From assembly GCA_963820525.1 (NCBI GenBank), contig CAWGAA010000001.1:2304001-2368000 (forward strand): a stretch of DNA of 64,000 bases. Reading direction: 5' to 3'. This document shows, piece by piece, positions 1-64,000 of this stretch. The translations under genes and the position numbers were made by a program. This DNA comes from an uncultured Spirochaetota bacterium (GTDB lineage: Bacteria; Spirochaetota; Spirochaetia; SZUA-6; Fen-1364). The notes below the pieces were generated by a model. It worked only from the letters and a program-made list of their open reading frames with translations. It did not search any database and was not told the DNA's origin. Position 1 is the first letter of the stretch, and the number at the start of each line of letters is the position of its first letter.

Positions 1-2054
1 TCCGAGATGCTGGAAAACACCTCCCGCGCTTCGGCAAACCGGCCGTCGTAGAAGAGAGAGAGCCCCCGGCCGAACGCCTCGATCTCCCTTGCCCTTGCTG
101 AAAAGACCTCGGGAAACATCGGCTCGTACACCGTGACCGGCTCCTTTCTCCCCACGACGGCCACACGGGCTATCTCACGGGCGGGAAAAGCGCCGCCCGC
201 CTTGCCCATGGTCGCGGCGGAAGCCATCGTGTAGGACCGGAACTGCTTGTTGGTCCCTTCCAGCCGGGAGGCGAGGTTCACGGCGTCCCCCAGCATCGTG
301 TAGTTGAAGCGCGTGTGCGAGCCCATGTTTCCCACCACGGCCGGGCCCGAGTGCATTCCGATGCGCATGTAAAGGAACTTGCCCACACGCGAATGCAGGG
401 CGGGACGCATCTGCTCGAGCTTCGCCTGGCAGCGGAGCGCCGCGCGGATGGCGCGCCTGGCATGATCGTCCTGGGAGACCGGCGCGTTCCAGAAGGCGAT
501 GATGGCATCCCCCTCGTATTTATCGATGGTTCCGCCCTCCTCCTGGATGATGTCCGTCATGGCGGAAAGGTACTCGTTCAACAGCGTGGTGAGGTCCTCC
601 GGGCTCAGCACCTCGGAGATGCTCGTGAAGCCCTGGAGGTCCGAGAAGAAGATGGAAAGCTCCCTTTTCTCGCCTCCCAGCTTCAGCCGCTCGGGGTGTG
701 CAATGAGCTCCTCGATGACGTCGGAGCTCAAGTACTGCTTGAACGCGCCCTTGATGTAGCGTTTCTGGCGGCCTTCGGTTGCGTAGCTGGCGAGACTGGA
801 GCCCACGAGGGCGATAGCGACGCCCGTTTCCAGGGCCAGGATCTGAAGCCAGTAGCCCAGGGCGTACGCCGCCAGGCCGAGCGCAGGGGCGAGGGGGAGG
901 AAAGCCCCATAGATCAGGACGCTCCTTCCGGCGCCGGACACGCTCGAGGCCGATATCCCAGCCCCCGCGCAGAGCAGGACCAACAGGGCGATCATGGCCC
1001 ATGGCGGGACGGCGCTGATGAAATCGTTGGAGAGGAGGTTGTCCAGCATCGTGGCGTGTACCTCCACTCCGGGAGAGACCCCTCCCATGGGCGTCGGCTT
1101 GACGTCCAGGAGGGCGGGGGCCGTGTCTCCGAAGAAAACGTACTTGCCGGCGAGCCTGCTAGGATCGATGTTGGGCTCTTTCCCTTCTTGGAGCTGAAGC
1201 TCGCTCTGGATAACGGCGCCGGCCGGCAAGGCCAGGTGCGTCTTGGTGGGCCCCCGGTATCGGAGGATCGCGCGCCCCTCGGAATCGATGGGCACGGAGA
1301 GCCCGTCCACGGTGAGGAGCCCCGGCTTGATGCTTACGACATGCTCTCCCGGATTGCCTGCGAGGTAGGCGGCCAGGCCCTGGGAGGGCACAACCCTGCC
1401 GTCAAAGGTATTGAAGAGCGCCGCCCTGCGCAGCACCGTGTCAGGGTCCGGGCTCAAATTCGTATTGGCCAGCATCCGGGCCGCCTTCGCCACCTCGGGG
1501 ATGGGAAAGCTTGCAAAGGGAAAAGCCAGCGTGCGGGGCTTGACGGACCCGATCCATTCCTGGAGCCCGAAAACTTGAATCTGGCTCTGGGGAAGGTCAG
1601 GCGGCCAGCTTCGAGCCTCCGCGTTCGCCTTTCCCAGGAAAAACGAGTTTACCACCCTGCCGTTCGCAGAAATGGCGCGGCCCAGGCTTTCGTCGTCAGC
1701 CACGCCGATGGGCGATGCCTCGCTGAACAAGAGGTCGAATATCAGCGCTTTCGCGCCCGCCCTCCGGCAGAAATCTGCAATAACCGAAAATACCTCCCTC
1801 GGCCATGGCCAGGGAAGCCCATTCACGTTTTTTCCCCAGTCAAGACTTTCCTGGTCCCGAAAAATGAAGACGATTTTATCGCTCTCCCTGCCCGGGCGCG
1901 CGAAAAGCTGCTCGCGCCAGTCCCACGTTTTGGCCTCGAAGCCCCCGAATGCGCCGGTAAGCCAGATCAGGAGGCCAAGAGCGACGCCCACCCCGGCTAT
2001 GATGCAGCCCTGCGTCAGCCTGCGGAGGGACCGCGCGGTTCCAGCGGCGGCCAT
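1..2054 (-). CDS. CHASE2-domain class III adenylate/guanylate cyclase (3' end runs off the window)
   Basis: Absent from the ORF track because there is no stop in the window. Manual translation from ATG 2054 gives MAAAGTARSL..., an N-terminal TM segment, CHASE2 motifs WPWPR, ALIFDLLFSE and PGVEVHATMLDNLL, TM helices, then cyclase motifs IFFSDLQGFTSISE, IDKYEGDAIIAFW, RIGMHSG and NYTMLGDAVNLASRLEG. Confidence 0.93.
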   Translation of the reverse strand, partial: MAAAGTARSLRRLTQGCIIAGVGVALGLLIWLTGAFGGFEAKTWDWREQLFARPGRESDKIVFIFRDQESLDWGKNVNGLPWPWPREVFSVIADFCRRAGAKALIFDLLFSEASPIGVADDESLGRAISANGRVVNSFFLGKANAEARSWPPDLPQSQIQVFGLQEWIGSVKPRTLAFPFASFPIPEVAKAARMLANTNLSPDPDTVLRRAALFNTFDGRVVPSQGLAAYLAGNPGEHVVSIKPGLLTVDGLSVPIDSEGRAILRYRGPTKTHLALPAGAVIQSELQLQEGKEPNIDPSRLAGKYVFFGDTAPALLDVKPTPMGGVSPGVEVHATMLDNLLSNDFISAVPPWAMIALLVLLCAGAGISASSVSGAGRSVLIYGAFLPLAPALGLAAYALGYWLQILALETGVAIALVGSSLASYATEGRQKRYIKGAFKQYLSSDVIEELIAHPERLKLGGEKRELSIFFSDLQGFTSISEVLSPEDLTTLLNEYLSAMTDIIQEEGGTIDKYEGDAIIAFWNAPVSQDDHARRAIRAALRCQAKLEQMRPALHSRVGKFLYMRIGMHSGPAVVGNMGSHTRFNYTMLGDAVNLASRLEGTNKQFRSYTMASAATMGKAGGAFPAREIARVAVVGRKEPVTVYEPMFPEVFSARAREIEAFGRGLSLFYDGRFAEAREVFSSIS

Positions 2055-2062
2055 GCGGCGGC

Positions 2063-2968
2063 TCAGATGGCGCCGAGGGCCGCCTGGAAGCGGGCCTTGC
2101 GCGCGGCAGGGGCGGGGGCGGCGGGAGCCGCTTTGCCGATGGCGCCCTGCACGTCCTTGATGCGGTCTTCGGGGTCGGGGTGGGTCTTGGCAAAGTCGAC
2201 CCCTCCCGGCTTGAGCTTCTTTTCCATGACCTTGAGCATGCGCACGAGGGCCTGGGGATCGTAGCCGACCTTCTGGAGAATGACCACGGCCTGATGGTCG
2301 GCCTCGGACTCCTGGGCGCGCGAGTAGCCCGAATTGACCAGCGTTGAGGTGATATCCGTGATTGAACCCTCGAAGTCGGCGGTGAGCTGTGCCACCTCCT
2401 CGGGGCTCGCCATCTCCGCGGCAGTTATCGCCGTGCTGGTGAGCGCGGATGTGATGCGGGAGGTCTTGATCGCCTTCAGGGCGTGATCCTTGACCACGTG
2501 GCCGATCTCGTGCGCCAGGATGACCGCCGCCTCGTCCTCGTTCTCTGCGCAGCGCAGCAGGCCGCGCGTCACCAGAATCAGCCCGCCGGGAGCGGCGAAG
2601 GCGTTGATCTCATCGGAATCGAGGATCTGGAAGTGATATCCGCCGAAGGTTTCGGGACGGTCGCTGGCGAGCGCCAGGCTGGTGCCCAGGAGGTTGAGGT
2701 AGGCATTGGCCTTCGCGTCCCCGTAGGCGGTGTACTTGTTGAGAATGACGGCTGCCACCGCGCGGCCGATGTAGTATTCCTGCTCCGGGGTGATGTCCTC
2801 GAAGACCGCCTCTGCGCTCTTGTTGATTGAGGACGCCTGCCCCTCGCTGATACTGCCCGTCGCCACGCCCACCGTGGTGATCGCCTTGCTGATGTCTCCC
2901 AGGCTTTCGCAGCCGGAAACAAAGAACGCCAGGAAAACGAGCAGAAAGAGCGCGCATATCGTTTTCAC
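2063..2968 (-). CDS. M48-family zinc metallopeptidase, lipoprotein
   Basis: GTG start overlaps the upstream stop (GTGA). Lipobox FVSGC. Motifs INAFAAPGG, HEIGH, YSRAQESEAD, THP. Confidence 0.92.
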   Translation of the reverse strand: MKTICALFLLVFLAFFVSGCESLGDISKAITTVGVATGSISEGQASSINKSAEAVFEDITPEQEYYIGRAVAAVILNKYTAYGDAKANAYLNLLGTSLALASDRPETFGGYHFQILDSDEINAFAAPGGLILVTRGLLRCAENEDEAAVILAHEIGHVVKDHALKAIKTSRITSALTSTAITAAEMASPEEVAQLTADFEGSITDITSTLVNSGYSRAQESEADHQAVVILQKVGYDPQALVRMLKVMEKKLKPGGVDFAKTHPDPEDRIKDVQGAIGKAAPAAPAPAARKARFQAALGAI

Positions 2969-3444
2969 CGATCGCCTCCCAGGTCCCCTGACAGCCCACC
3001 CTTGGACAGAAAGGCGGCGACCTGGTCGGGGGTGACTATGTAGGTGGTCGCCATGCGGTCCACCCACGTGTAGTCCAGCTTCTCGTCGCTCTTGTATTTG
3101 GCCTCCACCTCCTTGTTGAACCCCTTGCCGGCGAGGGCCATCTCTCCGCTCGACGCGATCTGGCTCACGTCCTCGGAGCCCGCCTTGAGCACGTACTTTT
3201 TTGTCGAAAGGGCGGAGAGGCTCACCCATCCCTGCTTGCCGGAAAAGCTCACCTTGGCCCACGCGCCCTGGGTGGACTGGACCTCGACCCGGTCCGTATA
3301 GGCGAGCTTGGCGAGGACTTTCCCCAGGAAGCTTGGCGTGGCCCTGATGAACGTCTCCTTGACCGAAACGCTCATCTCATCGCCAAAGGCGGCGGCCGTA
3401 CAGATGAGCAGAACGGCTGCCCACACAATCCGCAATCGCGACAT
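2965..3444 (-). CDS. Secreted bacterial SH3-domain protein
   Basis: Signal peptide MSRLRIVWAAVLLICTAAAFG. SH3b-like IRATPSFLGKVL...WAKV...QGWV. C-terminal ALAGKGF segment. Confidence 0.8.
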   Translation of the reverse strand: MSRLRIVWAAVLLICTAAAFGDEMSVSVKETFIRATPSFLGKVLAKLAYTDRVEVQSTQGAWAKVSFSGKQGWVSLSALSTKKYVLKAGSEDVSQIASSGEMALAGKGFNKEVEAKYKSDEKLDYTWVDRMATTYIVTPDQVAAFLSKGGLSGDLGGDR

Positions 3445-3554
3445 GGGGACCCTCCTCTCGCCGGGCGCGGCGATCCTTCCCGCCATGGTAGCGAGAATCC
3501 CGCCCGTTGTCATCATTCTCTTGATTTTTTCCCGTCTTTCTGTACACCAGAAGC

Positions 3555-4208
3555 GTGACGGCCAAAGAGAGGAAAGAGGCGCTCCTCGGCATCGGCCAGA
3601 GGCTCTTCGCGCTCCAGGGGTATCGCGATGTGAGCGTCCGGGACATCACGGAGGCGGCGGGCCTGGGGACGGCCAGCTTCTACACCTACTTCCCCAGCAA
3701 GGAATCCTTCTACGCCCAGATCATCGACCGGCTCGAGCAGAGAGAGATCAAGGAAATCGAGAGGCGGGTGGGCGGGTTCCAGTCCCCGCTCAACAAGCTG
3801 AAAGCCCTCTTCCGCTCCATCATGAGCGACATGCAGAGAAACGAGATCCTCCGCGGCGTCTACGCCCGGGAGAAGCGCTTCCTGTACCCCGGCCTGGCAG
3901 AGGGCACCCTGCGTGAAACCGGCCTTCCCGCCTACTTCGAGGGGCTGGTCGAGAAGATACTGGCGGAAGGCGCCAGGAAGGGGATCTTCCGCACGAGCGT
4001 GTTCAGGAATCCCAAGCAGATGCTGCTCGCCATCTTCAGATCGCTTCTCATGGACAGCCGGCCCGGCAGCGCCGAGGATCTCATCTCGGACGTGTCCCTG
4101 CTGGTGGAGCGCGGGATAAAGAGGTGGCTGCGCCTGCGCATGAGGGATGAGAGGCTGGACAGACGGGCCTCGCGGATCCCCGGAAGCCCTGAAAAACAAA
4201 CCGAATAA
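3555..4208 (+). CDS. TetR/AcrR-family transcriptional regulator
   Basis: N-terminal [32 protein letters not shown]. Confidence 0.93.
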
Positions 4209-4366
4209 TCCATTCGAATATTCGGCCCGCATTCCCCGCGCGCGGCCCCGGGGGCGGGATTCTCGCGAAAAACCCCGCGTTTTTCGATGATTTTTGGTAT
4301 TCCCGGCGCATTCTGTTGACATTGACATCGACGAATGACCAGATGGTTTTTGCGGGGAGGAAGAAT

Positions 4367-5158
4367 GTGATCGACGTTCTGGCCATCCGTGGTGGAAACG
4401 ACAAATCAGGCATGCCTGAGAACGTGCGGGAAGTGTGCATCCGCCGGGGAGAGATCGTCGGGGTGGTGGGGCCGACGGGAAGCGGAAAAAGCTCCCTGAT
4501 CGCGGATATCGAGCAGCTGGCCCAGGGCGACACACCGACGCGCAGGCACATCCTGATCAACGGCCGCGAGCCGCTGCGGGAGGAGCGCACAGACCCGAAG
4601 AGAAAAATAGTGGCCGAGCTCTCGCAGAACATGAACTTCCTTGCCAACATGTCGGTGGGCGATTTCCTGCGGCTCCACGCCAAGTGCAGGAGGGCTCACG
4701 GCGTGGAGGCCGCTCACGTCATCGAGCTTGCCAACGGGCTCACGGGAGAGCCGATCAGGGAGGACGAGGAGCTCACCATCCTGAGCGGCGGCCAATCCCG
4801 CGCGCTCATGGTGGCCGACGTGGCGCTCATCAGCGACTCCCCCATCGTATTGGTGGACGAGATCGAGAACGCAGGGATCAAGAAGCACGATGCCCTGAGG
4901 CTCCTCTCGGGCCACGGAAAGATCGTTCTCGTGGTGACCCACGACCCGGTGCTCGCCCTGATGGCCGAGCGGCGGATCATCATGAAAATGGGCGGCATGG
5001 CGAAGGTGGCCGAGACCTCCCGGGGAGAGAAGATCCTCGCCCAGAGGCTTCGGAGGATGGACGAATGGATGCTCACCCTGCGGGAGCTGGTCCGGCAGGG
5101 CGAGCCGCTTGAGGACGTGACCCATCTCGCGGGGGTGCAATCGGGGATCATGGCGTGA
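4367..5158 (+). CDS. Soluble ABC-type ATPase (no partner permease)
   Basis: GTG 4367 follows a GGGGAGG SD. Walker A GPTGSGKS, signature LSGGQ, Walker B VLVDE, VTHD. No TM partner nearby. Confidence 0.85.
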
Positions 5159-5856
5159 AGCTCATCATCGTTGCCGGGACGCCCGGCTCCGGCAAAACCT
5201 CCATCCTGGTGAACGCCGTGAGGCTCCTCAAGGCGGGCGGACGGTCGGTTTCCGTGGTGAAGATCGACTGCCTTGCCACCGACGACGACGAGCGCTACGC
5301 GCGGCTTTCCATCCCGACTCTCGTCGGGCTCGCCAAGGACGTCTGCCCGGATCACTACACCGTCTACAATATGGAGGAAATCCTCCAGTGGGCCAACGGC
5401 CTCTCGACGGAGTTCCTCCTCGTGGAGACGGCGGGGCTCTGCCACAGGTGCGCGCCCTACACTTCCGGATCCGCCGGGGTCTGCGTCATCGATGCCACCT
5501 CGGGACCAAACACCCCCTTGAAGGTCGGCCCCCTGTTGAGCACGGCCAACATCATCGTGATCACCAAGGGAGACGTCATCTCACAGGCGGAGAGGGAGAT
5601 CTTCCGGGAGCGCCTCTTGGAGATGAATCCCCGGGCAATGCTGATCGACGCCAATGGCTTAAGCGGTCAGGGCGCAGCCGAGCTCGTGGCGCTTGTCCGG
5701 GACTGGCCGGAGGTGAATCTGGAAGACGAGCGGCTGCGGCACACGGCTCCGCTTTCCGTATGCACCCTCTGCGCGGGAGAGACCCGGGTGGCGCGGGAGC
5801 ACCACCGGGGGATCCTGCGGCGCATCGACGGTTTCCAGTCCTACACGGGTGAGTGA
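5155..5856 (+). CDS. G3E-family (HypB/UreG/CobW-like) P-loop GTPase, putative metallochaperone
   Basis: [14 protein letters not shown] (compare UreG CPH), [11 protein letters not shown]4-like TKGD, C-terminal CTLC. Confidence 0.85.
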
Positions 5857-6523
5857 AGTGAAGAGTGACCCCGCCCGGCACCTCCCCGGCCACAACTGCG
5901 GCGCATGCGGCCACGCGCGCTGCGACTCTTTCGCCGCCGCGCTCGCGGAGGGCAGGGCGGGCGTCACGGACTGCCTCGTTCTCCAGCAGGAACGCTACAG
6001 CGGCCAAAGGAGGCTCCTGGAAGAGCTTTTCGGGGGCCGGGAACGGGAGCGGGTGGGACCACGGCCCGAAAAACCCGTGGGGCTGATAGACGGATACGAG
6101 GCGGATTTCGTTCTCGCTCCCCTTCGGGGGGAGGGATCGTGCCGGGAGATTCTCATGCAGGTGACTCCTTCGGCGGTGGGCGCCGGGGACGTGATTCGCT
6201 ACAGGCCCTTGGGATGCCCGGTCACCCATTTCGCGCGGATCATAGAAAAAAGAGACGGGCTTCTCGTGGTGCATGTTGTTGGCCCGCGGCACAGGCTCGG
6301 GGACGAGAGCTTCAACTTTGCGGAAATCGGCCTGTGCATGGTGATCGGTTTCGAAGGCGAGGTCCGGGGCACCCCGCCCGCGGTGGGCGAGACGGTGCGG
6401 TTCATGCCGGCCGAGTGCATGATGCAGAAGGTCCATTCCGGCGTCGTGGTGAGCTGTGAAGGAAAGAGAGTGCGACTCGAAGGGATAGACCTGAAGGTCT
6501 GGGCCCCCCCGGTGAAAAGATGA
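5849..6523 (+). CDS. Fe-S-binding protein (N-terminal LPGxNCGxCG 4Fe-4S domain) with Cys/His-rich C-terminal part
   Basis: [14 protein letters not shown]...DC is an RnfB/AcsC-type FeS domain. Additional Cys/His motifs SCRE, GCPVTH, GLC, CMMQKVH. Confidence 0.8.
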
Positions 6524-7809
6524 ATCGCCATTACCACCTCTCGTGCGTGGCTTGCGGAAAGGCGCACGAGGACTCGAAAGAGGGTTTCTTCCTGGACTGC
6601 ACGGAGGAGCATCCCCCTTCCCTGCTTCGGGCGGTCTACAACAGAAAGGATTTCAACGTCAGGGAAGACCTCAGCGGAATCTTCCGCTATCTCGACTGGC
6701 TTCCCGTTCGAAGGTCTCTGGAATGCGGCGGCCGCCCCGTGGTCTACAGGAGCGAGCGGCTCGCCGGGAAGGTGGGCCTCGAGAGGCTGTTCGTCGCTTT
6801 CAGCGGCTACTGGCCCGAGCGGGGCGCGGGGATGGAGACATGCAGCTTCAAGGAGCTTGAGGCCCTGGCCGTTCTTGCCCGAATCCCCCTTGAAAGCGAG
6901 AAAAGCCTCGTGGTTTCCTCGGCGGGCAACACAGCCCGCGCCTTTCTCCAGATAGCGTCCCTCAATCGCATCCCCATCCTGGTTGTCGTTCCCGAGTCCG
7001 CGCTCCCCGACATGTGGATGACCGTGGAGAGGCACCCCGTCATCAGGCTGGCCGTCGTGAAGGGCAATGCCGACTACCTGGACGCCATCGAGCTGGGCAA
7101 TGCGATCGCCACCCTCGACGGCTTCCACCCCGAGGGGGGAGCCCGGAACATCGCCCGGCGTGACGGCATGGGCACGGTGCTGCTCTCCGCGGTGGAAGAG
7201 CTGGGTGAGATTCCCGCGCATTATTTCCAGGCCGTGGGAAGCGGGACGGGGGCAATCGCGGCCTGGGAGATGGCGGTGAGGCTCACAGCGGACGGCAGAT
7301 TCGGCTCGCGCGGAATGAGGCTGCACCTGGTGCAGAACGAGCCTTTCGCCATCATGACCCGCGCCTGGCAGGCGGGAAGCAGGGAGCTCCCCCAAACGGA
7401 TCCCCTCGAGGCGAAGAAAAAGATCGCCCTGATGCATTCCCGCGTGCTCTCCAACCGGAAGCCTCCCTATGGAATCGCCGGCGGAGTGTTCGACGCTCTT
7501 TCGGACACCGGTGGGCTGATGTATTCGGTTTCCAATGAGGAGGCGCGGGAGGCGGGCGGCCTCTTCGAATCCCTGGAGGGCGTCGATCTCGACCCCGCGG
7601 CAGAGGTGGCCCTCGCCGGAATGATCCAGGCCGTAAAGGCGGGAAGCGTGAATCCGGAAGAGACGGTGCTGCTCAACGTCACCGGCGGGGGGAGCGCACG
7701 GCTGGCGGCGGAGGGCAGAGCGCGGAAGGTGGAGCCTGACTTCATTTTCACGCCGGAGGACGCGAAGAGGATTCGAAGCGTTGAAACCCTGTTGATCAAG
7801 GCGAGCTGA
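6520..7809 (+). CDS. Cysteate synthase (PLP, threonine-synthase-like, methanogen type)
   Basis: FSGYWPERGA..ETCSFKELEA (PLP Lys111), SSAGNT, EGGARNIARRDGMG, YFQAVGSGTG, VLSNRKPPY, LLNVTGGG match my recollection of the cysteate synthase family. Confidence 0.88.
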   Translation: MNRHYHLSCVACGKAHEDSKEGFFLDCTEEHPPSLLRAVYNRKDFNVREDLSGIFRYLDWLPVRRSLECGGRPVVYRSERLAGKVGLERLFVAFSGYWPERGAGMETCSFKELEALAVLARIPLESEKSLVVSSAGNTARAFLQIASLNRIPILVVVPESALPDMWMTVERHPVIRLAVVKGNADYLDAIELGNAIATLDGFHPEGGARNIARRDGMGTVLLSAVEELGEIPAHYFQAVGSGTGAIAAWEMAVRLTADGRFGSRGMRLHLVQNEPFAIMTRAWQAGSRELPQTDPLEAKKKIALMHSRVLSNRKPPYGIAGGVFDALSDTGGLMYSVSNEEAREAGGLFESLEGVDLDPAAEVALAGMIQAVKAGSVNPEETVLLNVTGGGSARLAAEGRARKVEPDFIFTPEDAKRIRSVETLLIKAS

Positions 7810-7823
7810 GGAGGTCCGGCTTC

Positions 7824-9068
7824 ATGGTTGATCTGTTCGACAAGTGCAGGGGAGAGGGGGGGTATTTCGGCGCCTTCCGAGTCAAGGATGACATGTACTA
7901 TTCCCGGCCCGTTCTGGAAGGAACCCCGGGGCCCCGGATGACCTTTCAGGGAAAAGAAGTGGTCGTGTGGGCCATCAACAACTACCTCGGGATGGCGGGA
8001 AACGCCGAGGTGAAAAAGGCCGCCGCCGCATCCCTGGAGCGGTGGGGCACCTACACCCCGATGGGCTCCCTGATGCTCACGGGCAACACCGAGGCCCACA
8101 TGCGGCTTGAGCGCCTGCTTTCCGAATTCGTCGGAAAGCAGGCCGCAAACCTCTTCAACTACGGCTACCTCGGGGTCATCGGAACCATCAGCGCCCTGGT
8201 GGGGCCCGAGGACGTGATCGTCATGGACCGCCTCAGCCACGCAAGTATCGTGGACGGGGTGGTCCTCGCCTCGGCCGGCAGGCGCTTCCGGCCCTTCAAG
8301 CACAATGACCTCGACAACCTCGAGTTCCATCTCAAGGGGGCAAACCGGGACAGGAAGGGCGGCATCCTCATCGTCACCGAAGGGGTGTACGGGATGAGGG
8401 GAGACCTGGCCGACCTCCCGGGCATCTGCGCCCTGAAGGAGAAGTACGGGGCGCGCCTGTTCGTTGACGACGCGCACGGCTTCGGCGTGGTAGGGGAGAA
8501 CGGGCGCGGGATCGGGGAGCACTTCGGCGTGCAGGAGAGGATCGACCTGTACTTCTCCACCTTCGCCAAGTCTTTTGCCGCAATCGGAGGCTTCACGGCC
8601 GGGGAAGAGGAGCCGATCCGCTACATCAAGTACAACGCCCGCACCAACGTGTTCGCCAAGAGCCTCCCCATGGTCTTCGTCGATGCGATAGCGACCTCAC
8701 TCGAGGTGATCAAGAGCAGGCCGGAGCTTCGTCGGCGCATGTGGCGGATCTCGGAAAGGCTTCAGAAGGGCCTCACGGACCTCGGCTACGACATCGGAGA
8801 CACCAGGACACCCATCACCCCCGTGTACGTGCCGGCAGGCGACGTTCAGACCGCCATGGCGATGATCCGGATGCTCCGGGAGGAATACGGGATCTTCGTT
8901 TCCGGGGTCATGTACCCCGTGGTCCCGCCCGGGGTGGTCATGTTCCGGATGATTCCCACCGCCTCCCACACGGAAGAGGACGTGGACAGGACCCTCTCCG
9001 GGTTCAAGAGCATGCGAGACCGGCTGAAGCTGGACTTGAGCCAGAAGCCCTCGCTGAAGAACAGGTAG
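7824..9068 (+). CDS. capB: Alpha-oxoamine synthase, cysteate C-acyltransferase (CapB/SulA) type
   Basis: NNYLG, SHASIVDG, VDDAHG, YFSTFAKS (PLP Lys249) and KYNARTNVFAKSLPM (Lys279, where SPT/BioF have FS[AT]), RMIPTASHT. Lies directly after the cysteate synthase. Confidence 0.8.
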   Translation: MVDLFDKCRGEGGYFGAFRVKDDMYYSRPVLEGTPGPRMTFQGKEVVVWAINNYLGMAGNAEVKKAAAASLERWGTYTPMGSLMLTGNTEAHMRLERLLSEFVGKQAANLFNYGYLGVIGTISALVGPEDVIVMDRLSHASIVDGVVLASAGRRFRPFKHNDLDNLEFHLKGANRDRKGGILIVTEGVYGMRGDLADLPGICALKEKYGARLFVDDAHGFGVVGENGRGIGEHFGVQERIDLYFSTFAKSFAAIGGFTAGEEEPIRYIKYNARTNVFAKSLPMVFVDAIATSLEVIKSRPELRRRMWRISERLQKGLTDLGYDIGDTRTPITPVYVPAGDVQTAMAMIRMLREEYGIFVSGVMYPVVPPGVVMFRMIPTASHTEEDVDRTLSGFKSMRDRLKLDLSQKPSLKNR

Positions 9069-9165
9069 ATCAGGGCTCACGTTGAAGGCGCGGGCCCGTG
9101 TGCCGCAGCGAGAAAAAACGGGCGCGCCAGCCATGGGGCGCCCGCTGCACGCCCGCTGCTCTTCC

Positions 9166-9194
9166 TTGACACGCGGCCGCGATTCAAGGACACT
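9166..9194 (+). promoter_or_regulatory. Putative sigma70 promoter of pst operon 1
   Basis: TTGACA-17 bp-GACACT. Confidence 0.5.
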
Positions 9195-9205
9195 TGCCGC
9201 TGATC

Positions 9206-10132
9206 ATGAGTCAGCGGCGGTCGGACAGGTTTGCCGGGAGGCCATGGCAGTCTCCCACGCTCATGGTATGCGCCTTTTTGCTTGCCGCCCTGCTCTCCTC
9301 CGGCTGCGGTCCGAGCCGCGGCGAGGTCGCCTCCACCTCAGCTTCGGCCAACTCCACAATCCAGATCACGGGGTCCGACACCCTGGTCAACCTGGCCCTT
9401 GCATGGGCCGAAGCCTACATGAACCTGCACCCCGACGTTCGTATCTCCGTGACGGGAGGCGGCTCGGGCACGGGCATCGCCTCCCTGATAAACGGCACGA
9501 TCAACATCGCCGACGCGTCCCGCGAAATGACGGCGGAAGAGATCGCCGCGGCGCGGAAGAACGGAATCGATCCCGTTCGATTCACGGTGGCCCTCGATGC
9601 CATCGCCGTCGTTGTCAACCTCGAGAACCCCGTCACGGGCCTTACCCTGCCCCAGCTCTCGCAAATCTACACGGCCAGGATCTCCACCTGGAGTGAAGTA
9701 GGCGGCGACAACCGTCCCATCGTGCTTCTCTCACGCGAGTCCAACTCGGGAACCTACGTATACTTCCTCGAGCGCGTCGTGCGCCTGGGAGAGAAAGGCA
9801 ACAGCGCCCTGTTCTCCCCCGACACCCTGCTGATGCCCTCATCCGAGGGGATAAGCGTCGAGGTGAAGCAGAACCCGAACGCCATCGGCTATGACGGCCT
9901 CGGCTACGTCACCCCCCAACAGAAGGTTGTCGCGGTCGCTTCCGAGCCGGGCAGGCCGTTCGTTCTTCCCTCCTCGAAGACGGTCCTGGACGGCTCGTAC
10001 CCGATCGCCCGGCCCCTGTTCATGTACACGGCGGGCGAGCCCTCCGGGGCGACCAGGCAGTATCTGGACTGGATCATGACCGACGGCCAGGCCATCGTGA
10101 AAAACCTCGGCTTCGTGCCGCTCAAGGAGTAG
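9206..10132 (+). CDS. pstS: Phosphate ABC transporter substrate-binding lipoprotein (PstS family)
   Basis: Lipobox LSSGC, ITGSDT, GGGSGTGI, SRESNSGT, YPIARPL. Start uncertain (9194, 9206 or 9266). Confidence 0.95.
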   Translation: MSQRRSDRFAGRPWQSPTLMVCAFLLAALLSSGCGPSRGEVASTSASANSTIQITGSDTLVNLALAWAEAYMNLHPDVRISVTGGGSGTGIASLINGTINIADASREMTAEEIAAARKNGIDPVRFTVALDAIAVVVNLENPVTGLTLPQLSQIYTARISTWSEVGGDNRPIVLLSRESNSGTYVYFLERVVRLGEKGNSALFSPDTLLMPSSEGISVEVKQNPNAIGYDGLGYVTPQQKVVAVASEPGRPFVLPSSKTVLDGSYPIARPLFMYTAGEPSGATRQYLDWIMTDGQAIVKNLGFVPLKE

Positions 10133-10137
10133 GGAAA

Positions 10138-11049
10138 ATGAGCGCGGCGAAGGACCGGCAGTCAACAAGGGCGCGCCGATGGGAAATCGCCATCGAAGCC
10201 TTCATCCGGGCCCTTGGCTTCTCCACCGTCGCCTTGGTCTGCCTTATCTTTTTGTTCCTGCTTCGCGAAGGGCTTCCCGCCTTCTTCGAGGTCGCCCCCG
10301 GAAATCTTTTTAGCTCCCACTGGTATCCCACTTTCGGCTTCTTCGGCACCCTGCCGCTCATCCTGGGCTCCATTCTCGTCACGCTGGTGGCCATCGTGAT
10401 CGCGCTGCCCCTGGGGGTGGCCACCGCCGTATTCGTCCGGGAGGTGGCGCCGGGGTGGGTCCGCGAGATCCTCAAGCCGATGATCGAGATCCTGGCCGGA
10501 ATTCCCTCCGTGGTGCTGGGATTCTTCGGCATGACCATCATCGCCCCGTTCGTGCGCCAGGCCCTCGGCGCGCCCACGGGCCTTACGGCGTTCACCGGCG
10601 CCCTCGTGCTCGCCTACATGAGCCTTCCCACGATCATCAGCGTGGCCGAAGACGCGCTGGACGCGGTTCCCAAGGGCTACCGGGACGCGGGCCTGGCGAT
10701 GGGAGCGACGAAGTGGCAGACGATCTGGCGGGTGGTGGTCCCCGCGGGACGCTCCGGGATCCTCACCGCCGTCATGCTCGGCATGGGGCGCGCCATCGGA
10801 GAGACCATGGCGGTGATGATGGTGACGGGAAACGCGGCGCGCATGCCCCTCGATTTTTCCTCGCTCATGGAGCCGGTGCGAACCATGACGGCCACCATCG
10901 CCGCGGAGATGGGTGAGGTGGCCCGGGGGAGCACCCACTACCACACCCTGTTCGCCATCGGAATCATCCTCTTCCTCATCACCTTCGCCACGAACCTCGC
11001 CGCCGCATCGGCGATCTTCAAGAAGCGGCGCCAGGGAGGGCTTCGCTGA
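10138..11049 (+). CDS. pstC: Phosphate ABC transporter permease PstC
   Basis: [23 protein letters not shown]. Confidence 0.96.
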   Translation: MSAAKDRQSTRARRWEIAIEAFIRALGFSTVALVCLIFLFLLREGLPAFFEVAPGNLFSSHWYPTFGFFGTLPLILGSILVTLVAIVIALPLGVATAVFVREVAPGWVREILKPMIEILAGIPSVVLGFFGMTIIAPFVRQALGAPTGLTAFTGALVLAYMSLPTIISVAEDALDAVPKGYRDAGLAMGATKWQTIWRVVVPAGRSGILTAVMLGMGRAIGETMAVMMVTGNAARMPLDFSSLMEPVRTMTATIAAEMGEVARGSTHYHTLFAIGIILFLITFATNLAAASAIFKKRRQGGLR

Positions 11050-11894
11050 TGAACCGCTACCTGGTCCAGCGCCTCGGTTTCATCCTCCTGGGCGCGATTG
11101 CCCTGATCGTGGTCATCCCCATCCTGATCGTGGTGGCAACGATCGTGGCCAAGGGCCTGGGGGCGATGAGCTGGGAGTTCCTCTCCTCCATGCCCCGGGG
11201 CGGCATGAAGGAGGGGGGCATCCTTCCCGCCATTGTCGGGACGGTCCTCCTCACCCTGGGCTGCGCGGCGGCCGCGGTGCCCGTCGGGGTTGGAGGGGCG
11301 ATCTATCTTTCCGAATACGCGCGCGACACGCGGCTCACGCGGGCGATACGCCTTGCCATCGTGAACCTGGCGGGAATCCCCTCGATCGTGTACGGGCTCT
11401 TCGGGCTGGGGATGTTCGTCCTGTTCTTCCGCTTCGGCGCCTCGATCCTTGCCGGGTCGCTGACCCTGGCGATCATGACCCTTCCGGTGATCATCTCCAC
11501 GGGAGAGGAGGCGCTGCGCTCCGTGCCCGTGGAGTTTCGAACCGTGTCGGCCAGCCTCGGCGGCACGCGCTGGCAGGGCATCCAGAACATCGTGCTACCC
11601 CAGGCTCTTCCCGGAATCATCACGGGAGTGATCCTGGGGCTCCTCCGCGCCGCGGGAGAAACGGCCCCCATCCTTTTCACGGTGGCCGCCTTCTACCTTC
11701 CCCGCCTGCCCAGCTCGCCGTTCGACCAGACCATGGCCCTGCCCTATCACCTCTATGTCATCAGCACGCAGGTGCCCGGCATGCCCTCCAAGGTTCAGTA
11801 CGGGACCGCCCTCGTGCTCCTGGCCTTCGTTCTCTCGCTCAACGTGGTCGCCACTCTCATCAGGAGGCATTTCCGGAGGAAGAGGCAGTGGTAG
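11049..11894 (+). CDS. pstA: Phosphate ABC transporter permease PstA
   Basis: NLAGIPSIVYGLFG, RAAGETAPI. Confidence 0.96.
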   Translation: MNRYLVQRLGFILLGAIALIVVIPILIVVATIVAKGLGAMSWEFLSSMPRGGMKEGGILPAIVGTVLLTLGCAAAAVPVGVGGAIYLSEYARDTRLTRAIRLAIVNLAGIPSIVYGLFGLGMFVLFFRFGASILAGSLTLAIMTLPVIISTGEEALRSVPVEFRTVSASLGGTRWQGIQNIVLPQALPGIITGVILGLLRAAGETAPILFTVAAFYLPRLPSSPFDQTMALPYHLYVISTQVPGMPSKVQYGTALVLLAFVLSLNVVATLIRRHFRRKRQW

Positions 11895-11905
11895 AGGGCA
11901 GATCC

Positions 11906-12664
11906 GTGGTCAACCCCAAGATCATCATTGAAAGCCTTTCCTACTCCTATGGAGGCAAGTCCTCGCTCGAGGATATCAGCCTCTCCATCCCGGGCAAGGC
12001 GGTCACCGTCTTTTTCGGCCCGGCCGGCGGCGGAAAGACCACCCTGATGCGCCTGATCAACAGGCTCAACGACCTGGTGGGAGAAACCCGCATGACGGGA
12101 AGGATCCTCCTCGACGGTGAGGATATCTATGCGCCGAACACCGACGTGACGCGCCTGCGCCGCCTCGTGGGCATGGTCTTCGCCCTGCCCCTCCCCCTGC
12201 CCGGCACGATCCGGGAGAACGTCGTCTACGGCCCACGCCTTGCGGGAACGCGGAACAAGGCAACGCTTGAGGGAATCATCGAGCGAAGCCTCGCCCAGGC
12301 GGCACTCTGGGGCGAGGTGAAAGACCGCCTGGACAGCCCCGCTTCGAGCCTCTCCGGGGGCCAGCAGCAGAGGTTGTGCATCGCGCGCAGCCTCGCCCTG
12401 GAGCCGGAAGTGCTCCTCCTCGACGAGCCGACCTCCGGCCTGGATCCGATCTCGACGGCCAAGGTGGAAGAATCCCTCCTGGAGCTCAAGAAGAGCTACG
12501 CCATCATCATGGTTCCCCACAGCGTCGGGCAGGCGGCCCGGATCGCGGATTACGCCGCCTTCTTCCTCATGGGCCGGCTGGTGGAGTTCGACGAGGGTCC
12601 CACCGTCTTCACCTCTCCTCGGGAGAAGCAGACCGAGGACTACATCACGGGCAGGTTCGGGTAG
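11906..12664 (+). CDS. pstB: Phosphate ABC transporter ATPase PstB (divergent copy)
   Basis: [41 protein letters not shown]. True start lies inside the longer ORF 10913..12664. Confidence 0.92.
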   Translation: MVNPKIIIESLSYSYGGKSSLEDISLSIPGKAVTVFFGPAGGGKTTLMRLINRLNDLVGETRMTGRILLDGEDIYAPNTDVTRLRRLVGMVFALPLPLPGTIRENVVYGPRLAGTRNKATLEGIIERSLAQAALWGEVKDRLDSPASSLSGGQQQRLCIARSLALEPEVLLLDEPTSGLDPISTAKVEESLLELKKSYAIIMVPHSVGQAARIADYAAFFLMGRLVEFDEGPTVFTSPREKQTEDYITGRFG

Positions 12665-12667
12665 GCC

Positions 12668-13435
12668 ATGGGTGGAATATCGGTTGATGGGCTTTCTTTC
12701 TCCTATGGCAGCCGACTGGCGCTGTCCGACGTGCGGGTCGAGATCGGGGAGCGGAGGATCACCGCCCTGATCGGCCCGTCGGGCTGCGGCAAGTCCACGT
12801 TCCTCAGGTGCCTCAACCGGATGAACGACACGATCCCCTCTTCCCGCGTGAAGGGGAGCGTGAAGCTGGACGGCCAGGACATCTATGCTCCGGGCACCGA
12901 CGTGGTGGCGCTTCGAAGGCGCGTGGGCATGGTCTTCCAGAGACCCAACCCCTTCCCCCAGTCCGTGTTCGACAACGTCGCCTTCGGCCCCCGCGTGCTG
13001 GGCACGCACAGCGGCAGGGAGCTCGCCGACGCGGTGGAGCAGAGCCTGCGGGGCGCAGACCTGTGGAACGAGGTGAAAGACTCGATGTCCCAGGACGCCC
13101 TTGCCCTATCGCTGGGCCAGCAGCAGCGGCTGTGCATCGCGCGCGTGATCGCCGTGAAGCCCGAGGTGATCCTCATGGACGAGCCCTGCTCGGCCCTCGA
13201 CCCCATTGGCACGCTTCGCATCGAGGAGCTGATGCGGACCCTGGTGAACGACTACACCATCGTCATCGTGACGCACAACATGCAGCAGGCGGCGCGGGTT
13301 TCCGACTACACCGGCTTCTTCTGGCTGAACGAGGAGAGGGCGGGAATACTGGCGGAGTACGGGCCCACGGAGGAGCTTTTCACGAGCCCGCGGGACAAGC
13401 GTACTGAAGACTACATCACCGGCCGATACGGATAA
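12668..13435 (+). CDS. pstB: Phosphate ABC transporter ATPase PstB
   Basis: [44 protein letters not shown]. Confidence 0.96.
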
Positions 13436-13450
13436 CAGGAGGGCATTGTC

Positions 13451-14122
13451 ATGCCACGGGAAAGATTCGAGCACGAACTGCAGCGCCTGCAGGCGGATGT
13501 CCTCGCGCTGGGACATGTGGCGCAGAAAGCGCTGGTTGATTCCGTCGAGACCCTCAGGCTGCAGGATCTGGACAAGGCCCGCGCGCTCATCGAGGGAGAC
13601 CGCGCCATCAATGAGAAGCGCTTCGCACTGGAAAACGAGGTCATCACCCTGATCGCGACCCAGCAGCCGATGGCGGGAGACCTCCGCATCCTCGCCGAGG
13701 TGCTGGAGCTCGTCACCGAGATGGAGCGCATCGCGGACTACGCCAAGGGCATCGCGAACATCGCGCTCATGATCGGCAAGGAGCCCCTCCTGAAGCCCCT
13801 GGTCGACATTCCCCGCATGGCCGCCAAGGCGAGCGATATGCTGGGCCGGGCGCTGGACGCGTTCATCCGCAGGGACGTGGATCTGGCCCGCGCCATCCCC
13901 AAGGAAGACGTCGAGGTGGACGCCCTCTACGAGCAGATCTACAGGGAGCTGGTCACCTACATCATGCAAAACCCGAAGAACATCGATCAGGCCACCCGCC
14001 TCACCTGGGTGGCCCACAACCTGGAGCGCGTTGCCGACAGGGTGGGAAACATCTGCGAAAGGGTGGTTTTCTCCGTCACGGGCAAGATCGAGGAGCTGGC
14101 GGGGCCCCCGGAGACGCAATAG
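13451..14122 (+). CDS. phoU: Phosphate signalling protein PhoU
   Basis: QQPMAGDLR, EMERIADY, LERVADR. Confidence 0.96.
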   Translation: MPRERFEHELQRLQADVLALGHVAQKALVDSVETLRLQDLDKARALIEGDRAINEKRFALENEVITLIATQQPMAGDLRILAEVLELVTEMERIADYAKGIANIALMIGKEPLLKPLVDIPRMAAKASDMLGRALDAFIRRDVDLARAIPKEDVEVDALYEQIYRELVTYIMQNPKNIDQATRLTWVAHNLERVADRVGNICERVVFSVTGKIEELAGPPETQ

Positions 14123-14176
14123 AGCTTTTACCGCCTTGCATGATATCCCCGGCGTGAGTACATTACCCTCCCGAGT

Positions 14177-16174
14177 ATGCGAAACAGGCATTCCGAGCGC
14201 CCTATCGAACGGCTGAAAGGCATCATCCTCGGAGCAGCGCGAAATCCCCAGGATCCCCAGCTCTTCCACAAGCTTTCCCTCGTCGCCTTCTTCGCATGGG
14301 TCGGGCTGGGCGCGGACGGCCTGTCCTCATCCTCCTACGGTCCCGAGGAGGCCTTCCTTGCCCTGGGCAGCCACACGTTCCTTGGACTCTTCGTGGCGCT
14401 GGCGACGGCATTGACCATCTTCATCATCGCGACGAGCTACTCTCAGATCGTCGAGCTTTTCCCCACGGGGGGCGGCGGATACCTGGTGGCGAGCAAGCTC
14501 CTCTCCCCCACTCTCGGGATGGTCTCGGGAAGCGCGCTCCTCATCGACTACCTCCTCACCATCACCCTCTCCGTCGCGAGCGGAGCCGACGCGATCTTCA
14601 GCTTCCTTCCCCTGTCCTGGCTGCGCTACAAGCTCGTCTTCGCCCTGGCAGGCGTCCTGCTCCTTACCGTGATGAACCTGCGGGGGGTCAAGGAATCCGT
14701 GGTTCCCCTTGTCCCCATCTTTCTCATCTTTCTGGCAACCCACGCCTTCGCCATCCTCTATGCCGTCGGGGCGAACCTCTCCATATTCCCCGAGGTTGCC
14801 CGCACCACCGGGGCGGAGCTGGGGCGCGCCGGCAAAGAGCTCGGCGGCCTGGGAATGATGATCCTCATCCTTCGCTCCTACAGCATGGGAGCGGGGACCT
14901 ATACGGGAATCGAGGCCGTGAGCAATGGAATCCCCATCCTTCGCGAGCCGAAGGTGCAGACGGCAAAGAAGACCATGCGCTACATGGCCGCCTCTCTCGC
15001 CTTCACCGCCGTGGGGTTGATGCTCGGGTATCTCCTCTTCAACGTGCGTCACGTACCGGGCAGGACGCTCAATGCGGTGCTGATGGAGCGGATCGCCTCC
15101 GGCTGGGGCGTCCCCGGCTACATCTTCGCGCTGGTCACCCTCCTCTCCGAGGCCGTGCTGCTCTTCGTGGCGGCCCAGACCGGCTTCCTCGACGGGCCGC
15201 GGGTCCTGGCCAACATGTCGCTGGACCGGTGGCTGCCCCAGCAGTTCAGCCTCTTGAGCGAGCGGCTCGTGATCAAGAATGGAATCCTCCTCATGGGGGG
15301 AGCCTCCGCCCTGCTCATGCTGGCCAGCGGCGGCTCGGTTCAGCTCCTGGTCGTCTTCTACGCCATCAATGTATTCATCACGTTCTGCCTCTCACAGACC
15401 GGAATGGTCCGCCACTGGTGGAAAGAGAGAAAGAACACGCCGGGGTGGTCGCGGAAGCTCTTCATCAACGGGATCGGTCTCCTTCTCTCCGGCTTCATCC
15501 TGGTCTCCCAGATCGTGCTGAAGTTCCAGCAGGGCGGGTGGATCACCATCGCGATCACCGGCTCTCTGGTTCTGGTCGCCGTGCTTGTCAGGCGCTTCTA
15601 TGCCCGCACCAACAAGAAGCTCAAGCGGCTCGACCACCTGATGGAGGCGGCCGTCGCTCCCTCGGCTTCGGAGGAGCCCGGCGCGAAAAAGAAGCCCGCC
15701 CCCCGATTCAAGCCCGAGGGGAAAACCGCCGTCATCCTGGTGTCCGGCTTCAATGGGACCGGCCTGCACACCCTCTTCAATGTCCGGCGGGTATTCGGGG
15801 AGGTGTTCAAGAATTTCGTTTTCATGCAGGCGGGGATCATCGACGCGGACCGCTTCAAAGGCGCCGAGGCCCTGGAGAAGCTCTCCAGCCACGTGCAGGA
15901 GGGGCTGGACCGCTACGTGGAGTTCCTCCGCACCCAGGGCATCCACGCCGAGGGGGTCTCCGCCCTGGGCACCGACGTGGCCGACGAGATCTGCGATCTT
16001 GCCCGAAAGATCTTCAAGAAAAACCCCAACTCCGTGTTCTTCGGCGGGCAGATCGTGTTCCCGGAAGAGACGTTCCTCTCGCGCCTGCTGTACAACTACA
16101 CATCCTTCGCCGTGCAGCGGCGCTTGCACCAGGACGGGATCCCGTTCATCATCATGCCGGTGCGGGTGAAGTAG
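14177..16174 (+). CDS. APC-superfamily permease, KimA/YdaO-like
   Basis: ADGLSSSSYGPEE, GGGGYLVA, TGIEAVSNG, about 12 TM helices and a C-terminal cytoplasmic domain. Confidence 0.85.
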   Translation: MRNRHSERPIERLKGIILGAARNPQDPQLFHKLSLVAFFAWVGLGADGLSSSSYGPEEAFLALGSHTFLGLFVALATALTIFIIATSYSQIVELFPTGGGGYLVASKLLSPTLGMVSGSALLIDYLLTITLSVASGADAIFSFLPLSWLRYKLVFALAGVLLLTVMNLRGVKESVVPLVPIFLIFLATHAFAILYAVGANLSIFPEVARTTGAELGRAGKELGGLGMMILILRSYSMGAGTYTGIEAVSNGIPILREPKVQTAKKTMRYMAASLAFTAVGLMLGYLLFNVRHVPGRTLNAVLMERIASGWGVPGYIFALVTLLSEAVLLFVAAQTGFLDGPRVLANMSLDRWLPQQFSLLSERLVIKNGILLMGGASALLMLASGGSVQLLVVFYAINVFITFCLSQTGMVRHWWKERKNTPGWSRKLFINGIGLLLSGFILVSQIVLKFQQGGWITIAITGSLVLVAVLVRRFYARTNKKLKRLDHLMEAAVAPSASEEPGAKKKPAPRFKPEGKTAVILVSGFNGTGLHTLFNVRRVFGEVFKNFVFMQAGIIDADRFKGAEALEKLSSHVQEGLDRYVEFLRTQGIHAEGVSALGTDVADEICDLARKIFKKNPNSVFFGGQIVFPEETFLSRLLYNYTSFAVQRRLHQDGIPFIIMPVRVK

Positions 16175-16262
16175 CGCCGGACCTTCGGGCGAACGACGAT
16201 GGGCGCGAGCCGGAGAGGACGGCACGCCAGGTCCTGACCGCCGGCGAAAAAGGGGGCTAGAG

Positions 16263-16961
16263 ATGAGCACGTCTGACAATGAACGGCGCGAGCTTCTCCG
16301 GCTCTATGCTGACCTTCGGGTGGCCGACGTCCGCGACGGCATGGATTGGAACATGATGCACCGCTTCGGCTCCCTCTCCCCCGACATCAGGCCGCTTTAC
16401 AGAACCCGGGCGCTGGGAATTGCGCGGACCTGTCGATACCTCCCCTATACCGGGCCGATCCCGACCATGGCACCCGAGGAATACAGGAAGTGGTCGGACT
16501 GGTACTACCAGAACGTGTGCACCTACCCCTGGATGGAAGACATCGAGGAAGGGGACTTCATCGTGATCGACCAGAGCGGAGTGGATGCGGGGCTCATCGG
16601 CTCTGCAAACGGACTTGGAGGGCGTATCCGCGGGGCGCGGGGATACGTCACGAATGGGGGCGTCCGCGATACCGACGAGCTGATAGCCGAAAAGGTCCCT
16701 TTCTGGTCCAGGATCATTTCCCAATCCATGGTGCAGGGAAGGCTCGCGTTCGACGCAAAAGACGCGCCCGTCAGCGTCGGGGGGGTCACGGTATTTCCCG
16801 GAGATGTCGTCGTGGCGGATGGCGATGGAGTGATCGTGGTGCCCCGAAAGCTCGCCGTGGATGTGGCCAGGTACGCTCATCTGGAGCTGAAAAATGACAA
16901 GGTCGAAAGACGAAGGCTGTATGAGAATGCGGGGCTTCCGCCCGACGACACCGTTGTGTAA
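16263..16961 (+). CDS. RraA / HMG-aldolase family protein
   Basis: VADVRDGMD, GDFIVID, GGVRD, PGDVVVADGDGVIVVP. Confidence 0.9.
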   Translation: MSTSDNERRELLRLYADLRVADVRDGMDWNMMHRFGSLSPDIRPLYRTRALGIARTCRYLPYTGPIPTMAPEEYRKWSDWYYQNVCTYPWMEDIEEGDFIVIDQSGVDAGLIGSANGLGGRIRGARGYVTNGGVRDTDELIAEKVPFWSRIISQSMVQGRLAFDAKDAPVSVGGVTVFPGDVVVADGDGVIVVPRKLAVDVARYAHLELKNDKVERRRLYENAGLPPDDTVV

Positions 16962-17015
16962 GCGCGCCCCCGACCTTCATTGGTGGCTATGCCTCGGCCC
17001 CCTCGCCCCGGCCGC

Positions 17016-18266
17016 CTATTGAATTTGCTTTTGCACTATCGCCGCCAGACGGGCGGCAAAAGCATCTCTTGCCTCCTTGGAGCCGAAGCCGCCGGGCGGC
17101 CAGGAAATGAAAGCTTGATGCACATCGTAGACTGCTTTGTCCGTCAGTTTAGCATCCAGCAGTGGAACGATTCGGGCTCCGCCTTCAAGAGCCCTGATGG
17201 ACTCCACCTGCACCTGAGTAGCATTTCCAGCTCCTTGAGACCCGCGTGCGTCGATCGCTGAAACTCGAAAACCATCCTCAGTCAGGCCGACGGCTCCATC
17301 TATGATCCACGTGTCGGCAATGGCAAGGGCGGATTCGAGATTGCGGCCCGAGGCAGGGAAAACGAAGCCGCTCTCTGAGCCCAGAACCGCCTTTGGAACA
17401 CGGTCTTTGCTGCTGCGCTTGATGAGCGTGAAGGACAGGTTCCCTGGATCTGTCATGGTGTTGACGGCGAAGGCTCCAATGAGGATAAAAGCGGCCCTGC
17501 CCTCCTTTACCCTGTCTAAAGCCTGGGTCCAGATAATGGATGATGCGTCAGGATTGAAGTAGCCCTTGGAAATCCATCCATCCAACTCGGCCAGGCTCGC
17601 CGTGGTTTGGGGATCCGAAAAAGAACGCTTGCCTGAAAGAAGACTCATGTATCCCTCAGGGCCATTGCGCAGCAGCTCTATCTGAAGAAGCCAATCAAGA
17701 AGATGCCATCCATGCGAGTTGCTGAGAGCAATGGGCGCCATCCCCTTCGCCTTCAAAGCTTCGCACTCCGCAATGAAGGAATCGATATCCGTCGGGGGTT
17801 TCAGCCCGTATCGTGCCAGGACGGCGGTATTGGAAAACAAGCCCCACACATATGCGCTGGCCGGCAGGAACCAGCTCTGATCGGGATCGAAGTACTGAAC
17901 GACGCCGCGATAGACCCGTGCCGTCGAAGCCAGCCGCGCTTTATACCCCTTGAAATCGGAATAGACGGAGGACTCATGCGCCCTGTGCAGGTTTCCCGAG
18001 TATTCCACAAGCATGAGATCCGGGGCCGCCGCAGGATCGGGAACTCCCGACCCGCCTCCCGTCTTGTTGGTGAAATTGACCGTCAGCCCGGGGAAGCCGC
18101 GTGAATCCTGCCGGATGGAATCGCGCACGGTGTCAAAACTCGTCGCCAGGGAAAGCTCCCCGGAAGCTCTCAGAGGCCGAGCCTTACAACCAGCAAATGT
18201 CAGCAGAATGCAGGCAAGCACGACGAAAGCATGCCGACTCATGCTGGCGAGGATAGCATTTCCCAT
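17016..18266 (-). CDS. Extracellular solute-binding lipoprotein (sugar-binding family 1-like)
   Basis: Lipobox FAGC. LP..YVWGLFSN..L..YGLKPPTD...LKAKG pattern. Start uncertain. Confidence 0.75.
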   Translation of the reverse strand: MGNAILASMSRHAFVVLACILLTFAGCKARPLRASGELSLATSFDTVRDSIRQDSRGFPGLTVNFTNKTGGGSGVPDPAAAPDLMLVEYSGNLHRAHESSVYSDFKGYKARLASTARVYRGVVQYFDPDQSWFLPASAYVWGLFSNTAVLARYGLKPPTDIDSFIAECEALKAKGMAPIALSNSHGWHLLDWLLQIELLRNGPEGYMSLLSGKRSFSDPQTTASLAELDGWISKGYFNPDASSIIWTQALDRVKEGRAAFILIGAFAVNTMTDPGNLSFTLIKRSSKDRVPKAVLGSESGFVFPASGRNLESALAIADTWIIDGAVGLTEDGFRVSAIDARGSQGAGNATQVQVESIRALEGGARIVPLLDAKLTDKAVYDVHQAFISWPPGGFGSKEARDAFAARLAAIVQKQIQ

Positions 18267-18354
18267 TTTCGCGAACAAGCTTTAGCGACAGGGCTTCCCC
18301 TCTCCCTGAAAGCCCTTGTTCCTCCGCTTTGAAACGCGGTAGTATCCAAACCGC

Positions 18355-19587
18355 ATGCACTTCTCGAAACGGACCATTGCCCTTTCCATTGCGGCGGGAG
18401 TCTGCCTTGTTGTCTTCGCCATCGTGATGGCGCGCATCTTTCTTTTCGGCCCCTTCACGGTTGCCCTGTACGGCCTTGACCCCCGGGAAGCGAAGGCTGT
18501 TGAGACTGCCTGCCGCTCCTATGGCACGATGGGAAAGGGGAATGCGCCTCGGGTTGTCGCAATAGAAAAGGGCCGGTCCCTGGCTTCGGTCCTCCAGCCG
18601 CGAGCAAAACCCGACCTCATCGTGTTCGAACCGGGCGGAGAATCCACGGCCGCGGTTCGATCCTTTGTCGCCATGCCCGCGGATCGCCAGGGGCTCTTTT
18701 CCACTACGCTTCGCTGGGCCGGCTCGTCGGGAAACACGTGGTACGCGGCCCCCCTGTTCCTCGACCACCTGGAGCTGGCCTGGAATGCAGGCGCTTTCGC
18801 CACTGCAAAGCTTGCGGTCCCGACCGGCATTTCTGCGCTTGAAAAGGCCGGCGCTTATTTCGTGAAACGAAAGCCAACCATCCCCATCCTCATCGCCGGC
18901 GGGGAGGATGAAGTCCTCATCGACGTCGTTGGTCAGCTTCTGGCAAACAGGTACGGCGCCGCGGCCTACGATTCCCTCGCATCGCTTCTTTCCAAACAGC
19001 GGGATTTTGCCAAGGTCCTATCATCTCCCCTCGCAGCCGAGGGCTCCTCCTCCTCAGGTCCAACTACGCTCGCCGAGACACTGGGCATTTTCATTGGATG
19101 GACGAACAAGGGATGGCTCCCCATAGATTGGCTGAGCTTCGATTCGGAAAGCTGCAAACGCCTGATTGAAAGCGGGATTGTGGCGGCAAGCATCCAACCC
19201 CTTTCGTTCCATCGCACGATAAGCTACGACGTCATCTACGGCTATAAAGCAGACAGGATGGGAATATTCAATGGAAACCCGCGCGGACCGATGACGGGCC
19301 CCCTCATCACGGCGGCAATACCGCGCGGAGCCCGCAATAGCGGCAAGGCCCGGAGGCTCCTCGATTTCCTCCTGGGAGCGGAGGGTCAAAAGGAGCTTGC
19401 GAAAGAAAGCGGCTGCGCGCCGGCGGTGCTCTCCGCGCAGGCCCCGGACATCCAGGCCTCGAGCGTTCGGGCATGGGCTGTGGCGAGCGACAGAATTCTG
19501 CAGGGACTCGACGTGGATGCCGGGGCGGATCGCGCCTGGCTTGCGCAAAACATCAGGGACTATATCTTCGCAAAGACCAGAAAATAG
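18355..19587 (+). CDS. Membrane-anchored extracellular solute-binding protein
   Basis: N-terminal TM segment, WYAAPLFLD..LAWN, AAIPRGARNSGKARRLLDFLLGAEGQ. Confidence 0.7.
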   Translation: MHFSKRTIALSIAAGVCLVVFAIVMARIFLFGPFTVALYGLDPREAKAVETACRSYGTMGKGNAPRVVAIEKGRSLASVLQPRAKPDLIVFEPGGESTAAVRSFVAMPADRQGLFSTTLRWAGSSGNTWYAAPLFLDHLELAWNAGAFATAKLAVPTGISALEKAGAYFVKRKPTIPILIAGGEDEVLIDVVGQLLANRYGAAAYDSLASLLSKQRDFAKVLSSPLAAEGSSSSGPTTLAETLGIFIGWTNKGWLPIDWLSFDSESCKRLIESGIVAASIQPLSFHRTISYDVIYGYKADRMGIFNGNPRGPMTGPLITAAIPRGARNSGKARRLLDFLLGAEGQKELAKESGCAPAVLSAQAPDIQASSVRAWAVASDRILQGLDVDAGADRAWLAQNIRDYIFAKTRK

Positions 19588-19597
19588 GGTCGCAAGA

Positions 19598-19631
19598 GAC
19601 GACAGCCCGGGGTGAGCCCCGGGCTGTCGTC
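19598..19631. terminator. 15-bp GC-rich hairpin between convergent genes
   Basis: gacgacagcccgggg-tgag-ccccgggctgtcgtc. Confidence 0.7.
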
Positions 19632-19644
19632 CGTATCATCTCTC

Positions 19645-22600
19645 TTACTGTTCCTTCTTATGATAGACCAGATTGAAGCGGCTCCCCGCATACCCGATGG
19701 CGATGTCCGCGGATTGCGCAACTCCCGCGACGTAGCGGCCGATGTTCAGCGTAGAGCTGGTCACGATGTTCGTTCTGTGGTCGCGCACGGGATCGTTCAC
19801 GGGGATAGTACCGTATTCCCAGTCGTCGGCGCTCGATCCGGTCCCACTCTTCACCCACGCTATCTTCAATCCACCCAGGGTGCCGACTGAAGAAGCGTTC
19901 TCGTACGATACGTACGGTATGGCGGTAGTTCCAATATACATCAGGGAAATCCTGCTCCAGGGCCCAACCGATTCTACGGAGTCGATGGTTACCGGGGCAT
20001 CGAACGTATATTGCACCCCGGCGCCGGTCCCATCAACGTCATGACCATGGATGAAGACGAGGTTCCCGTCCGCGTTCTGGAAGGTCATAATGAACAGGTC
20101 GCCATACGTCGAAGATGCCGCGTCGTTGCTGTCCACCACCATGCTGACGTAGCTTCCCAGGAAGCTGTTTACGGGCTGGATGAGATCGATCTCCCACTGA
20201 TGAGTAGCGCTCGGAGCGTAGGGGGCGGTAGCATTGAAATTCCCGACGGGTTGCGTGTTCCAGCCGCGGGCAATCTTCAGCGTCTTGTTGGTGTTGCTGT
20301 AGTACACGATGACGGGAACGCCGTCATCCGGGTCTATGCCGATATCGCTCCACAACCCGACGTCCTCGCTGGAGGCGTACTTGTAGTCAGGGGCTGCGCC
20401 GGCCAGGAAATCGTAGCCATCCACGACGACCTGGTTGTCGGTGAGGTGGTTCTGTCCGATGAACGTCCCCGTTCCGCCGGTGACCACCCCGTATTTCAGG
20501 CATTTGCTCCACCCGTCGTAGTACGAGATGTACTTGACGTCGTTCGCCGGAGCGGCTCCCACCTTCACCGTGAACCGCGGGTTCTTGAACTGGAAGAGCA
20601 TTTCATCCTGGCCGTCGGAGTGATTCGCTGGAGGAGGATCCGAGTTGCCTTCCCGCTCGATTTGCCGTGAGCTTCCCGTGTCGATGAAAGAGTTGAGACC
20701 CTGCCATGTCCCGGTCATATTCTGGTTTTCCAGCACAACGGAATGCCTGACGTCTACTCCTGCGTTGTTGCGGACGAACAGATCCGTATACTCGGCCGGG
20801 TCGACACCGCTCCAGATTTCGGTAGCGGCGCCTCCATAGGAGTTCGGCATGCTGTAGTACGACGCGCCGGAGTTATAGCTGGACCAGGCGCCGTAGACGT
20901 GGCTATTGGTGGGATTGATCGACATTGACGGCCACTCGGGTGCATCAGAGCCCGCGAAATAATCCCCGACGTCGAACACTGACATGTAGCGGTCGTCGTC
21001 CCAGAGGCCCGAACCGCCTTCGTTGTTATATTCCGCAGAATTGGAGTCGGTATTGTTAATGGAGGGCTGGCCGTTGACAACCACCTTCAAGTAGCCGGAG
21101 TTCACCATTTGCGTTCCGGTGAAGGTGAGGGAGGTATACGGCGATCCACTGCCGCTCACGGTCACAGTATTCTGCTGGACGGAGACCTTTACATCAGCGC
21201 CGTCGCTGGTGAAGTCGACCGCAGGGCCGCCGGAGGTGAGCGATACCTGGAAGTAATTCGCGGCCGTATTGACGACATAGTATCCGACGTTCGATGAGAT
21301 CCCTGTCGGAAGCGTTGTCGCGGTAATCCACACTATCGTGCCGTTGGCGAGCCCGTGCGCTGTGGCATTCAGTCTATTGTCTCCATTGGTTGCGACGACG
21401 AGGAACGGCGTGCGGTTGATCGTGACGGTGGGAGTGTCGGTCCCGTCGCCGAGGTTGAATCCGGTCATGGTAAGGTTGGTCTCGCCCGCGTTCACGAGGA
21501 ACTTCCCATACTTTGTGCGGTTCGTCGGATACGGGCTCTGGCGGGTGATGCTCGTGATGTACGGAACCACGTCCACCTGGTAGGCGGGCTTGTTCGGGGG
21601 CAGGGTAATGGAGTAGCTCGTGCTGCCTACCGCAACCGGGACCGCAAGCTCGATGACGCCGCTTCCTGAGTCATAGTCCGCTACCGTGGTGTTGGTAGAA
21701 CCGACGGTGATCGGCAGGTTGTCCCAGAGGGTCGTTCTACCCTGGAGATTCACGTCCGAAATGTGGGTCGTGTCCGCGCGCGTGCCGGTCCCGCTCAGCG
21801 TCGTGTTGTCCGCCGTCACGGCTGAACGGGTGGCTGCCTTGTCCTCTGCCACGATCCTGATGTTCTGATCGTTCACAGCGATGTGGGAGATCCGCGCCGA
21901 GTCCCAATCCAACCGCCAGACAACCGAGTGCCCGGCCTGCGAGAACGTGGAGGACACCACCGTGAACTTCCAACCGTTCGTGCCAAAGGTGTCTGACGGC
22001 ACCATGAACCCGTTCATACTGGTCCAGTTCGCGGGCGGGGAGCCCAAGGGATCGTAGTTGGCGATCCGGTAGTATGTCTGGCCTCCGATGCTGGTGGTGG
22101 GGATGGTCGCGGCGTGCGGGAAGGTGAAGTTGTCGATATGCATCCAGATGTAAACCACTCCCTGATCGTCGCCCGTCGTGCCTCGTATGGATATCTTCCC
22201 CGAAACGTCGGGATCCGAATCGTCGATTCCCGCGAGCTCGATGTGCCCGTTTGTTTTCAAGTTCAGGTACAACGAATTGTCCGAGGCGCTGTTCCAGAAG
22301 AAGTTGTTGAGATAGGCCACCGGAGCTTTCGAGTCCGTGACCTTGATCTTGCAGACGATGTCCCTCTGGATGTGCTGGCTGTCGGTGAGCCTTGTCGTCT
22401 CCTCGGTGGTATCCCAGATGACGGATCGGAAGGTCCTCGTCCCGTCCGTGATGGCCGAAAGGGCCGTGGCATCCAGGAGTAGGGAAGTGATCGGCGTGCC
22501 GGTGCCGCCGTTTCTTACGACGTAGGTTCCTACTGCCGAGAGGCTTCCGGTGTTCGGGCCCGCGCTCACCTGGGTCTCCAGAATCCCGTTTCCGCCCGTG

Positions 22601-25600
22601 ATCTCGTACAGGATGTACATCGGAGCCGCTTTCACCTTGTAGCTGGTGGAGACCGAGGTCAGGTACGTGACGGGGTTGGTGCCCTGCGTGAAGAGGAACT
22701 TCTCTCGCTCAGTGCTGCTGGGCGTTTCATCGATGGACCCGTTCTTGTCCAGGTCCGTTCCCAGCCACATGGCGCCAAGCTGAGGCCCGCTGTTCTGCAC
22801 GGAGGTGGCAATTTGATAGTGGGCGGCGTTCCCCGCTTCATCGTAGACGACGTAGTGGATCTCGATGGGCCCGTCCGGGATATTCGCCGAGTTGACGTCC
22901 ACGTACCAGTCGTAGGTGTCTCCCACGGTCTGCCTGAGCTTCTCCACGTAGCCGTCGCCGTCGTCGTTGAGCACGGAGGCACCGTCGTGCGACTCCGTTA
23001 TGTTCTTGTGATCGATTGAGATCGCCAGGTCTATGGAGTACGCCGTGAGCCCCTGGTCCACGACCCCGTCCGCCCAGGTGATTGTGCCGCTTCCAGGGGT
23101 CCAGGTGTCGATTGTCCTGATGGTGCCGCCGATCGCGATTTTCTGACCCTTGTTGATCAAAGCGGCCGCCGGCGCGGCGATAAGGCTTGCGTCCACAAGG
23201 CTCGTCTGCGAGGGTCGCGTCCCGGTGCCCGTCCGCACGGGCTCGTATCCGCTGAAGGCGAAGTCGCTCAAATACGCCTTCGTGTTGCCGGCCAGGGGGT
23301 TGTACATGCGGTCGTTGGCGGGGTTCCCCATGCCTCTTCGGATGAAGTAGACCTCGACCCTGTCCACGTCGGAGCCTTCATCGAGAGCGCTCCCCGTGAG
23401 CTTGCACCATCCGTTGTCCTGAACCATGAACTTGGTGAGGTTGTCGAAATCCGGTCCTGTAGGCGCCGTGGGCGGCTTGGTGTCTATGGTGATCCGCATG
23501 TCCAAAGAGCTGGACTTGGGCTGCGCCGCCACGTCCACGGCGGCAAGAGTGAAGTTGAGCGGGACGACGGAGTTTCCCGGAGAATCGATTTCGACGTTCA
23601 GGTCTATCCGCTTGTAGAGCCCGTTCGTGTATGGGGGAACGGACGGGGTAACCAGCGTGAATGAACCGGTGTCCCCGGTGTAGACGCTGCCGTTCCAGAA
23701 GATCGACTTCGAGATGGGGGCGGAAAGCGACACGCTGGACAAAGCGGATTCGTTTTCAATGCTCCCCTTGAGGTACCAGTTGCCCTTAATATACATTCCC
23801 GCGGTATATGTAACCGTGGTGGTGGGATCTCCCACTTTTTCCAGATACAGGGGAACGGTGGAGCCGATCTTCGGTACGTTCTTGTCCACAAGAATGGTCC
23901 TGGGCTGTGACCACGGCCCGAGGGTCCCGTTGATGTCCTTGGCCCGGACGCGGAAGCTGATCGGATTGGGCGTCTCGCCCGAGGGATCGAATTCCTGCGA
24001 GGAGTTGATGACTTCGTACCAGTTGTTGGAACCGATCACCGTGTGGCCGTTTCCGCCGTTGTACCAGTCCGTGCCGCCCGCCGTGTCGGCTGCGGTAAAC
24101 TGCCCGTCATTGTTGCAGTCGATCTGCATGGCGACTTCCGCCACGCCGTCGTCGTCGATGGCGCTTCCATAGATGCGGATGGAGCCGCCGAGGGTCATGT
24201 TGGCGTCCGGATAGGAGACGCTCGCTACCGGTTTGTCGCCGTTGGGGTCTATCCTGAGGCTGTAGGGGTAGATGGTGAAGTCGGTCTCGCCGATGGACAC
24301 GTCTCCCGACCAGGAGACGGTCCCGCTGGCCGGAGTCCACCCCGTGATGAGCCGCGCGTTGTTTCCGATGAACACGACCTGGCCCACCGCAATCCTGGTA
24401 TTGTTCTGGATGGCCGCGGAGCTGAGGCTGGTCGGGTTGGAGCGCGTCGCTCCGGCGCCCGTAATGGGCAGGCTCTCCGTGCTGTTGCCCGCCTTGTCGG
24501 TGGCTCTCAAGACCATGGGGAACACGAAGAGGTCTACCCCGGTGTACGAATCGTGAATGGCGGAGACGTCGGTGTACACCTCGTATTCCTGGCTGGTTCC
24601 CACCGCCACATCGGCGCCCGTCCAGGTGACGGTGCCGGCGGCCGGGGTCCAGGTTGCGATTACGCGATATGCGCCATTGATCTTGATCGTATTGCCCACC
24701 GCGGCATTGGGATTGCTGACCAGGGCTGCGGCGGTGAAGCTCTTCTCCTCTCCGGTCGTCCTGTCCACCAATCCCGAGTACATGGAGGAGTAATTGTCGA
24801 TCTTGCTGGGGTTCAGGAAAGGTATCTCCCAGGTGTAGACGGTGCCTCCAACAGCCGTTGGAGACTGGCTCGTGTAGTTCTTGCCCAGTCGATACATGAC
24901 GGTGTCCAGCCCGGAGCCGGAGTCGCTGGCCGTCCCTTTCACGGTGACCTCGCCGTTGACAATCGCGGCATTCACCGGGGTCAGGAAGCCGAGGCTCGGG
25001 GCGGAGTTATCCACAAGAATGGTCCGGGTTGCCGTGGAGGCCAGGCCTGATCCGTCCGTGACCGTCGCAACGACGTCCTTGGCGCCGTCGGAAAGCGCGG
25101 TAACGTTCGTGACCCCGGTTTCATACGGGGTGTATCCCGGCCACGCCACGGGGCTTCCCACGACGCTTGCCGTTACGTTTCCGATTCCGGGGATGGCCAC
25201 GACAACGGAAGCGACGCCGTTTTCATCCCGCGCGGAGTACCGGATGTTGAACCGTCCCGTGGGCCCGCCAAATGGCATGTTCGTCGTGAGGCTCTTGGCG
25301 GCCAGGTGCACGAAAACGCCGCTTCCCGCGCTGGTGATGTCCACCACGGGGCCGCCCGATGTGGCAGAGACCTGGATCTGGGTGGACGTTGGGACCGCGA
25401 CGACGAAGTAGGTGGTGTTTGCCGAGATCCCGCCCGGAAGCCCCGTTGCGCTGAAGGTTACCGTGTTGCCCGAGGCAAGCCCGTGCGCGGAATCAGTGGT
25501 GATAATGTCGGAGGTGTCGTTGGCCGTTGCAGGAAGACAGGTTTCGATGGTGATCGTCGGATCGACTTCAGGAGTCTTCGTGTCCACCTTGAAGGTCACA

Positions 25601-28600
25601 GAGGTGTCGTCCGCCGCGTCCTGGATGCGCGGCTCGTTCGACAGGTCCGTCGTGAAGACGGTAGAGGAAGCATCGGTAACGCGGAAGTACAGGCGCTTGG
25701 TCCCGTCTCCGGAAGAAGCGTCGTAGCTCCAGCTTGCGTCCGCCGTCACGGTCTGGAAAGCGGAGATCGTCACATCCGTTCCATCGCTGGTGTAGTCCAG
25801 CTTTGTGCCGTCCAGGGTCTGCGAAACCTCGAAGTGGGTGGCGTCGAGGCCTTCAGAGATGACGTAGTAGCGCGTGTTGGCCGAGATTCCCGCGGGCAGG
25901 GCGGTGCCGCCGAAGTAGACGGCGGTACCCGCAACAAGGCCGTGCGCGGACCCTGTGGCGAACACGTCGGACCCGGAGTTGGGAGTTACGGTAACTCCAT
26001 CGAAAGCGGCCTCCCCAATCTCCAGTTTCGTCACCCCGTCGTCGTCGCTCACCGTGCCGTACACGGTATTGGTGAGCTTGAGGGTCGTCGTCCCATTGGG
26101 GTTCACGTTGGTCAGCTTGATCGTCGGCCGGTCGCTCTGCTGATCGATGAAGAAGCTCCTGTCCGTGTATTCGGGGTGCTGCGCATTGTAGGCGCTTTTA
26201 TTCCCCGCGATGTCGGTTGCCATCGCGCGAAGAGTGATGCCGTACTTGGTGCCGCTTACCAGTGTGGATGCGTTCACGACGTCGGCCGCCGTCGTGTCGA
26301 GCGCGGCCAGGTTCCAGGAGTAGCTTCCCGTGGGGCTCAGGGTAAGGGCCACCAGAGGCGCCTTGACGTCCACTCCGTCCGTGGAGAAGTCGAGCCGGGC
26401 GCCGTTCGGGGTGGCCGAGACCTCAAAGTGGGTGCTGTCCAGATTTTCGGAGATTACATAGTACGACGTGGCTGCGCTGATTCCCGTGGGAAGCGTGGTC
26501 CCGGTGAAGCTCACCACGTCTCCGGCGGACAGGTTGTTCGCCGCCGTGGTCGTGAAGATATCGGTGAGGTTGTTCGCCGTGACAGTGGTATCCTTGACGA
26601 TATGCAGTGTGAGGGACTGCACGGCCACGTTATCCGAGCTTGTCCCGGTTACAGAGATCGTCTTGTTCGTCGTGGCGGAAGCCGCCGGGGTGAGGAAGCT
26701 CACCGTCGGCTTCACCCTGTCCAGGCTGATGTTCCGCGTTGCGGTGGAAGTCCTTCCCGCTACGTCGGTCAATGTGGCCGTCAGGGTGCACACTCCGTCA
26801 TCCAGGCCGCTGACTGACAGGGGCGCCGCGGAATCGTCCCATGTGCCGTTGTACACGTCACCGCCCGTCCTTGTCAGGACCCCATTGGATGCGTGCAGCG
26901 CGGCGTCCGCGAGACTGACGGCAATAGAGGAGACGCCGTTGGTGTCAGAGGCGGTCATCGAAACGGTGACTGCGCCGTTCCTGTAGGCGTTTGCCGTGGG
27001 AGCGGTGATGGAGCCGCCAGGCGGGGAGTCATCCTTCCAGAACGTCACGCTCGCCGTACCGGAAATGTTTCCCGCCTTGTCCTTGGCCTGGCATTGCAGG
27101 GTCTTCTGGCCCTCGGAACCGAGGGTGATGGTGGCGGTCCACGCGGTGCCGTTGTACACGCTGGCCGTCCAACCCACATCGGTGGACAGCTTCATCTCCA
27201 CCGTCTGGAGGCCCGCGGGGCCGGCGTCGGATGCCGTTGCCGCGGCGGAAAGCGAAATCCCGGAGAAGACGTCGGTGAGAACCGGCGCCGTTATGACGGG
27301 AGTGTTCGGCAGGCTCTTATCGATCACCAGTGTGTAAATGGAAGAAACGCTCGCGCTTCCGGCTGCATCGTGCGAGATCGCGCGGTAGAGGTAGGCGCCC
27401 TCGGATGCGGCGGTCACCCACGTTGCGTCCCTGCCCCAGCTCCACGTTTCGGGGGTGGTCGTGATCGTGGCGACGTTCGTGTAGGTCAGGCCATTGTCCG
27501 TGCTCTGCTCCACTGTCACGTTGACGAGGCTGCCATTGTCCGCGGCCGCTCCGGCGAGGGTAAAGGCCGTGTTTGTATAGACGGTGACGCCCGGAGTGTA
27601 CGGATTGGCGGGGTTTGTGCCGACCTGGAACGTGATGTCGGACAGCGTGGGCGGCACCTGATCCAGGTGAACCGCCTGGCTCGCCAGCGGAGAAGTGACG
27701 TTGCCGGCATTGTCGACGGCGCGCACATAGATCGTGCGGTCATCCGTGAACGAGCTTGAATCGTAGGTGTAGCTCCAGGTCGCGGTTCCGCTTGCGTCCT
27801 TCCAGTCCCCGGATCCCGGCTGGCCTGAAAGCATCACTGCCACCTGGACCTTGGAAAGCCCGCTGGTAGCATCGGAGGCGGTGCCCGAGATGCTGAAGGC
27901 GCCTTTCTTCCAGTCACCGTCTGCCGGTGAACCAATCGCCGCCGTCGGAGCCGCCGTGTCGACCTTTATGGGCACATCCACGGACGTAGACCTTCCATAG
28001 ATGTCGGTGGCCCGTATGGAGACCTTCTTGCTCATCCCCTCACCGATTGAAGCGGTTGGGATGGAGTCTGCCCATGACATCCTGCTCGCCGTGACGCCCG
28101 CCCCATCGCTCGCAAAGTCCACCTTGGCGCCTCCCGAGGAGGAGGAGACCTCGAAGGTCGTGGGATCAAGGTAGAGCACGTAGTACGGCGTGCCCCCGTC
28201 GAGCCCGCCGGGAAGGGTCGTTCCGCCGAAGTAGACGACCTGGCCGGCGGAAAGCCCATGCGGCGCCGCGGAAGTGAAAATCCCGGCTACATGGTCAGCG
28301 GTAACGCCGATGGCCGTGTCGTCGACCTGCATCTTTTCCCAAGTGCCCGGCGTGCCGGGATGGAATACCTCGATGTATTTCACTTCGGGAGTGCCGGGAT
28401 TGGAATCATGATCCCAGGTGGAAAGGCCGTTTAAGTCGATCCCGGTGCCGTTGACCGCGAGGTTTGCGCCGGTAACGTACGAATTGACGGCAGGGGAGCC
28501 CACTGTCACCGTAGGCGCGTTCTGGTCAACGGCAAACGCAACGTCCACCGTCAGGCTGACAAGCGCCGCGGCGTCCGTCGCCCGCACATGCAGAACGTGG

Positions 28601-31600
28601 TTCGCCTCCGCCAGTCCCGTGTCCGGGCCTTCGCCGTCGGTGTCGAGATCCACGGTGGCGGCCCAGTTGCTGCCGCCCGCAGCAAGGGCATAGGCTCCGC
28701 CGTCGACGGCGTACTCGACGCTCGCAATCTGAGACGCTTCGGCGACCGTGCCGGAGATCGTCATCGTCGGGCCCTGAGTCCAGCTCGAGGCCCCTGGCGC
28801 GGTCACGGCTACCACCGGTTTCGTGGTGTCGATGCGCACAAGCCGGGAGACCGTGGTCGTCTTTCCTGCCGCGTCGGTTACCGTGATCCGATATTCGTAT
28901 TCTCCGTCGTCATTATGCGTTCCGGTGTTGTCCACCGTCTTGGGATAGCTCCACGGCACATTGCTCTTCCCGGTCTTGGGCTGCGTGTCCACCGTGGCGT
29001 ACGCTCCCCCGTCCCGGGAGGCCTCCACCTTCACGCTCACAACTCCGTTGGTATCCGAAATCGTTCCCCCGATAGTGAAGTCCGCGGTCCTGTAGACCAG
29101 ATTCGGGGTAGCGATCTGATCCTCGATAATCGAAGGCGCAGAAAGATCGTAGCTGAACGCCACGCTTGACGTCGCGTCGGGGTTCAGCCCGTCGGAGGCC
29201 TTCATATACAGGGTCTTCGGCCCTTCCCCTCCGCCGCTCACGTCTATCGTCGCATTCCAGGCAAGCCCGGTCAACGCGATCGGCGTCCAGGTGGCGTTGT
29301 CAAGAGACCACGCTAATTGCGTCACGCCCTTTCCCGCGCCGTCGCTCACCGTGCCGCGGATCGTGTAGTTCGCCGCATCCGCCCAACCGCCGCTTGTCGG
29401 GTCTGTGATCGTCAAGACAGGGCTCGATGTGTCCACCATCGCCGTTCGGGTCGCGCTGGTGGTCTTGCCCACGACGTCACGCACCGTGATGACGTACTCG
29501 TAGTTGCCCTCGCTCAAGAGAGTTGTTCCCGGCGCCGCGGGGTCTCGCGGCAGGCCCGTCAGGCTCCACGCCTGGCTTGTCACGCTGTAGTTCTGGTTGA
29601 ACACTTCAATGGCCGTTCCGCCGTTCTTGCTCTGCGTCACCGTGACGTTGGCAAGCGCGTTGGTATCTTCCGCGGTCGCGTCCAACGTGAAGACCGCGTT
29701 CTTGAATTGCAGCCCGGTGGCCAGACTGATCCCGCTTAAGCTGGGATTCGACTGGTCGATCTGGAATGTGCGGGTTGCCACACCGCTGGTGTTGCTCGCG
29801 TTGTCGGTGGCACGGATGCTGAGGGTCTTCTGGCCCTCGCCGAGAGTGTTGAGATCCAGAGTCGCACTCCAACTCGAGGTACCGGTAGCGCTCTGCCAGG
29901 TGGTGCCGTTGGTGGACCACTCCACTGTAGCAACCCCGCTCAGGGGGTCGGTGGCCGTGCCCGATGCGTTGTATGCGGTTCCCGACAGCCACGCGCCCAC
30001 GCCGGGGTTGGAGATGCCGACAGTCGGCGCCGTGGTGTCGATCTGCACGGTGCGGGTCACCACGTGGGTGCGCCCCGCAACGTCGGTCAGGGTGGCCCTG
30101 TACTCGAAAAGCCCGTCGGCAAGCAGGGAGTCTGCAGGGGTTGCCGGGTCACGGGGCAGACCGGTGACGCTCCAGGGCTGCGGGGGTTGGGACCCGGAAA
30201 TGCCCTGGTTGTACACCTCGACGAAGGTTCCCGTACCCTTTTTCTGCTCGACCTTGATGCTGGCAAGAGCATTGGTATCAGCCGCCGTCCCATCCATTGG
30301 GAAGAGCGCGCTTCTGCCCACCACGCCGGTGGCGATATTGGTCACGGTAAGGACGGGGTTCGCCTGGTCTATGCCGAAATCGCGCTGAACCGTGGCGGAC
30401 CAGTTGCCCGCCGCGTCCACCGCCTTCACGGAGAGGCGGCGGTTGCCTTCCCCAAGGCCGCTTACGTCCATGAGGCCGGACCAGAAGGTGGTTCCGGTGG
30501 CCGTGTTCCAGGAGGAAAGGAGAGCAGGCGGAGTAGCGAGCGAATCTCCCGCCCACCAGTAGACCGCGGCCACTCCGGTTCCCGTCCCGTCCGAGGCATT
30601 TCCCGTTGCCGTGGAGGTGGAGCCGGAAAGCCAGGAAGAGCCCGCAGGAGCGGAGACGGCGAGTGTGGGCCCCGTAGTATCCACGACAAAACGATAGTCG
30701 GCCACGGTGGTCTTGGCGAAGCGGTCCGTGGCCCGGAACTTGTAGGTGTGGCTCCCGTCGAAGGTGTGGCCGGTTGTGTCGACGGCCACGGGGTAGCTCC
30801 ACGCGCCGCCGGGCGCGCTCAACACGGTCCAGGAGGCGCCGCCGTTGGTGCTCACCTCGACGTCGGACACGGTGTCGCTGTTCAGATCTGCAAGGCCGTT
30901 GGCATCGGAAGCGGTACCGCTGATGGCAAAGCCGGCGTTCACCACGGCGTCCTGGGCCGGGCTCGTCACCGAGGTGGAGGGCGGGTACTTGTCCACGACG
31001 AAGTACACGGGACCGATGGCATTGCTTGCGAACGGCAGGCCCATCTTCGCGGTGGCGAGGTCCGAGGCCTGGATGTGGAGGTAGTGCATGCCTTCGGCGA
31101 GGGAGGCTATGTTGTGCTCGAAGCTCACCACCTTGCCGCTGGGCCCCTTCTGGCTGACCGCAGCCCATGAGGCGGCCGCGTCGACGCTTATCTCGATGGT
31201 GGACGAGTCGAGGCTGTCATCGTCCGTTGCGCTTCCCTGCACCTTTGCGTTGGACTCGAGGAGGTTTCCCCATCCCAGCGCCGGGGTGTTTCGGGCGGCG
31301 CTCAAGTTCGTGAGGCTGATGACGGGTTTGTCTGAGGACTGATCCACGGCCAGGGCCTGGGCGACTTCCTGCGTGTTGCCGGCCAAATCTATGGCGCGGA
31401 TCCATGCATTGGTGACCGCGAGGTCGGTGAAGGTCGTGGTATCGATGACGAGGCTCGGAGTCGTCTTGTTGGTGGTTATCTCGGCAAAGGCGCCGCTGTC
31501 GCCATAGCGGTACCAGACGGTGGCCAGCCCCGTCGTATCGGAGACGGCCACGGTGAGGGTCACGATGCCGTTGACGGTGTTGGTGCCGATCACGGGCGTG

Positions 31601-33837
31601 AGCGACGTGAAGGTGACGGTGGGCTTCACCCTGTCGTATACGACGGTCCGGCTCACCGCCGCGGCGGTCTTGCCGGCCACGTCCGTGACGGTGATCGTAT
31701 ACTCGAAAGTTCCGTCGGTCTCGGCGCCGGGCACGCTCCAGCTCCAGGCCTGGCTCTTTCCGCTCAGGGCCTGGTTGAGGACGGTGGTGGAGGCCCCGCC
31801 GTTCTTCTTCTGCGTGATGGTGATGTTGGCCAGCGCATTGGTGTCGGCGGCGGTACCGCTCAGGCTGAAGGCGATATTGCGATACGCGGGAGTCGGCCCG
31901 ATGGAGGTCTCGGTCAGGGTGGGGTTGGCCTGGTCGAGGAAGAAGGATCGGATTGCAACGGCGCTCTGGTTTCCGGCAAAGTCGACGGCAACGGCGCGCA
32001 CCGTGTACTGGCCTTCCGTGGCGAGCGGAAGCGTCGTGACCCACGAGGCGTTTCCGGTGAGGCGGTTCCACGTCGTGAAATCGGCCGGCGGGGTCGCGGA
32101 GGAAAGCCCCAGCCACAGGTAGATGTAGCGCACGTCCCCCGTGTTGTCGGAGGCGGTTCCGCTGATCGTCGTGCTGTTGCCGGTGACATACGAACCGGCG
32201 AGCGGCGAATCGATGGAAACGGTGGGGGCGCTCTCGTCTATTATATAGTGGAGCGTACGCCGCGCGATGGTGCCGGCGTCGTCGGTGGCCTGCAGGTCGA
32301 ACCAGATGTCGGTGTTTCCGGCGGCAAGAGGAACCTGGACATAGTACCAGCCCGGATCGACGCTGTCGGCGGCCGAAACAGTCCCGGCCAGGGCGGCCCC
32401 GCCTGAAGTGAGGGACGATGAGGCCGTGAAGGCGTTTATCGCATTGTCGTCGGTTGCATGGGCGCGAATCTCGATTCCCGACTGCCCGCTTCCGCCCAAC
32501 GGTCCCGCCGTGAAGGTTTTCCGCGTGATCAGGGAGAGGTCGTCGGGCAGCACGCTGTCGATGCGGGGCGCCCCCGAGTCCACGAGGAAGCCACAGGTGA
32601 TCTCGGTCGTGTTGCTGGATCCCGTCGATTTGGCGCTCACCTTCACCTTGTAGCGGCCGCTTGAGATGTAGGAGCCGCCCACCTTGGGCTCGATCTGGAA
32701 GCTCACGGAGCTCGAGATCGAGGTCCACGTCACGGCCCCTGCGTCGACGTTCGGCAAGGCGGGCCACGTGGTGACGGTGGAGGGGATGATCCATGCCTTG
32801 ATCGAGGTGCCGTCCACCGGCGTTCCGGCGGGACCCGGATTCGCATAGCCGGTTATAGGCACCTTGTTCCCGATGACATTGCTGGTGATCGCCAGGCTGG
32901 GGTCGAGGTTGGAGAAGTGAAGGACGGGAAGCGTTGCATCTGCTATCTTGTCGAAATCCCCGAACTTGGGGCTCCCCGTGATGCCGATGCGCAGGGCCTG
33001 CAGCATCGCGAAGGTGATATTGCCGGCCGTGCCGCTCTGGGTCTGATCCACCTTGCCGATCTCGTCGGTGGCCGGAAAGAGCAGACCGGGTGTAAGGGCG
33101 GCCCAGATATCCTGGGAATGGTAGTAGTAGGTGTTTGTGTTTCCCGCCTTGTCGGTCGCCTGAATGGCGTACCTGTAGGTTTGATTGTCGGGACGGGCGC
33201 TCGTGATGAAGCGGGTGGACCACGTGTTGGTGCCGTCCGCCAACTTGGTCTCCAACACGCTGTTGTCTGGCGCCAGAAGCTGGACATCCACATCCACAAT
33301 GGGGGATCGGTCCCACACCTCACCCTTGACGTCGATGTAGTCGCTCACGATGGGCTTGGAGGTGCCATAGCCCTGGGGCACCGTCACCAGCACCGTCGGC
33401 GCGATGTTGTCGATATAGGCAAGGAGGAGGGCCTCGACTTCCTTGCCGGAGCCGTCCGTGGCGGTAACCGTGACTTTCTGCTCCCCGTCGGGCAGGTTGT
33501 CCGCGCTTGCCGTGCCGGTGGGGATGTCGATGGTCCATGCACCGCCGGAGACCGTGATGTTCTTGGTGACGGCGCCGGATGACCCGACGTATCGCACGGT
33601 AACCTTGGCCAGGGAAAGGTCGTCCGCAGCGGTACCCTTGACCGTCAGGGGCCCCTTGACGTACGAGTTCTGCTGGGGCGAGCTGATCGCCAGGGAAGGC
33701 GGATTGATATCGACCTTGTCTCCCAGGCCGGGCTTCAGCAGGTCGCAGGTATTGAGAGACAGGGACGCCAGGATGATGAGGGACACCCGCGCCAATGCTC
33801 GGAGGCGCGCAAATTCACTTTGGCTCCTCTTTTTCAT
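19645..33837 (-). CDS. Giant (4730 aa) Ig-like-repeat surface lipoprotein / adhesin
   Basis: ATG 33837 follows GGAGGAGG. Signal ending LNTC-DLLKPGLGDKVD. Dozens of Big-type repeats (D..PT.....P...SG.A.D...D.AGN). C-terminal beta-propeller-like region. Confidence 0.9.
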   Translation of the reverse strand: MKKRSQSEFARLRALARVSLIILASLSLNTCDLLKPGLGDKVDINPPSLAISSPQQNSYVKGPLTVKGTAADDLSLAKVTVRYVGSSGAVTKNITVSGGAWTIDIPTGTASADNLPDGEQKVTVTATDGSGKEVEALLLAYIDNIAPTVLVTVPQGYGTSKPIVSDYIDVKGEVWDRSPIVDVDVQLLAPDNSVLETKLADGTNTWSTRFITSARPDNQTYRYAIQATDKAGNTNTYYYHSQDIWAALTPGLLFPATDEIGKVDQTQSGTAGNITFAMLQALRIGITGSPKFGDFDKIADATLPVLHFSNLDPSLAITSNVIGNKVPITGYANPGPAGTPVDGTSIKAWIIPSTVTTWPALPNVDAGAVTWTSISSSVSFQIEPKVGGSYISSGRYKVKVSAKSTGSSNTTEITCGFLVDSGAPRIDSVLPDDLSLITRKTFTAGPLGGSGQSGIEIRAHATDDNAINAFTASSSLTSGGAALAGTVSAADSVDPGWYYVQVPLAAGNTDIWFDLQATDDAGTIARRTLHYIIDESAPTVSIDSPLAGSYVTGNSTTISGTASDNTGDVRYIYLWLGLSSATPPADFTTWNRLTGNASWVTTLPLATEGQYTVRAVAVDFAGNQSAVAIRSFFLDQANPTLTETSIGPTPAYRNIAFSLSGTAADTNALANITITQKKNGGASTTVLNQALSGKSQAWSWSVPGAETDGTFEYTITVTDVAGKTAAAVSRTVVYDRVKPTVTFTSLTPVIGTNTVNGIVTLTVAVSDTTGLATVWYRYGDSGAFAEITTNKTTPSLVIDTTTFTDLAVTNAWIRAIDLAGNTQEVAQALAVDQSSDKPVISLTNLSAARNTPALGWGNLLESNAKVQGSATDDDSLDSSTIEISVDAAASWAAVSQKGPSGKVVSFEHNIASLAEGMHYLHIQASDLATAKMGLPFASNAIGPVYFVVDKYPPSTSVTSPAQDAVVNAGFAISGTASDANGLADLNSDTVSDVEVSTNGGASWTVLSAPGGAWSYPVAVDTTGHTFDGSHTYKFRATDRFAKTTVADYRFVVDTTGPTLAVSAPAGSSWLSGSTSTATGNASDGTGTGVAAVYWWAGDSLATPPALLSSWNTATGTTFWSGLMDVSGLGEGNRRLSVKAVDAAGNWSATVQRDFGIDQANPVLTVTNIATGVVGRSALFPMDGTAADTNALASIKVEQKKGTGTFVEVYNQGISGSQPPQPWSVTGLPRDPATPADSLLADGLFEYRATLTDVAGRTHVVTRTVQIDTTAPTVGISNPGVGAWLSGTAYNASGTATDPLSGVATVEWSTNGTTWQSATGTSSWSATLDLNTLGEGQKTLSIRATDNASNTSGVATRTFQIDQSNPSLSGISLATGLQFKNAVFTLDATAEDTNALANVTVTQSKNGGTAIEVFNQNYSVTSQAWSLTGLPRDPAAPGTTLLSEGNYEYVITVRDVVGKTTSATRTAMVDTSSPVLTITDPTSGGWADAANYTIRGTVSDGAGKGVTQLAWSLDNATWTPIALTGLAWNATIDVSGGGEGPKTLYMKASDGLNPDATSSVAFSYDLSAPSIIEDQIATPNLVYRTADFTIGGTISDTNGVVSVKVEASRDGGAYATVDTQPKTGKSNVPWSYPKTVDNTGTHNDDGEYEYRITVTDAAGKTTTVSRLVRIDTTKPVVAVTAPGASSWTQGPTMTISGTVAEASQIASVEYAVDGGAYALAAGGSNWAATVDLDTDGEGPDTGLAEANHVLHVRATDAAALVSLTVDVAFAVDQNAPTVTVGSPAVNSYVTGANLAVNGTGIDLNGLSTWDHDSNPGTPEVKYIEVFHPGTPGTWEKMQVDDTAIGVTADHVAGIFTSAAPHGLSAGQVVYFGGTTLPGGLDGGTPYYVLYLDPTTFEVSSSSGGAKVDFASDGAGVTASRMSWADSIPTASIGEGMSKKVSIRATDIYGRSTSVDVPIKVDTAAPTAAIGSPADGDWKKGAFSISGTASDATSGLSKVQVAVMLSGQPGSGDWKDASGTATWSYTYDSSSFTDDRTIYVRAVDNAGNVTSPLASQAVHLDQVPPTLSDITFQVGTNPANPYTPGVTVYTNTAFTLAGAAADNGSLVNVTVEQSTDNGLTYTNVATITTTPETWSWGRDATWVTAASEGAYLYRAISHDAAGSASVSSIYTLVIDKSLPNTPVITAPVLTDVFSGISLSAAATASDAGPAGLQTVEMKLSTDVGWTASVYNGTAWTATITLGSEGQKTLQCQAKDKAGNISGTASVTFWKDDSPPGGSITAPTANAYRNGAVTVSMTASDTNGVSSIAVSLADAALHASNGVLTRTGGDVYNGTWDDSAAPLSVSGLDDGVCTLTATLTDVAGRTSTATRNISLDRVKPTVSFLTPAASATTNKTISVTGTSSDNVAVQSLTLHIVKDTTVTANNLTDIFTTTAANNLSAGDVVSFTGTTLPTGISAATSYYVISENLDSTHFEVSATPNGARLDFSTDGVDVKAPLVALTLSPTGSYSWNLAALDTTAADVVNASTLVSGTKYGITLRAMATDIAGNKSAYNAQHPEYTDRSFFIDQQSDRPTIKLTNVNPNGTTTLKLTNTVYGTVSDDDGVTKLEIGEAAFDGVTVTPNSGSDVFATGSAHGLVAGTAVYFGGTALPAGISANTRYYVISEGLDATHFEVSQTLDGTKLDYTSDGTDVTISAFQTVTADASWSYDASSGDGTKRLYFRVTDASSTVFTTDLSNEPRIQDAADDTSVTFKVDTKTPEVDPTITIETCLPATANDTSDIITTDSAHGLASGNTVTFSATGLPGGISANTTYFVVAVPTSTQIQVSATSGGPVVDITSAGSGVFVHLAAKSLTTNMPFGGPTGRFNIRYSARDENGVASVVVAIPGIGNVTASVVGSPVAWPGYTPYETGVTNVTALSDGAKDVVATVTDGSGLASTATRTILVDNSAPSLGFLTPVNAAIVNGEVTVKGTASDSGSGLDTVMYRLGKNYTSQSPTAVGGTVYTWEIPFLNPSKIDNYSSMYSGLVDRTTGEEKSFTAAALVSNPNAAVGNTIKINGAYRVIATWTPAAGTVTWTGADVAVGTSQEYEVYTDVSAIHDSYTGVDLFVFPMVLRATDKAGNSTESLPITGAGATRSNPTSLSSAAIQNNTRIAVGQVVFIGNNARLITGWTPASGTVSWSGDVSIGETDFTIYPYSLRIDPNGDKPVASVSYPDANMTLGGSIRIYGSAIDDDGVAEVAMQIDCNNDGQFTAADTAGGTDWYNGGNGHTVIGSNNWYEVINSSQEFDPSGETPNPISFRVRAKDINGTLGPWSQPRTILVDKNVPKIGSTVPLYLEKVGDPTTTVTYTAGMYIKGNWYLKGSIENESALSSVSLSAPISKSIFWNGSVYTGDTGSFTLVTPSVPPYTNGLYKRIDLNVEIDSPGNSVVPLNFTLAAVDVAAQPKSSSLDMRITIDTKPPTAPTGPDFDNLTKFMVQDNGWCKLTGSALDEGSDVDRVEVYFIRRGMGNPANDRMYNPLAGNTKAYLSDFAFSGYEPVRTGTGTRPSQTSLVDASLIAAPAAALINKGQKIAIGGTIRTIDTWTPGSGTITWADGVVDQGLTAYSIDLAISIDHKNITESHDGASVLNDDGDGYVEKLRQTVGDTYDWYVDVNSANIPDGPIEIHYVVYDEAGNAAHYQIATSVQNSGPQLGAMWLGTDLDKNGSIDETPSSTEREKFLFTQGTNPVTYLTSVSTSYKVKAAPMYILYEITGGNGILETQVSAGPNTGSLSAVGTYVVRNGGTGTPITSLLLDATALSAITDGTRTFRSVIWDTTEETTRLTDSQHIQRDIVCKIKVTDSKAPVAYLNNFFWNSASDNSLYLNLKTNGHIELAGIDDSDPDVSGKISIRGTTGDDQGVVYIWMHIDNFTFPHAATIPTTSIGGQTYYRIANYDPLGSPPANWTSMNGFMVPSDTFGTNGWKFTVVSSTFSQAGHSVVWRLDWDSARISHIAVNDQNIRIVAEDKAATRSAVTADNTTLSGTGTRADTTHISDVNLQGRTTLWDNLPITVGSTNTTVADYDSGSGVIELAVPVAVGSTSYSITLPPNKPAYQVDVVPYITSITRQSPYPTNRTKYGKFLVNAGETNLTMTGFNLGDGTDTPTVTINRTPFLVVATNGDNRLNATAHGLANGTIVWITATTLPTGISSNVGYYVVNTAANYFQVSLTSGGPAVDFTSDGADVKVSVQQNTVTVSGSGSPYTSLTFTGTQMVNSGYLKVVVNGQPSINNTDSNSAEYNNEGGSGLWDDDRYMSVFDVGDYFAGSDAPEWPSMSINPTNSHVYGAWSSYNSGASYYSMPNSYGGAATEIWSGVDPAEYTDLFVRNNAGVDVRHSVVLENQNMTGTWQGLNSFIDTGSSRQIEREGNSDPPPANHSDGQDEMLFQFKNPRFTVKVGAAPANDVKYISYYDGWSKCLKYGVVTGGTGTFIGQNHLTDNQVVVDGYDFLAGAAPDYKYASSEDVGLWSDIGIDPDDGVPVIVYYSNTNKTLKIARGWNTQPVGNFNATAPYAPSATHQWEIDLIQPVNSFLGSYVSMVVDSNDAASSTYGDLFIMTFQNADGNLVFIHGHDVDGTGAGVQYTFDAPVTIDSVESVGPWSRISLMYIGTTAIPYVSYENASSVGTLGGLKIAWVKSGTGSSADDWEYGTIPVNDPVRDHRTNIVTSSTLNIGRYVAGVAQSADIAIGYAGSRFNLVYHKKEQ

Positions 33838-34113
33838 ACCGGCCTCCTCCCGATGACGGCGCTCCCGGTTTCCGGCAAGTCGAGGCTGTTTCCCTGTTCT
33901 TAACCTCGCCTGCCGCCCGCCCACATACAGTATCGTCAGCTCGCTCACCGGGCCCACATGGGCAAACCATTAAAGTCTACCCCGTTTTTCTTCGATTTCA
34001 TGAACAAATTCCTTAACATCCGTTAAGCGCTATAATCCCCCGAAACGTCGAGAATTGATCAGGAGCACGCGGCCCAGCGGGGGAATGAAAAGCAAGGATG
34101 CGCGAGGTATGAT

Positions 34114-37100
34114 ATGGAAGACATGAGTGGAGCGAACCGTCGAATCTTGAAGAGATGTCTCCTCTCCCTCTCTTTTTTGCTCGGCTTTCAGGCAGCCTCT
34201 TTCGCCGCAGGGTCGAAGGAGGCCGACTTCAAGAAGACGGACGGCCGCGACAACTGGGAGTACACCTATGACATCTCCACGATGGCGCCCGGAAAGTACA
34301 ACCTGATCGTCGAGGGCAAGGACAAGGCCGGAAACGTCTCCACCGCGGGCCCTTACAACGTGTATATCGATCCGAAATCCGACCTGCCCGTGGCCGGCAT
34401 TTCCAACCCGACGCCGGGCCTGCGCGTGGGAGGAGATCTCCACATCGTCGGCACCTGCGTGGACGACGATGGAGTGGACCGCGTCGAGGTCAAGCTTGAC
34501 GACGGGGAGTTCGTCAAGGCGGACGGCAGGGAGTACTGGTCCTACTCCCTGGAGGCGGCTTCCATGGCCGACGGCCGCCACACGGTGAGCGCCCGCGGCG
34601 TGGACATCAACGGCCTGGTGGGAGAGCCGGTGAGCGTTTCCTTCAACCTCGATACGCACAGGCCGGTTATCGCCATCGTCTCCCATAAGAGCGGGACCAT
34701 CGTATCGGGGACGGTCACTCTTTCAGGAACCGCCACGGATGCCAACGGGATCAAGAGCCTCGCCTGCAGCCAGGACAACAAGAAAACATTCCGGGAGCTT
34801 CCCCTCCGGCGGGGGAAGGACGACACCTCGGCGCAATTCGAGCTCACCGTGGATACCAAAAAGCTCGCCGATGGCCCGTACGCCTACTGGTTCGGCAGCC
34901 TCGACATGACGGGATCCACCGGATACACGGCGTTTCTCCTGTTCGTGGACAACACGGGCCCCTCCATCGAAATCTTGAAGCCGAAGAGCGACGAGAAGGT
35001 GAGCGGCAGGGTCGCCGTCATAGGCAAGATCACGGAGCGCATCGGCATCAAATCGTTCTCCTACGACGGGGGTGAGGCAAACAGGGGCGCCATAGAACTG
35101 GCCCCGGGCAACCCCTACTGGATCCACGAGTTCGATTTTTCCAAGCCGCGCGCATCCTCCGCGCGCATCCTCTTCACCGTGGTCGACCTCGTGGGAAACA
35201 CAACGACGAAGGATCTCACCGTGCAGATCCTCCCCGACGAGGCGGACCTTCCCGTCGTGACGCTCCGCTCGCCGGCGGCGAACGGGGTCTATCCCGCCGA
35301 TGTCCTTTTGTCCGGCTCGGTCCGCGACGACGATGGAGTGAAGGCAGTGCAATACTCCATCGACGGAGGGAAACCCGTCGTGCTCGATTCCCGGGAGGCT
35401 TTCTCGGCGATGCTCACGGAGCTTCCCGCCGGAAAGCACAAGCTGGCCATCCATGGAGTCGACACCAACGACAGACCGGGAAAGGATGTCACCGTCGAGT
35501 TCACCTCCCGGGGAAAACCTCCGGCGGTCACGGTGGAAAGCGTTTCCAGCGGGAAAGAGAGCGTTCCCTTCAGGCCGGGCTTCGAGATAGCCCGCGACAA
35601 GGGAGCGGTCCTCGTCGGCAGGATATCGACCCTTGGCCAGCTGAAGAGCCTGGAGTGCTCCTTGAACGGCGCTCCAGCGCAGAAGCTCTCCACCAAGGGC
35701 GCCGACAAGGCCGGTGAGGCTTCATTCGAGATCCGCATCCCCCCGACGGTCTCCTTCGGCATGGTGACGCTTTCCGTGCGCGCGACGGACCAGTCCGATC
35801 AGGTGGGCGAGTTCAAGAGCATCATCCACGTGACCAACTACTCCAAGCGCAACATCGAGCCCGGCATCTACTTCCTGCAGACGCGCGCTCAAGCGGATGG
35901 TACGATTCTCTTGACTCCTGAAATGCCCCTGGTGGGGATCTTCACCGGGGAAGAAATACGCTCCGTCAGCATCGAGCCTCCCTCCGACGTGCTTTCCATA
36001 GCCTTGGACGGAGAGAAGATCACGGTGAGCCCGCGCGGAACGGGCGCTGCGGGCCCCCTCCACGTCAAGGTGGTATCGGCCAAGGGGCGCGTCTTCACCT
36101 CCCCCGAGCTCGGATTCCAGGCCGACACGAGCGGAGGCGCCGCTTCCGCAGCCATCGATTTCTCCCGCATCGTCCAGGGAAAAGACTCCTTCGAGTATTC
36201 CCCGGGAATGCGTCTCGTGATCGATAGGTCGACTCTCCTCACGGGGACTGCCGCGATTGCCGCGCAGGTGAAATCCGCCGAGTATGCCCTCCAGGGCGGG
36301 CCCGCGCGAGGCTTCGGCTTGAAGAAGCTCGACACGGCAGGCCAGTACGGATTCGAAATACCCCTTCCGCCCGAACTCCCGTACGGAAAGATCGATCTGC
36401 GCATGGCCGTTACGGATGCAAGCGGTCAGAAAACCGTGCTTTCGACCTCTTTCTTCCGGGTTGAAAAGGAAAGCGGGACGGACAATGACGGGGAAGGCAT
36501 TTACCTCGCCGACTCCCGCATCGACTCGACGGGGGCGCTTCTCCTCGCTCCCGGCGAAAGCATCGGCGGATACTTCAACGGCCGTCCGGTCAAGGAAATC
36601 AGGCTCGACCCCGACACTCCGCTTCTTTCCGCCGCGGCCGATGGCAACTTCATCCGGCTCTCCGCGGTCAAGGAAGGGATGCCGGCGAGCGTCCGCCTGC
36701 GGCTGACCACCGTGGACGGCGACTTCTTCCAATCGGATCCCTACACGGTCCGCTCGGACGCCGGGGCGCCCGCCGTCACCGTGGACTCTCCCCGGACGGG
36801 AGACTGGGTGGGGGCACGGCTGAGGCTGAAGGGATCAGCCTCGGATCCCAACGGAATCGTGAAGCTGGAATACGCCCTGAACTCAAGCGACGCCTTCACC
36901 GCAATCCCGCCGGCCGGGGGGAGCGGGTCGTCCGGCTTCGATATTCCCCTCGATCTGGCGGACGTACCGGACGGGGACGTGGGCTTGACGGTCCGCGCCG
37001 CAGACGGCGCAGGGCGGCAGAGCGTGGTCTCGCTTCGGTTCATGAAGGACTCCGAGGGGCCGGCGATCTCGCTGGTAACTCCTCCCGCCGAAGACCCGGT

Positions 37101-39432
37101 GAACGGCCTCATAACGGTCACCGGGACGGCCACCGACGCTGGAGCGGTGGATCAAGTGGAGTTCAGCGACGACGGCAAGACCTACGCCGCCGTGACGGGG
37201 ACCGGGGTGTTCAGCATGCCTCTGGACCTCTCCAAGTACACCAAGCTCCCGGAGGCGTTCTACTTCCGGGCGAGGGACAAGAGCGGCAACATATCCGTAT
37301 TCACCGCGGCGCTGAACGTCCAGCAGGAGACCGACATACCTACGGTTCAGATCCAGATCCCGCAGGACGGGGAGGTGCTCAGGAGCGATTTCACCATCTC
37401 CGGGATGGTGTTCGACGACGACGGAGTGGGGTCGATCTCCTACCGAATCGACCAGGGGCCGATCCAGAAGCTTCCCGGCTCCAACAGCTTCGACATCCCC
37501 CTCCGCCTTGAGGACATGAGCGACAACGAGCACGCGATCGAGGTGATGGCGGAGGATCTCAACGGGGTGCCCAGCAAATCAGCCACGTCGACGTTCAAGA
37601 TCTCAAAGGCGGAGCCGACTTCGCGCCTGACATCTCCGGCTTTGAGCACCACGACGCGGGGCGTCATCACCCTTGCCGGAGAGTCGATGGACAAGAACGG
37701 CATCAAGGAGATATCCATCTCCTTCGACAACGGCCAGACCTTCAACCTCGCCGAGGGCAAGGAGAAATGGGCCTACCGTCTCGATACCCAGATTCTCAAG
37801 GACGGCACCTACTCCATCATCATCAAGGCGGTGGACGCGTACGGGACCGAGGGGCTTTTCTCGACGCTTCTCAACATCGACAACCAGCCGCCGCAAATCA
37901 TCCTGGACACTCCCAAGGACGGCGCGCCTGTTACGGAAAGCCTCGCAGTCGATGGACGCGCCATCGACAATATCGACCTTACCTCCCTGAAGGCCACTCT
38001 TGCGCCGCTGGGCTTGAAAGGATCAAGCCCTGCCTCCTGGGATCTTCCGCGGAAGGGGCATTTCTCCTCGGCGCTGGATCTCAAGGCCGTCGCGGCCGGA
38101 TGGTACAACCTAACCCTGGAGGCAACGGACAAGGCGGAGAACTCGGCCAAGATCTCCAGAAACGTGCTCGTCCAGGAAAAGAAGGCCGTGAACACGGTGC
38201 AGATCCTCTTCCCCGTGAATGGGGAAAGCATTTCGGGATCGTTCACCCTGGCGGGAAGGGTGCAGTCCTCCGAGAAGGTCACGGAGGTCGGCTTCAGCGT
38301 GGACGGTCAGGCCGCCGGAACCATTCCCATGAACGACAACGGCTACTTCACAATGGCCGTCACGCCGGAATCCCTTCAGGACGGGACGCATTCCCTCGAG
38401 GCGCAGGCCAGGCTCGCGGGAGACCTCGTGATCCGCTCGGAGCCTCGAAGCATCGTCTACAGGAAGCTGGGGCCGTGGATCAGGATCACCAGCAACGCAC
38501 CCGGGGATTTCGTCACCTCCCGCCCCTTCATCACGGGAGAAGCGGGCTTCACCTCGGAGCCTGCGGATCCCGCGGACAAGGAAGCCGTGGCTCGCGCGCA
38601 GCGGGAGCGCGATGCTCATCGGATCGAGCGCATCGAGGTGAGCCTCGACAATGGGAAGAGCTTCACGGCCGTTTCGGGGCGCGAGAAGTGGCAGTACAGG
38701 CTGGAGACGCAGAACTATCCCGACGGAGAAGTCAGGTTCATCGCACGGGCCGTTTTTACGGACGGATCGACGGCATTCGACGAAACTCTCCTCACGATCG
38801 ACGACACGCCGCCCCAGGTTGTCCTGCTCTCCCCGCGTGAGGAAGGCCGATTCAACGGGGAGATCTCTCTGCTCGGTACGGCTCATGACGAGAATGGAAT
38901 CTCCCAGGTGCGCGCCGCGGTCCGCCAGGGAGACAAGGCGAACTACGAAGTGCCCGGCTTCATCCAGGGCCTCTACTTCGAAGGCCACGCGCTTGGAGCC
39001 ACCGAATGGGACTTCGGCATCGGGCTCACGTTCTTCGACGACAACGTCAAGCTCCAGGCCCAGGTGGGCACGGCTCCCGAAGGGAGGTTCTCGGGCCTGG
39101 TCATTGGGACGAAGCTTCTGGCCAACATCTTCCGCCTCCCCTTCAGCTATTTCCTGGGGCCCGACTGGGACCTGCTGTCCCTGTCCCTGGCCATCGGCGC
39201 CAACTTCTCCTACGTCACCAACTCGGGCAGCGCGATCGCCTTTACAGACAAAGGCCTGATCATCGGAGGAGTCGTGGGTCAGCTGGAGTTCCCCATCGTG
39301 AAGCTCAAGTCGTGGCCCCTGTTCAGGACATACTCGCTGTACACGGAGTACCAGCTCTGGTTCATCTCATCGGACATCAGCGCGGGCTTCGTGAGCCGGA
39401 TGGCTTTCGGCGCGCGGATCGGACTGTTCTAA
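34114..39432 (+). CDS. Large Ig-like-repeat protein with C-terminal outer-membrane beta-barrel-like domain
   Basis: Signal peptide (…AASFA), many Big repeats (G.A.D.DGV..VE.S.D.G), amphipathic C-terminal strands ending RIGLF. Start may be 34123. Confidence 0.85.
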   Translation: MEDMSGANRRILKRCLLSLSFLLGFQAASFAAGSKEADFKKTDGRDNWEYTYDISTMAPGKYNLIVEGKDKAGNVSTAGPYNVYIDPKSDLPVAGISNPTPGLRVGGDLHIVGTCVDDDGVDRVEVKLDDGEFVKADGREYWSYSLEAASMADGRHTVSARGVDINGLVGEPVSVSFNLDTHRPVIAIVSHKSGTIVSGTVTLSGTATDANGIKSLACSQDNKKTFRELPLRRGKDDTSAQFELTVDTKKLADGPYAYWFGSLDMTGSTGYTAFLLFVDNTGPSIEILKPKSDEKVSGRVAVIGKITERIGIKSFSYDGGEANRGAIELAPGNPYWIHEFDFSKPRASSARILFTVVDLVGNTTTKDLTVQILPDEADLPVVTLRSPAANGVYPADVLLSGSVRDDDGVKAVQYSIDGGKPVVLDSREAFSAMLTELPAGKHKLAIHGVDTNDRPGKDVTVEFTSRGKPPAVTVESVSSGKESVPFRPGFEIARDKGAVLVGRISTLGQLKSLECSLNGAPAQKLSTKGADKAGEASFEIRIPPTVSFGMVTLSVRATDQSDQVGEFKSIIHVTNYSKRNIEPGIYFLQTRAQADGTILLTPEMPLVGIFTGEEIRSVSIEPPSDVLSIALDGEKITVSPRGTGAAGPLHVKVVSAKGRVFTSPELGFQADTSGGAASAAIDFSRIVQGKDSFEYSPGMRLVIDRSTLLTGTAAIAAQVKSAEYALQGGPARGFGLKKLDTAGQYGFEIPLPPELPYGKIDLRMAVTDASGQKTVLSTSFFRVEKESGTDNDGEGIYLADSRIDSTGALLLAPGESIGGYFNGRPVKEIRLDPDTPLLSAAADGNFIRLSAVKEGMPASVRLRLTTVDGDFFQSDPYTVRSDAGAPAVTVDSPRTGDWVGARLRLKGSASDPNGIVKLEYALNSSDAFTAIPPAGGSGSSGFDIPLDLADVPDGDVGLTVRAADGAGRQSVVSLRFMKDSEGPAISLVTPPAEDPVNGLITVTGTATDAGAVDQVEFSDDGKTYAAVTGTGVFSMPLDLSKYTKLPEAFYFRARDKSGNISVFTAALNVQQETDIPTVQIQIPQDGEVLRSDFTISGMVFDDDGVGSISYRIDQGPIQKLPGSNSFDIPLRLEDMSDNEHAIEVMAEDLNGVPSKSATSTFKISKAEPTSRLTSPALSTTTRGVITLAGESMDKNGIKEISISFDNGQTFNLAEGKEKWAYRLDTQILKDGTYSIIIKAVDAYGTEGLFSTLLNIDNQPPQIILDTPKDGAPVTESLAVDGRAIDNIDLTSLKATLAPLGLKGSSPASWDLPRKGHFSSALDLKAVAAGWYNLTLEATDKAENSAKISRNVLVQEKKAVNTVQILFPVNGESISGSFTLAGRVQSSEKVTEVGFSVDGQAAGTIPMNDNGYFTMAVTPESLQDGTHSLEAQARLAGDLVIRSEPRSIVYRKLGPWIRITSNAPGDFVTSRPFITGEAGFTSEPADPADKEAVARAQRERDAHRIERIEVSLDNGKSFTAVSGREKWQYRLETQNYPDGEVRFIARAVFTDGSTAFDETLLTIDDTPPQVVLLSPREEGRFNGEISLLGTAHDENGISQVRAAVRQGDKANYEVPGFIQGLYFEGHALGATEWDFGIGLTFFDDNVKLQAQVGTAPEGRFSGLVIGTKLLANIFRLPFSYFLGPDWDLLSLSLAIGANFSYVTNSGSAIAFTDKGLIIGGVVGQLEFPIVKLKSWPLFRTYSLYTEYQLWFISSDISAGFVSRMAFGARIGLF

Positions 39433-39771
39433 GGGCCGCCACGCGGCGGCGGTCGGCGGAAGGGCGCCGTTCTGCGTGGTGCAGGATTCGGCGCCTGGAT
39501 TTTCAAGGCCGAGCGCCCCCCTCGCGGCGGGGAGATTTCCCAAACAAAAAGCTGGAAACGAACCCGTTTTGACGGTACATTGCGGAGAGAGGGCGCCGAA
39601 TCGGGCCCTCGGAGCAGCCGCTCGGAGGCAGCAGCTTTTCGCGCGGCGAGAGTCGCCCCGTATGGGGGGCTCAATGCAACGGTTTCGATCGTCGGAACCG
39701 GGCCGGATCGCCCGAGAGGGGATCAATGGGGGCCGCCGAAACGGCCCGGAAAGGCCAGAGGAGGAATCCGC

Positions 39772-40293
39772 ATGAACAATAAAGTGTTCTCTTTCGACAT
39801 GGGAAGGATCATGGACGAAGCGTTCAAGTGCGCCGAGGAGTTCGGCAAGGCCTTCGACCATGAGACTGCGGAGCGGATCCGCCGCGCCGCTGAACATCAC
39901 GGGATGGGCCACTTCGGAACGCCGGACTTCTATCCCGGGTATCTCTATCCGCCGGCCAACGTCTACCTCACCAAGGAGAAGAAGCTCATCCTGGAGATCG
40001 CCCTTGCGGGATTCGAGGAGAAGGACATCTCCATCCAGTTCCGGGGAGATTCGCTTCTGTTCTCGGTAAAGGCTCCGGCGGCGGGCGAATCGGAGGAGAG
40101 CGTGCAATACTTCAAGCGCCGGCTGAAGTTCAGGGACATCGAGGAACAGCGCTATTACGTTCCCGCGGACAAGTTCGACCAAGCCGCCACGAGCGCGACC
40201 TTCAAGAACGGGCTCCTGCGCGTCGTCATTCCCCCGAAGGAGCAGGCCGAACAGGGCGCCGAGATCAAGGTGGATATCAAGACCGAGGGCTAG
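39772..40293 (+). CDS. Hsp20 / alpha-crystallin small heat-shock protein
   Basis: SD GAGGAGG, YPPANVY, ALAGF, ATFKNGLLRVVIP. Confidence 0.92.
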   Translation: MNNKVFSFDMGRIMDEAFKCAEEFGKAFDHETAERIRRAAEHHGMGHFGTPDFYPGYLYPPANVYLTKEKKLILEIALAGFEEKDISIQFRGDSLLFSVKAPAAGESEESVQYFKRRLKFRDIEEQRYYVPADKFDQAATSATFKNGLLRVVIPPKEQAEQGAEIKVDIKTEG

Positions 40294-40455
40294 GCCCAGG
40301 GGAGGTCCCTCTCTGGACAGAGACCGGTTTCGGAGTATCATCGAAGCATGAGTTCGGCCTTCGGTCCCGAAGCCGAGCCCCTTTACACGCACGAGCCTCC
40401 CGCGGTATACAGACCGCTGCACACGTCCCGGTTGGAAAGGAGGAAGACACCGCCC

Positions 40456-41724
40456 GTGCGCTTCGTGCATCGCATCACCCGGTTCGTCTTGCTTTTAGCG
40501 GCCGCCGCGGCGCTCGCCCGGCCCCCGTTCTCAGGGGCTCTCCCTGCGGTCTCCACCGCAAACTCGGAGCCGGTCCCCCTCACTCTAGCGGCCCGCTCCG
40601 CCATTCTCATCGACCAGGCCACCGGCCGCGTGCTGTTCGAGAGGAACGCGGATACTCCGCTCCCCCCCGCTTCGCTCACAAAGCTGATGACGCTCCACCT
40701 CGTCTACCGGAAGCTGGAAGACCGCTCCATCGAGCCCGATGACGTGGTGACCATCTCCACCAATGCGTGGGCCCTCCACCAGGCCCCCGGCTCCTCGCTC
40801 ATGAACCTGGAGCCCGGGCAAATCGTCACGGTGGAAGAGCTCATGAAAGGGATGGCGGTCGCTTCGGGCAACGACGCGGCCACCGCTCTCGCCGAATACG
40901 TCGCCGGGACCAAGGAGAAGTTCGTCCAGCTGATGAACGAGGAATGCAGCTGGTTCGGCTACAAGAGCATGCACTTCACGGATCCCGCCGGAGTGGATGA
41001 GTCCAACAGGGTGACGGCGCGGGAGTTCGCCGATTTCTGCCGCCATTACATCGAGCTCCACCCCCAGTCGCTCTCCCAGCTGCTCTCGATACGGGAGTTC
41101 GAGTACCCCCAGCCCAGGAATCTGCCCGAAAGATGGCCCGAGGAGCGCAGGCTGAAAGTGAAGCCGGTAAAGCAGTTCAATGGCAACTTCCTGGTATGGA
41201 ACGGGATCGACGGCCTGAAGACGGGGCACCTCGATGAAGAGAACTTCACCGCGGCCATAACGATGAAAGAGGGGGACACGAGGCTGATAGCGATTGTTCT
41301 GGGGGTCCCGGGACGCACTCTCTCGGAAGGCTACCGCCAGCGCGCGGAGGACTGTCTTGCGCTCTTGTACTATGGACTGCGCACCTTCGCCACGCAGGCC
41401 GTCGATATTCAGCCAATCAAGCCGCTTCGAGTATGGAAAGGAGCCCGAGAAACCGTGGCCGTGGCGCCCTCCGGCCCTCTCCATGTGACGGTAAGGAAGA
41501 GCGAGTTCGATAAGATCTCCTACTCGATCGTGACCTCCTCAGCGGTTGTCGCCCCCCTGCGCAAAGGCCAGAAGGTGGGAGATATCGTCTTCTACAGCGG
41601 AACCGAGGAGATCGCGCGCTACGGCCTGCAAGCCGCGGAGGACCTCGAAGAGGCCGGGATCTTCAAGCGGGCCTGGGACGCCGTATTGATGAGCGTTGAC
41701 ACGCTGTTGGGGGGCGTCGGCTAG
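40456..41724 (+). CDS. D-alanyl-D-alanine carboxypeptidase (PBP5/DacA family)
   Basis: ASLTK, SGN and KTG motifs with a PBP5 C-terminal domain. GTG start after AGGAGG; alternative start 40348. Confidence 0.93.
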   Translation: MRFVHRITRFVLLLAAAAALARPPFSGALPAVSTANSEPVPLTLAARSAILIDQATGRVLFERNADTPLPPASLTKLMTLHLVYRKLEDRSIEPDDVVTISTNAWALHQAPGSSLMNLEPGQIVTVEELMKGMAVASGNDAATALAEYVAGTKEKFVQLMNEECSWFGYKSMHFTDPAGVDESNRVTAREFADFCRHYIELHPQSLSQLLSIREFEYPQPRNLPERWPEERRLKVKPVKQFNGNFLVWNGIDGLKTGHLDEENFTAAITMKEGDTRLIAIVLGVPGRTLSEGYRQRAEDCLALLYYGLRTFATQAVDIQPIKPLRVWKGARETVAVAPSGPLHVTVRKSEFDKISYSIVTSSAVVAPLRKGQKVGDIVFYSGTEEIARYGLQAAEDLEEAGIFKRAWDAVLMSVDTLLGGVG

Positions 41725-41815
41725 GGCGAGAAGGCCGTTCCAGCGCACGCTCGACGCGGCATCCGCCTGCTTCGACTCACACACGACGCGGCGCCTGCTC
41801 GCTTCGGCGCCCGCC

Positions 41816-42925
41816 CTATGGGTACTGTTTCTTCAATCTTCCCAGCATCCCGAGGTATTCGAGGCCCGTTACGGGCTCATCCGGCTTGAAGCTCACGCCG
41901 TCGGGAAGATCCATGATCTCCCGCTCCACCACCCCCAAAGCAGCATCGAACCAGGGGGCATCACGGGGGATGTCCGAAACGGGGCTGACTGAGTATTTGA
42001 GGCTGTATTTTTCCAGAAGCTTCGGGTCCCTCTCCATGCGGGCCACGATTCCCCAGAGAAAGAAGGCCACCTGTTTCCTCGACACGGTCGAGTCGAGGGG
42101 GGCTTCCGGCTCGAGGAGGATTCCTGCCTGATCGAGGGCGGAAAGAACCGATTCCGCCGCCGGCGTGGGATTGGTCGAGAGAGCGGAGAGGAGGCGGGTT
42201 TCGGCAAAGACCCGCTCAACCATGGCGCGAACGGTAAGCTGCCCTTCGAGGGTCTGTGCCTGCTCGGGGGGCGTGATCGAGCCCGTGTCCCTGGCGGCTT
42301 GCGCCATGGAGAATGCCCGGTCGCGGTCTGCGGCATAGAGATCCCGATAGCGGGGATCCAGGCCCCGAAGCCCTTCATCCAGGTCCTGGGCAGCCTCCGC
42401 ATAGCGTCCCGCCCTGAAAAGCTCCTCGCCCCTCTCGCAGAGAATTCGGGATTTCTTCTCCGCCTTCTTCGCACCCAGCTCGAGGACGGCAAGGCGCTTC
42501 GCAGCATCCGCCTCCAGGCCGGCGCGAACGAGCCAGAGGCCCTCATCCGTGTCGGCGAGCACAGCGGCGGCATCGGCGAACCCCATGGCGGCAGGGCGAT
42601 CTTTGGCGAGCAGCGCCGCCTCGCCGCGCAGCGAGGCGCAGCGCGCCTGCACCCTGCGGTTCAAGCCGGGCTTTCCGGCAAATCTCGCGAGCTCAGCCTG
42701 GAGCGCCGCCAAGCCGGCAGCATCGGGAGCGAGCCGCAGATCGAGGAGGCGAAGCTCAAGGGAATCGAGGGCTGCCTGCTCCTGTTCTCCCGAGCTTTGC
42801 GCGATGAGGTCTGCGGGGCCGCTCTGGCATGAGGCGAGAGCGAGGAGGATGCCCGCGGCAAGCGATGCAAGGAGAGTGATCGCGCCAAGCGGCGCCTTTT
42901 GACAGCCGGAAACGCGGCGGGTCAT
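41816..42925 (-). CDS. Lipoprotein with TPR-like helices and C-terminal SLH-like domain
   Basis: Lipobox LASC, TPR-like ERGEELFRAGRYAEAAQDL, SLH-like SDIPRDAPWFDAA...SFKPDEPVT. Confidence 0.65.
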   Translation of the reverse strand: MTRRVSGCQKAPLGAITLLASLAAGILLALASCQSGPADLIAQSSGEQEQAALDSLELRLLDLRLAPDAAGLAALQAELARFAGKPGLNRRVQARCASLRGEAALLAKDRPAAMGFADAAAVLADTDEGLWLVRAGLEADAAKRLAVLELGAKKAEKKSRILCERGEELFRAGRYAEAAQDLDEGLRGLDPRYRDLYAADRDRAFSMAQAARDTGSITPPEQAQTLEGQLTVRAMVERVFAETRLLSALSTNPTPAAESVLSALDQAGILLEPEAPLDSTVSRKQVAFFLWGIVARMERDPKLLEKYSLKYSVSPVSDIPRDAPWFDAALGVVEREIMDLPDGVSFKPDEPVTGLEYLGMLGRLKKQYP

Positions 42926-45582
42926 TTGCCCCTTCCCATGGAATAACCGTAGATCTTCCCGTCGATCCCCGCCGTCAGGAAGTCAACGGCGCCGTCGCCG
43001 TTCACGTCGATCAGCTGGGGCCGCGACACGCCCTTCACGGGAAATCCGCCGAGGGGGCGCAGGGAAGCGTCGTATCCGCAGATAAAGGCCCCCGACCCGT
43101 AGAGGAGGAGGTCCTGGCGGCCGTTTCCGAAGAGGTCCGCGACCAGGATCCGGGCTTTCTTGCCGTCGAGGTCGGCCACGCTCGTCTGCCTGATGACGGC
43201 GCCGTCCAGCCCAATGATGCTCACGCCGCCGTCTTGTGAAAGCGTCACCAGGGCGGACGCCCCATCATCCAGACGGATCTGCTGCGGAGTGGCGTAATAG
43301 ACTCCCGGCAGCGAAAGGGGGAAAGGGGCGACGGGCTTTCCGGCGATGTCCCAGAGATGGAGCGAGCCCGCCTGGGTCATGAATGCGACGAGGTTCGACT
43401 CGCCCGCGTGGACGAACCGCGGAGAGCAGAATGAGATGCCGGAGGCATCGACGGGCCAGCCGGCGGCCTCGGTACCATCGAGGTCGGCGAGGTGCACCTT
43501 CGAGTCGAAGCTCTTCGGGAAAAATGCAAGCCGTCCCGGCGGGGAGTAGTCGGGCGGGGCAAAGAGGGGAGCCTCCAGCTTCTCCGGGAAAACGCTTCGC
43601 TCGCCATCCTCACCGATCAGAACGAGAGCCGAGTCCGCCTTTGAGTAGAGAGCGAGCTTTCCGCCGACGCACTTCGGGGGCATGGGGCCGGAGATCCCGG
43701 TTGCCATGGGAAAGGGAGGGTGAACCTTCAGGTCCGGGCCGAAGCGCCAGACCGTTCCCCCCGGAGAGACCGCCCAGACCGCGGCCATTGCCCCTCCGTC
43801 CTCTCCATCGGCGACGAGGGTCGAATCGGGCTCCAGCTTCTCCTCTCTGATCGGGGTCCCGTCGGCTTCAGCAAAAACGAGGGCGGATCCTTCCCGCAGC
43901 CAGGCAAGCGTCGTCCTGCTATTGTCACGGAAATGGAATGCAAGAACATCTGCCGACACCCCCCCATCGGGAGAAAGCGGGAACCCGGGCAGGAGCTTGA
44001 GGCCGAGCCGCTCGCCGTGCGCGGCCGAGAGCGCCACCCGCAGCCCCGCCGGGGTGGCGCGGACGGCGGCGACGCCGCGGCCATAGAGCCGCAGGACATC
44101 GGCAAGAAGCCCGGATCCGCGGATGAAGAACGGCTCGGTCCGTTCGATATCGTACCAGAGAAGGAGGGAGGCGTCCGAGGGAATGCCCTGGCTCAGCCTG
44201 GCGAACAGAGAAACATGGGCGAGATTATCCGCCGTGTCTCCTGCCTTGGCGACGGCAGCCAGATTCTGGGCGTCCAGTGAGAGAAAGAAATAGCCGCCGA
44301 GCGTGATGAAATACGGCTCGGGCACGTTCATGCCGATCGTGTCGAGAATGGTCTTCAGGTACCAGGGAATGGAGATCCGGTCGATACGAACCCCGTCGAG
44401 CACGAGTGAGCTGTCCTTGGTGGCCACGAGGGATTTGGTGATCTTGTCCATCGCGCGCTTGTACGCTCCCCTGTCGGCTATCCGCGCGAAGAAGACGGGA
44501 TCCCCCGACTCCTCGGCCATGAACGCGCCGATCTCGGCGCCCACCCAGGAAAAGAGAAGCTCGTCTATCCCCGCCCCTACCACGGTTCGCGCTCCCGAGT
44601 CGGCCCGAGTGTAGATCCCCTCCACGTCGGCGCCCTGGAATGCGGCGGCCAGGCGATACATGTCGGCAAGGGGGGCGACATTGGAAACCGACAGGAAGTA
44701 GGAGGAGGCGGGGACATAGCGGAGCACTCCGATCGGAGCGGGGTTCCTGGCGAGGGTCTGAGACAACTCCGGCATCGTGACCTCAAGGGGGAGATCCGCG
44801 CCGAGGGTCAGGCGGTCCGGCCCAAGCTCGACGTCGAGCATCGACTGGCCCGGGAGCTCCATTGAGTCGAGGAGCTTGGCCCCAATTCCGCTTCCCGAGA
44901 GAAGCTCCGAGGAAAGGCTTCGGGTGTCGGCCAGCACGCGGACCGCGCGGCCGCTTCGAAGCCGCACCCGGTCCAGAAGCTCGCGGCTCGCCCTGGCTGC
45001 GAGCCCGCTATCCGACGCCCGGCGCGCCAGGGCATCCTTGACGACGTCGGGATCCAGAGAGACGATCGCGATGTCGTTCATAAAAGCGGCGTGGATCGTG
45101 GTCTCCCCCGTCTTGTAGCGGTACATCGGAATTCCAGATTCGTTGAGGAAGCTGAAACCCTTGATATTGAGCACGGGGCCGACCAGGCGCGCCAGTGGCG
45201 TGAACATTCCGCGCCATCCCAGCGGCACAACCGCAAGAAGCTTGCGGTTCTGTAGGAGCATGATGTCGGCCTGCACGTCGAGGAGGTTGCGCAGGATCGG
45301 CGAGCGCGTGAGGGCCAGGCCGCGGGCGCTGGTCACGACTCGGCGGTACTGGGCGAGGTCGGGCCGTGCCAGGACCGCATCGGCAACCTCCAGGTTGAGC
45401 CACTCCTCGAAGATGCCGCGGATGGAAGGAACCTGGAGGTAGGCCATGTACTTGTCGGGGAGGAAGGCGGCGGGGTCCTCACGATGAGCCAGCCAGCGGA
45501 AAAAGAGCACCCCGATAGCCAGCACCATCGCGCAGAGGATTCCGAGCAAAACCTTGAGCAGAACGCTGAAGAATCTTTTCAT
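42922..45582 (-). CDS. Membrane-anchored protein with C-terminal FG-GAP-type beta-propeller
   Basis: N-terminal TM segment, repeated GFP/GWP blades, ADLFGNGRQDLL and DVNGDGAVDF. Confidence 0.7.
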   Translation of the reverse strand: MKRFFSVLLKVLLGILCAMVLAIGVLFFRWLAHREDPAAFLPDKYMAYLQVPSIRGIFEEWLNLEVADAVLARPDLAQYRRVVTSARGLALTRSPILRNLLDVQADIMLLQNRKLLAVVPLGWRGMFTPLARLVGPVLNIKGFSFLNESGIPMYRYKTGETTIHAAFMNDIAIVSLDPDVVKDALARRASDSGLAARASRELLDRVRLRSGRAVRVLADTRSLSSELLSGSGIGAKLLDSMELPGQSMLDVELGPDRLTLGADLPLEVTMPELSQTLARNPAPIGVLRYVPASSYFLSVSNVAPLADMYRLAAAFQGADVEGIYTRADSGARTVVGAGIDELLFSWVGAEIGAFMAEESGDPVFFARIADRGAYKRAMDKITKSLVATKDSSLVLDGVRIDRISIPWYLKTILDTIGMNVPEPYFITLGGYFFLSLDAQNLAAVAKAGDTADNLAHVSLFARLSQGIPSDASLLLWYDIERTEPFFIRGSGLLADVLRLYGRGVAAVRATPAGLRVALSAAHGERLGLKLLPGFPLSPDGGVSADVLAFHFRDNSRTTLAWLREGSALVFAEADGTPIREEKLEPDSTLVADGEDGGAMAAVWAVSPGGTVWRFGPDLKVHPPFPMATGISGPMPPKCVGGKLALYSKADSALVLIGEDGERSVFPEKLEAPLFAPPDYSPPGRLAFFPKSFDSKVHLADLDGTEAAGWPVDASGISFCSPRFVHAGESNLVAFMTQAGSLHLWDIAGKPVAPFPLSLPGVYYATPQQIRLDDGASALVTLSQDGGVSIIGLDGAVIRQTSVADLDGKKARILVADLFGNGRQDLLLYGSGAFICGYDASLRPLGGFPVKGVSRPQLIDVNGDGAVDFLTAGIDGKIYGYSMGRGK

Positions 45583-45699
45583 GCTACCCCAACCTTCGCG
45601 GACAAAATAGCTTAAAAACAGCGGGGACGCAATCGGCTGAGGACAAGGACGGGGCGAAGAAGATTCGACTGGCTTCTAAAATGGTGGTTTTAGAAATCG

Positions 45700-45728
45700 T
45701 TGACAAATGCAATCTGATGATCTATAGT
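45700..45728 (+). promoter_or_regulatory. Near-consensus sigma70 promoter
   Basis: TTGACA-17 bp-TATAGT, preceded by inverted repeat TTCTAAAA-N6-TTTTAGAA (45674-45695). Confidence 0.8.
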
Positions 45729-45788
45729 ATCTTATAATTATATAGGTGGGCGGCAAGAACATCTATTTAGAAAGAAAGGGAGGAATTT

Positions 45789-46124
45789 ATGAACAGAGCT
45801 ATCCTGAAAAAGATCGTTTACTTGGCGATCGCGCTTTCTTTTGTTGGGCTGATGATCGGGTGCAGTCTCAAGTCAGATGAAGAAGCAATCATAGGTAAGT
45901 GGGCATATGCGTATGTCATCGAGGCTTACAATTTCACATCAGATGGAAATGTAATTATAGCGGGTACCATACCAGGCACATGGACAATGGATACAGGATC
46001 GAAACATCTGACTATTACTCCTACAGGCGGCTCCAGCACCACCTACGACTATTCTTTCAGTTCAGATAAAAACACGCTTACACTTGACTCCGGATCCGGC
46101 GCAATGACTTTCACGAGAATGTAA
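45789..46124 (+). CDS. Small AT-rich lipoprotein, lipocalin-like
   Basis: SD GGGAGG, lipobox MIGC, IIGKW...FTSDG...GTW pattern. Confidence 0.75.
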   Translation: MNRAILKKIVYLAIALSFVGLMIGCSLKSDEEAIIGKWAYAYVIEAYNFTSDGNVIIAGTIPGTWTMDTGSKHLTITPTGGSSTTYDYSFSSDKNTLTLDSGSGAMTFTRM

Positions 46125-46160
46125 CTGTTTTATCAACCCGGCTTGAATCTCGACGAAGGT

Positions 46161-46186
46161 GCGGCCGCACAGGCCGCCCTTTTTTT
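46161..46186 (+). terminator. Rho-independent terminator
   Basis: gcggcc-gcaca-ggccgc followed by T7. Confidence 0.7.
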
Positions 46187-46208
46187 GCTCCTTGGCAGGC
46201 TCACCGCC

Positions 46209-46240
46209 AAAGAGAACGGCCGCCCCTTTCGGGGCGGCCG
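46209..46240 (-). terminator. Rho-independent terminator
   Basis: Minus strand cggccgcccc-GAAA-ggggcggccg-ttctcttt. Confidence 0.7.
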
Positions 46241-46280
46241 CCTGGAATCCGCCGAAGCGGATCCCGACAGATTTGACTGT

Positions 46281-46328
46281 CTAGATGCCAAACCCCTCAA
46301 GGTCCGGCGATTGAGATTCGATTCCCAT
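46281..46328 (-). CDS. Candidate small ORF MGIESQSPDLEGFGI (15 aa)
   Basis: Perfect SD AAGGAGGT 5 nt before the ATG. Flanked by terminators on the same strand. Confidence 0.45.
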   Translation of the reverse strand: MGIESQSPDLEGFGI

Positions 46329-46393
46329 TCTGCACCTCCTTTCCTTGCTGTTCGAAAGCGTGAACTTCCGTCCGCGGCCGGATTTTCGATATG

Positions 46394-46421
46394 AAAAGAG
46401 CCACCCTGCCAGGGTGGCTCT
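46394..46421 (-). terminator. Rho-independent terminator of the FHA gene
   Basis: Minus strand gagccaccct-ggc-agggtggctc-tttt. Confidence 0.75.
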
Positions 46422-46444
46422 CGTACCCCGATATCCGGTCCTTT

Positions 46445-46831
46445 CTACTTCTTCTCTATCTCTTCCTCGATATAGAATCGAAGGATCGTGTTTCCCAGGA
46501 CGATGCGGTCCCCGTAATGGAGTTGGGTCTTTCCCTTCAGCTGTTTCGAGTTGAGGTACGTCGAGTTCGTGGAGCCCAGGTCCTCGAGGAAGAACTCTCC
46601 CTTCTCGTCTATGCTGACGGAGCAGTGCTTCCGGCTTAAAAGCGGATCGGGTATGGCAAGATCGCACTCGTGGTGCCGCCCGACGATGACCCCGGAGCCG
46701 CCAACGACGCACGACTTTCCGAAGAAATCAGGCGAGAGAACCACCAGGAGGGCTTTCTTGCCCAAAAACCCGGCGGCCTTGAGCTTCCTGTGATCTTCGC
46801 TTAAAAGTGTTTTTTCGTTTTCGTCTGCCAT
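46445..46831 (-). CDS. FHA-domain protein
   Basis: IVGR, LSRKH, DLGSTNSTYLN, GDRIVLG. Promoter TTGACA-17-AATACT at 46884-46856. Confidence 0.93.
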   Translation of the reverse strand: MADENEKTLLSEDHRKLKAAGFLGKKALLVVLSPDFFGKSCVVGGSGVIVGRHHECDLAIPDPLLSRKHCSVSIDEKGEFFLEDLGSTNSTYLNSKQLKGKTQLHYGDRIVLGNTILRFYIEEEIEKK

Positions 46832-46940
46832 CGTGCCCCCGATCCTCCAAACGTGAGTATTCGTCCGGCTCTGCCTCCTGTCAAGGCGCGGGTGGAGGGT
46901 CGCGACGTGGCCGCCGGACATTGGCGGCGCCGGGCCCGCT

Positions 46941-47798
46941 TCAGCCCGCGAAAATCCGCTCGAGAGCCTCTCGCATCACCCCGGCATCTACATCGACGCC
47001 GGTCCAGTACTTGATCCCGATCACCCCCTGCTCCACCAGCATCGCCAGACCGTCGATCACCCGGCATCCCCGCTCCGTGGCCGTGGAGATCAGGTGGGTG
47101 CGCGGAGGATTCGGGATGACGTCGGCCACCAGCATGCGCGAGGAAAGGGTGTCGAAATCGACATCGAGGCGCGCCGAAACGTCGGGAAAAAGGCCGATCG
47201 AGGTGGCATTGATCACGACGTCTGTCGAATCGGGAATGCTGTAGCGAGGCGTCCAGGCTGAAAGCTCGGCGGGAACCCTGAGCGCTGCCCCGAGCAGATC
47301 GACAAGTTCCCTCCCCCTGCTCTTCGTGCGATTGACAATGGTGATCGCCGCTGCCCCGGCCAGAGCGGCCTCCACGGAGATTGCCCGGGCCGCCCCCCCA
47401 GCGCCGAAGATCAGGAAGCGCTTTCCCTTGGGATCGATGCGTTCTCCGAGGGACTTGAGGAATCCCTTTCCGTCCGTGTTTTCGCCGATAAGCTTGTCCC
47501 CCCGCCGAACGACACAGTTGACGGCGCCCATGAGGGCCGCCGATTCGCCCAGACCGTCAAGGTGGCGGACAACCGCCACCTTGTGGGGGATGGTGCAGTT
47601 GAAGCCGGCAAAGCCCATGGCCCGGGCCCCGCGCACGGCGTCTTCGAGCCCTGCCGGGTCGACCTCAATGGTGAGATATCGCCAGTCGAGTGAATGATGC
47701 CGGTATGCGGCCTCGACCATGGCCTGAGTCGGGTTTTCCGCGACGGGCTTGCCGAACACCGCGGTAAGCTCCTGCTTGAAGCTCAATTGCTTTGCCAT
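46941..47798 (-). CDS. aroE: Shikimate dehydrogenase
   Basis: GFNCTIPHK, GAVN, NTDGKGF, GAGGAARA, INATSIG. Promoter TTGACC-16-TAGAAT at 47845-47818. Confidence 0.92.
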   Translation of the reverse strand: MAKQLSFKQELTAVFGKPVAENPTQAMVEAAYRHHSLDWRYLTIEVDPAGLEDAVRGARAMGFAGFNCTIPHKVAVVRHLDGLGESAALMGAVNCVVRRGDKLIGENTDGKGFLKSLGERIDPKGKRFLIFGAGGAARAISVEAALAGAAAITIVNRTKSRGRELVDLLGAALRVPAELSAWTPRYSIPDSTDVVINATSIGLFPDVSARLDVDFDTLSSRMLVADVIPNPPRTHLISTATERGCRVIDGLAMLVEQGVIGIKYWTGVDVDAGVMREALERIFAG

Positions 47799-47970
47799 GG
47801 CGCCCTCCGATGCCGCCATTCTACCCGGATTCGACGCGCGGTCAAAGAATTGGCATGGGCGAAGAGAACACCGGCCCGCTTCAAAAAGGTTTCAGATCCC
47901 CAGCGTGAGGACAGGCCGGTGTCACGGCTGGTTCGTCAGGGAGAGAGAGAGGATGAGGGGAAGCTCGGAA

Positions 47971-48552
47971 TCAGCCGGCTTTCTGGTATTCCGGCTCGTT
48001 TCCCGGCTTCCACTTGATGCTGCAGCCCATGCTGGGGCGCTGCTCGGCCGGCACGGCTTTTCCCGCGAGCACCGCGTCCAGGGCACGGCGAAGGTCCGTG
48101 CCCGTGATGGGCACGTTGTTTCCCGGCCTGCTGGAATCCATTTGTCCGCGATAGACGAGCTTCCTCTGCTTGTCGAAGAGGAAAAAGTCCGGCGTGCATG
48201 CGGCGCGGTACGCCTTGGCGATCTCCTGGATCTCGTCATAGAGGTAGGGGAAGGTGTATCCTGCGGCCTTCGCCTCCTTCGCCATCCCCTGAGGCCCATC
48301 CTCCGGATGGCTGGCCGGATCGTTGGCGCTGATCCCCACCACCGCCACGCCCTTGGCCTGGTACTCCTTGATGAGGCTCACCAGCGCTTTCTGCACGTGC
48401 TTCACGTACGGGCAGTGGTTGCACATGAAGATAACGAGGAGCGCCGGCGCCGTCTTGAAATCGCCCAGCGATACTGTCTTTCCGTGAACGTCGGGGAGCT
48501 TGAAAAATGGTGCGGGGGTGCCGAGGGAAATCATCGTCGATGTCGCCGCCAT
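47971..48552 (-). CDS. Thioredoxin-family (AhpC/TSA-like) redoxin
   Basis: CNHCPYV, ACTPDFF, GCSIKW. Promoter TTGACT-17-TAATCT at 48613-48585. Confidence 0.93.
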   Translation of the reverse strand: MAATSTMISLGTPAPFFKLPDVHGKTVSLGDFKTAPALLVIFMCNHCPYVKHVQKALVSLIKEYQAKGVAVVGISANDPASHPEDGPQGMAKEAKAAGYTFPYLYDEIQEIAKAYRAACTPDFFLFDKQRKLVYRGQMDSSRPGNNVPITGTDLRRALDAVLAGKAVPAEQRPSMGCSIKWKPGNEPEYQKAG

Positions 48553-48657
48553 GTCTTTCTCCTTCCTTTGAGATGCTCACATTCAGATTACTCACGCGCA
48601 ATGGGAAAGTCAAAAATCCAGGTGCCGTTTGCCCGCCATCGTTTCATTTCGGTACCT

Positions 48658-48942
48658 ATGAAGAGAATGTCGGCGCTCGCGCTGATCGCTTTGCGAGATG
48701 CAGTCCTACGACTACCAGCTCACCCCGGCGGAGAAGGATGCGCTGATCACGCTGATGCGGGACGGAGTGCGCCTGGTAAATGTCGCCTCCACCAACAAGA
48801 CGACGATCGACCCATCCTGAACAGCGGCCAGAACCTCGTGGCAGAGCTCAGTCACACCCAGGCTGAGGAGTTTCTCTCCAACCTGAGCAGGGCGACGACC
48901 GAGGGAGACGACTTCCAGAGGCAGGTCAAGCTGTTTCAGTAG
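48658..48942 (+). pseudogene. Probable relic of a secreted-protein gene
   Basis: Signal-like start MKRMSALALIAL. The coding-like text switches frame (EMQSYDYQLTPAEKDALITLMRDGVRLVNVAST) and then returns (ILNSGQNLVAEL...). Confidence 0.35.
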
Positions 48943-49057
48943 GGCGCGGGGATTCTCCGCGCATGATGCACCCGGGCCGCCGTTTCCGCGCGTGGCCTGC
49001 ACGGCCCTAAAAAATAGTGTTTGACTCGACCCCGCCTTCCCGGTTTATCGTGCTCGG

Positions 49058-49540
49058 ATGGAACCGAAATGGATGAAGAGCTCGAGATTCGAAAGGATCG
49101 GGAATTTCACCCTCAAGGGGCCCCGAAGCGCCGTGTTTCCACTCCTCTGCCCGGTGCTCGAGTACCAGTGGCTTCCCGGCTGGAAGTGCACGATGGCGTA
49201 CTCCGATTCCGGCATTGCTGAAAAGGATGCAATCTTTCATACTGTGGAAATGCTGGGAAGAAAAACGGTGTGGACCGCGATCACCTACCAGCCGGACACG
49301 TTCATCGAATACCTGATCGTGAGCGGCCGGGCGGCGGTGGTCCGCCTGAGCATCGCCCTGGAAAGCGGAGAGGGCGGGACGACCGCGGTCACCTGGCGGA
49401 TGCTCTTCACCGCGACTTCAATGCTCGGCCGCATAGCGTTGAGCAGAGCCTTTTCGGAAGAGAGTTTCATGAAGATGATGAACAAACGCGAAAACGAGCT
49501 GAACCATTTCCTGGAAAAGGGGAAGATGATCGATGCATGA
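49058..49540 (+). CDS. Hypothetical protein, SRPBCC-like fold
   Basis: VFPLLCPVLEYQWLPGW motif and C-terminal helix. Confidence 0.7.
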   Translation: MEPKWMKSSRFERIGNFTLKGPRSAVFPLLCPVLEYQWLPGWKCTMAYSDSGIAEKDAIFHTVEMLGRKTVWTAITYQPDTFIEYLIVSGRAAVVRLSIALESGEGGTTAVTWRMLFTATSMLGRIALSRAFSEESFMKMMNKRENELNHFLEKGKMIDA

Positions 49541-49570
49541 GCGCCAGCTTCTGGCGGAAGGATTGATCAC

Positions 49571-49773
49571 ATGGAAATCAGAAAGGCACGCCAAGCCGAC
49601 GCGGGAAAAATCTCGGACCTTCTTGGCCAGCTCGGGTATCCCCAAACCCAGGGCTTCATCTCGGAGAAGATCGCGCAGCTCTCCGCCCGATAAGCTATCT
49701 TTGCGTCGATGAGTCCGCCAGGGGCAATGGCGTCGGCCGAGAGCTGGAGTCGTTCTGCGCCCCGCGGCTCTGA
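49571..49773 (+). pseudogene. GNAT acetyltransferase pseudogene (internal deletion and frameshift)
   Basis: MEIRKARQADAGKISDLLGQLGYP..., then in another frame ISYLCVDESARGNGVGREL (acetyl-CoA motif A). Confidence 0.75.
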
Positions 49774-49788
49774 TCAAACACAGACGGG

Positions 49789-49818
49789 AAGAACACCCCG
49801 CTTTCGCGGGGTGTTCTT
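49789..49818. terminator. 13-bp hairpin terminator, probably bidirectional
   Basis: aagaacaccccgc-tttc-gcggggtgttctt. Confidence 0.75.
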
Positions 49819-49831
49819 ATGCCGGCACAGT

Positions 49832-50851
49832 TCAGAATGCAAAGGTGTAGGAAACCTTCAGCTGAGGTTCGAAGAATGGTGCGACGTTCTTGTCGTTTGC
49901 ATCCGATGCCGCATTTGAGTCGATCTTGTTGCACTTGAAATCGCCCTCCAGGTAGAGACCGCCGATCTTGTAGCTGACTCCCGGCGCGATCCACGTGTCG
50001 TGCCAGGGGGCGGCGGAGGTGTACTTCGTTGCAGTGGTGTAGGTGGAAACGCGGCTTGAGACGAATGCCCTCAGGCCGGTAACCCCTATGCCGCCGAAGT
50101 CGAAGCTCAGCTTGGGCTCGATGTAGAGGTAGAGGTCATCGGAGCCGTTTGCACCGCCGTTGGCGTAGTTGTCGTTGAAACAGAATGCGGCCTTGGCGTC
50201 CAGCTGCGCGGGTCCATAGACAAAGCTGAGCTGGGGCTTGACGTCGAAGAGGGTGAGAACGGGGGTGAAGCCGGTGTCGGCTTCGGCGCCCACCGTCAGG
50301 GCGGTGATGGTATCGAAGGCGAATTTGTAGCTCAGCTTCGCGTAGTTGGTGACCCAGAAGCTCTGGGTGTAGTCGGGGGTAGGAGAGTTGTTGAAGTAGC
50401 CATAGCTGTAGGGCTTGTAGGCATATTTCAGCTCATTGATGCCGCTTGCGTCTTGCGGAGAGAAAAACACGAGCGGGAAGCTCACCTTCGCATCCAAGCC
50501 GCCCGCCAACAGCTCGACCGAGGGCTCCACCTTGCCCGCCATCTGGAACTCGTAAGGGGCCGTAGCGCCTTGGTAGAGGCCGATCCAATCCTCGGCGTAC
50601 AAGCCATACTTCAGCGAAAATGAATCCATCTTTTGCGTGAGCGTGTAGCTCACGTAGGGCTGGACGTTCGGGGCATACTTGTCGGTCTGGTTGCCGTTCG
50701 CGGTAAAGCCGTTCCGGCCGTCCGCGTAGACGCGGGTCACGTCCGTCAAGTAGCCGCCAGTCCCGACCTCCAGCGAAGACTGGGCTGAGATCGAGGCTGC
50801 AGCGGCGGCTATGAACAAAAGGACAAGGAACATTGGCTTTGAGCTTCTCAT
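49832..50851 (-). CDS. Predicted outer-membrane beta-barrel (porin-like) protein
   Basis: Signal peptide, alternating amphipathic strands, C-terminal KVSYTFAF. Confidence 0.75.
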   Translation of the reverse strand: MRSSKPMFLVLLFIAAAAASISAQSSLEVGTGGYLTDVTRVYADGRNGFTANGNQTDKYAPNVQPYVSYTLTQKMDSFSLKYGLYAEDWIGLYQGATAPYEFQMAGKVEPSVELLAGGLDAKVSFPLVFFSPQDASGINELKYAYKPYSYGYFNNSPTPDYTQSFWVTNYAKLSYKFAFDTITALTVGAEADTGFTPVLTLFDVKPQLSFVYGPAQLDAKAAFCFNDNYANGGANGSDDLYLYIEPKLSFDFGGIGVTGLRAFVSSRVSTYTTATKYTSAAPWHDTWIAPGVSYKIGGLYLEGDFKCNKIDSNAASDANDKNVAPFFEPQLKVSYTFAF

Positions 50852-50910
50852 CTTGAACTCCTCCTGGCTTACCTGAAGCCGACAGCTTCATTTCTCTCGC
50901 CAGGAACGTT

Positions 50911-50959
50911 ATGTATTCTTTGTTAGAGGTCGATGAAGAGTCCATGAATTCTCGATGAA
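50911..50959 (-). promoter_or_regulatory. Pho-box-like array (5 units, 11-bp period)
   Basis: Minus strand TTCAT-N6-TTCAT-N6-TTCAT-N6-CTAAC-N6-TACAT. Confidence 0.75.
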
Positions 50960-51026
50960 GTTGCGCCCTCGCGGACCGCTCGTGCTCACTCTCCCCAGCC
51001 ACGGGTTGCGGGCCCGCCGGCCGCGC

Positions 51027-51695
51027 TCATCCCTTGAGTTCCCCCTCTTCCTTGTGGTGCTTGATCACCCTGCCTTCCACCATGTAGATGACGTCCTCGC
51101 AGATGTTGGTGGACAGGTCCGCGATGCGCTCGAGGTTGCCGGCGATCCGAAGGAGCGACAGCCCCTGGAGGATCGTGGAAGGGTCGCTTGCCATGGAAGA
51201 AATGAGCTCCGTGAGGGTCTCCGTGGCCAGATCGTCCACGATGCTGTCGTCCGCGCAGACCTTCTGCGCGAGACCCGCCTGTTCGCCGATGTAGGCCTGG
51301 ATGCTCTGGTCGACCATCCGGATAGTTTCCCCGGCCATACGTGGTATGGTAGCCAGCGGCCGCGGGGTGGGACCTTCCAGCAGGCTGAGCCCCGCCTGTG
51401 CGATGTTCACCGCGTGATCTCCCATGCGCTCCAGGTCATTTGTGATGCCGAGCGCCATGATCACCGTCCGCAGGTCCTTGGCCCTGGGCTGGTACTGGGC
51501 GATGAGGACGGTGCACTCCTCCTCGAGCTCGATCTCGAGCTCGTTCACGCGCTTTTCGCTTTCGTCGATAATCCGGCGGAGCGCATCGGCCTTCCCATCC
51601 TGGAAAGCCCTGACGGCTCCCTCCATCATCTCCTCCACCAGCCGCGCGTACATGACCAGCCGCGACTTCAGGGCATCTATCTGTTGGCGAAGCAT
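51027..51695 (-). CDS. phoU: Phosphate signalling protein PhoU
   Basis: Own [35 protein letters not shown]. Confidence 0.95.
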
Positions 51696-51703
51696 CACGT
51701 CTC

Positions 51704-52484
51704 CTATCCGAATTTCCCCGCGAGGTATTCTTCGGTGCGCTTGTCCTTCGGCACGGTGAAAAGCCTGCTCGTCGGGCCGAACTCCACGAGCTTCTCCCAG
51801 GTGGATGAACGCCGTGAAGTCCGAAATCCGCGCCGCCTGCGGCATATTGTGCGTGACCTGGACAATCGTCACCGCTTCCTTGAGGGAAACGATCAGCTCT
51901 TCTATGGCGGCGGTCGCCTTGGGATCGAGGGCCGACGTCGGCTCGTCGAGGAGGAGGATCTCGGGATTCATGGCGAGCGCCCGGGCGATGCACAACCGCT
52001 GCTGCTGGCCTCCGGAGAGGAAGGTCCCCCGACGGTAGAGAGCGTCCTTCACCTCGTTCCACAGCGTCACACGGCGCAGCGTTTCCTCCACCACGCGGTC
52101 GCGCTCAGCTTTCGACATGCGGGCGCCGTTCAGGGTAAAGCCCGCGATCACGTTGTCATAGATGCTCATGGTTGGGAAAGGATTGGGCCTCTGGAAGACC
52201 ATTCCGATGCGCCTTCGAAGCTGTATCGGGTTGAGCTGGTACACGTCCTCGTCGTCCAGAAGGACCCTGCCGCTCACGTGGGCGTTGGGAGCGAGCTCGT
52301 GCATGCGGTTGATGCAGCGCATGAAGGTGGTCTTTCCGCACCCCGAGGGGCCCATGATGGCGGTGATGCGCCTCGCCGGGATGGAGAGACTGACCTCTTT
52401 CACGACATCCTTCCCGTCGAAGCCGGCCGTGAGGTTTTCCGTCTTCACAATGGCGTACTCCGCGGTCAGAACTGGATCTTCCAT
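51704..52484 (-). CDS. pstB: PstB with one extra base near the 3' end (error or pseudogene)
   Basis: [23 protein letters not shown]. After FIHLG the canonical tail [28 protein letters not shown] is in another frame. Confidence 0.9.
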
Positions 52485-53317
52485 CTCGATGTCACCAGCT
52501 TTGTCACGAGGTTCAAGACGAGAATAAGAACGAGCAGGACGAACGAAGCGCCCCAGGCAAGAGACTGCCACTCGGGGTACGGGCTCGTAGCGTAGTAGAA
52601 TATAATCTGCGGCAGGGAGCTCATGGGCCCCAGAACGTTCACGGTCATGAAGGGACTTCCGAAAGCCGTGAAAAGGAGGGGGGCGGTCTCTCCGGCGCCC
52701 CGCGCCACGGCGAGGAGCGTCCCGGTGACAATCCCGCTTGCCCCGGCCGGGAGGATCACCTTGAGCACGGTTCGGGGATACGAGACTCCGAGAGCCAGGG
52801 ACGCTTCCCTGAGGCTCACGGGGATCATGCGGAGGGTTTCCTCGGTGGCCAGCGTGATGACGGGGAGCATGATCATCGAAAGGGCGATCCCGCCTGAAAG
52901 GGCCGAAAAATGACCCATCGGCTTTACCACCCACACATACGCCACGATGCCGAGCACGATGGAGGGGATTCCCATCAGGGTCTCCACGGAGACTCTCGTA
53001 ATCGAGCCAAGACGGGACCTGCCGCTCTCCGACAGGAATATGCCGGCAGTCAGTCCCAGGGGAATCGAGATGACGGAGGCGATGACGATGAGGAGAGCGC
53101 TCCCCACGATCGCATTGGATATTCCACCCCCCGTCTCCCCTATAGGCTTGGGAAGCTCCGTGAGGAACGCCCAGTTGATGGAGGAGGCTCCCCTCGCGAT
53201 GATGAAGGCGAGAATCAGGATGAGCGGCAGCGTCGCTATGAGCGACAGCGCCAGCATGCCCCCCATGAACACCCTGTCTCTCCGGAGGCGTCCCGCTACT
53301 GCCGATTCCCTGATCAC
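52466..53317 (-). CDS. pstA: Phosphate ABC permease PstA
   Basis: [21 protein letters not shown]. Confidence 0.96.
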
Positions 53318-54219
53318 GATGAGAAGGCCCCGCCCATCCGACTGATGACGAGCTTTCCGGCAATGTTGATCACGGTGCTGATGACGAACAACAGCAGCGC
53401 GACTTCAATGAGGCTGGCCAGATACACGTTGCCGGCAGCCTCCGAGAACTCATTTGCGATGAGGCTCGCCATTGTGTTCCCCGGCCCGAGAACGTTGAGC
53501 GTGAGCGAATTGGAGTTTCCTATCACCATTGTCACCGCCATCGTCTCACCCAGCGCCCTGCCCAGGGAGAGAAGGACGCCTCCGAGGATTCCCGAGCGAG
53601 CGTAGGGAAGTGACACCCTCCAGATCGTCTCGGATCGCGTGGCTCCCAACGACAGCGCCGCTTCTTTGAGGTCCTTCGGCACAAGGCTCATCATCTCCCT
53701 TCCGATCGAGGCGGAGTACGGGAGGATCATGAAGGCCAGAAGAATGGAGGCAGTGAGCATCCCGACGCCGAAAGGCGGTGCTCCCACGGCCAACTGCAGC
53801 GCCCGAACCGCCGGAACGAGAAAAAAGAGGCCGATAAAGCCGTACACCACCGAGGGTATGCCGGCTAAAAGCTCAACCGCGGTCCTCATGAGCGATGCGA
53901 ACACCCCCGAGCTGAAATACTCTCCCATCAGAATGGACAGGGCCAGAGAGAGGACGGTGGCAAAGGCAAGCGCAACCGCGGAGGTGAGAATGGTCCCTAC
54001 GACGAAGGGCAGCGCGCCAAATGTTTTTGTAACGGGATCCCACTGCGTCCCCGTGAGAAAGCGAAGCCCATTGGCGACAAGGGCCGGCCGGGAGGAAAGA
54101 AAAAGAGAAAGGAAGATCGCGATAAGCAGAACGCTCACCACGATCCCCCCGAGATACAGGATCGAACGGAATGCGGAATCGGAAAGCCTGACTTTCCCCA
54201 TCGTAAAGGCTTTTTTCAA
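53314..54219 (-). CDS. pstC: Phosphate ABC permease PstC
   Basis: [28 protein letters not shown]. Confidence 0.96.
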
Positions 54220-54229
54220 TTCCGGCTAC

Positions 54230-55267
54230 TTACTTGAGGAGCGGTGTGCCGTTGTACACGATGGAGCGGATCACCGCTTCGGCCTTTCCCACCGCGCTCT
54301 TCGGAAGCGAGGCGTACGCGAGGGGCTCGGCGAGCTTCTGCCCGTCGTGGATCATCCACCAGAGAAGCTTCACGGTTTCCATGGCCTTCGCCTGCGGTCG
54401 ATTACCGTACGCCTGCTCCTTGTAGAGTATGATCCAGGTGAAGGAGGCGATGGGGTATCCGTTGGGGGCCGCCGTATCGGTCACGCTGACGCGCGTGTCG
54501 GCGGGAATGGCAACGTCGCACGCCACGCTGGTGGACTCCAATGACGGCTTGATGTAGTTGCCGCTTTTATTCTTGATGCTCGCGTACGGCATCGTATTCT
54601 GGAGGGCGTAGATGAGCTCCACGTACCCGGCGCTTCCGGGAAGCTGCTTCACCAGCCCTGCGACGCCGGGATTTCCTTTCGCTCCGACTCCCACGGGCCA
54701 CGAGAGCGAGGTCCCCGTTCCGACCTTCTGCTTCCAATCCGGCGATACCTTGCTCAGGTAGTCGCTGAAGACGGCCGTGGTGCCGCTGCCGTCGGAGCGG
54801 TGGACAACCGAAATGGCGAGCTGGGGCAGCTTGACCGAAGGATTCAGCGCGGCGATTCGCGGGTCCGACCACCGGCTGATCTTTCCCAGAAAGATGTCTG
54901 CCAAAACGTCGGAAGTCAGCTTGAGCTCGGGGTTTCCGGGCAGGTTGTACGTAAAGACCACCGCTCCCGCGACGGTGGGAACGTGCACGATGGGCGCAGG
55001 GAAGTCCTTCATCTGGTCATCGGTGACAAATGCGTCGCTTGCGCCGAAGTCCACGGTCTTGTTCTTGAGCTGGCTCTGGCCGCCGCCGGAGCCGATGGCC
55101 TGGTAGTTGATCTTCACGCCCGTGTTCGAGCCGTACTGGTCGAACATCTTCGTGTACACGGGGGCGGGGAATGTGGCGCCGGCACCCACAAGCTCGGTCT
55201 CGGCAAAGCCGAATCCGGCCACGGTAAACAGGGCGGCGGCGACTGCAAGAACTCGAGAAACTCTCAT
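54230..55267 (-). CDS. pstS: Phosphate-binding protein PstS (E. coli type)
   Basis: GAGATFP, GSGGG, FGASD, HRSDGSGTT, YPIASFTW. Confidence 0.97.
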   Translation of the reverse strand: MRVSRVLAVAAALFTVAGFGFAETELVGAGATFPAPVYTKMFDQYGSNTGVKINYQAIGSGGGQSQLKNKTVDFGASDAFVTDDQMKDFPAPIVHVPTVAGAVVFTYNLPGNPELKLTSDVLADIFLGKISRWSDPRIAALNPSVKLPQLAISVVHRSDGSGTTAVFSDYLSKVSPDWKQKVGTGTSLSWPVGVGAKGNPGVAGLVKQLPGSAGYVELIYALQNTMPYASIKNKSGNYIKPSLESTSVACDVAIPADTRVSVTDTAAPNGYPIASFTWIILYKEQAYGNRPQAKAMETVKLLWWMIHDGQKLAEPLAYASLPKSAVGKAEAVIRSIVYNGTPLLK

Positions 55268-55307
55268 TGATTGCCTCCTTGGCTTGGGAAGAACTTCGCC
55301 ATCCCCT

Positions 55308-55345
55308 GTTAATGAGCTATGAAAGATTTGTTAGTATTGCGTTAA
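55308..55345 (-). promoter_or_regulatory. Pho-box-like array (4 units, 11-bp period)
   Basis: Minus strand TTAAC-N6-CTAAC-N6-TTCAT-N6-TTAAC, upstream of pstS. Confidence 0.8.
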
Positions 55346-55348
55346 TTC

Positions 55349-57079
55349 TCACTCTTGCACGGGAAGCCTCACCACGAACCGTGTGCCCGTCCCCACCGTG
55401 CTTTCCACGGCGATCGTCCCCCCGTGAAGCTGCACGATGTGCTTGACGATGGCAAGCCCGAGGCCCGTGCCCCCCATCTTTCGCGAGCGGGACTTGTCCA
55501 CAACGTAGAAGCGCTCGAAGATCCGCGACAGATGCTCCTCGGGAATCCCGATTCCGGTATCGGACACGACGATCCGCAGCCAGCGGCCGTCGAGGCCGCA
55601 GGAGATCTCGATCCCGCCGCTCTCGGTGTATTTCAGCGCGTTGTCGACAAGGTTCACCACGAGCTGCTCCAGGAGGTACGGATCCGCCGTGAGAGGCGGC
55701 AGCCCCTCCGCCGCGGAGAGGCGCAGGGCAAGCCCTTTCGCGTCCGCCCGGCCGGAAAACAGCTCCACGGCATCCGAAAGGATCCGGGACATGTCGACGC
55801 TCTCGATCGAAAGCTCGACCCCTTTTGCCTCCAGGCGGGAGAGCCGCAGAAGATCTTCCACAATAGCCGTCATGCGCTCGGTATTGCGCCTCACCACTCC
55901 CACCCACCGTCTCTGCTCGCCCTCCACCTCGCTTTCCAGGAGCTCGAGGAACCCCTGGATCGCGGTAAGAGGGGTGCGAAGCTCGTGGGAGGCGTTCACC
56001 ACGAAGTCCCGTTTCACCTCCTCCAGCCGCTTCACATCGGTGGTGTCCTGAAGGACAGTTATCAGGTTATCCCCCGCGGCAACCCGTGCTATGCTGCACA
56101 GGACCGTCTTGTCCCCGATGACCATCTCTTCGGCGGGCTGCGGGCCGGTTTGCCGCACCTTTTCAACCAGATCCATCAAAGGCAAGGTATGGACCACTTC
56201 CCAGAGGGCTTTCCCCTCGACGCGAGGCTGTCCGACGATTTCCTCGAAGCCGCGGTTTGCCCGGAGAATCCTGCCGTTGCCGTCCAGGAGGACTATCCCC
56301 TGCGCCACCGAAGAGAATACCCCGTCCAGCTCTTCGGTTCGGCGGGATACCTCGCTGAAAAGCACCTGGACCCGCTCGGCCATCGAATTGAAGCTGTCGG
56401 CGAGATTCCTGATCTCATCCCGACGTTTGAGGTGGAGCCGGGCGCCGAAATCTCCCGCCGTGAAGCGCCGCACAACCTGCGTAAGGTCGCGAAGAGGCGC
56501 AAGCAGCCATCGGGAAAGCAGAAGCGCGGATCCCGCGCAGAGGAGAAACACGATCGCGGCGAACAGGAGCACCGAGTTTCGAAGTGCCCGCTCGGTCTGG
56601 GAAAGCTCCGCACCGGGGAAGGCCGCCCGAACCACTCCGCCGGAGAGCGCTCCCTGCTGGATTGGCACGGCGACATAGACCAGCTGACGCTTGATGGTGC
56701 TGCTGAACCGTTGGGCAACCCCGGTGCGTCCCCCCAGCGCCGATGCCACCTCGGGCCTCTGCGCGTGATTCTCCATCTGCGAAGGATCCTGGTCCGAGTC
56801 GACCAACACGACTCCCCGCGGATCGATCACGGTCAGGCGAACCCCCGTTTGCCGTGCCATACGCGTGATATCACGAGACAAGCTTGCGGAGCCCGCGCCC
56901 TCTCCCGAGAAGTCGATGACGGCTCGAACGAGCTCCGCCGCCCTTTCCAGGCCGCGCGTCAGCTCCGCCAGGGTAGCGCCCTGCACGGCTCTCACCGTGT
57001 AGAAGGTGAAAACAGCGACCGCCATAACGGCGGTGAAAACCGCGGCGGCGAAGATCTTGAGAAAAAGCCTGGTTTTCAT
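55349..57079 (-). CDS. phoR: Sensor histidine kinase PhoR (Cache/HAMP/PAS/HisKA/HATPase)
   Basis: ENHAQRPEV, HAMP DEI, FVVNASHELRTP, NALKY, FERFYVVDKSRSR..GGTGLGL. Confidence 0.93.
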   Translation of the reverse strand: MKTRLFLKIFAAAVFTAVMAVAVFTFYTVRAVQGATLAELTRGLERAAELVRAVIDFSGEGAGSASLSRDITRMARQTGVRLTVIDPRGVVLVDSDQDPSQMENHAQRPEVASALGGRTGVAQRFSSTIKRQLVYVAVPIQQGALSGGVVRAAFPGAELSQTERALRNSVLLFAAIVFLLCAGSALLLSRWLLAPLRDLTQVVRRFTAGDFGARLHLKRRDEIRNLADSFNSMAERVQVLFSEVSRRTEELDGVFSSVAQGIVLLDGNGRILRANRGFEEIVGQPRVEGKALWEVVHTLPLMDLVEKVRQTGPQPAEEMVIGDKTVLCSIARVAAGDNLITVLQDTTDVKRLEEVKRDFVVNASHELRTPLTAIQGFLELLESEVEGEQRRWVGVVRRNTERMTAIVEDLLRLSRLEAKGVELSIESVDMSRILSDAVELFSGRADAKGLALRLSAAEGLPPLTADPYLLEQLVVNLVDNALKYTESGGIEISCGLDGRWLRIVVSDTGIGIPEEHLSRIFERFYVVDKSRSRKMGGTGLGLAIVKHIVQLHGGTIAVESTVGTGTRFVVRLPVQE

Positions 57080-57765
57080 TCCACCAGCTTGTAGCCCATG
57101 CCCCTCACGTTGCGGATATGGCGTCCGGCGGGTCCCAGCTTGTCCCTGAGGTGCTTGATATGCACGTCGACGCTTCTGTCCGTCACGGTCTTCTCGTCTC
57201 CCCACAGGTGATCGAGTATCCGGTCCCGGGGGAAAACCCAGCCAATCCTGGAAGACAGGAGCTGGATGATCTTGAACTCCGTGGCGGTGAGGTCGAGCTT
57301 GCGCCCTTCCACGCTCACCTCGACCGTGCTGAGGTCGATGGCAAGGTCCGCTCCGACCTCCACCCTTTTCTGTTTCTCCGATATTGCCGTGGCCCTTCGA
57401 AGCACGGCCTTCACGCGCGCCACAAGCTCCTTGGGAGAGAAAGGCTTCACGAGGTAGTCGTCGGCGCCCAGCTCCAGCCCCGCCACCCTGTCCGCCTCTT
57501 CCGCCCGCGCCGTGAGCATGATTATGAAAAGCGATGAGAGGCGCTCATCGCGTTTCAGCTGCCGACAAATCTCGAACCCATCGACGTCGGGCAGCATGAG
57601 ATCGAGCACCACCAGGGCGGGCATCTCTTTCGAGAGCGAGCCGAGAAAGCTTTTGCCGTCCGGGAAATCGCGGACACGGAAGCGCTCCTTGCGCAGGCTC
57701 ATCGTCACGAGGTTGAGGATATCCTGTTCGTCTTCCACCACTGCAATGATCTCGTTCATCGGCAT
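57076..57765 (-). CDS. phoB: OmpR-family response regulator PhoB/PhoP
   Basis: LDLMLP, GADDYLVKPF, RSVDVHI, VRGMGY. Lies upstream of phoR-pst. Confidence 0.9.
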   Translation of the reverse strand: MPMNEIIAVVEDEQDILNLVTMSLRKERFRVRDFPDGKSFLGSLSKEMPALVVLDLMLPDVDGFEICRQLKRDERLSSLFIIMLTARAEEADRVAGLELGADDYLVKPFSPKELVARVKAVLRRATAISEKQKRVEVGADLAIDLSTVEVSVEGRKLDLTATEFKIIQLLSSRIGWVFPRDRILDHLWGDEKTVTDRSVDVHIKHLRDKLGPAGRHIRNVRGMGYKLVE

Positions 57766-57851
57766 CCAATATAGCCCGACCGCCAGCGGCAGGCAATCGA
57801 TTGCCGAGGCCGGTGAGCGCCCGCGGGGCGCCTCATCATGGATGAAATGAT

Positions 57852-57889
57852 GTTAGGATTTCGTTAGCGTGGTATGAATATTCGGTTAT
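57852..57889 (-). promoter_or_regulatory. Pho-box-like array (4 units, 11-bp period)
   Basis: Minus strand ATAAC-N6-TTCAT-N6-CTAAC-N6-CTAAC, upstream of phoB. Confidence 0.75.
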
Positions 57890-57899
57890 TTGCTTCACT

Positions 57900-58949
57900 T
57901 TAGTGGATCGTCACATCCACGTTGTAGTTTGGCATGAGAAAGCCGTCCCTCTTCTTCAATGAAATCTCTACGGGGATGACGGTCTCTCCATTCACCTTGA
58001 CGGCAAGGCTTGAGATCCGCACCACGGAGCCGCCGTAGCTCCTCGCGTTATCGGCCGTGGGAACCACCTCAGCCGCGCTTCCCAGGTGAACGTCCTTGAT
58101 GAACTCCTCCGGGACATTGGCCTCCACCACGATGCTGTCCAGATCCATGAGACTGCACATCTTGCGGTCCTTCGAGACGGAGTCTCCCGCAGCGTATCCG
58201 ATGTCGGAGACGATTCCGTCCGTCACATCGCATACCACGGCGTTTCCCGAGATATAGCTTCTGCTCGACTTTTCCTCGAGCTGCCGAAGCTCGCCCTCAA
58301 GGAGCGCGATCCGCGCCCTCTGCATCTCCAGGCTGTTGAGCTCGCCGCCGGAGCATTCGGCAAGGGATCTCCCGACGCGGCTCTCCTCTTGCTGTGCGCT
58401 CTGCAGCTTCTTTCTCTCCTCCTCGATCTGTTCCTGGGATGCGCCGCCCGTGGAGTACAGCTTCTCCTTGGCCGCCACGTCCTTGGCCGCCTTTTCAACG
58501 TCGGACTGGGCGACGCGGAGGTCTTCCTGGAGCTTCTCCATCTCCAGCTCGGTCTTCTTCAGCTCGAACTTCGCGCTGGAAAGCTCGAAGCCCTTGGAGC
58601 GAAGCGTCGCGTCGTAGTCGGCCGAGGAGAAACGGAAAAGGACGTTTCCCGCCTTCACCCTCTGGCCTTCGGAGACGACTTTTTTCTCCACTAGTGCCGG
58701 GAAATCCAGCGTGATGCTCTTGATCTTCTTCGCTTTGACGATCCCGAAAGCTTCAATATTACTGGCTTCCCGAGGCGCGGGATTTCCCCCCTGAGGATCC
58801 GCGGCCTGGGCTTCGGTGGAATCCGAACGCTGCGTCGCGGCCGATGCCTTGGCGTCGGCCGGCCCCTTCTTCTTCGAACAGCCTTCGATAAGAATGGCCG
58901 CGGACAGCGCGGCAACGACAATACAAAGAAACAAACCGGCGCGTTTCAC
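57900..58949 (-). CDS. HlyD/MacA-family periplasmic adaptor
   Basis: Lipobox-like IEGC, lipoyl half-motif VSEGQRVKAG, coiled coil, VEANVPEEFI. Confidence 0.9.
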   Translation of the reverse strand: MKRAGLFLCIVVAALSAAILIEGCSKKKGPADAKASAATQRSDSTEAQAADPQGGNPAPREASNIEAFGIVKAKKIKSITLDFPALVEKKVVSEGQRVKAGNVLFRFSSADYDATLRSKGFELSSAKFELKKTELEMEKLQEDLRVAQSDVEKAAKDVAAKEKLYSTGGASQEQIEEERKKLQSAQQEESRVGRSLAECSGGELNSLEMQRARIALLEGELRQLEEKSSRSYISGNAVVCDVTDGIVSDIGYAAGDSVSKDRKMCSLMDLDSIVVEANVPEEFIKDVHLGSAAEVVPTADNARSYGGSVVRISSLAVKVNGETVIPVEISLKKRDGFLMPNYNVDVTIH

Positions 58950-59632
58950 TCCCAAACCCTCCCGTCCCTCACGTGGATGATCCTCTGCCCATAGCTCGCC
59001 GCTTCCTCGGAATGGGTCACCTGGACGATGGTCTTCTTCTTTTCATTGTTGATCCGCTTCAGAAGCTTCATGATCTCGGCTCCCGTCTTGGAGTCCAGGT
59101 TCCCGATCGGCTCGTCCGCGAGGATGATATCGGGCTCGTTCACCAGCGCCCGCGCGATGGCCACCCTCTGCTGCTGCCCTCCGGAGAGCTCCCGGGGGGT
59201 GTGGTGCCTCCGGTCGGAGAGCCCCACGAGCTCCAGGATCTCGTCGAGCCTCTTCCTGTTGTCCTTCAGCTTCTTGCCGTCCAGGAGGAGTGGGAGCATC
59301 ACGTTCTCTTCCAGGTCCAGGTTGGGAATCAGGTTGTAGAACTGAAAGACGAACCCGATATCGCGCCGCCTGAGCAGGCTCTGTTCCGGGTCTTTCATCG
59401 CGGACAGCTCCCTGCCCTTCACCCGCAGGGTCCCCGCCGTCGGGGTGTCCAGCCCGCCGATGAGATAGAGCAGCGTGCTCTTGCCGGAGCCGGACGGCCC
59501 CATGACGGAGAGGAACTCCCCCTCCTTGATATCCAGGTCAATGCCTGTGAGGACTTCCACCTTCACCTCTCCGAGAACGAATGTCTTGGTGAGGCTTCGC
59601 GCCTCGATGATCGCGCCGTTCGCTTCGTTCAC
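58946..59632 (-). CDS. ABC ATPase, LolD/MacB type
   Basis: [37 protein letters not shown]. Confidence 0.95.
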   Translation of the reverse strand: MNEANGAIIEARSLTKTFVLGEVKVEVLTGIDLDIKEGEFLSVMGPSGSGKSTLLYLIGGLDTPTAGTLRVKGRELSAMKDPEQSLLRRRDIGFVFQFYNLIPNLDLEENVMLPLLLDGKKLKDNRKRLDEILELVGLSDRRHHTPRELSGGQQQRVAIARALVNEPDIILADEPIGNLDSKTGAEIMKLLKRINNEKKKTIVQVTHSEEAASYGQRIIHVRDGRVWE

Positions 59633-59642
59633 TCAGGCGCCC

Positions 59643-62133
59643 CTACTCGTACTTGATCGACTCGATGATGTTCAGCTTGCCCGACTTTAATGCCGGGCTG
59701 ATGGAGGAGATCACGCTTATCGCAATAGCCGCCAGGATGCTCACCAGGAACACCCGGGGCGAGATCTTCACGGGCACGTACACGTTGATCGCCTCCATCA
59801 GGTACTGAACGAGGAACACGAAGCATCCCCCCCCCGGCGCATCCGATCACGGCGCTGATGATCCCCCCCGTCAAGGACTCGATGAGCATCATCCTGATGA
59901 GCTGCATCCTGCTCATCCCCACGGAGCGGAATATCGCCAGGTGCCGCCTCCTCTCCACGAAGCTGATGATGTAGTTGTTGAGCACTCCGAAGATCCCCGC
60001 TACAAGGATCAGGAGGGCGAAACTTTCCAGGAGCGTCAGGAGCTGCTGGCTGGATTTCGTGTCGTTGGCTTTCATCTGGTCCAGGTCCGAGACCCACGGA
60101 TGGCGCCGCGCCAACTTCTTCTTGAGAAGCTTCACCACCTTCTCGGGCGGGTCGCTCGTCTTGAGATAGATATCGCCGTAGAATTGCGTGGAGGCGTCGA
60201 GCTTCAGGTACTTGTCGGAGACGATGGCGAAGTTGCCGCCCCACCGGAAGGAATTGAAGAAGCCTGCCACCTTGTACCGTTTTTTCCCATTTGCCAGCTT
60301 GAGCGCAAAAACGTCGCCCTCCTTCGCGTCGAACTTCTTCTTCAAGACCTCGGAAAGCAGGATGTTCCTTCCCCCGTCCAGGCTGCCGAGGAGCGCGGCG
60401 GGGATCTTCAAGTCCCAGTAGTCCTGGTACCTGCGGGTGTCGATGCCGTGGATCAGGTTTATGACGTTGCGGGTGCCGTCGATCTCGGTGTTCGTGGCCT
60501 GAAGCACTCCATAGGTGCCGGTGACGCCGCGCACGGAGCGCAGGACAAGCTCCAGGTCGCGGTCGGCCTGATACGCCCACATCCAGACCTGGAAGCGCGC
60601 GTCGGTGTAGAAGCTGACGATGTTCTTCACGGCGGAGAAGCTCACGGTGAAGATCATGATCAGGGAGGAAAGCGACAGGGTGAGAAGCGAGATGTTGTTC
60701 AGGATGTTCTTGTTGTCGCGAAGGTTTTTTGCGGCCAGCACACCCTCGTTTCCTATCGTGATCTGGAAGATCCGCTGCACCCCCCGCGCCAGGAAAGCCG
60801 TCAGGGTTGGAACGAGCAGGATGATGGCAGAGGCGATGAGAACGCTGGATGCCCCAATGACATACACGGCGATTGCCTTGGGTACGAGAACCGCTGCAGT
60901 CATGCCCGCGGACAGGAAACACAGCCCCAGGATAATGCGCACCCGCCGGTTCTTCGGCTTTGCTTCGATCCTCCCCAGCACGATGTCCTTCACGGGAAGC
61001 TTGGACACCCTGACGATGGGGATGAGGGAGCTCACGAAGGACAGGAGCACGGCGATGAGGAAGGCAATGCCAAGGTCCATGGCCGTGAAGTGGATCTCGG
61101 GCCTCATCCTGAAGTCGGCCCAGGGGTTATATGCCATGAGGCTGCTCATGAGGTAAAGGACACCGATGCCGAGCAGGCAGCCGAAGAGTCCCCCCGCCAC
61201 GCCGTAGAGAAAAGTCTCCACCATGAGAACGAAATCCGTGGTCTTTCGCGCCACCCCGATGCTCCTGAACGTTCCGATGATCGGAAGCCTTTCAACGGTA
61301 ATGACCTTGAACGAGCTGTAGATGATGAAGACGCTCATTATCAACACCATGATGGTCATGCAGAGAAGCGGGGTGGTGATGCCGCTTGAGAACTGCTGCT
61401 GTTCCTGCCGGCTCACCGGCTCCCGCACCTGGAAACGCGGATACTCCGCGGAGAGGGCCGTGATCAGGGCGGGAATCGAGCGCTCGTCGCTGGCGCGCAG
61501 ATAGAGGGCCGTCGATTTGCCCCTGATGCCGTAAAGGGAGGCGAGGAAGCTGATCGGGACTACGGCCGTAACGCGCCTGTCGTAGCCTCCCCGGAAAAGG
61601 CCAGCCGGGGCCGCAATTCCCACGACCTGGAAACGTTTTTTCGCCCCATCGAGCTCCATCTCGATGATGCTGCCCAGGGTCCAGCGATACTGCCGGGCAG
61701 AGATCTGGCTGACGATGATCTTCTTCCCGGTGAAAGGGTACATCTCTCCCTTTTCGGCGAAGGTGATGGGGCTGAAGGCATCGAGATCCTCCAGGCGGAA
61801 ACCCCGAAGGCCAACATCCACGGTTTCGTTCCGGCTGGGCTTGTAGACGGCGGCGCCATCAATGCCGCCGATCACATATTCAAGCTCATCCCGATGCCGT
61901 TCGGCCCGGGCGGCCCCGAGGAACCACTCGGACCGAGGCCCCGGGAGAATGACGATGTTGGAAGAGCCGTAATAGGTGCGCATCGACTCCACGAACATCT
62001 TCTGCATGGTCAAGGAGAGGGCATTGGAGGCGAAAAAGAGCGCGGAGGAAAGCGCGATAGCAAAGAGGACCAGAAAGGTGCGCAGCTTTCTTTCCCTGAT
62101 ACTTTTGAAGATGAACTTTAAGATGATCCCCAT
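59643..62133 (-). CDS. FtsX/MacB-type ABC permease with one extra base in a G9 tract
   Basis: Two MacB-PCD/FtsX halves. The canonical tail CFVFLVQYL...SPALKSGKLNIIESIKYE* needs G8 rather than G9 at 59827-59835. Confidence 0.9.
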
Positions 62134-62206
62134 GGTGAGCGTTGTCCGCGGGGGAGAATAGTCAATCCTCTCCCCTCCAGTTGAACACCCCGTCGCCTCA
62201 GTTCCG

Positions 62207-62773
62207 TTACCGGCCGCGCAAATCCCGCCTGCGGAAGCAGCCCAAAAGGTGATCGTTTACTATGCCCGTAGCCTGAAGATGGGCGTAGACGATGGTCGAG
62301 CCGACGAAGGTGAAGCCGCGGGATCGAAGGTCCTTGGATATCGCGTCGGAGAGCTCGCTTCGGGGCGGAATCTGAGAGAGCTCCGTAAAACGATTGTCCA
62401 GCGGCTTGCCGTCCACCCACTTCCAGATATAGGCGTCGAAGCTTCCGAACTCCTTCTGGACTTCGAGGAATCTCTTTGCATTGTTGATAGCGGAAGCGAT
62501 TTTCGCCCTGTTTCGGATGATGCCGGGGTTTGCCAGGAGGCGCCGGCTGTCCTGAGGCGTGAAGCGGGCTACGCGGCGGGGATCGAACCCGTGGAACGCG
62601 GCGCTGTACCCTGCCCTCTTCCTCAATACCGTGAGCCAGCTCAAGCCGGCCTGCGCTCCCTCCAGGATCAGGAACTCGAAGTGGATTCTGTCGTCGTGAA
62701 TGGGGACTCCCCACTCCTCGTCATGATAGCGGATGAGAAGCTCATCCGATGCGGGCCACGGACAGCGCTTCAC
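62207..62773 (-). CDS. tag: DNA-3-methyladenine glycosylase I
   Basis: RCPW, YHDEEWG, LEGAQAGLSW, IIRNRAKI, VNDH..C. Confidence 0.96.
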   Translation of the reverse strand: MKRCPWPASDELLIRYHDEEWGVPIHDDRIHFEFLILEGAQAGLSWLTVLRKRAGYSAAFHGFDPRRVARFTPQDSRRLLANPGIIRNRAKIASAINNAKRFLEVQKEFGSFDAYIWKWVDGKPLDNRFTELSQIPPRSELSDAISKDLRSRGFTFVGSTIVYAHLQATGIVNDHLLGCFRRRDLRGR

Positions 62774-63681
62774 TATGCGCCTCTGTCCTGGGCCGCGGGA
62801 CCTGCGCCTGCCGGCCGGCCGTACATCCGCAGGAACCATTCGATGAGCCTGCGGGCCACGCTGGCGCGATCGGGCAGACGGAGCGGAAGGGCCTCGGGGG
62901 GGTACCAATCCGCTTCATCGATCTCCTTTCCGTCGATCGCGATCTCACCGTCGGCGTGCTCTGCGGTGAAGGCGACCATGAGCGAGTTGGGAAAAGGCCA
63001 AGGCTGGCTCGTGAAGTAGCGCAGATTGGCGATCTCGATCCCCGTTTCCTCCCGCACCTCCCGGCGGACGCACTCCTCCAGGCTCTCTCCCGCGTCCACG
63101 AATCCCGCGAGAACGCTGAAGAACCCCTTGGGAAAACGCGCAGCATGGGCCAGGAGCAGCCGCCCATCCCTCACAACGGCAACGATCGCCGCCGGCGAGA
63201 TGCGCGGGTAGGACACCAGGCTGCATGCCGGGCATTCCTTTGCCCGCTCGCCGGCCTTGCGCTCCATTGCCGCCCCGCAGCGGCCGCAGAACATGTGGTC
63301 CCTGTCCCAATCCACGATCTGGGAGGCCCTGCCGGCAATCCGGAAGTACGCCTCGCCCAGGACGCTGAAGAGCGAGCGGAGGCCCGCGAAGCTCCAGCCT
63401 TCGGGAGCGGGCGCCGCGGCAGGGATCTCGGCTGAAAAGCAGGGATGGCCTTCAATCGTCCCGATGAATTGGCTTCGCACCGGCTCCAGGCCAAGGGAAG
63501 AGAGAGCGCTGGTAAAGGGAATCTCCGCTCCCTCCCCGCTCTTAGCAATCAGAAGCGAGCCGTTCTGGAAGGCAAGCCAGAGCGCGGGGCTCGGCGGACC
63601 CGCCGGCTTATCCGCCTCGGGATGGAAAACAACGGATTGCGAAGCGCTCACGGGCCAAGAAGTGATTGTCACGCCCTTCAA
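62773..63681 (-). CDS. nudC: NAD(H) diphosphatase NudC
   Basis: Zinc ribbon FCGRCG..ECPAC, YPRI, Nudix box GESLEECVRREVREETG, SQPWPFPNS. Confidence 0.96.
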   Translation of the reverse strand: MKGVTITSWPVSASQSVVFHPEADKPAGPPSPALWLAFQNGSLLIAKSGEGAEIPFTSALSSLGLEPVRSQFIGTIEGHPCFSAEIPAAAPAPEGWSFAGLRSLFSVLGEAYFRIAGRASQIVDWDRDHMFCGRCGAAMERKAGERAKECPACSLVSYPRISPAAIVAVVRDGRLLLAHAARFPKGFFSVLAGFVDAGESLEECVRREVREETGIEIANLRYFTSQPWPFPNSLMVAFTAEHADGEIAIDGKEIDEADWYPPEALPLRLPDRASVARRLIEWFLRMYGRPAGAGPAAQDRGA

Positions 63682-63902
63682 GGTACCTGAGCCGCCCTCG
63701 ACTGTCCACCATGACTCACTTTCTTATTGTTTTCATACACTCTGTATCATTTTATCCTTTTTTTGTATCGAAATAGACTCCGCCTTTCTGGTGTTATAAT
63801 ATGCTAATTCTTTATATATAAACAAATTAAGCCTAAAGAGTATGACTTGGCATAATTCCTGTTATATAGTGTTGCTGTGAAAGTGGAATCAGGAGGTGTG
63901 CT

Positions 63903-64000
63903 TTGAGCCTTTATGAAGCTGAGGCGCTCGAAAGGATCGACATCGGACGCTGGATGGACGAATTCTTCAACACCAGCATATTCGGCTTCTCCACTCTTGC
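63903..64000 (+). CDS. Partial CDS of unknown function
   Basis: AGGAGG SD then TTG, MSLYEAEALERIDIGRWMDEFFNTSIFGFSTL..., open to the window end. AT-rich upstream region with TATAAT (63795) and TATAGT (63865). Confidence 0.55.
   Translation, partial: MSLYEAEALERIDIGRWMDEFFNTSIFGFSTL

What the first reader, a model, noticed from the sequence alone, without database searches (positions are those of the whole stretch)
4367..6523. Uncharacterised ATPase + G3E GTPase + Fe-S trio translationally coupled to cysteate synthase: candidate sulfite-supply or metal-loading module
Seen: three genes with overlapping stop/start codons lead directly into cysteate synthase. They are a permease-less ABC ATPase, a UreG/HypB-like GTPase with CPDH, CHRC and CTLC, and an Fe-S protein with extra Cys/His ligands. 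Known: neither PLP enzyme needs such a maturation system, but cysteate synthase needs sulfite, whose source in non-sulfate-assimilating anaerobes is unclear. I recall similar genes near coenzyme M genes in methanogens, but cannot verify this here. Inference: an undescribed NTP-driven Fe-S system that generates or delivers sulfite-level sulfur for sulfonate synthesis.
Basis: partly seen in the sequence, partly recalled or inferred. Interest (0 to 1): 0.85.

Follow-up and report, generated by a model that had tools for sequence, protein, structure and literature searches.

The report
Candidate sulfite-supply trio beside cysteate synthase
Three tightly linked genes of unknown function (an ATPase, a nickel-chaperone-like GTPase and a small iron-sulfur protein) lead into the sulfite-using enzyme cysteate synthase in this spirochaete, and the same trio sits beside sulfite-using enzymes in many archaea and bacteria, making it the best candidate for how oxygen-free microbes obtain sulfite.

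Summary
One operon runs from 4367 to 9068 behind a TetR gene: a permease-less ABC ATPase, a HypB/UreG-like GTPase, a COG2000 Fe-S protein, cysteate synthase (TIGR03844, 514.7 bits) and an alpha-oxoamine synthase.

The trio is a conserved unit at 52-84% identity. In the 80 best loci, 45 adjoin ComA and 16 adjoin cysteate synthase. These two enzymes are unrelated and share only sulfite as substrate.

An Fe-S-family hit was found only in genomes that also carry cysteate synthase or ComA:
- Spirochaetes: 7 of 7.
- Halobacteriota: 32 of 32.
- Bacteroidales: 6 of 6.
- Genomes with a non-adjacent trio: 11 of 12.

The window's genome lacks Sat, PAPS-reductase and sulfite-reductase families.

My best reading is an NTP-driven Fe-S module that supplies sulfite. 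The chemistry and the sulfur source are inferred, not shown.

Three results count against a universal role. Twenty-two of the 42 genomes with a trio-family gene in the two samples below also have a cysteate synthase that lacks it nearby or at all: 42 of 74 archaeal and 13 of 20 spirochaete genomes with cysteate synthase have no trio. No anticorrelation with PAPS-reductase genes appeared in archaea.

Print notes the trio beside coenzyme M genes with its role "unknown" (PLoS Genet 2025). This scan found it before on other DNA, in a methanogen (e1-6482907). The bacterial sulfonolipid context and the link through ComA and cysteate synthase are the additions here.

The parts
3555..4208 (+). TetR-family regulator directly upstream. 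Relatives conserve it beside cysteate synthase.
   Evidence: PF00440 48.1 bits. TetR homologues at 43-58% identity flank the cysteate synthase-AOS pair in 10 of 10 relatives' cysteate-synthase loci examined: L002, L003 and L005-L008 (6 of 7 short loci; none seen in the 4.2-kb L004) and L089-L095, L099 and L100 (9 of 9).
4201..4286 (+). Intergenic signals. An inverted repeat at 4201-4225 is a candidate operator. A terminator-like hairpin at 4266-4286 follows the TetR gene.
   Evidence: These are pattern matches only; function was not tested.
4367..5158 (+). Soluble ABC-type ATPase, 263 aa from GTG 4367 (alternative starts ATG 4343 and TTG 4316). Walker A 35-42, Q87, LSGGQ 139-143, Walker B 160-165, H192.
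   Evidence: PF00005 58.4 bits. Motifs. Best solved relatives are transporter NBDs at E 1e-11. 52-77% identical to trio ATPases of methanogens and bacteria.
5155..5856 (+). G3E-class GTPase (HypB/UreG-like), 233 aa. Walker A 8-15, ETAG 91-94, TKGD 137-140. All 7 Cys (39, 64, 96, 99, 110, 203, 206) plus H67 and H217 are invariant in 33 sequences.
   Evidence: PF02492 47.2 bits. CPDH aligns with the CPH of UreG 4hi0. Model pLDDT 83.4; closest folds are HypB 2wsm at E 8e-10 and UreG 4hi0. Invariants from alignment A4.
5849..6523 (+). COG2000-type Fe-S protein, 224 aa. The N-terminal RnfB-type 4-Cys domain uses C17, C20, C25 and C42. The C-terminal beta-barrel domain has no solved relative and carries invariant C123, H127, C190 and H196 (C98 and C163 at >=90%).
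   Evidence: PF04060 47.9 bits. Alignment A2 of 58 sequences. Model pLDDT 90.2. N-domain matches RnfB 9eri_B at Z 5.5; best C-domain match is Z 4.1.
6520..7809 (+). Cysteate synthase (O-phosphoserine + sulfite -> cysteate + phosphate).
   Evidence: TIGR03844 514.7 bits against a cut-off of 324.9.
7824..9068 (+). Alpha-oxoamine synthase. Probably a cysteate-C-fatty-acyltransferase, the first committed step to a capnine-type sulfonolipid.
   Evidence: PF00155 151.5 bits. No NCBIfam equivalog reaches its cut-off: KBL 313.8 of 460, SPT 310.5 of 640, BioF 304.3 of 426. Paired with cysteate synthase in spirochaete relatives and in 4 Bacillota loci. Substrate is inferred from that pairing and from the published CysS-CFAT pathway (PMC11211663, passage read).

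Best explanation
The three genes encode one soluble, nucleotide-driven metallo/Fe-S module. Its job is to provide sulfite, or an enzyme-bound sulfite equivalent, to sulfite-fixing enzymes. In this spirochaete it is co-translated with cysteate synthase and an alpha-oxoamine synthase under a TetR regulator, so it feeds a cysteate-to-sulfonolipid pathway.

Shown here:
- The operon structure and the family assignments.
- The trio behaves as an inseparable unit.
- It is associated with two non-homologous sulfite consumers in archaea and bacteria.
- The canonical sulfate-to-sulfite genes were not found in this genome.

Inferred working model:
- The COG2000 protein is the catalytic and redox subunit. 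Its RnfB-type [4Fe-4S] domain relays electrons. The C-terminal barrel, with invariant Cys/His, holds a metal or cluster where the sulfur is converted.
- The HypB/UreG-like GTPase has a UreG-position Cys-Pro-(Asp)-His motif and seven invariant cysteines. It either loads that site or acts as a nucleotide-gated carrier of electrons or sulfur.
- The ABC ATPase supplies the conformational energy.

I favour reduced sulfur (sulfide or cysteine persulfide) oxidised to sulfite, with NTP hydrolysis paying for pushing electrons onto low-potential carriers. Sulfate as substrate remains open.
For: 1. Unit. GTPase plus Fe-S occur in 80 of 80 loci and ATPase in 76 of 80, always in the same order, at 52-84% identity to the window. 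All three junctions in the window overlap.

2. Adjacency. ComA (TIGR03849, 324 bits for the representative) lies within 48 nt on the same strand in 45 of 80 loci. Cysteate synthase lies within 290 nt in 15 loci and within 3.4 kb in 1 more. The gene order differs between lineages. In Methanolobus it is CysS-trio-ComDE. In Bacillota and in the window it is trio-CysS-AOS. In Anaerolineales it is trio-CysS-ComDE.

3. Twelve of the 19 non-adjacent loci were followed to their genomes. Eight have CysS over the cut-off, 2 have ComA over the cut-off, 1 has a ComA-like gene at 264 bits (cut-off 280), and 1 (G046) has neither.

4. Taxon samples.
- Spirochaete relatives: Fe-S hit in 7 of 41 genomes. All 7 are among the 20 with CysS, and 0 are among the other 21.
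- Halobacteriota: 32 of 151 genomes. All 32 are among the 74 with CysS and 0 among the other 77. In 20 of the 32 the gene lies within 2.5 kb of CysS.
- Bacteroidales: 6 of 151 genomes. Two close copies are in CysS genomes and 4 divergent copies are in ComA genomes.

5. The same slot is filled by canonical sulfite makers elsewhere. In spirochaete G030, cysNC, two PAPS_reduct genes and a siroheme gene lie 2-7 kb from CysS-AOS. In the trio-less archaea G346 and G235 a PAPS_reduct gene lies 1.6-2.8 kb from CysS.

6. The window's genome is 96.7% complete and has no match to PF01747, PF01507 or PF01077.

7. Reduced-sulfur hint. A divergent four-gene form, ATPase-GTPase-NifS-like cysteine desulfurase-Fe-S, occurs in Bacteroidales, Halobacteriota and spirochaete G016. 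In G016 it lies 2.3 kb from TetR-CysS-AOS. M. acetivorans medium uses sulfide as the sulfur source 'including CoM biosynthesis' (PMC11844431, passage).

8. The need for such a system is acknowledged in print. Yu et al. [quoted passage not shown]
Against: - No biochemical, genetic or expression evidence exists here.
- The trio is not universal among sulfite users. 13 of 20 spirochaete and 42 of 74 Halobacteriota genomes with CysS have no Fe-S-family hit. 9 of the 20 spirochaete genomes have neither the trio nor PAPS_reduct.
- In methanogen samples, containment within CysS genomes could simply mark 'methanogen genes'. Related genomes are not independent.
- In Bacteroidales the background rate of CysS or ComA is already 90 of 151, so 6 of 6 is weak.
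- There is no anticorrelation with PF01507 in Halobacteriota: at least 24 of 32 trio genomes have hits.
- One trio genome (G046) has neither CysS nor ComA.
- In five close relatives the trio is on a different contig from CysS.
- A 224-aa protein without siroheme would be an unprecedented catalyst for a multi-electron sulfur oxidation.
- A CysP-like permease (NF053884, 225.7 bits, cut-off 400) follows the trio in 3 Bacteroidales loci. This points to sulfate rather than sulfide.
- The NifS gene in the divergent form may only serve Fe-S cluster assembly.
Confidence: 0.55

Rival explanations
1. The role is the same (sulfite supply) but the direction is reductive. The module takes sulfate and reduces it to sulfite without APS. 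NTP hydrolysis lowers the potential of electrons passed through the Fe-S proteins, so the module is a non-homologous replacement of CysDN/Sat plus CysH.
For: A CysP-like PiT-family permease (NF053884, 225.7 bits) lies directly downstream, and a two-component system upstream, in 3 Bacteroidales loci: L068, L073 and L074. An ATPase, a GTPase and an Fe-S protein parallel CysD, CysN and the Fe-S APS reductase in number and kind (my analogy, not a test). The genome has no Sat, CysD/H or Sir.
Against: ABC ATPases are not known to adenylylate sulfate (recalled knowledge). No sulfate transporter is conserved beside the trio in methanogens, Bacillota or spirochaetes. The divergent form carries a cysteine desulfurase, a donor of reduced sulfur. 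The permease scores below its cut-off, so its substrate is unknown.
Confidence: 0.15
2. The trio is a metallocentre or Fe-S maturation system, with a G3E chaperone, an ATPase and a scaffold. Its client is another enzyme of sulfonate metabolism, for example the CoM synthase MMP16 in archaea. It does not make sulfite itself.
For: The GTPase is structurally closest to the Ni chaperones HypB and UreG and keeps Cys-Pro at the UreG metal site. In the divergent archaeal operon the Fe-S gene directly precedes MMP16 (TIGR03287, 526 and 499 bits). NifS in the four-gene form fits cluster assembly. SufC is a precedent for a soluble ABC ATPase in Fe-S assembly (recalled).
Against: MMP16 is over its cut-off in 0 of 5 bacterial trio genomes, including the window's. 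The enzymes actually adjacent in 61 of 80 loci, ComA and cysteate synthase, are not metallocluster enzymes by established knowledge of those families. The bacterial operons (trio-CysS-AOS) contain no obvious client.
Confidence: 0.15
3. The trio handles sulfite rather than making it. It senses, sequesters, channels or detoxifies free sulfite around the consuming enzyme, protecting sulfite-sensitive targets.
For: It explains equally well the association with sulfite-consuming enzymes. It also explains why many CysS genomes do without it.
Against: Two NTPases plus an Fe-S protein is heavy machinery for binding or channelling. A reductive detoxifier co-translated with a sulfite consumer would compete with it. 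The sulfite source in this genome would remain unexplained.
Confidence: 0.1
4. The adjacency is incidental. The trio is a mobile three-gene cassette of unrelated function that happens to lie near sulfonate genes.
For: The cassette has moved between archaea and bacteria (tree). It lies apart from CysS in five close relatives.
Against: It adjoins two unrelated sulfite-fixing enzymes, in different gene orders, in at least five lineages. Containment in CysS/ComA genomes holds in three taxon samples.
Confidence: 0.05

Closest known systems
The 'ATPase / Ni2+-binding GTPase / COG2000 domain Fe-S protein' genes noted beside coenzyme M biosynthesis genes of methanogens (Fig. 2B legend, PLoS Genet 2025;21:e1011695 = PMC12068725; preprint PMC11844431)
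   Same: These are orthologues. The same three genes occur in the same order. The window's copies are 62-70% (ATPase), 63-68% (GTPase) and 52-58% (Fe-S) identical to Methanobacteriaceae copies. Both sit beside a sulfite-consuming enzyme.
   Different: The paper gives only a legend sentence and says the role 'remains unknown' (passages read). Its supplements hold no mention of COG2000. Here the trio is in a bacterium, coupled to cysteate synthase plus an alpha-oxoamine synthase (sulfonolipid), with no ComDE in the operon and no MMP16 over its cut-off in the genome. That narrows the shared step to sulfite.
HypB / UreG nickel-metallochaperone GTPases (G3E family)
   Same: The fold matches: HypB 2wsm at E 8e-10, TM 0.60/0.68; UreG 4hi0 at TM 0.64/0.75. 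Walker A, ETAG and TKGD are present, and Cys-Pro sits at the position of UreG's CPH motif.
   Different: It scores far below the HypB and UreG equivalog cut-offs: 45 against 121.2 and 22.8 against 204.2. It has seven invariant cysteines and a C-terminal CxxC extension. No hydrogenase or urease partner genes lie beside it in the loci annotated here. Its metal is unknown.
Canonical assimilatory sulfite supply (Sat or CysDN, CysC, CysH)
   Same: It occupies the same genomic slot. In spirochaete G030 these genes lie beside CysS-AOS. It likewise uses ATP, GTP and an Fe-S protein.
   Different: There is no sequence relationship, and none of these families was found in the window's genome. The chemistry of the trio is unknown.
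Soluble ABC ATPases that power metallocentre chemistry (SufC of the SUF system; component A2 of methyl-CoM reductase activation). Recalled from knowledge, not tested here.
   Same: A complete ABC nucleotide-binding domain without a membrane partner, working with Fe-S proteins.
   Different: No SufB/SufD or Mcr-activation genes lie adjacent. The best sequence matches are generic transporter NBDs at E 1e-11.
RnfB / corrinoid Fe-S protein N-terminal [4Fe-4S] domain (PF04060)
   Same: The N-terminal 60 residues match: PF04060 47.9 bits; RnfB 9eri_B at Z 5.5, 30% identity over 60 residues. The four Cys are invariant.
   Different: The rest of the protein (residues ~75-224) is a beta-barrel domain with invariant Cys/His and no clear solved relative; the best match is Z 4.1. 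The RnfB model scores below its cut-off, 23.4 against 68.7.

Membership tests
Methanogen CoM-locus trio (ATPase / Ni-GTPase / COG2000 Fe-S) | Three genes in the order ATPase-GTPase-Fe-S, orthologous to the methanogen copies | tested here: met
   tblastn gives 52-70% identity over full length to copies in Methanobacteriaceae, Methanocaldococcus, Methanopyri and Methanolobus loci. The window falls in the 'type 1' clade of the concatenated tree (support values not read).
Methanogen CoM-locus trio (ATPase / Ni-GTPase / COG2000 Fe-S) | Lies beside a gene of sulfonate biosynthesis | tested here: met
   The stop of the Fe-S gene overlaps the start of cysteate synthase. 61 of 80 related loci adjoin ComA or CysS.
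G3E GTPases (Pfam PF02492 cobW/HypB/UreG) | Score over the family cut-off; Walker A, ExxG-type switch and [NT]KxD guanine motif | tested here: met
   47.2 bits against 20.7. GTPGSGKT at 8-15, ETAG at 91-94, TKGD at 137-140.
HypB (TIGR00073) / UreG (TIGR00101) equivalogs | Score over the curated equivalog cut-off | tested here: not met
   HypB 45 bits against 121.2. UreG 22.8 bits against 204.2.
HypB / UreG | Metal-binding Cys-(Pro)-His motif at the dimer interface | tested here: inconclusive
   CPDH aligns with GCPH of UreG 4hi0 with one extra residue, and C64, P65 and H67 are invariant. Metal binding was not tested.
ABC transporter ATPase (PF00005) | Walker A, Q-loop, LSGGQ signature, Walker B and H-loop | tested here: met
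   58.4 bits against 25. All five motifs were found.
ABC transporter (as a transporter) | Cognate membrane permease encoded alongside | tested here: not met
   No conserved membrane-protein cluster lies next to the trio in the neighbour clustering of 80 loci.
PF04060 Fe-S domain | Score over the cut-off and four conserved cysteines | tested here: met
   47.9 bits against 23. C17, C20, C25 and C42 are invariant in 58 sequences.
RnfB (TIGR01944) | Score over the cut-off, with ferredoxin-like domains after the N-terminal domain | tested here: not met
   23.4 bits against 68.7, matching only residues 11-42.
Cysteate synthase (TIGR03844) | Score over the equivalog cut-off across the full length | tested here: met
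   514.7 bits against 324.9, covering model positions 1-395 of 398.
Cysteate-C-fatty-acyltransferase (CFAT/CapB-type alpha-oxoamine synthase) | Alpha-oxoamine synthase fold, specific use of cysteate, and pairing with cysteate synthase | tested here: inconclusive
   The fold and family are met (PF00155, 151.5 bits), but no NCBIfam equivalog reaches its cut-off. Pairing with CysS is conserved. Substrate cannot be tested here, and no reference CFAT sequence was compared.
Canonical assimilatory sulfate reduction (Sat/CysDN, CysH, Sir) | Presence of PF01747, PF01507 and PF01077 genes in the genome | tested here: not met
   No match in G000, which is 96.67% complete. The controls rang in 5, 13 and 11 of 14 reference genomes.
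SUF/NIF-type Fe-S assembly system | Cysteine desulfurase plus scaffold (SufB/D, NifU/IscU) with the ATPase | tested here: inconclusive
   The window operon contains neither a desulfurase nor a scaffold. The divergent four-gene relatives contain a NifS-like gene (456-500 bits, cut-off 530.75) but no recognised scaffold.

The most novel reading that the evidence does not exclude
The trio is a previously uncharacterised enzyme system. A soluble ABC ATPase and a cysteine-rich G3E GTPase drive a small RnfB-domain metalloprotein. That protein oxidises sulfide or cysteine-derived persulfide to sulfite anaerobically, and probably hands it on as a protein-bound species. This would be the missing sulfite source for coenzyme M in many methanogens and for sulfonolipids in strict anaerobes, exchanged as a cassette between archaea and bacteria.
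Probability: 0.35. Interest if true: 0.92.

Novelty: categorically new. Interest (0 to 1): 0.82.

Why it matters
Sulfonates made by strict anaerobes need sulfite. Examples are coenzyme M, which is essential for all methane formation, and the sulfonolipids of gut and sediment bacteria. Many of these organisms live on sulfide and lack the known route from sulfate, so the origin of their sulfite is an acknowledged gap (PMC6286981, passage).

This work names a concrete three-gene candidate. It shows that the only feature shared by all its genomic partners is the use of sulfite. It also shows that the trio exists in bacteria with no coenzyme M pathway. Together these make the question directly testable by knock-out with sulfite rescue and by anaerobic reconstitution.

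If the chemistry is confirmed it would be a new kind of sulfur-oxidising or sulfate-reducing metalloenzyme. It would also be a possible target for lowering methane formation.

Tried and rejected
- **Complex prediction** of ATPase + GTPase + Fe-S protein (alignments A3, A4, A2): verdict 'no answer', score 0.00. It gives no evidence either way.
- **RNA runs** for 4300-9100: none was listed.
- **Fold searches of the Fe-S model.** Foldseek against the PDB gave nothing at E <= 0.001. VIA-align wide gave a best C-domain Z of 4.1, which is not informative. The Atlas returned only the protein's own family, score 0.77.
- **Fused forms of the C-domain.** None was found among longer proteins. In the profile search of 1.84 billion representatives, full-length matches are 189-254 aa. 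Proteins over 350 aa match only the N-terminal Fe-S domain (1538 hits at E <= 0.001, 128 at <= 1e-10, 21 at <= 1e-30).
- **Anticorrelation with PAPS_reduct in Halobacteriota:** not seen. PF01507 covers many paralogues, so the test is blunt.
- **MMP16-maturation idea:** rejected for bacteria, 0 of 5 over the cut-off.
- **Xsc as an alternative sulfite source in G000:** no match over the cut-off, best 318 bits against 676.
- **The pst genes downstream (9194-14122):** these are an ordinary phosphate transporter operon (PstS TIGR02136, 258 bits), not part of the system.
- **Literature searches.** None of these found any paper assigning a function to the trio:
  - 'phosphosulfolactate synthase' + 'source of sulfite': 0 papers.
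  - 'COG2000': only the MMP16 paper.
  - 'cysteate synthase' from 2024 on: 9 papers.
  - Mixed CoM and sulfite terms.
  - bioRxiv supplements are closed, and Fig. S1 of the PLoS Genet paper is an image I could not see. It may show the trio's archaeal distribution.
- **Gene calling.** My first greedy ORF caller failed on high-GC loci and was replaced by a GC3-based one.
Full report
**What is in the window.** The + strand between 3555 and 9068 carries six genes:
- a TetR regulator (3555-4208);
- an ABC-type ATPase (4367-5158);
- a G3E-class GTPase (5155-5856);
- a 224-residue protein with an N-terminal PF04060 Fe-S domain (5849-6523);
- cysteate synthase (6520-7809; TIGR03844, 514.7 bits against a cut-off of 324.9);
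- an alpha-oxoamine synthase (7824-9068).

The junction sequences show GTGA, an 8-nt overlap and ATGA between the first four genes of the operon. A GGAGG lies ten bases before the last ATG. The ATPase most likely starts at GTG 4367. That codon has a GGAGG-type ribosome site, and the homologues align from there. The upstream TTG at 4316 is part of a TTGACA hexamer. A terminator-like hairpin (4266-4286) and an inverted repeat (4201-4225) separate the operon from the TetR gene. The genes downstream (9194-14122) are an ordinary pstSCAB-phoU phosphate operon. Earlier notes of this scan and source names of homologues place the organism among uncultured spirochaetes.

**The three proteins.** The ATPase has every ABC motif but no membrane partner.

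The GTPase has Walker A, ETAG and TKGD. Its model (pLDDT 83.4) is closest to HypB and UreG. Its CPDH aligns with the nickel-binding CPH of UreG. It scores far below the HypB and UreG equivalog cut-offs. All seven of its cysteines are invariant in 33 homologues.

The Fe-S protein model (pLDDT 90.2) has an RnfB-like N-terminal domain (Z 5.5). Its C-terminal beta-barrel part has no clear solved relative. Besides the four cluster cysteines, C123, H127, C190 and H196 are invariant in 58 sequences, including 31%-identical paralogues. The family is compact. A profile search of 1.84 billion representatives gave 21 hits at E <= 1e-30. All full-length matches are about 190-255 aa, with no informative fusions.

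**The trio is a unit, and its neighbours are sulfite users.** A scan of one genome per prokaryotic species found at least 479 loci encoding the Fe-S protein, and the best 80 were kept. GTPase and Fe-S genes are present in 80 of 80 and the ATPase in 76 of 80, always in the same order.

In 45 loci, all Methanobacteriaceae-type, the gene immediately upstream on the same strand is phosphosulfolactate synthase ComA. In 16 loci cysteate synthase is adjacent:
- upstream in Methanolobus, Methanotrichaceae and other Methanosarcinales, with ComDE after the trio;
- downstream in four Bacillota, followed by an alpha-oxoamine synthase and a short-chain dehydrogenase as in the window;
- downstream in an Anaerolineales genome, followed by ComDE.

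ComA and cysteate synthase are unrelated enzymes in different pathways, and what they share is sulfite as substrate.

Of the 19 loci with neither enzyme adjacent, I followed 12 to their genomes. Eleven have cysteate synthase, ComA or a ComA-like gene elsewhere. One Bacillota genome has neither.

**Taxon samples.**
- *Spirochaete relatives (41 genomes).* Cysteate synthase is over its cut-off in 20. The Fe-S gene is in 7, all among those 20.
- *Halobacteriota (151 genomes).* 74 have cysteate synthase and 32 have an Fe-S-family gene. All 32 are among the 74. In 20 of them the gene lies within 2.5 kb of cysteate synthase.
- *Bacteroidales (151 genomes).* Cysteate synthase (33) and ComA (57) never co-occur. 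Two close copies of the trio lie in cysteate-synthase genomes and four divergent copies in ComA genomes.

These counts are not independent events. In the archaeal sample any methanogen-specific gene would show the same containment. The adjacency data and the bacterial cases carry the argument.

**Three forms.** A concatenated tree (FastTree, 69 sequences, 686 columns, midpoint root, support values not inspected) separates three clades.
- Type 1 includes the window. In it the bacterial copies nest with those of Methanobacteriaceae, which suggests transfer between the domains. I did not test this.
- Type 3 is a divergent archaeal form. It sits in complete CoM operons: ATPase-GTPase-Fe-S-MMP16-CysS-ComDE.
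- Type 2 is a four-gene form with a NifS-like cysteine desulfurase between the GTPase and the Fe-S gene. It occurs in Bacteroidales behind a divergent Crp/Fnr regulator, in Halobacteriota, and in spirochaete G016, where it lies 2.3 kb from TetR-CysS-AOS.

**The slot is filled by known sulfite makers elsewhere.** In close relatives the TetR-CysS-AOS cluster lacks the trio. In the window's genome the trio is inserted between TetR and cysteate synthase. In spirochaete G030 the same cluster lies 2-7 kb from cysNC, two PAPS-reductase-family genes and a siroheme gene. In two trio-less archaea a PAPS-reductase-family gene lies 1.6-2.8 kb from cysteate synthase. In several relatives TetR is followed by a YeiH-family 'putative sulfate export' transporter. 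The window's genome, 96.7% complete, has no match to ATP sulfurylase, PAPS reductase or sulfite reductase families. It does carry a second PF02679 (ComA-family) gene elsewhere.

**Interpretation.** The best-supported function is supply of sulfite to sulfite-fixing enzymes. How it does this is inference.

I favour oxidation of reduced sulfur for three reasons. Methanogens that carry ComA-trio operons are grown on sulfide (recalled). Sulfide is stated as the sulfur source for CoM synthesis in M. acetivorans medium. The type 2 form includes a cysteine desulfurase.

Sulfide to sulfite releases six electrons at about -116 mV (recalled value). Passing them to ferredoxin or F420 would need energy, which two NTPases could provide. 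This would resemble the way component A2 and the nitrogenase Fe protein couple NTP hydrolysis to electron transfer (recalled analogies).

The alternative is sulfate as substrate. A CysP-like permease behind the trio in three Bacteroidales loci hints at this.

A metallocentre-maturation role cannot be excluded. However, the obvious archaeal client, MMP16, is over its cut-off in 0 of 5 bacterial trio genomes.

**Against the sulfite-supply reading.**
- The trio is missing from 13 of 20 spirochaete and 42 of 74 Halobacteriota genomes with cysteate synthase. It is therefore at most one of several solutions.
- Nine spirochaete genomes have neither the trio nor PAPS reductase.
- No anticorrelation with PF01507 appears in archaea.
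- One trio genome has no known sulfite user.

**What is known.** The only printed mention I found is one figure-legend sentence. It says that genes for an ATPase, a Ni2+-binding GTPase and a COG2000 Fe-S protein are often colocalised with CoM biosynthesis and that their role remains unknown (PLoS Genet 2025 e1011695 and its preprint; passages read). The searches are listed under Tried and rejected. An earlier report of this scan (e1-6482907) reached the same candidate role for a methanogen copy. I saw it after my own neighbourhood analysis.

New here:
- the bacterial sulfonolipid context;
- the explicit argument from ComA and cysteate synthase;
- the three forms, including the one with NifS;
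- the negative results above.

**Verdict.** This is a real, strongly conserved, uncharacterised system. Confidence is about 0.55 that it supplies sulfite and about 0.35 for the specific anaerobic sulfur-oxidation reading.

Noticed in passing
L105:6751-10158, L106:6652-10002, L107:4098-7568, L108:3434-6818, L112:8286-11622, L113:5793-9129, L089:6734-10151: A divergent four-gene form of the module: ATPase, GTPase, a NifS-like cysteine desulfurase (456-500 bits to TIGR03402, cut-off 530.75) and an Fe-S-like protein (26-29% identical to the window's). In Bacteroidales it lies behind a divergent Crp/Fnr regulator. All 4 Bacteroidales carriers have ComA and no cysteate synthase.
   Followed up: partly
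L109-L111, L114, L115 (Halobacteriota): A third, divergent form lies in complete coenzyme M operons: ATPase-GTPase-Fe-S-like, then MMP16 (TIGR03287, 526 and 499 bits in L111 and L115), cysteate synthase and ComDE. In L109 the Fe-S gene directly abuts cysteate synthase.
   Followed up: partly
Bacteroidales order sample, 151 genomes: Cysteate synthase (33 genomes) and ComA-family PF02679 (57 genomes) never occur together in this sample. This suggests two alternative entries into sulfonate synthesis in this order.
   Followed up: no
L093 (G030:C1:530000-549999); G346:C1:8003-11413; G235:C1:835339-839891: Where the trio is missing, canonical sulfite-making genes can sit beside cysteate synthase. 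In G030 these are cysNC (805 aa), two PAPS_reduct genes and a siroheme synthase gene. In two archaea a PAPS_reduct-family gene lies 1.6-2.8 kb away.
   Followed up: partly
L090:12368-13450, L089:5543-6625 and equivalents in L091, L092, L095: In relatives the TetR gene beside CysS-AOS is followed by a YeiH-family 'putative sulfate export' transporter (PF03601, 204-211 bits). That position is taken by the trio operon in the window. The window's genome has one PF03601 gene far away (C1:2889214-2890107).
   Followed up: partly
L068:8790-region, L073:8790-9815, L074 (Bacteroidales): A CysP-like PiT-family permease (NF053884, 225.7 bits, cut-off 400) directly follows the trio. A histidine kinase and a response regulator precede it.
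   Followed up: partly
L080:4029-5916 and L067 (upstream of the trio): A geranylgeranyl-reductase-family flavoprotein (TIGR02032, 250 bits) and a small radical SAM protein (TIGR04038, 201 bits) precede the trio in one Methanosarcinales and one Anaerolineales locus. A 426-aa polyferredoxin precedes it in ANME-2 (L088:5159-6439).
   Followed up: no
L018:8861-9748 and 44 other Methanobacteriaceae loci: A 295-aa protein with an F420-ligase (CofE-like) domain (PF01996, 89 bits) is conserved directly downstream of ComA-ATPase-GTPase-Fe-S. It may belong to the system there.
   Followed up: no
G000:C1:679496-680242 (L116:6455-7297): The window's genome has a second putative sulfite user: a PF02679 ComA-family gene (279 bits, but only 90 bits to archaeal ComA TIGR03849). 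It lies beside a PrpD/MmgE-family gene, with an integron integrase 1.8 kb away.
   Followed up: partly
window 11900-12664 and 12668-13435: Two tandem pstB-type ABC ATPase genes in the phosphate transporter operon.
   Followed up: no
L047:7504-7953: In one Spirochaetales genome the trio's GTPase gene matches in two overlapping pieces. This could be a frameshift or a sequencing error.
   Followed up: no
window 3-2054 (-), 2063-3262 (-), 2965-3516 (-): The upstream neighbours on the other strand are a CHASE2-adenylate/guanylate cyclase, an M48 peptidase and an SH3-domain protein. No link to the operon was seen.
   Followed up: no

Follow-up and report, generated by a model that had tools for sequence, protein, structure and literature searches.

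Sulfonolipids are regarded as a Bacteroidota trait, known as lipids of gliding motility and as signals that reach choanoflagellates and TLR4; in the gut they serve to mark Alistipes and Odoribacter. Capnine is made in Bacteroidota by CapA-CapB-CapC (Cys-CFAT-KCR), of which CapA is said to be a cystathionine-beta-synthase-like enzyme. The second enzyme, a cysteate-C-fatty-acyl transferase (CFAT), is an alpha-oxoamine synthase characterised as CapB and SulA. In the CapB-cysteate structure the sulfonate is hydrogen-bonded to Asn52, His139 and Lys250, the catalytic or cysteate-contacting residues are N52, F113-G114-Y115, H139, C141, D216, H219, T247 and K250, and the C16 product was detected at m/z 364.0 (PMC13692747). 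An additional lysine (SulA Lys281, CapB Lys280), replaced by alanine in SPT, has been proposed to discriminate cysteate enzymes (PMC9304779). Cysteate is also made in archaea, by the synthase of coenzyme M pathway II (Methanosarcina acetivorans MA3297; family TIGR03844; structure 9k3c). In methanogens, an ATPase, a Ni-binding GTPase and a COG2000 Fe-S protein are colocalised with coenzyme M genes, with no role described for this trio (PMC12068725). A literature search outside supplementary files returned no paper linking sulfonolipids, capnine or cysteate synthase to spirochaetes; the papers naming both concern Bacteroidota lipids.

Here, we describe a spirochaete locus in which a predicted cysteate synthase of archaeal type directly precedes a predicted CFAT, and we put at roughly three in four the probability that the pair opens a capnine-type sulfonolipid pathway by catalysing its first two steps, its substrates and lipid product being deduced from homology. 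If this is right, spirochaetes would be a second phylum of sulfonolipid producers, using a synthase-CFAT operon, in places extended by a short-chain dehydrogenase (SDR), in several free-living families, and with a first enzyme of different origin from that of Bacteroidota.

Layout of the locus and its host

The window, a 64,000-nucleotide stretch of an uncultured Spirochaetota genome, carries the synthase gene (6520..7809, plus strand, 429 aa, ATG start) and the CFAT gene (7824..9068, plus strand, 414 aa, ATG start). ORF calls and the sequence itself bear out the initial annotation on both reading frames and on the 14-bp gap between them; this plus-strand spacer (7810..7823) holds a GGAGG ribosome-binding site 9 nt ahead of the CFAT ATG. 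Upstream on the same strand lies a trio of genes (4316-6523) encoding a soluble ABC-type ATPase (4316..5158; PF00005, 58.4 bits, no equivalog reached), a HypB/CobW-like (G3E) GTPase (5155..5856; PF02492, 47.2 bits; TIGR00073 hypB at 45 bits, below its cut-off), and an Fe-S protein with an N-terminal PF04060 cluster domain (5849..6523; 47.9 bits). The trio is translationally coupled to the synthase: the GTPase gene overlaps the ATPase gene by 4 bases and the Fe-S gene by 8, and the stop of the Fe-S gene overlaps the synthase ATG at 6520-6523.

A TetR-family regulator (3555..4208, plus strand; PF00440 TetR_N, 48.1 bits) precedes the trio, and its homologues (40-47% identity) adjoin the pair in ten related loci, making it a constant neighbour of synthase and CFAT. 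An open reading frame on the opposite strand (hyp_3513, 3513-4535, minus), taken up as a possible conserved neighbour without a family, was discarded: its translation is of low complexity and it is an antisense shadow of the TetR gene. Directly downstream of the pair stands pstSCAB-phoU. A link to the phosphate regulon, which a phosphorus-free lipid would suit, was likewise rejected, as none of 17 related loci has a pst gene next to the pair, the pstB-like matches there being ABC ATPases only (27-34% identity); the pst adjacency is therefore treated as specific to this genome. A simple scan of the plus strand between 9068 and 9194 found no terminator-like site, with scan totals no higher than in shuffled controls.

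The arrangement is not an assembly artefact, since independent metagenome contigs bridge the gene junctions: one of 4892 bp from another run spans 3675-8570, and two of 2197 and 1775 bp span the CFAT-pstS junction. Near-identical copies occur in several metagenomes, with few substitutions and intact frames. A look-up of RNA runs covering 3500-9200 returned none. The genome (96.7% complete) yields three FlaA matches against none in 14 control genomes, and its nearest relatives are metagenome-assembled genomes (MAGs) named Spirochaetaceae or Spirochaetales, which agrees with the initial assignment to a spirochaete and not to Bacteroidota. The host is a free-living wetland spirochaete.

Family assignment of the two enzymes

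The gene at 6520-7809 encodes an archaeal-type cysteate synthase, its activity predicted from family membership. It matches TIGR03844 at 514.7 bits (cut-off 324.9) over profile positions 1-395 of 398, so that the methanogen-type assignment originally proposed is borne out by a margin of 190 bits, while threonine synthase models reach at most 70 bits. Among solved structures it matches best to 9k3c, "Cysteate synthase" (396.2 bits, residues 5-424), with which it shares an identical TCSFKE motif including K111; the best threonine synthase structure scores 46.3 bits. Among 14 control genomes only M. acetivorans passes the TIGR03844 cut-off. No synthase of this type was found in 61 sampled Bacteroidota genomes, though 21 of them have CFAT, nor in four further named CFAT-bearing Bacteroidota.

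The downstream enzyme scores 412.8 bits against CapB of Capnocytophaga ochracea (PDB 28eh) and 394 bits against SulA of Alistipes finegoldii (PDB 7u7h), compared with 247.4 for SPT (3a2b), 226 for Kbl (3tqx), 167 for BioF (5jay) and 166 for ALAS, and it stays below the cut-offs of the NCBIfam SPT, Kbl and BioF equivalogs. We built a quick IQ-TREE phylogeny (LG+G4) of alpha-oxoamine synthases from 59 of 119 collected rows. In this tree the protein belongs to a CFAT clade of 37 rows (SH-aLRT 100), separate from the remaining 22 (15 rows SPT-like, 6 Kbl, 1 BioF). Because no match in 61 Bacteroidota genomes exceeds the 640-bit cut-off of the SPT model NF047600, the label "SPT-like" denotes rows assigned by best score (463-517 bits) and by Ala279. 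Within the CFAT clade, the spirochaete protein falls in a 17-row subclade outside Bacteroidota (SH-aLRT 95), composed of Spirochaetota together with scattered Clostridia, Aminicenantes, Bacillus salacetis and Alphaproteobacteria, and sister to the Bacteroidota CFATs, to which the spirochaete CFAT is 44-51% identical. The characterised CFATs, namely CapB, SulA and those of F. johnsoniae, C. gleum and Algoriphagus, are not themselves rows of this tree and presumably all fall in the Bacteroidota subclade. Bit scores and phylogeny thus bear out the first suggestion that the second enzyme belongs among the cysteate acyltransferases rather than to the SPT, BioF or Kbl groups; we conclude that it is a CFAT, with cysteate-dependent condensation as its predicted reaction.

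The residues expected of such an enzyme are largely in place. The FAKSLPM motif was correctly read, its lysine (K279) lying 30 residues past the PLP lysine (K249, in STFAKSF). Position 279 is Lys in all 37 rows of the CFAT clade and in none of the 22 others. Of these, all 15 SPT-like rows have Ala there (as F-S-A or F-A-A), all 6 Kbl rows have Asn, and E. coli BioF has Thr (Y-S-T); the alignment upholds the FS[AT] contrast drawn with SPT and BioF. The sulfonate-binding role that had been ascribed to this lysine is not borne out by the literature: the K281A variant of SulA still makes the cysteate aldimine and the authors assign the residue a structural role (PMC9304779). CapB-equivalent residues in the spirochaete protein are N52, Y113-G114-Y115, H139, D215, H218, T246 and K249, with Y113 occurring also in five Bacteroidota rows. 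M80, N112, Y/F113 and E186, which are specific to the CFAT clade, are all present, as is the C-terminal Arg (R375). Three substitutions set the protein apart from the Bacteroidota CFATs: Ser82 for Ala82, Ser141 for Cys141 (Ser in 14 of the 17 subclade rows), and Leu83 for an Arg that 57 of the 59 alpha-oxoamine synthases in the alignment carry. At this position its closest kin have Leu, Met, Ile or Val, and a hydrophobic residue is common to 27 of the 120 nearest database proteins (76-100% identity), which indicates an inherited, maintained state.

Conservation of the pair, reductase and sulfite supply

The gene order synthase-CFAT, followed in part by an SDR, is conserved across a spirochaete order. 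Among 40 relatives searched, 22 have a CFAT orthologue and 19 a synthase above the cut-off. In all but one of these 19 the synthase gene immediately precedes CFAT on one contig (18 relatives); the single exception is a pair split across contig ends. A synthase never occurs without CFAT in these relatives, CFAT is kept without the synthase in three relatives (G026, G027 and G037) and in one further locus (L002), and broken pairs were seen in two relatives (G014 and G024). The adjacency recurs in 8 named spirochaete loci, and 22 of 300 further Spirochaetota genomes contain CFAT orthologues. One CFAT, 73% identical, is named from Salinispira pacifica. Seven related clusters (L001-L005, L009 and L017) include a two-domain glyoxalase/dioxygenase-like protein and five of them (L001-L005) a PanE-like reductase; this genome has no homologue of these two neighbours as found in L001-L005.

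The side-by-side occurrence of counterparts of a cysteate-making and a cysteate-acylating enzyme makes it probable that this spirochaete produces capnine-type sulfonolipids. In the proposed route, the synthase would form L-cysteate from O-phospho-L-serine, with sulfite taking the place of the phosphate. CFAT would then condense the PLP-cysteate aldimine with a long-chain acyl-ACP or acyl-CoA, with loss of CO2, to yield 3-ketocapnine, and a short-chain dehydrogenase would reduce this to capnine, which may then be N-acylated.

The reductase step differs among the related loci. In nine relatives an orthologous SDR begins within about 25 bases of the CFAT end, so that the three steps to capnine are complete there, and an SDR also lies 3' of CFAT in MAG loci of Clostridia, Aminicenantes, Chitinophagales and Alphaproteobacteria. 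The statement that the window holds no ketocapnine reductase is supported by tblastn for an SDR-type homologue (best E 0.19). No dedicated CFAT-linked SDR was found in this genome. Its only close homologue, at G000:C2:306812-307666, looks like a paralogue; it shares 50-57% identity with the copies in the relatives and 40-42% with the SDRs that adjoin CFAT in other phyla. In a tree without long branches it groups with a non-linked set of paralogues (support 96/91), which also occurs in two relatives lacking CFAT (G008 and G022). The spirochaete loci examined showed no N-acyltransferase next to the pair; only in a Clostridia MAG locus (L008) does the SDR have a GNAT-like gene after it.

As to sulfite supply, CysH, CysD, ATP sulfurylase and a NIR_SIR domain were all searched for in this 96.7%-complete genome and none was found, so that no known sulfite route was identified. 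In relatives, genes of sulfur supply accompany the pair: cysH is divergent from the synthase in four related loci (L001, L003, L004 and L005), and L009 has a cysD-cysNC-synthase-CFAT operon. The trio's ATPase is 72-77% identical in four relatives and 45% in another locus (L124), and the nearest ESM Atlas clusters to the Fe-S protein are 225-aa PF04060 proteins, 88% archaeal (score 0.97). One relative (G016) has a second, diverged copy of the trio (28-45% identical), again beside a synthase-CFAT pair, with a cysteine-desulfurase-like gene inserted and genes for cystathionine beta-synthase and gamma-lyase upstream. Coupling to a cysteate synthase that would feed a lipid, in a genome where none of these sulfite genes was found, would associate the trio with the use of sulfite rather than with coenzyme M. 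That its function is to supply or handle sulfite when anaerobes make sulfonates is a tentative and rather unlikely proposal, and a strict dependence would already be refuted, as both the trio and cysH are lacking from 10 of the 16 genomes of this family sampled that have the synthase.

Alternative readings and comparison with known systems

The pair might instead lead through cysteate and 3-ketocapnine or capnine to an aminosulfonate that stays free, rather than to an N-acylated membrane sulfonolipid; such a product could signal, act as an osmolyte-like surfactant or be the precursor of a natural product. The lack of an N-acyltransferase beside the pair in the loci examined and the extra glyoxalase/dioxygenase-like and PanE-like proteins in relatives' clusters would be in keeping with this, as would the major unidentified aminolipid of S. 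pacifica (PMC4511686), which would fit free capnine because capnine keeps its amine. Against this, the Bacteroidota acyltransferase is unlinked too, and capnine is itself a membrane lipid. The chemistry as far as capnine is identical in both readings and the data do not tell them apart; we consider a free end product improbable, though the least improbable of the alternatives.

It is very unlikely that the two genes are neighbours by coincidence, the synthase serving a route to soluble sulfonates (coenzyme M-like, sulfopyruvate or taurine) while the second enzyme acts on another amino acid, such as serine for sphingolipids. This type of synthase and the upstream trio are otherwise known from methanogen coenzyme M loci (PMC12068725), and four loci or genomes have CFAT without the synthase. 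Against this reading, the reverse, a synthase without CFAT, is never seen among the relatives, the adjacency is near-universal in them, and the CFAT signature residues are all present, set against Ala279 in every SPT-like row; this spirochaete family also has an SPT-like paralogue separate from CFAT. Equally unlikely is the idea that the pathway is decaying here, with synthase and CFAT surviving as remnants next to a pst operon that has only recently come to adjoin them. The SDR that trails CFAT in nine relatives is missing, no sulfite route was found in the genome, Leu83 stands in place of a near-invariant Arg, and broken pairs exist in relatives. Yet neither ORF is truncated and each aligns with its profile over the whole length, the hydrophobic residue 83 is inherited and maintained, intact near-identical copies recur in several metagenomes, and the start/stop overlaps with the trio suggest that the operon is expressed.

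We retain the reading in which the pair probably opens a capnine-type sulfonolipid pathway. Cultured relatives allow it to be tested directly, above all S. pacifica, with its close CFAT homologue and its aminolipid. The locus also offers a bacterial, non-methanogen setting for the trio of coenzyme M loci, which eases an approach to the source of sulfite for sulfonates in anaerobes.

Compared with CapA-CapB-CapC, the predicted spirochaete pathway follows the same three-step logic, assembled into a single operon in nine relatives, although the linked reductase is absent from this genome. Its CFAT shares fold family, length and end-to-end alignment with CapB and SulA, but it lies outside the Bacteroidota clade, in the sister subclade. 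The first enzyme is of another type: cysteate would be made by an archaeal, threonine-synthase-derived synthase of the same equivalog family as that of coenzyme M pathway II, here in a bacterium and with its product most likely passing to a lipid-condensing enzyme and not to sulfopyruvate and coenzyme M. As in the methanogen loci (PMC12068725), the same three kinds of protein, ATPase, GTPase and Fe-S protein, form one unit beside a sulfite-consuming first-step enzyme. The spirochaete trio differs in standing in a bacterium, upstream of a putative lipid pathway, and the likeness of its Fe-S protein to COG2000 is best treated as a lead.

Identity of the synthase and the condensing enzyme

The initial annotation had placed two open reading frames 14 bp apart, and both are present on the plus strand, encoding a cysteate synthase of 429 aa (6520-7809) and an alpha-oxoamine synthase of 414 aa (7824-9068) across a 14-bp spacer that contains GGAGG. 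The first protein matches TIGR03844, the NCBIfam equivalog for cysteate synthase, at 514.7 bits over profile positions 1-395 of 398 (equivalog cut-off 324.9 bits), which bears out its assignment as a cysteate synthase; no threonine synthase model exceeds 69.6 bits. Among solved structures the closest is 9k3c (PDB entry 'Cysteate synthase', 396 bits), and solved threonine synthases score at most 46 bits. The second protein, hereafter CFAT (cysteate-fatty-acyl transferase, CapB/SulA-like), falls below all NCBIfam equivalog cut-offs for Kbl, SPT, BioF and ALAS. It is best matched by the Capnocytophaga ochracea cysteate-C-fatty acyltransferase (28eh, 412.8 bits) and Alistipes finegoldii SulA (7u7h, 394 bits), compared with 247 bits for the best solved SPT. 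In public annotation of spirochaete MAGs the first gene already bears the name 'cysteate synthase', and the second appears as 'glycine C-acetyltransferase' or under a generic aminotransferase label.

Our tree has 59 rows selected from 119 alpha-oxoamine synthase matches; it comprises all of the named loci L001-L017, 19 CFAT loci from Bacteroidota, 14 of 30 SPT-like loci, the source genome's own paralogues, and E. coli Kbl and BioF, and leaves out other near-duplicate Bacteroidota rows. The 7824-9068 protein was placed in a single clade of 37 CFAT-type rows (SH-aLRT 100), in keeping with the proposal that it is of CapB/SulA rather than SPT, BioF or Kbl type. This clade divides into a group of 20 Bacteroidota rows (SH-aLRT 100) and a sister clade of 17 rows (95) that holds the query, other spirochaetes, single rows from Clostridia, Eubacteriales, Aminicenantes and Bacillus salacetis, and one alphaproteobacterial and one Chitinophagales MAG row. 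Placement in this non-Bacteroidota sister clade argues that the gene is no recent import from Bacteroidota. The own-genome paralogues lie outside the CFAT clade, one with E. coli Kbl and the other on a long branch with SPT-like rows.

The residues agree with this placement. The motif FAKSLPM was found, with the PLP lysine at K249 and the extra lysine 30 residues on at K279, as first described. Among the aligned tree rows, Lys279 is present in all 37 of the CFAT clade, whereas SPT-like rows have Ala at this position (15/15), Kbl has Asn and BioF has Thr; Met80, Asn112, Tyr/Phe113 and Glu186 draw the same split. From the PLP-cysteate contacts described for the CapB structure (PMC13692747), Asn52, Gly114, Tyr115, His139, Asp, His, Thr and the PLP Lys are kept. 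Radka et al. proposed this lysine as a marker separating sulfonolipid from sphingolipid condensing enzymes, and found that SulA K281A can still bind cysteate, so the role of the lysine is structural (PMC9304779). The claim that it binds the sulfonate is thus not what these papers show. At position 83 the protein has Leu (codon CTG, 8070-8072), a site occupied by Arg in 57 of 59 aligned alpha-oxoamine synthases. The 120 nearest database proteins include 79 with Arg and 27 with a hydrophobic residue here (Leu, Met, Ile or Val); Leu83 is an inherited state of a sublineage, not an error.

Host organism and conservation of the pair

The source genome (5.05 Mb, 4 contigs, 60% G+C, 96.7% complete) has 3 matches above cut-off to FlaA, the spirochaete-specific flagellar sheath family, compared with 0 in 14 control genomes, and among named genomes the closest CFAT relatives (65-76% identity) come from MAGs of Spirochaetaceae and Spirochaetales. 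On these grounds the contig is spirochaetal, as the initial annotation supposed, and not from Bacteroidota. Near-identical DNA occurs in wetland and freshwater-sediment metagenome contigs, with at least half of the sampled words present in 6 runs.

We searched 40 relatives from the same family and order and found a CFAT orthologue in 22 (61-75% identical, at least 535 bits), with one further relative carrying it in two contig-end pieces. The synthase is above cut-off in 19/40, and broken copies occur in two others. It is the immediate upstream neighbour of CFAT, in the same orientation, in 18 of these 19 genomes; the exception has the two genes on separate short contigs. The synthase never occurs without CFAT in these 40 relatives, and CFAT occurs without the synthase in G026, G027, G037 and the named locus L002. 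In one relative (G024:C15:253716-256185) both genes contain in-frame TGA codons, one in the synthase and four in CFAT, which may reflect a decaying pair or a contig from another organism. When 300 more Spirochaetota genomes were evenly sampled, 22 had a CFAT orthologue, mostly within one family (15/17), and none was found in the sample's three largest families (0/28, 0/45 and 0/38).

The locus has a third constant member, a TetR regulator (3555-4208), and upstream of it, on the minus strand, lie a CHASE2-adenylate/guanylate cyclase (3-2054) and an M48 peptidase (2063-3262). In L001-L005 a PanE/ApbA-type ketoreductase adjoins the TetR gene, and in other spirochaete lineages (L001-L005, L009, L017) the pair repeatedly has beside it a two-domain glyoxalase/dioxygenase-superfamily protein (~353 aa); no homologues of either neighbour were found in the source genome. 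Downstream, a pstS-pstC-pstA-pstB-phoU phosphate uptake operon (9194-14122) starts 126 bp past the CFAT stop and apparently contains two ABC ATPase ORFs (10913-12664 and 12668-13435). This adjacency was confirmed in metagenome contigs from other samples and is absent from 17 related loci, so a phosphate-sparing role of the pair is only a hypothesis. Farther along, the minus strand carries a 4770-aa ORF (19645-33957).

Sulfite supply and later steps

In relatives from other families, sulfate-activation genes adjoin the pair: L001, L003, L004 and L005 have a cysH that points away from the synthase, L009 is a cysD-cysNC-synthase-CFAT operon, and cysH is no more than ~7 kb away from the pair in G030 and from the solitary CFAT in G037. 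Within the source genome's own family cysH was found in 0/24 genomes, and the source genome itself yielded no PAPS reductase match beyond 24 bits and no CysD, CysN, ATP sulfurylase or NIR_SIR domain.

Three genes run into the synthase with overlapping stops and starts and are translationally coupled: an ABC-type ATPase (4316-5158), a HypB/CobW-like GTPase (5155-5856) and a PF04060 Fe-S protein (5849-6523) whose stop overlaps the synthase ATG. A trio of the same kind is reported next to coenzyme M genes in methanogens, its role there being given as unknown (PMC12068725). The Fe-S protein's Atlas look-alikes are archaeal PF04060 proteins of equal length (score 0.97), a likeness that is a lead only. 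One relative, G016, has a diverged second trio (45, 41 and 28% identical) near a second synthase-CFAT copy (L124); this trio has an inserted gene for a class-V aminotransferase of the cysteine-desulfurase family, and upstream of it are genes for cystathionine beta-synthase and gamma-lyase. Three results speak against a strict role of the trio in sulfite supply: in five relatives it lies on other contigs than the pair (66-83% identical), the three loci with annotated flanks (L150-L152) have no sulfonate gene beside it, and 10 of 16 synthase-bearing family genomes, also without cysH, lack it at E<=1e-10, 4 of these 10 being at least 95% complete. The trio beside the pair is a second lead.

For the reduction step, a short-chain dehydrogenase (SDR), the candidate ketocapnine reductase, starts within ~25 bases of the CFAT end in 9 relatives, giving the order synthase-CFAT-SDR, and an SDR also lies 3' of CFAT in Clostridia, Aminicenantes, Chitinophagales and alphaproteobacterial loci. 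No SDR homologue of this kind was found in the 64-kb window, just as the initial annotation had noted. The only close homologue in the source genome (G000:C2:306812-307666) groups with a paralogue set also present in CFAT-less relatives (96/91 support), apart from the CFAT-linked copies. Its minus-strand cluster (G000:C2:301200-310250, equal to L128 3207-12242) includes genes for a long acyl-AMP/CoA ligase, Kbl, a Zn-dependent Tdh-like dehydrogenase, a class-III aminotransferase and a DUF819 membrane protein, with a DUF362/4Fe-4S gene on the opposite strand. An mLife paper reports ketocapnine-reducing activity for several SDRs of one organism (PMC11211663). No N-acyltransferase was identified.

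The source genome's SPT-like paralogue (G000:C2:678901-680092; L129 ~6900-8240, minus strand) has Ala at the CFAT lysine position and adjoins accC-accD-accA; its last 73 residues of homology are in another frame, which looks like a frameshift. Intact copies (~407 aa) are common across the family, so its members may have a sphingolipid-type enzyme as well.

Comparison with Bacteroidota and methanogen routes

Taken together, genomic evidence robustly predicts a sulfonolipid-type pathway in a new phylum, a variant of the known route; the initial observation is confirmed and its interpretation supported. Full-text literature searches returned no paper linking sulfonolipids, capnine or cysteate synthase to spirochaetes. 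Salinispira pacifica is the named source of a CFAT with 73% identity, and its species description lists an unidentified aminolipid among the major polar lipids (PMC4511686).

At E<=1e-30, TIGR03844 matched nothing in an even sample of 61 Bacteroidota genomes, 21 of which carry CFAT. Four named Bacteroidota with CFAT, and Bacillus salacetis, gave no match that exceeded the cut-off. Among the 14 control genomes only Methanosarcina acetivorans passed the cut-off, upholding the description of the synthase as methanogen-type. The spirochaete pathway, as predicted, thus joins a methanogen-type synthase to a Bacteroidota-like condensing enzyme. Bacteroidota CapA is reported to be a cystathionine-beta-synthase-like enzyme. 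The predicted spirochaete pathway differs from the Bacteroidota capnine pathway in its first enzyme, which is of the TIGR03844 type, whereas the synthase-CFAT-SDR order of the 9 relatives would follow the same three-step logic as CapA-CapB-CapC.
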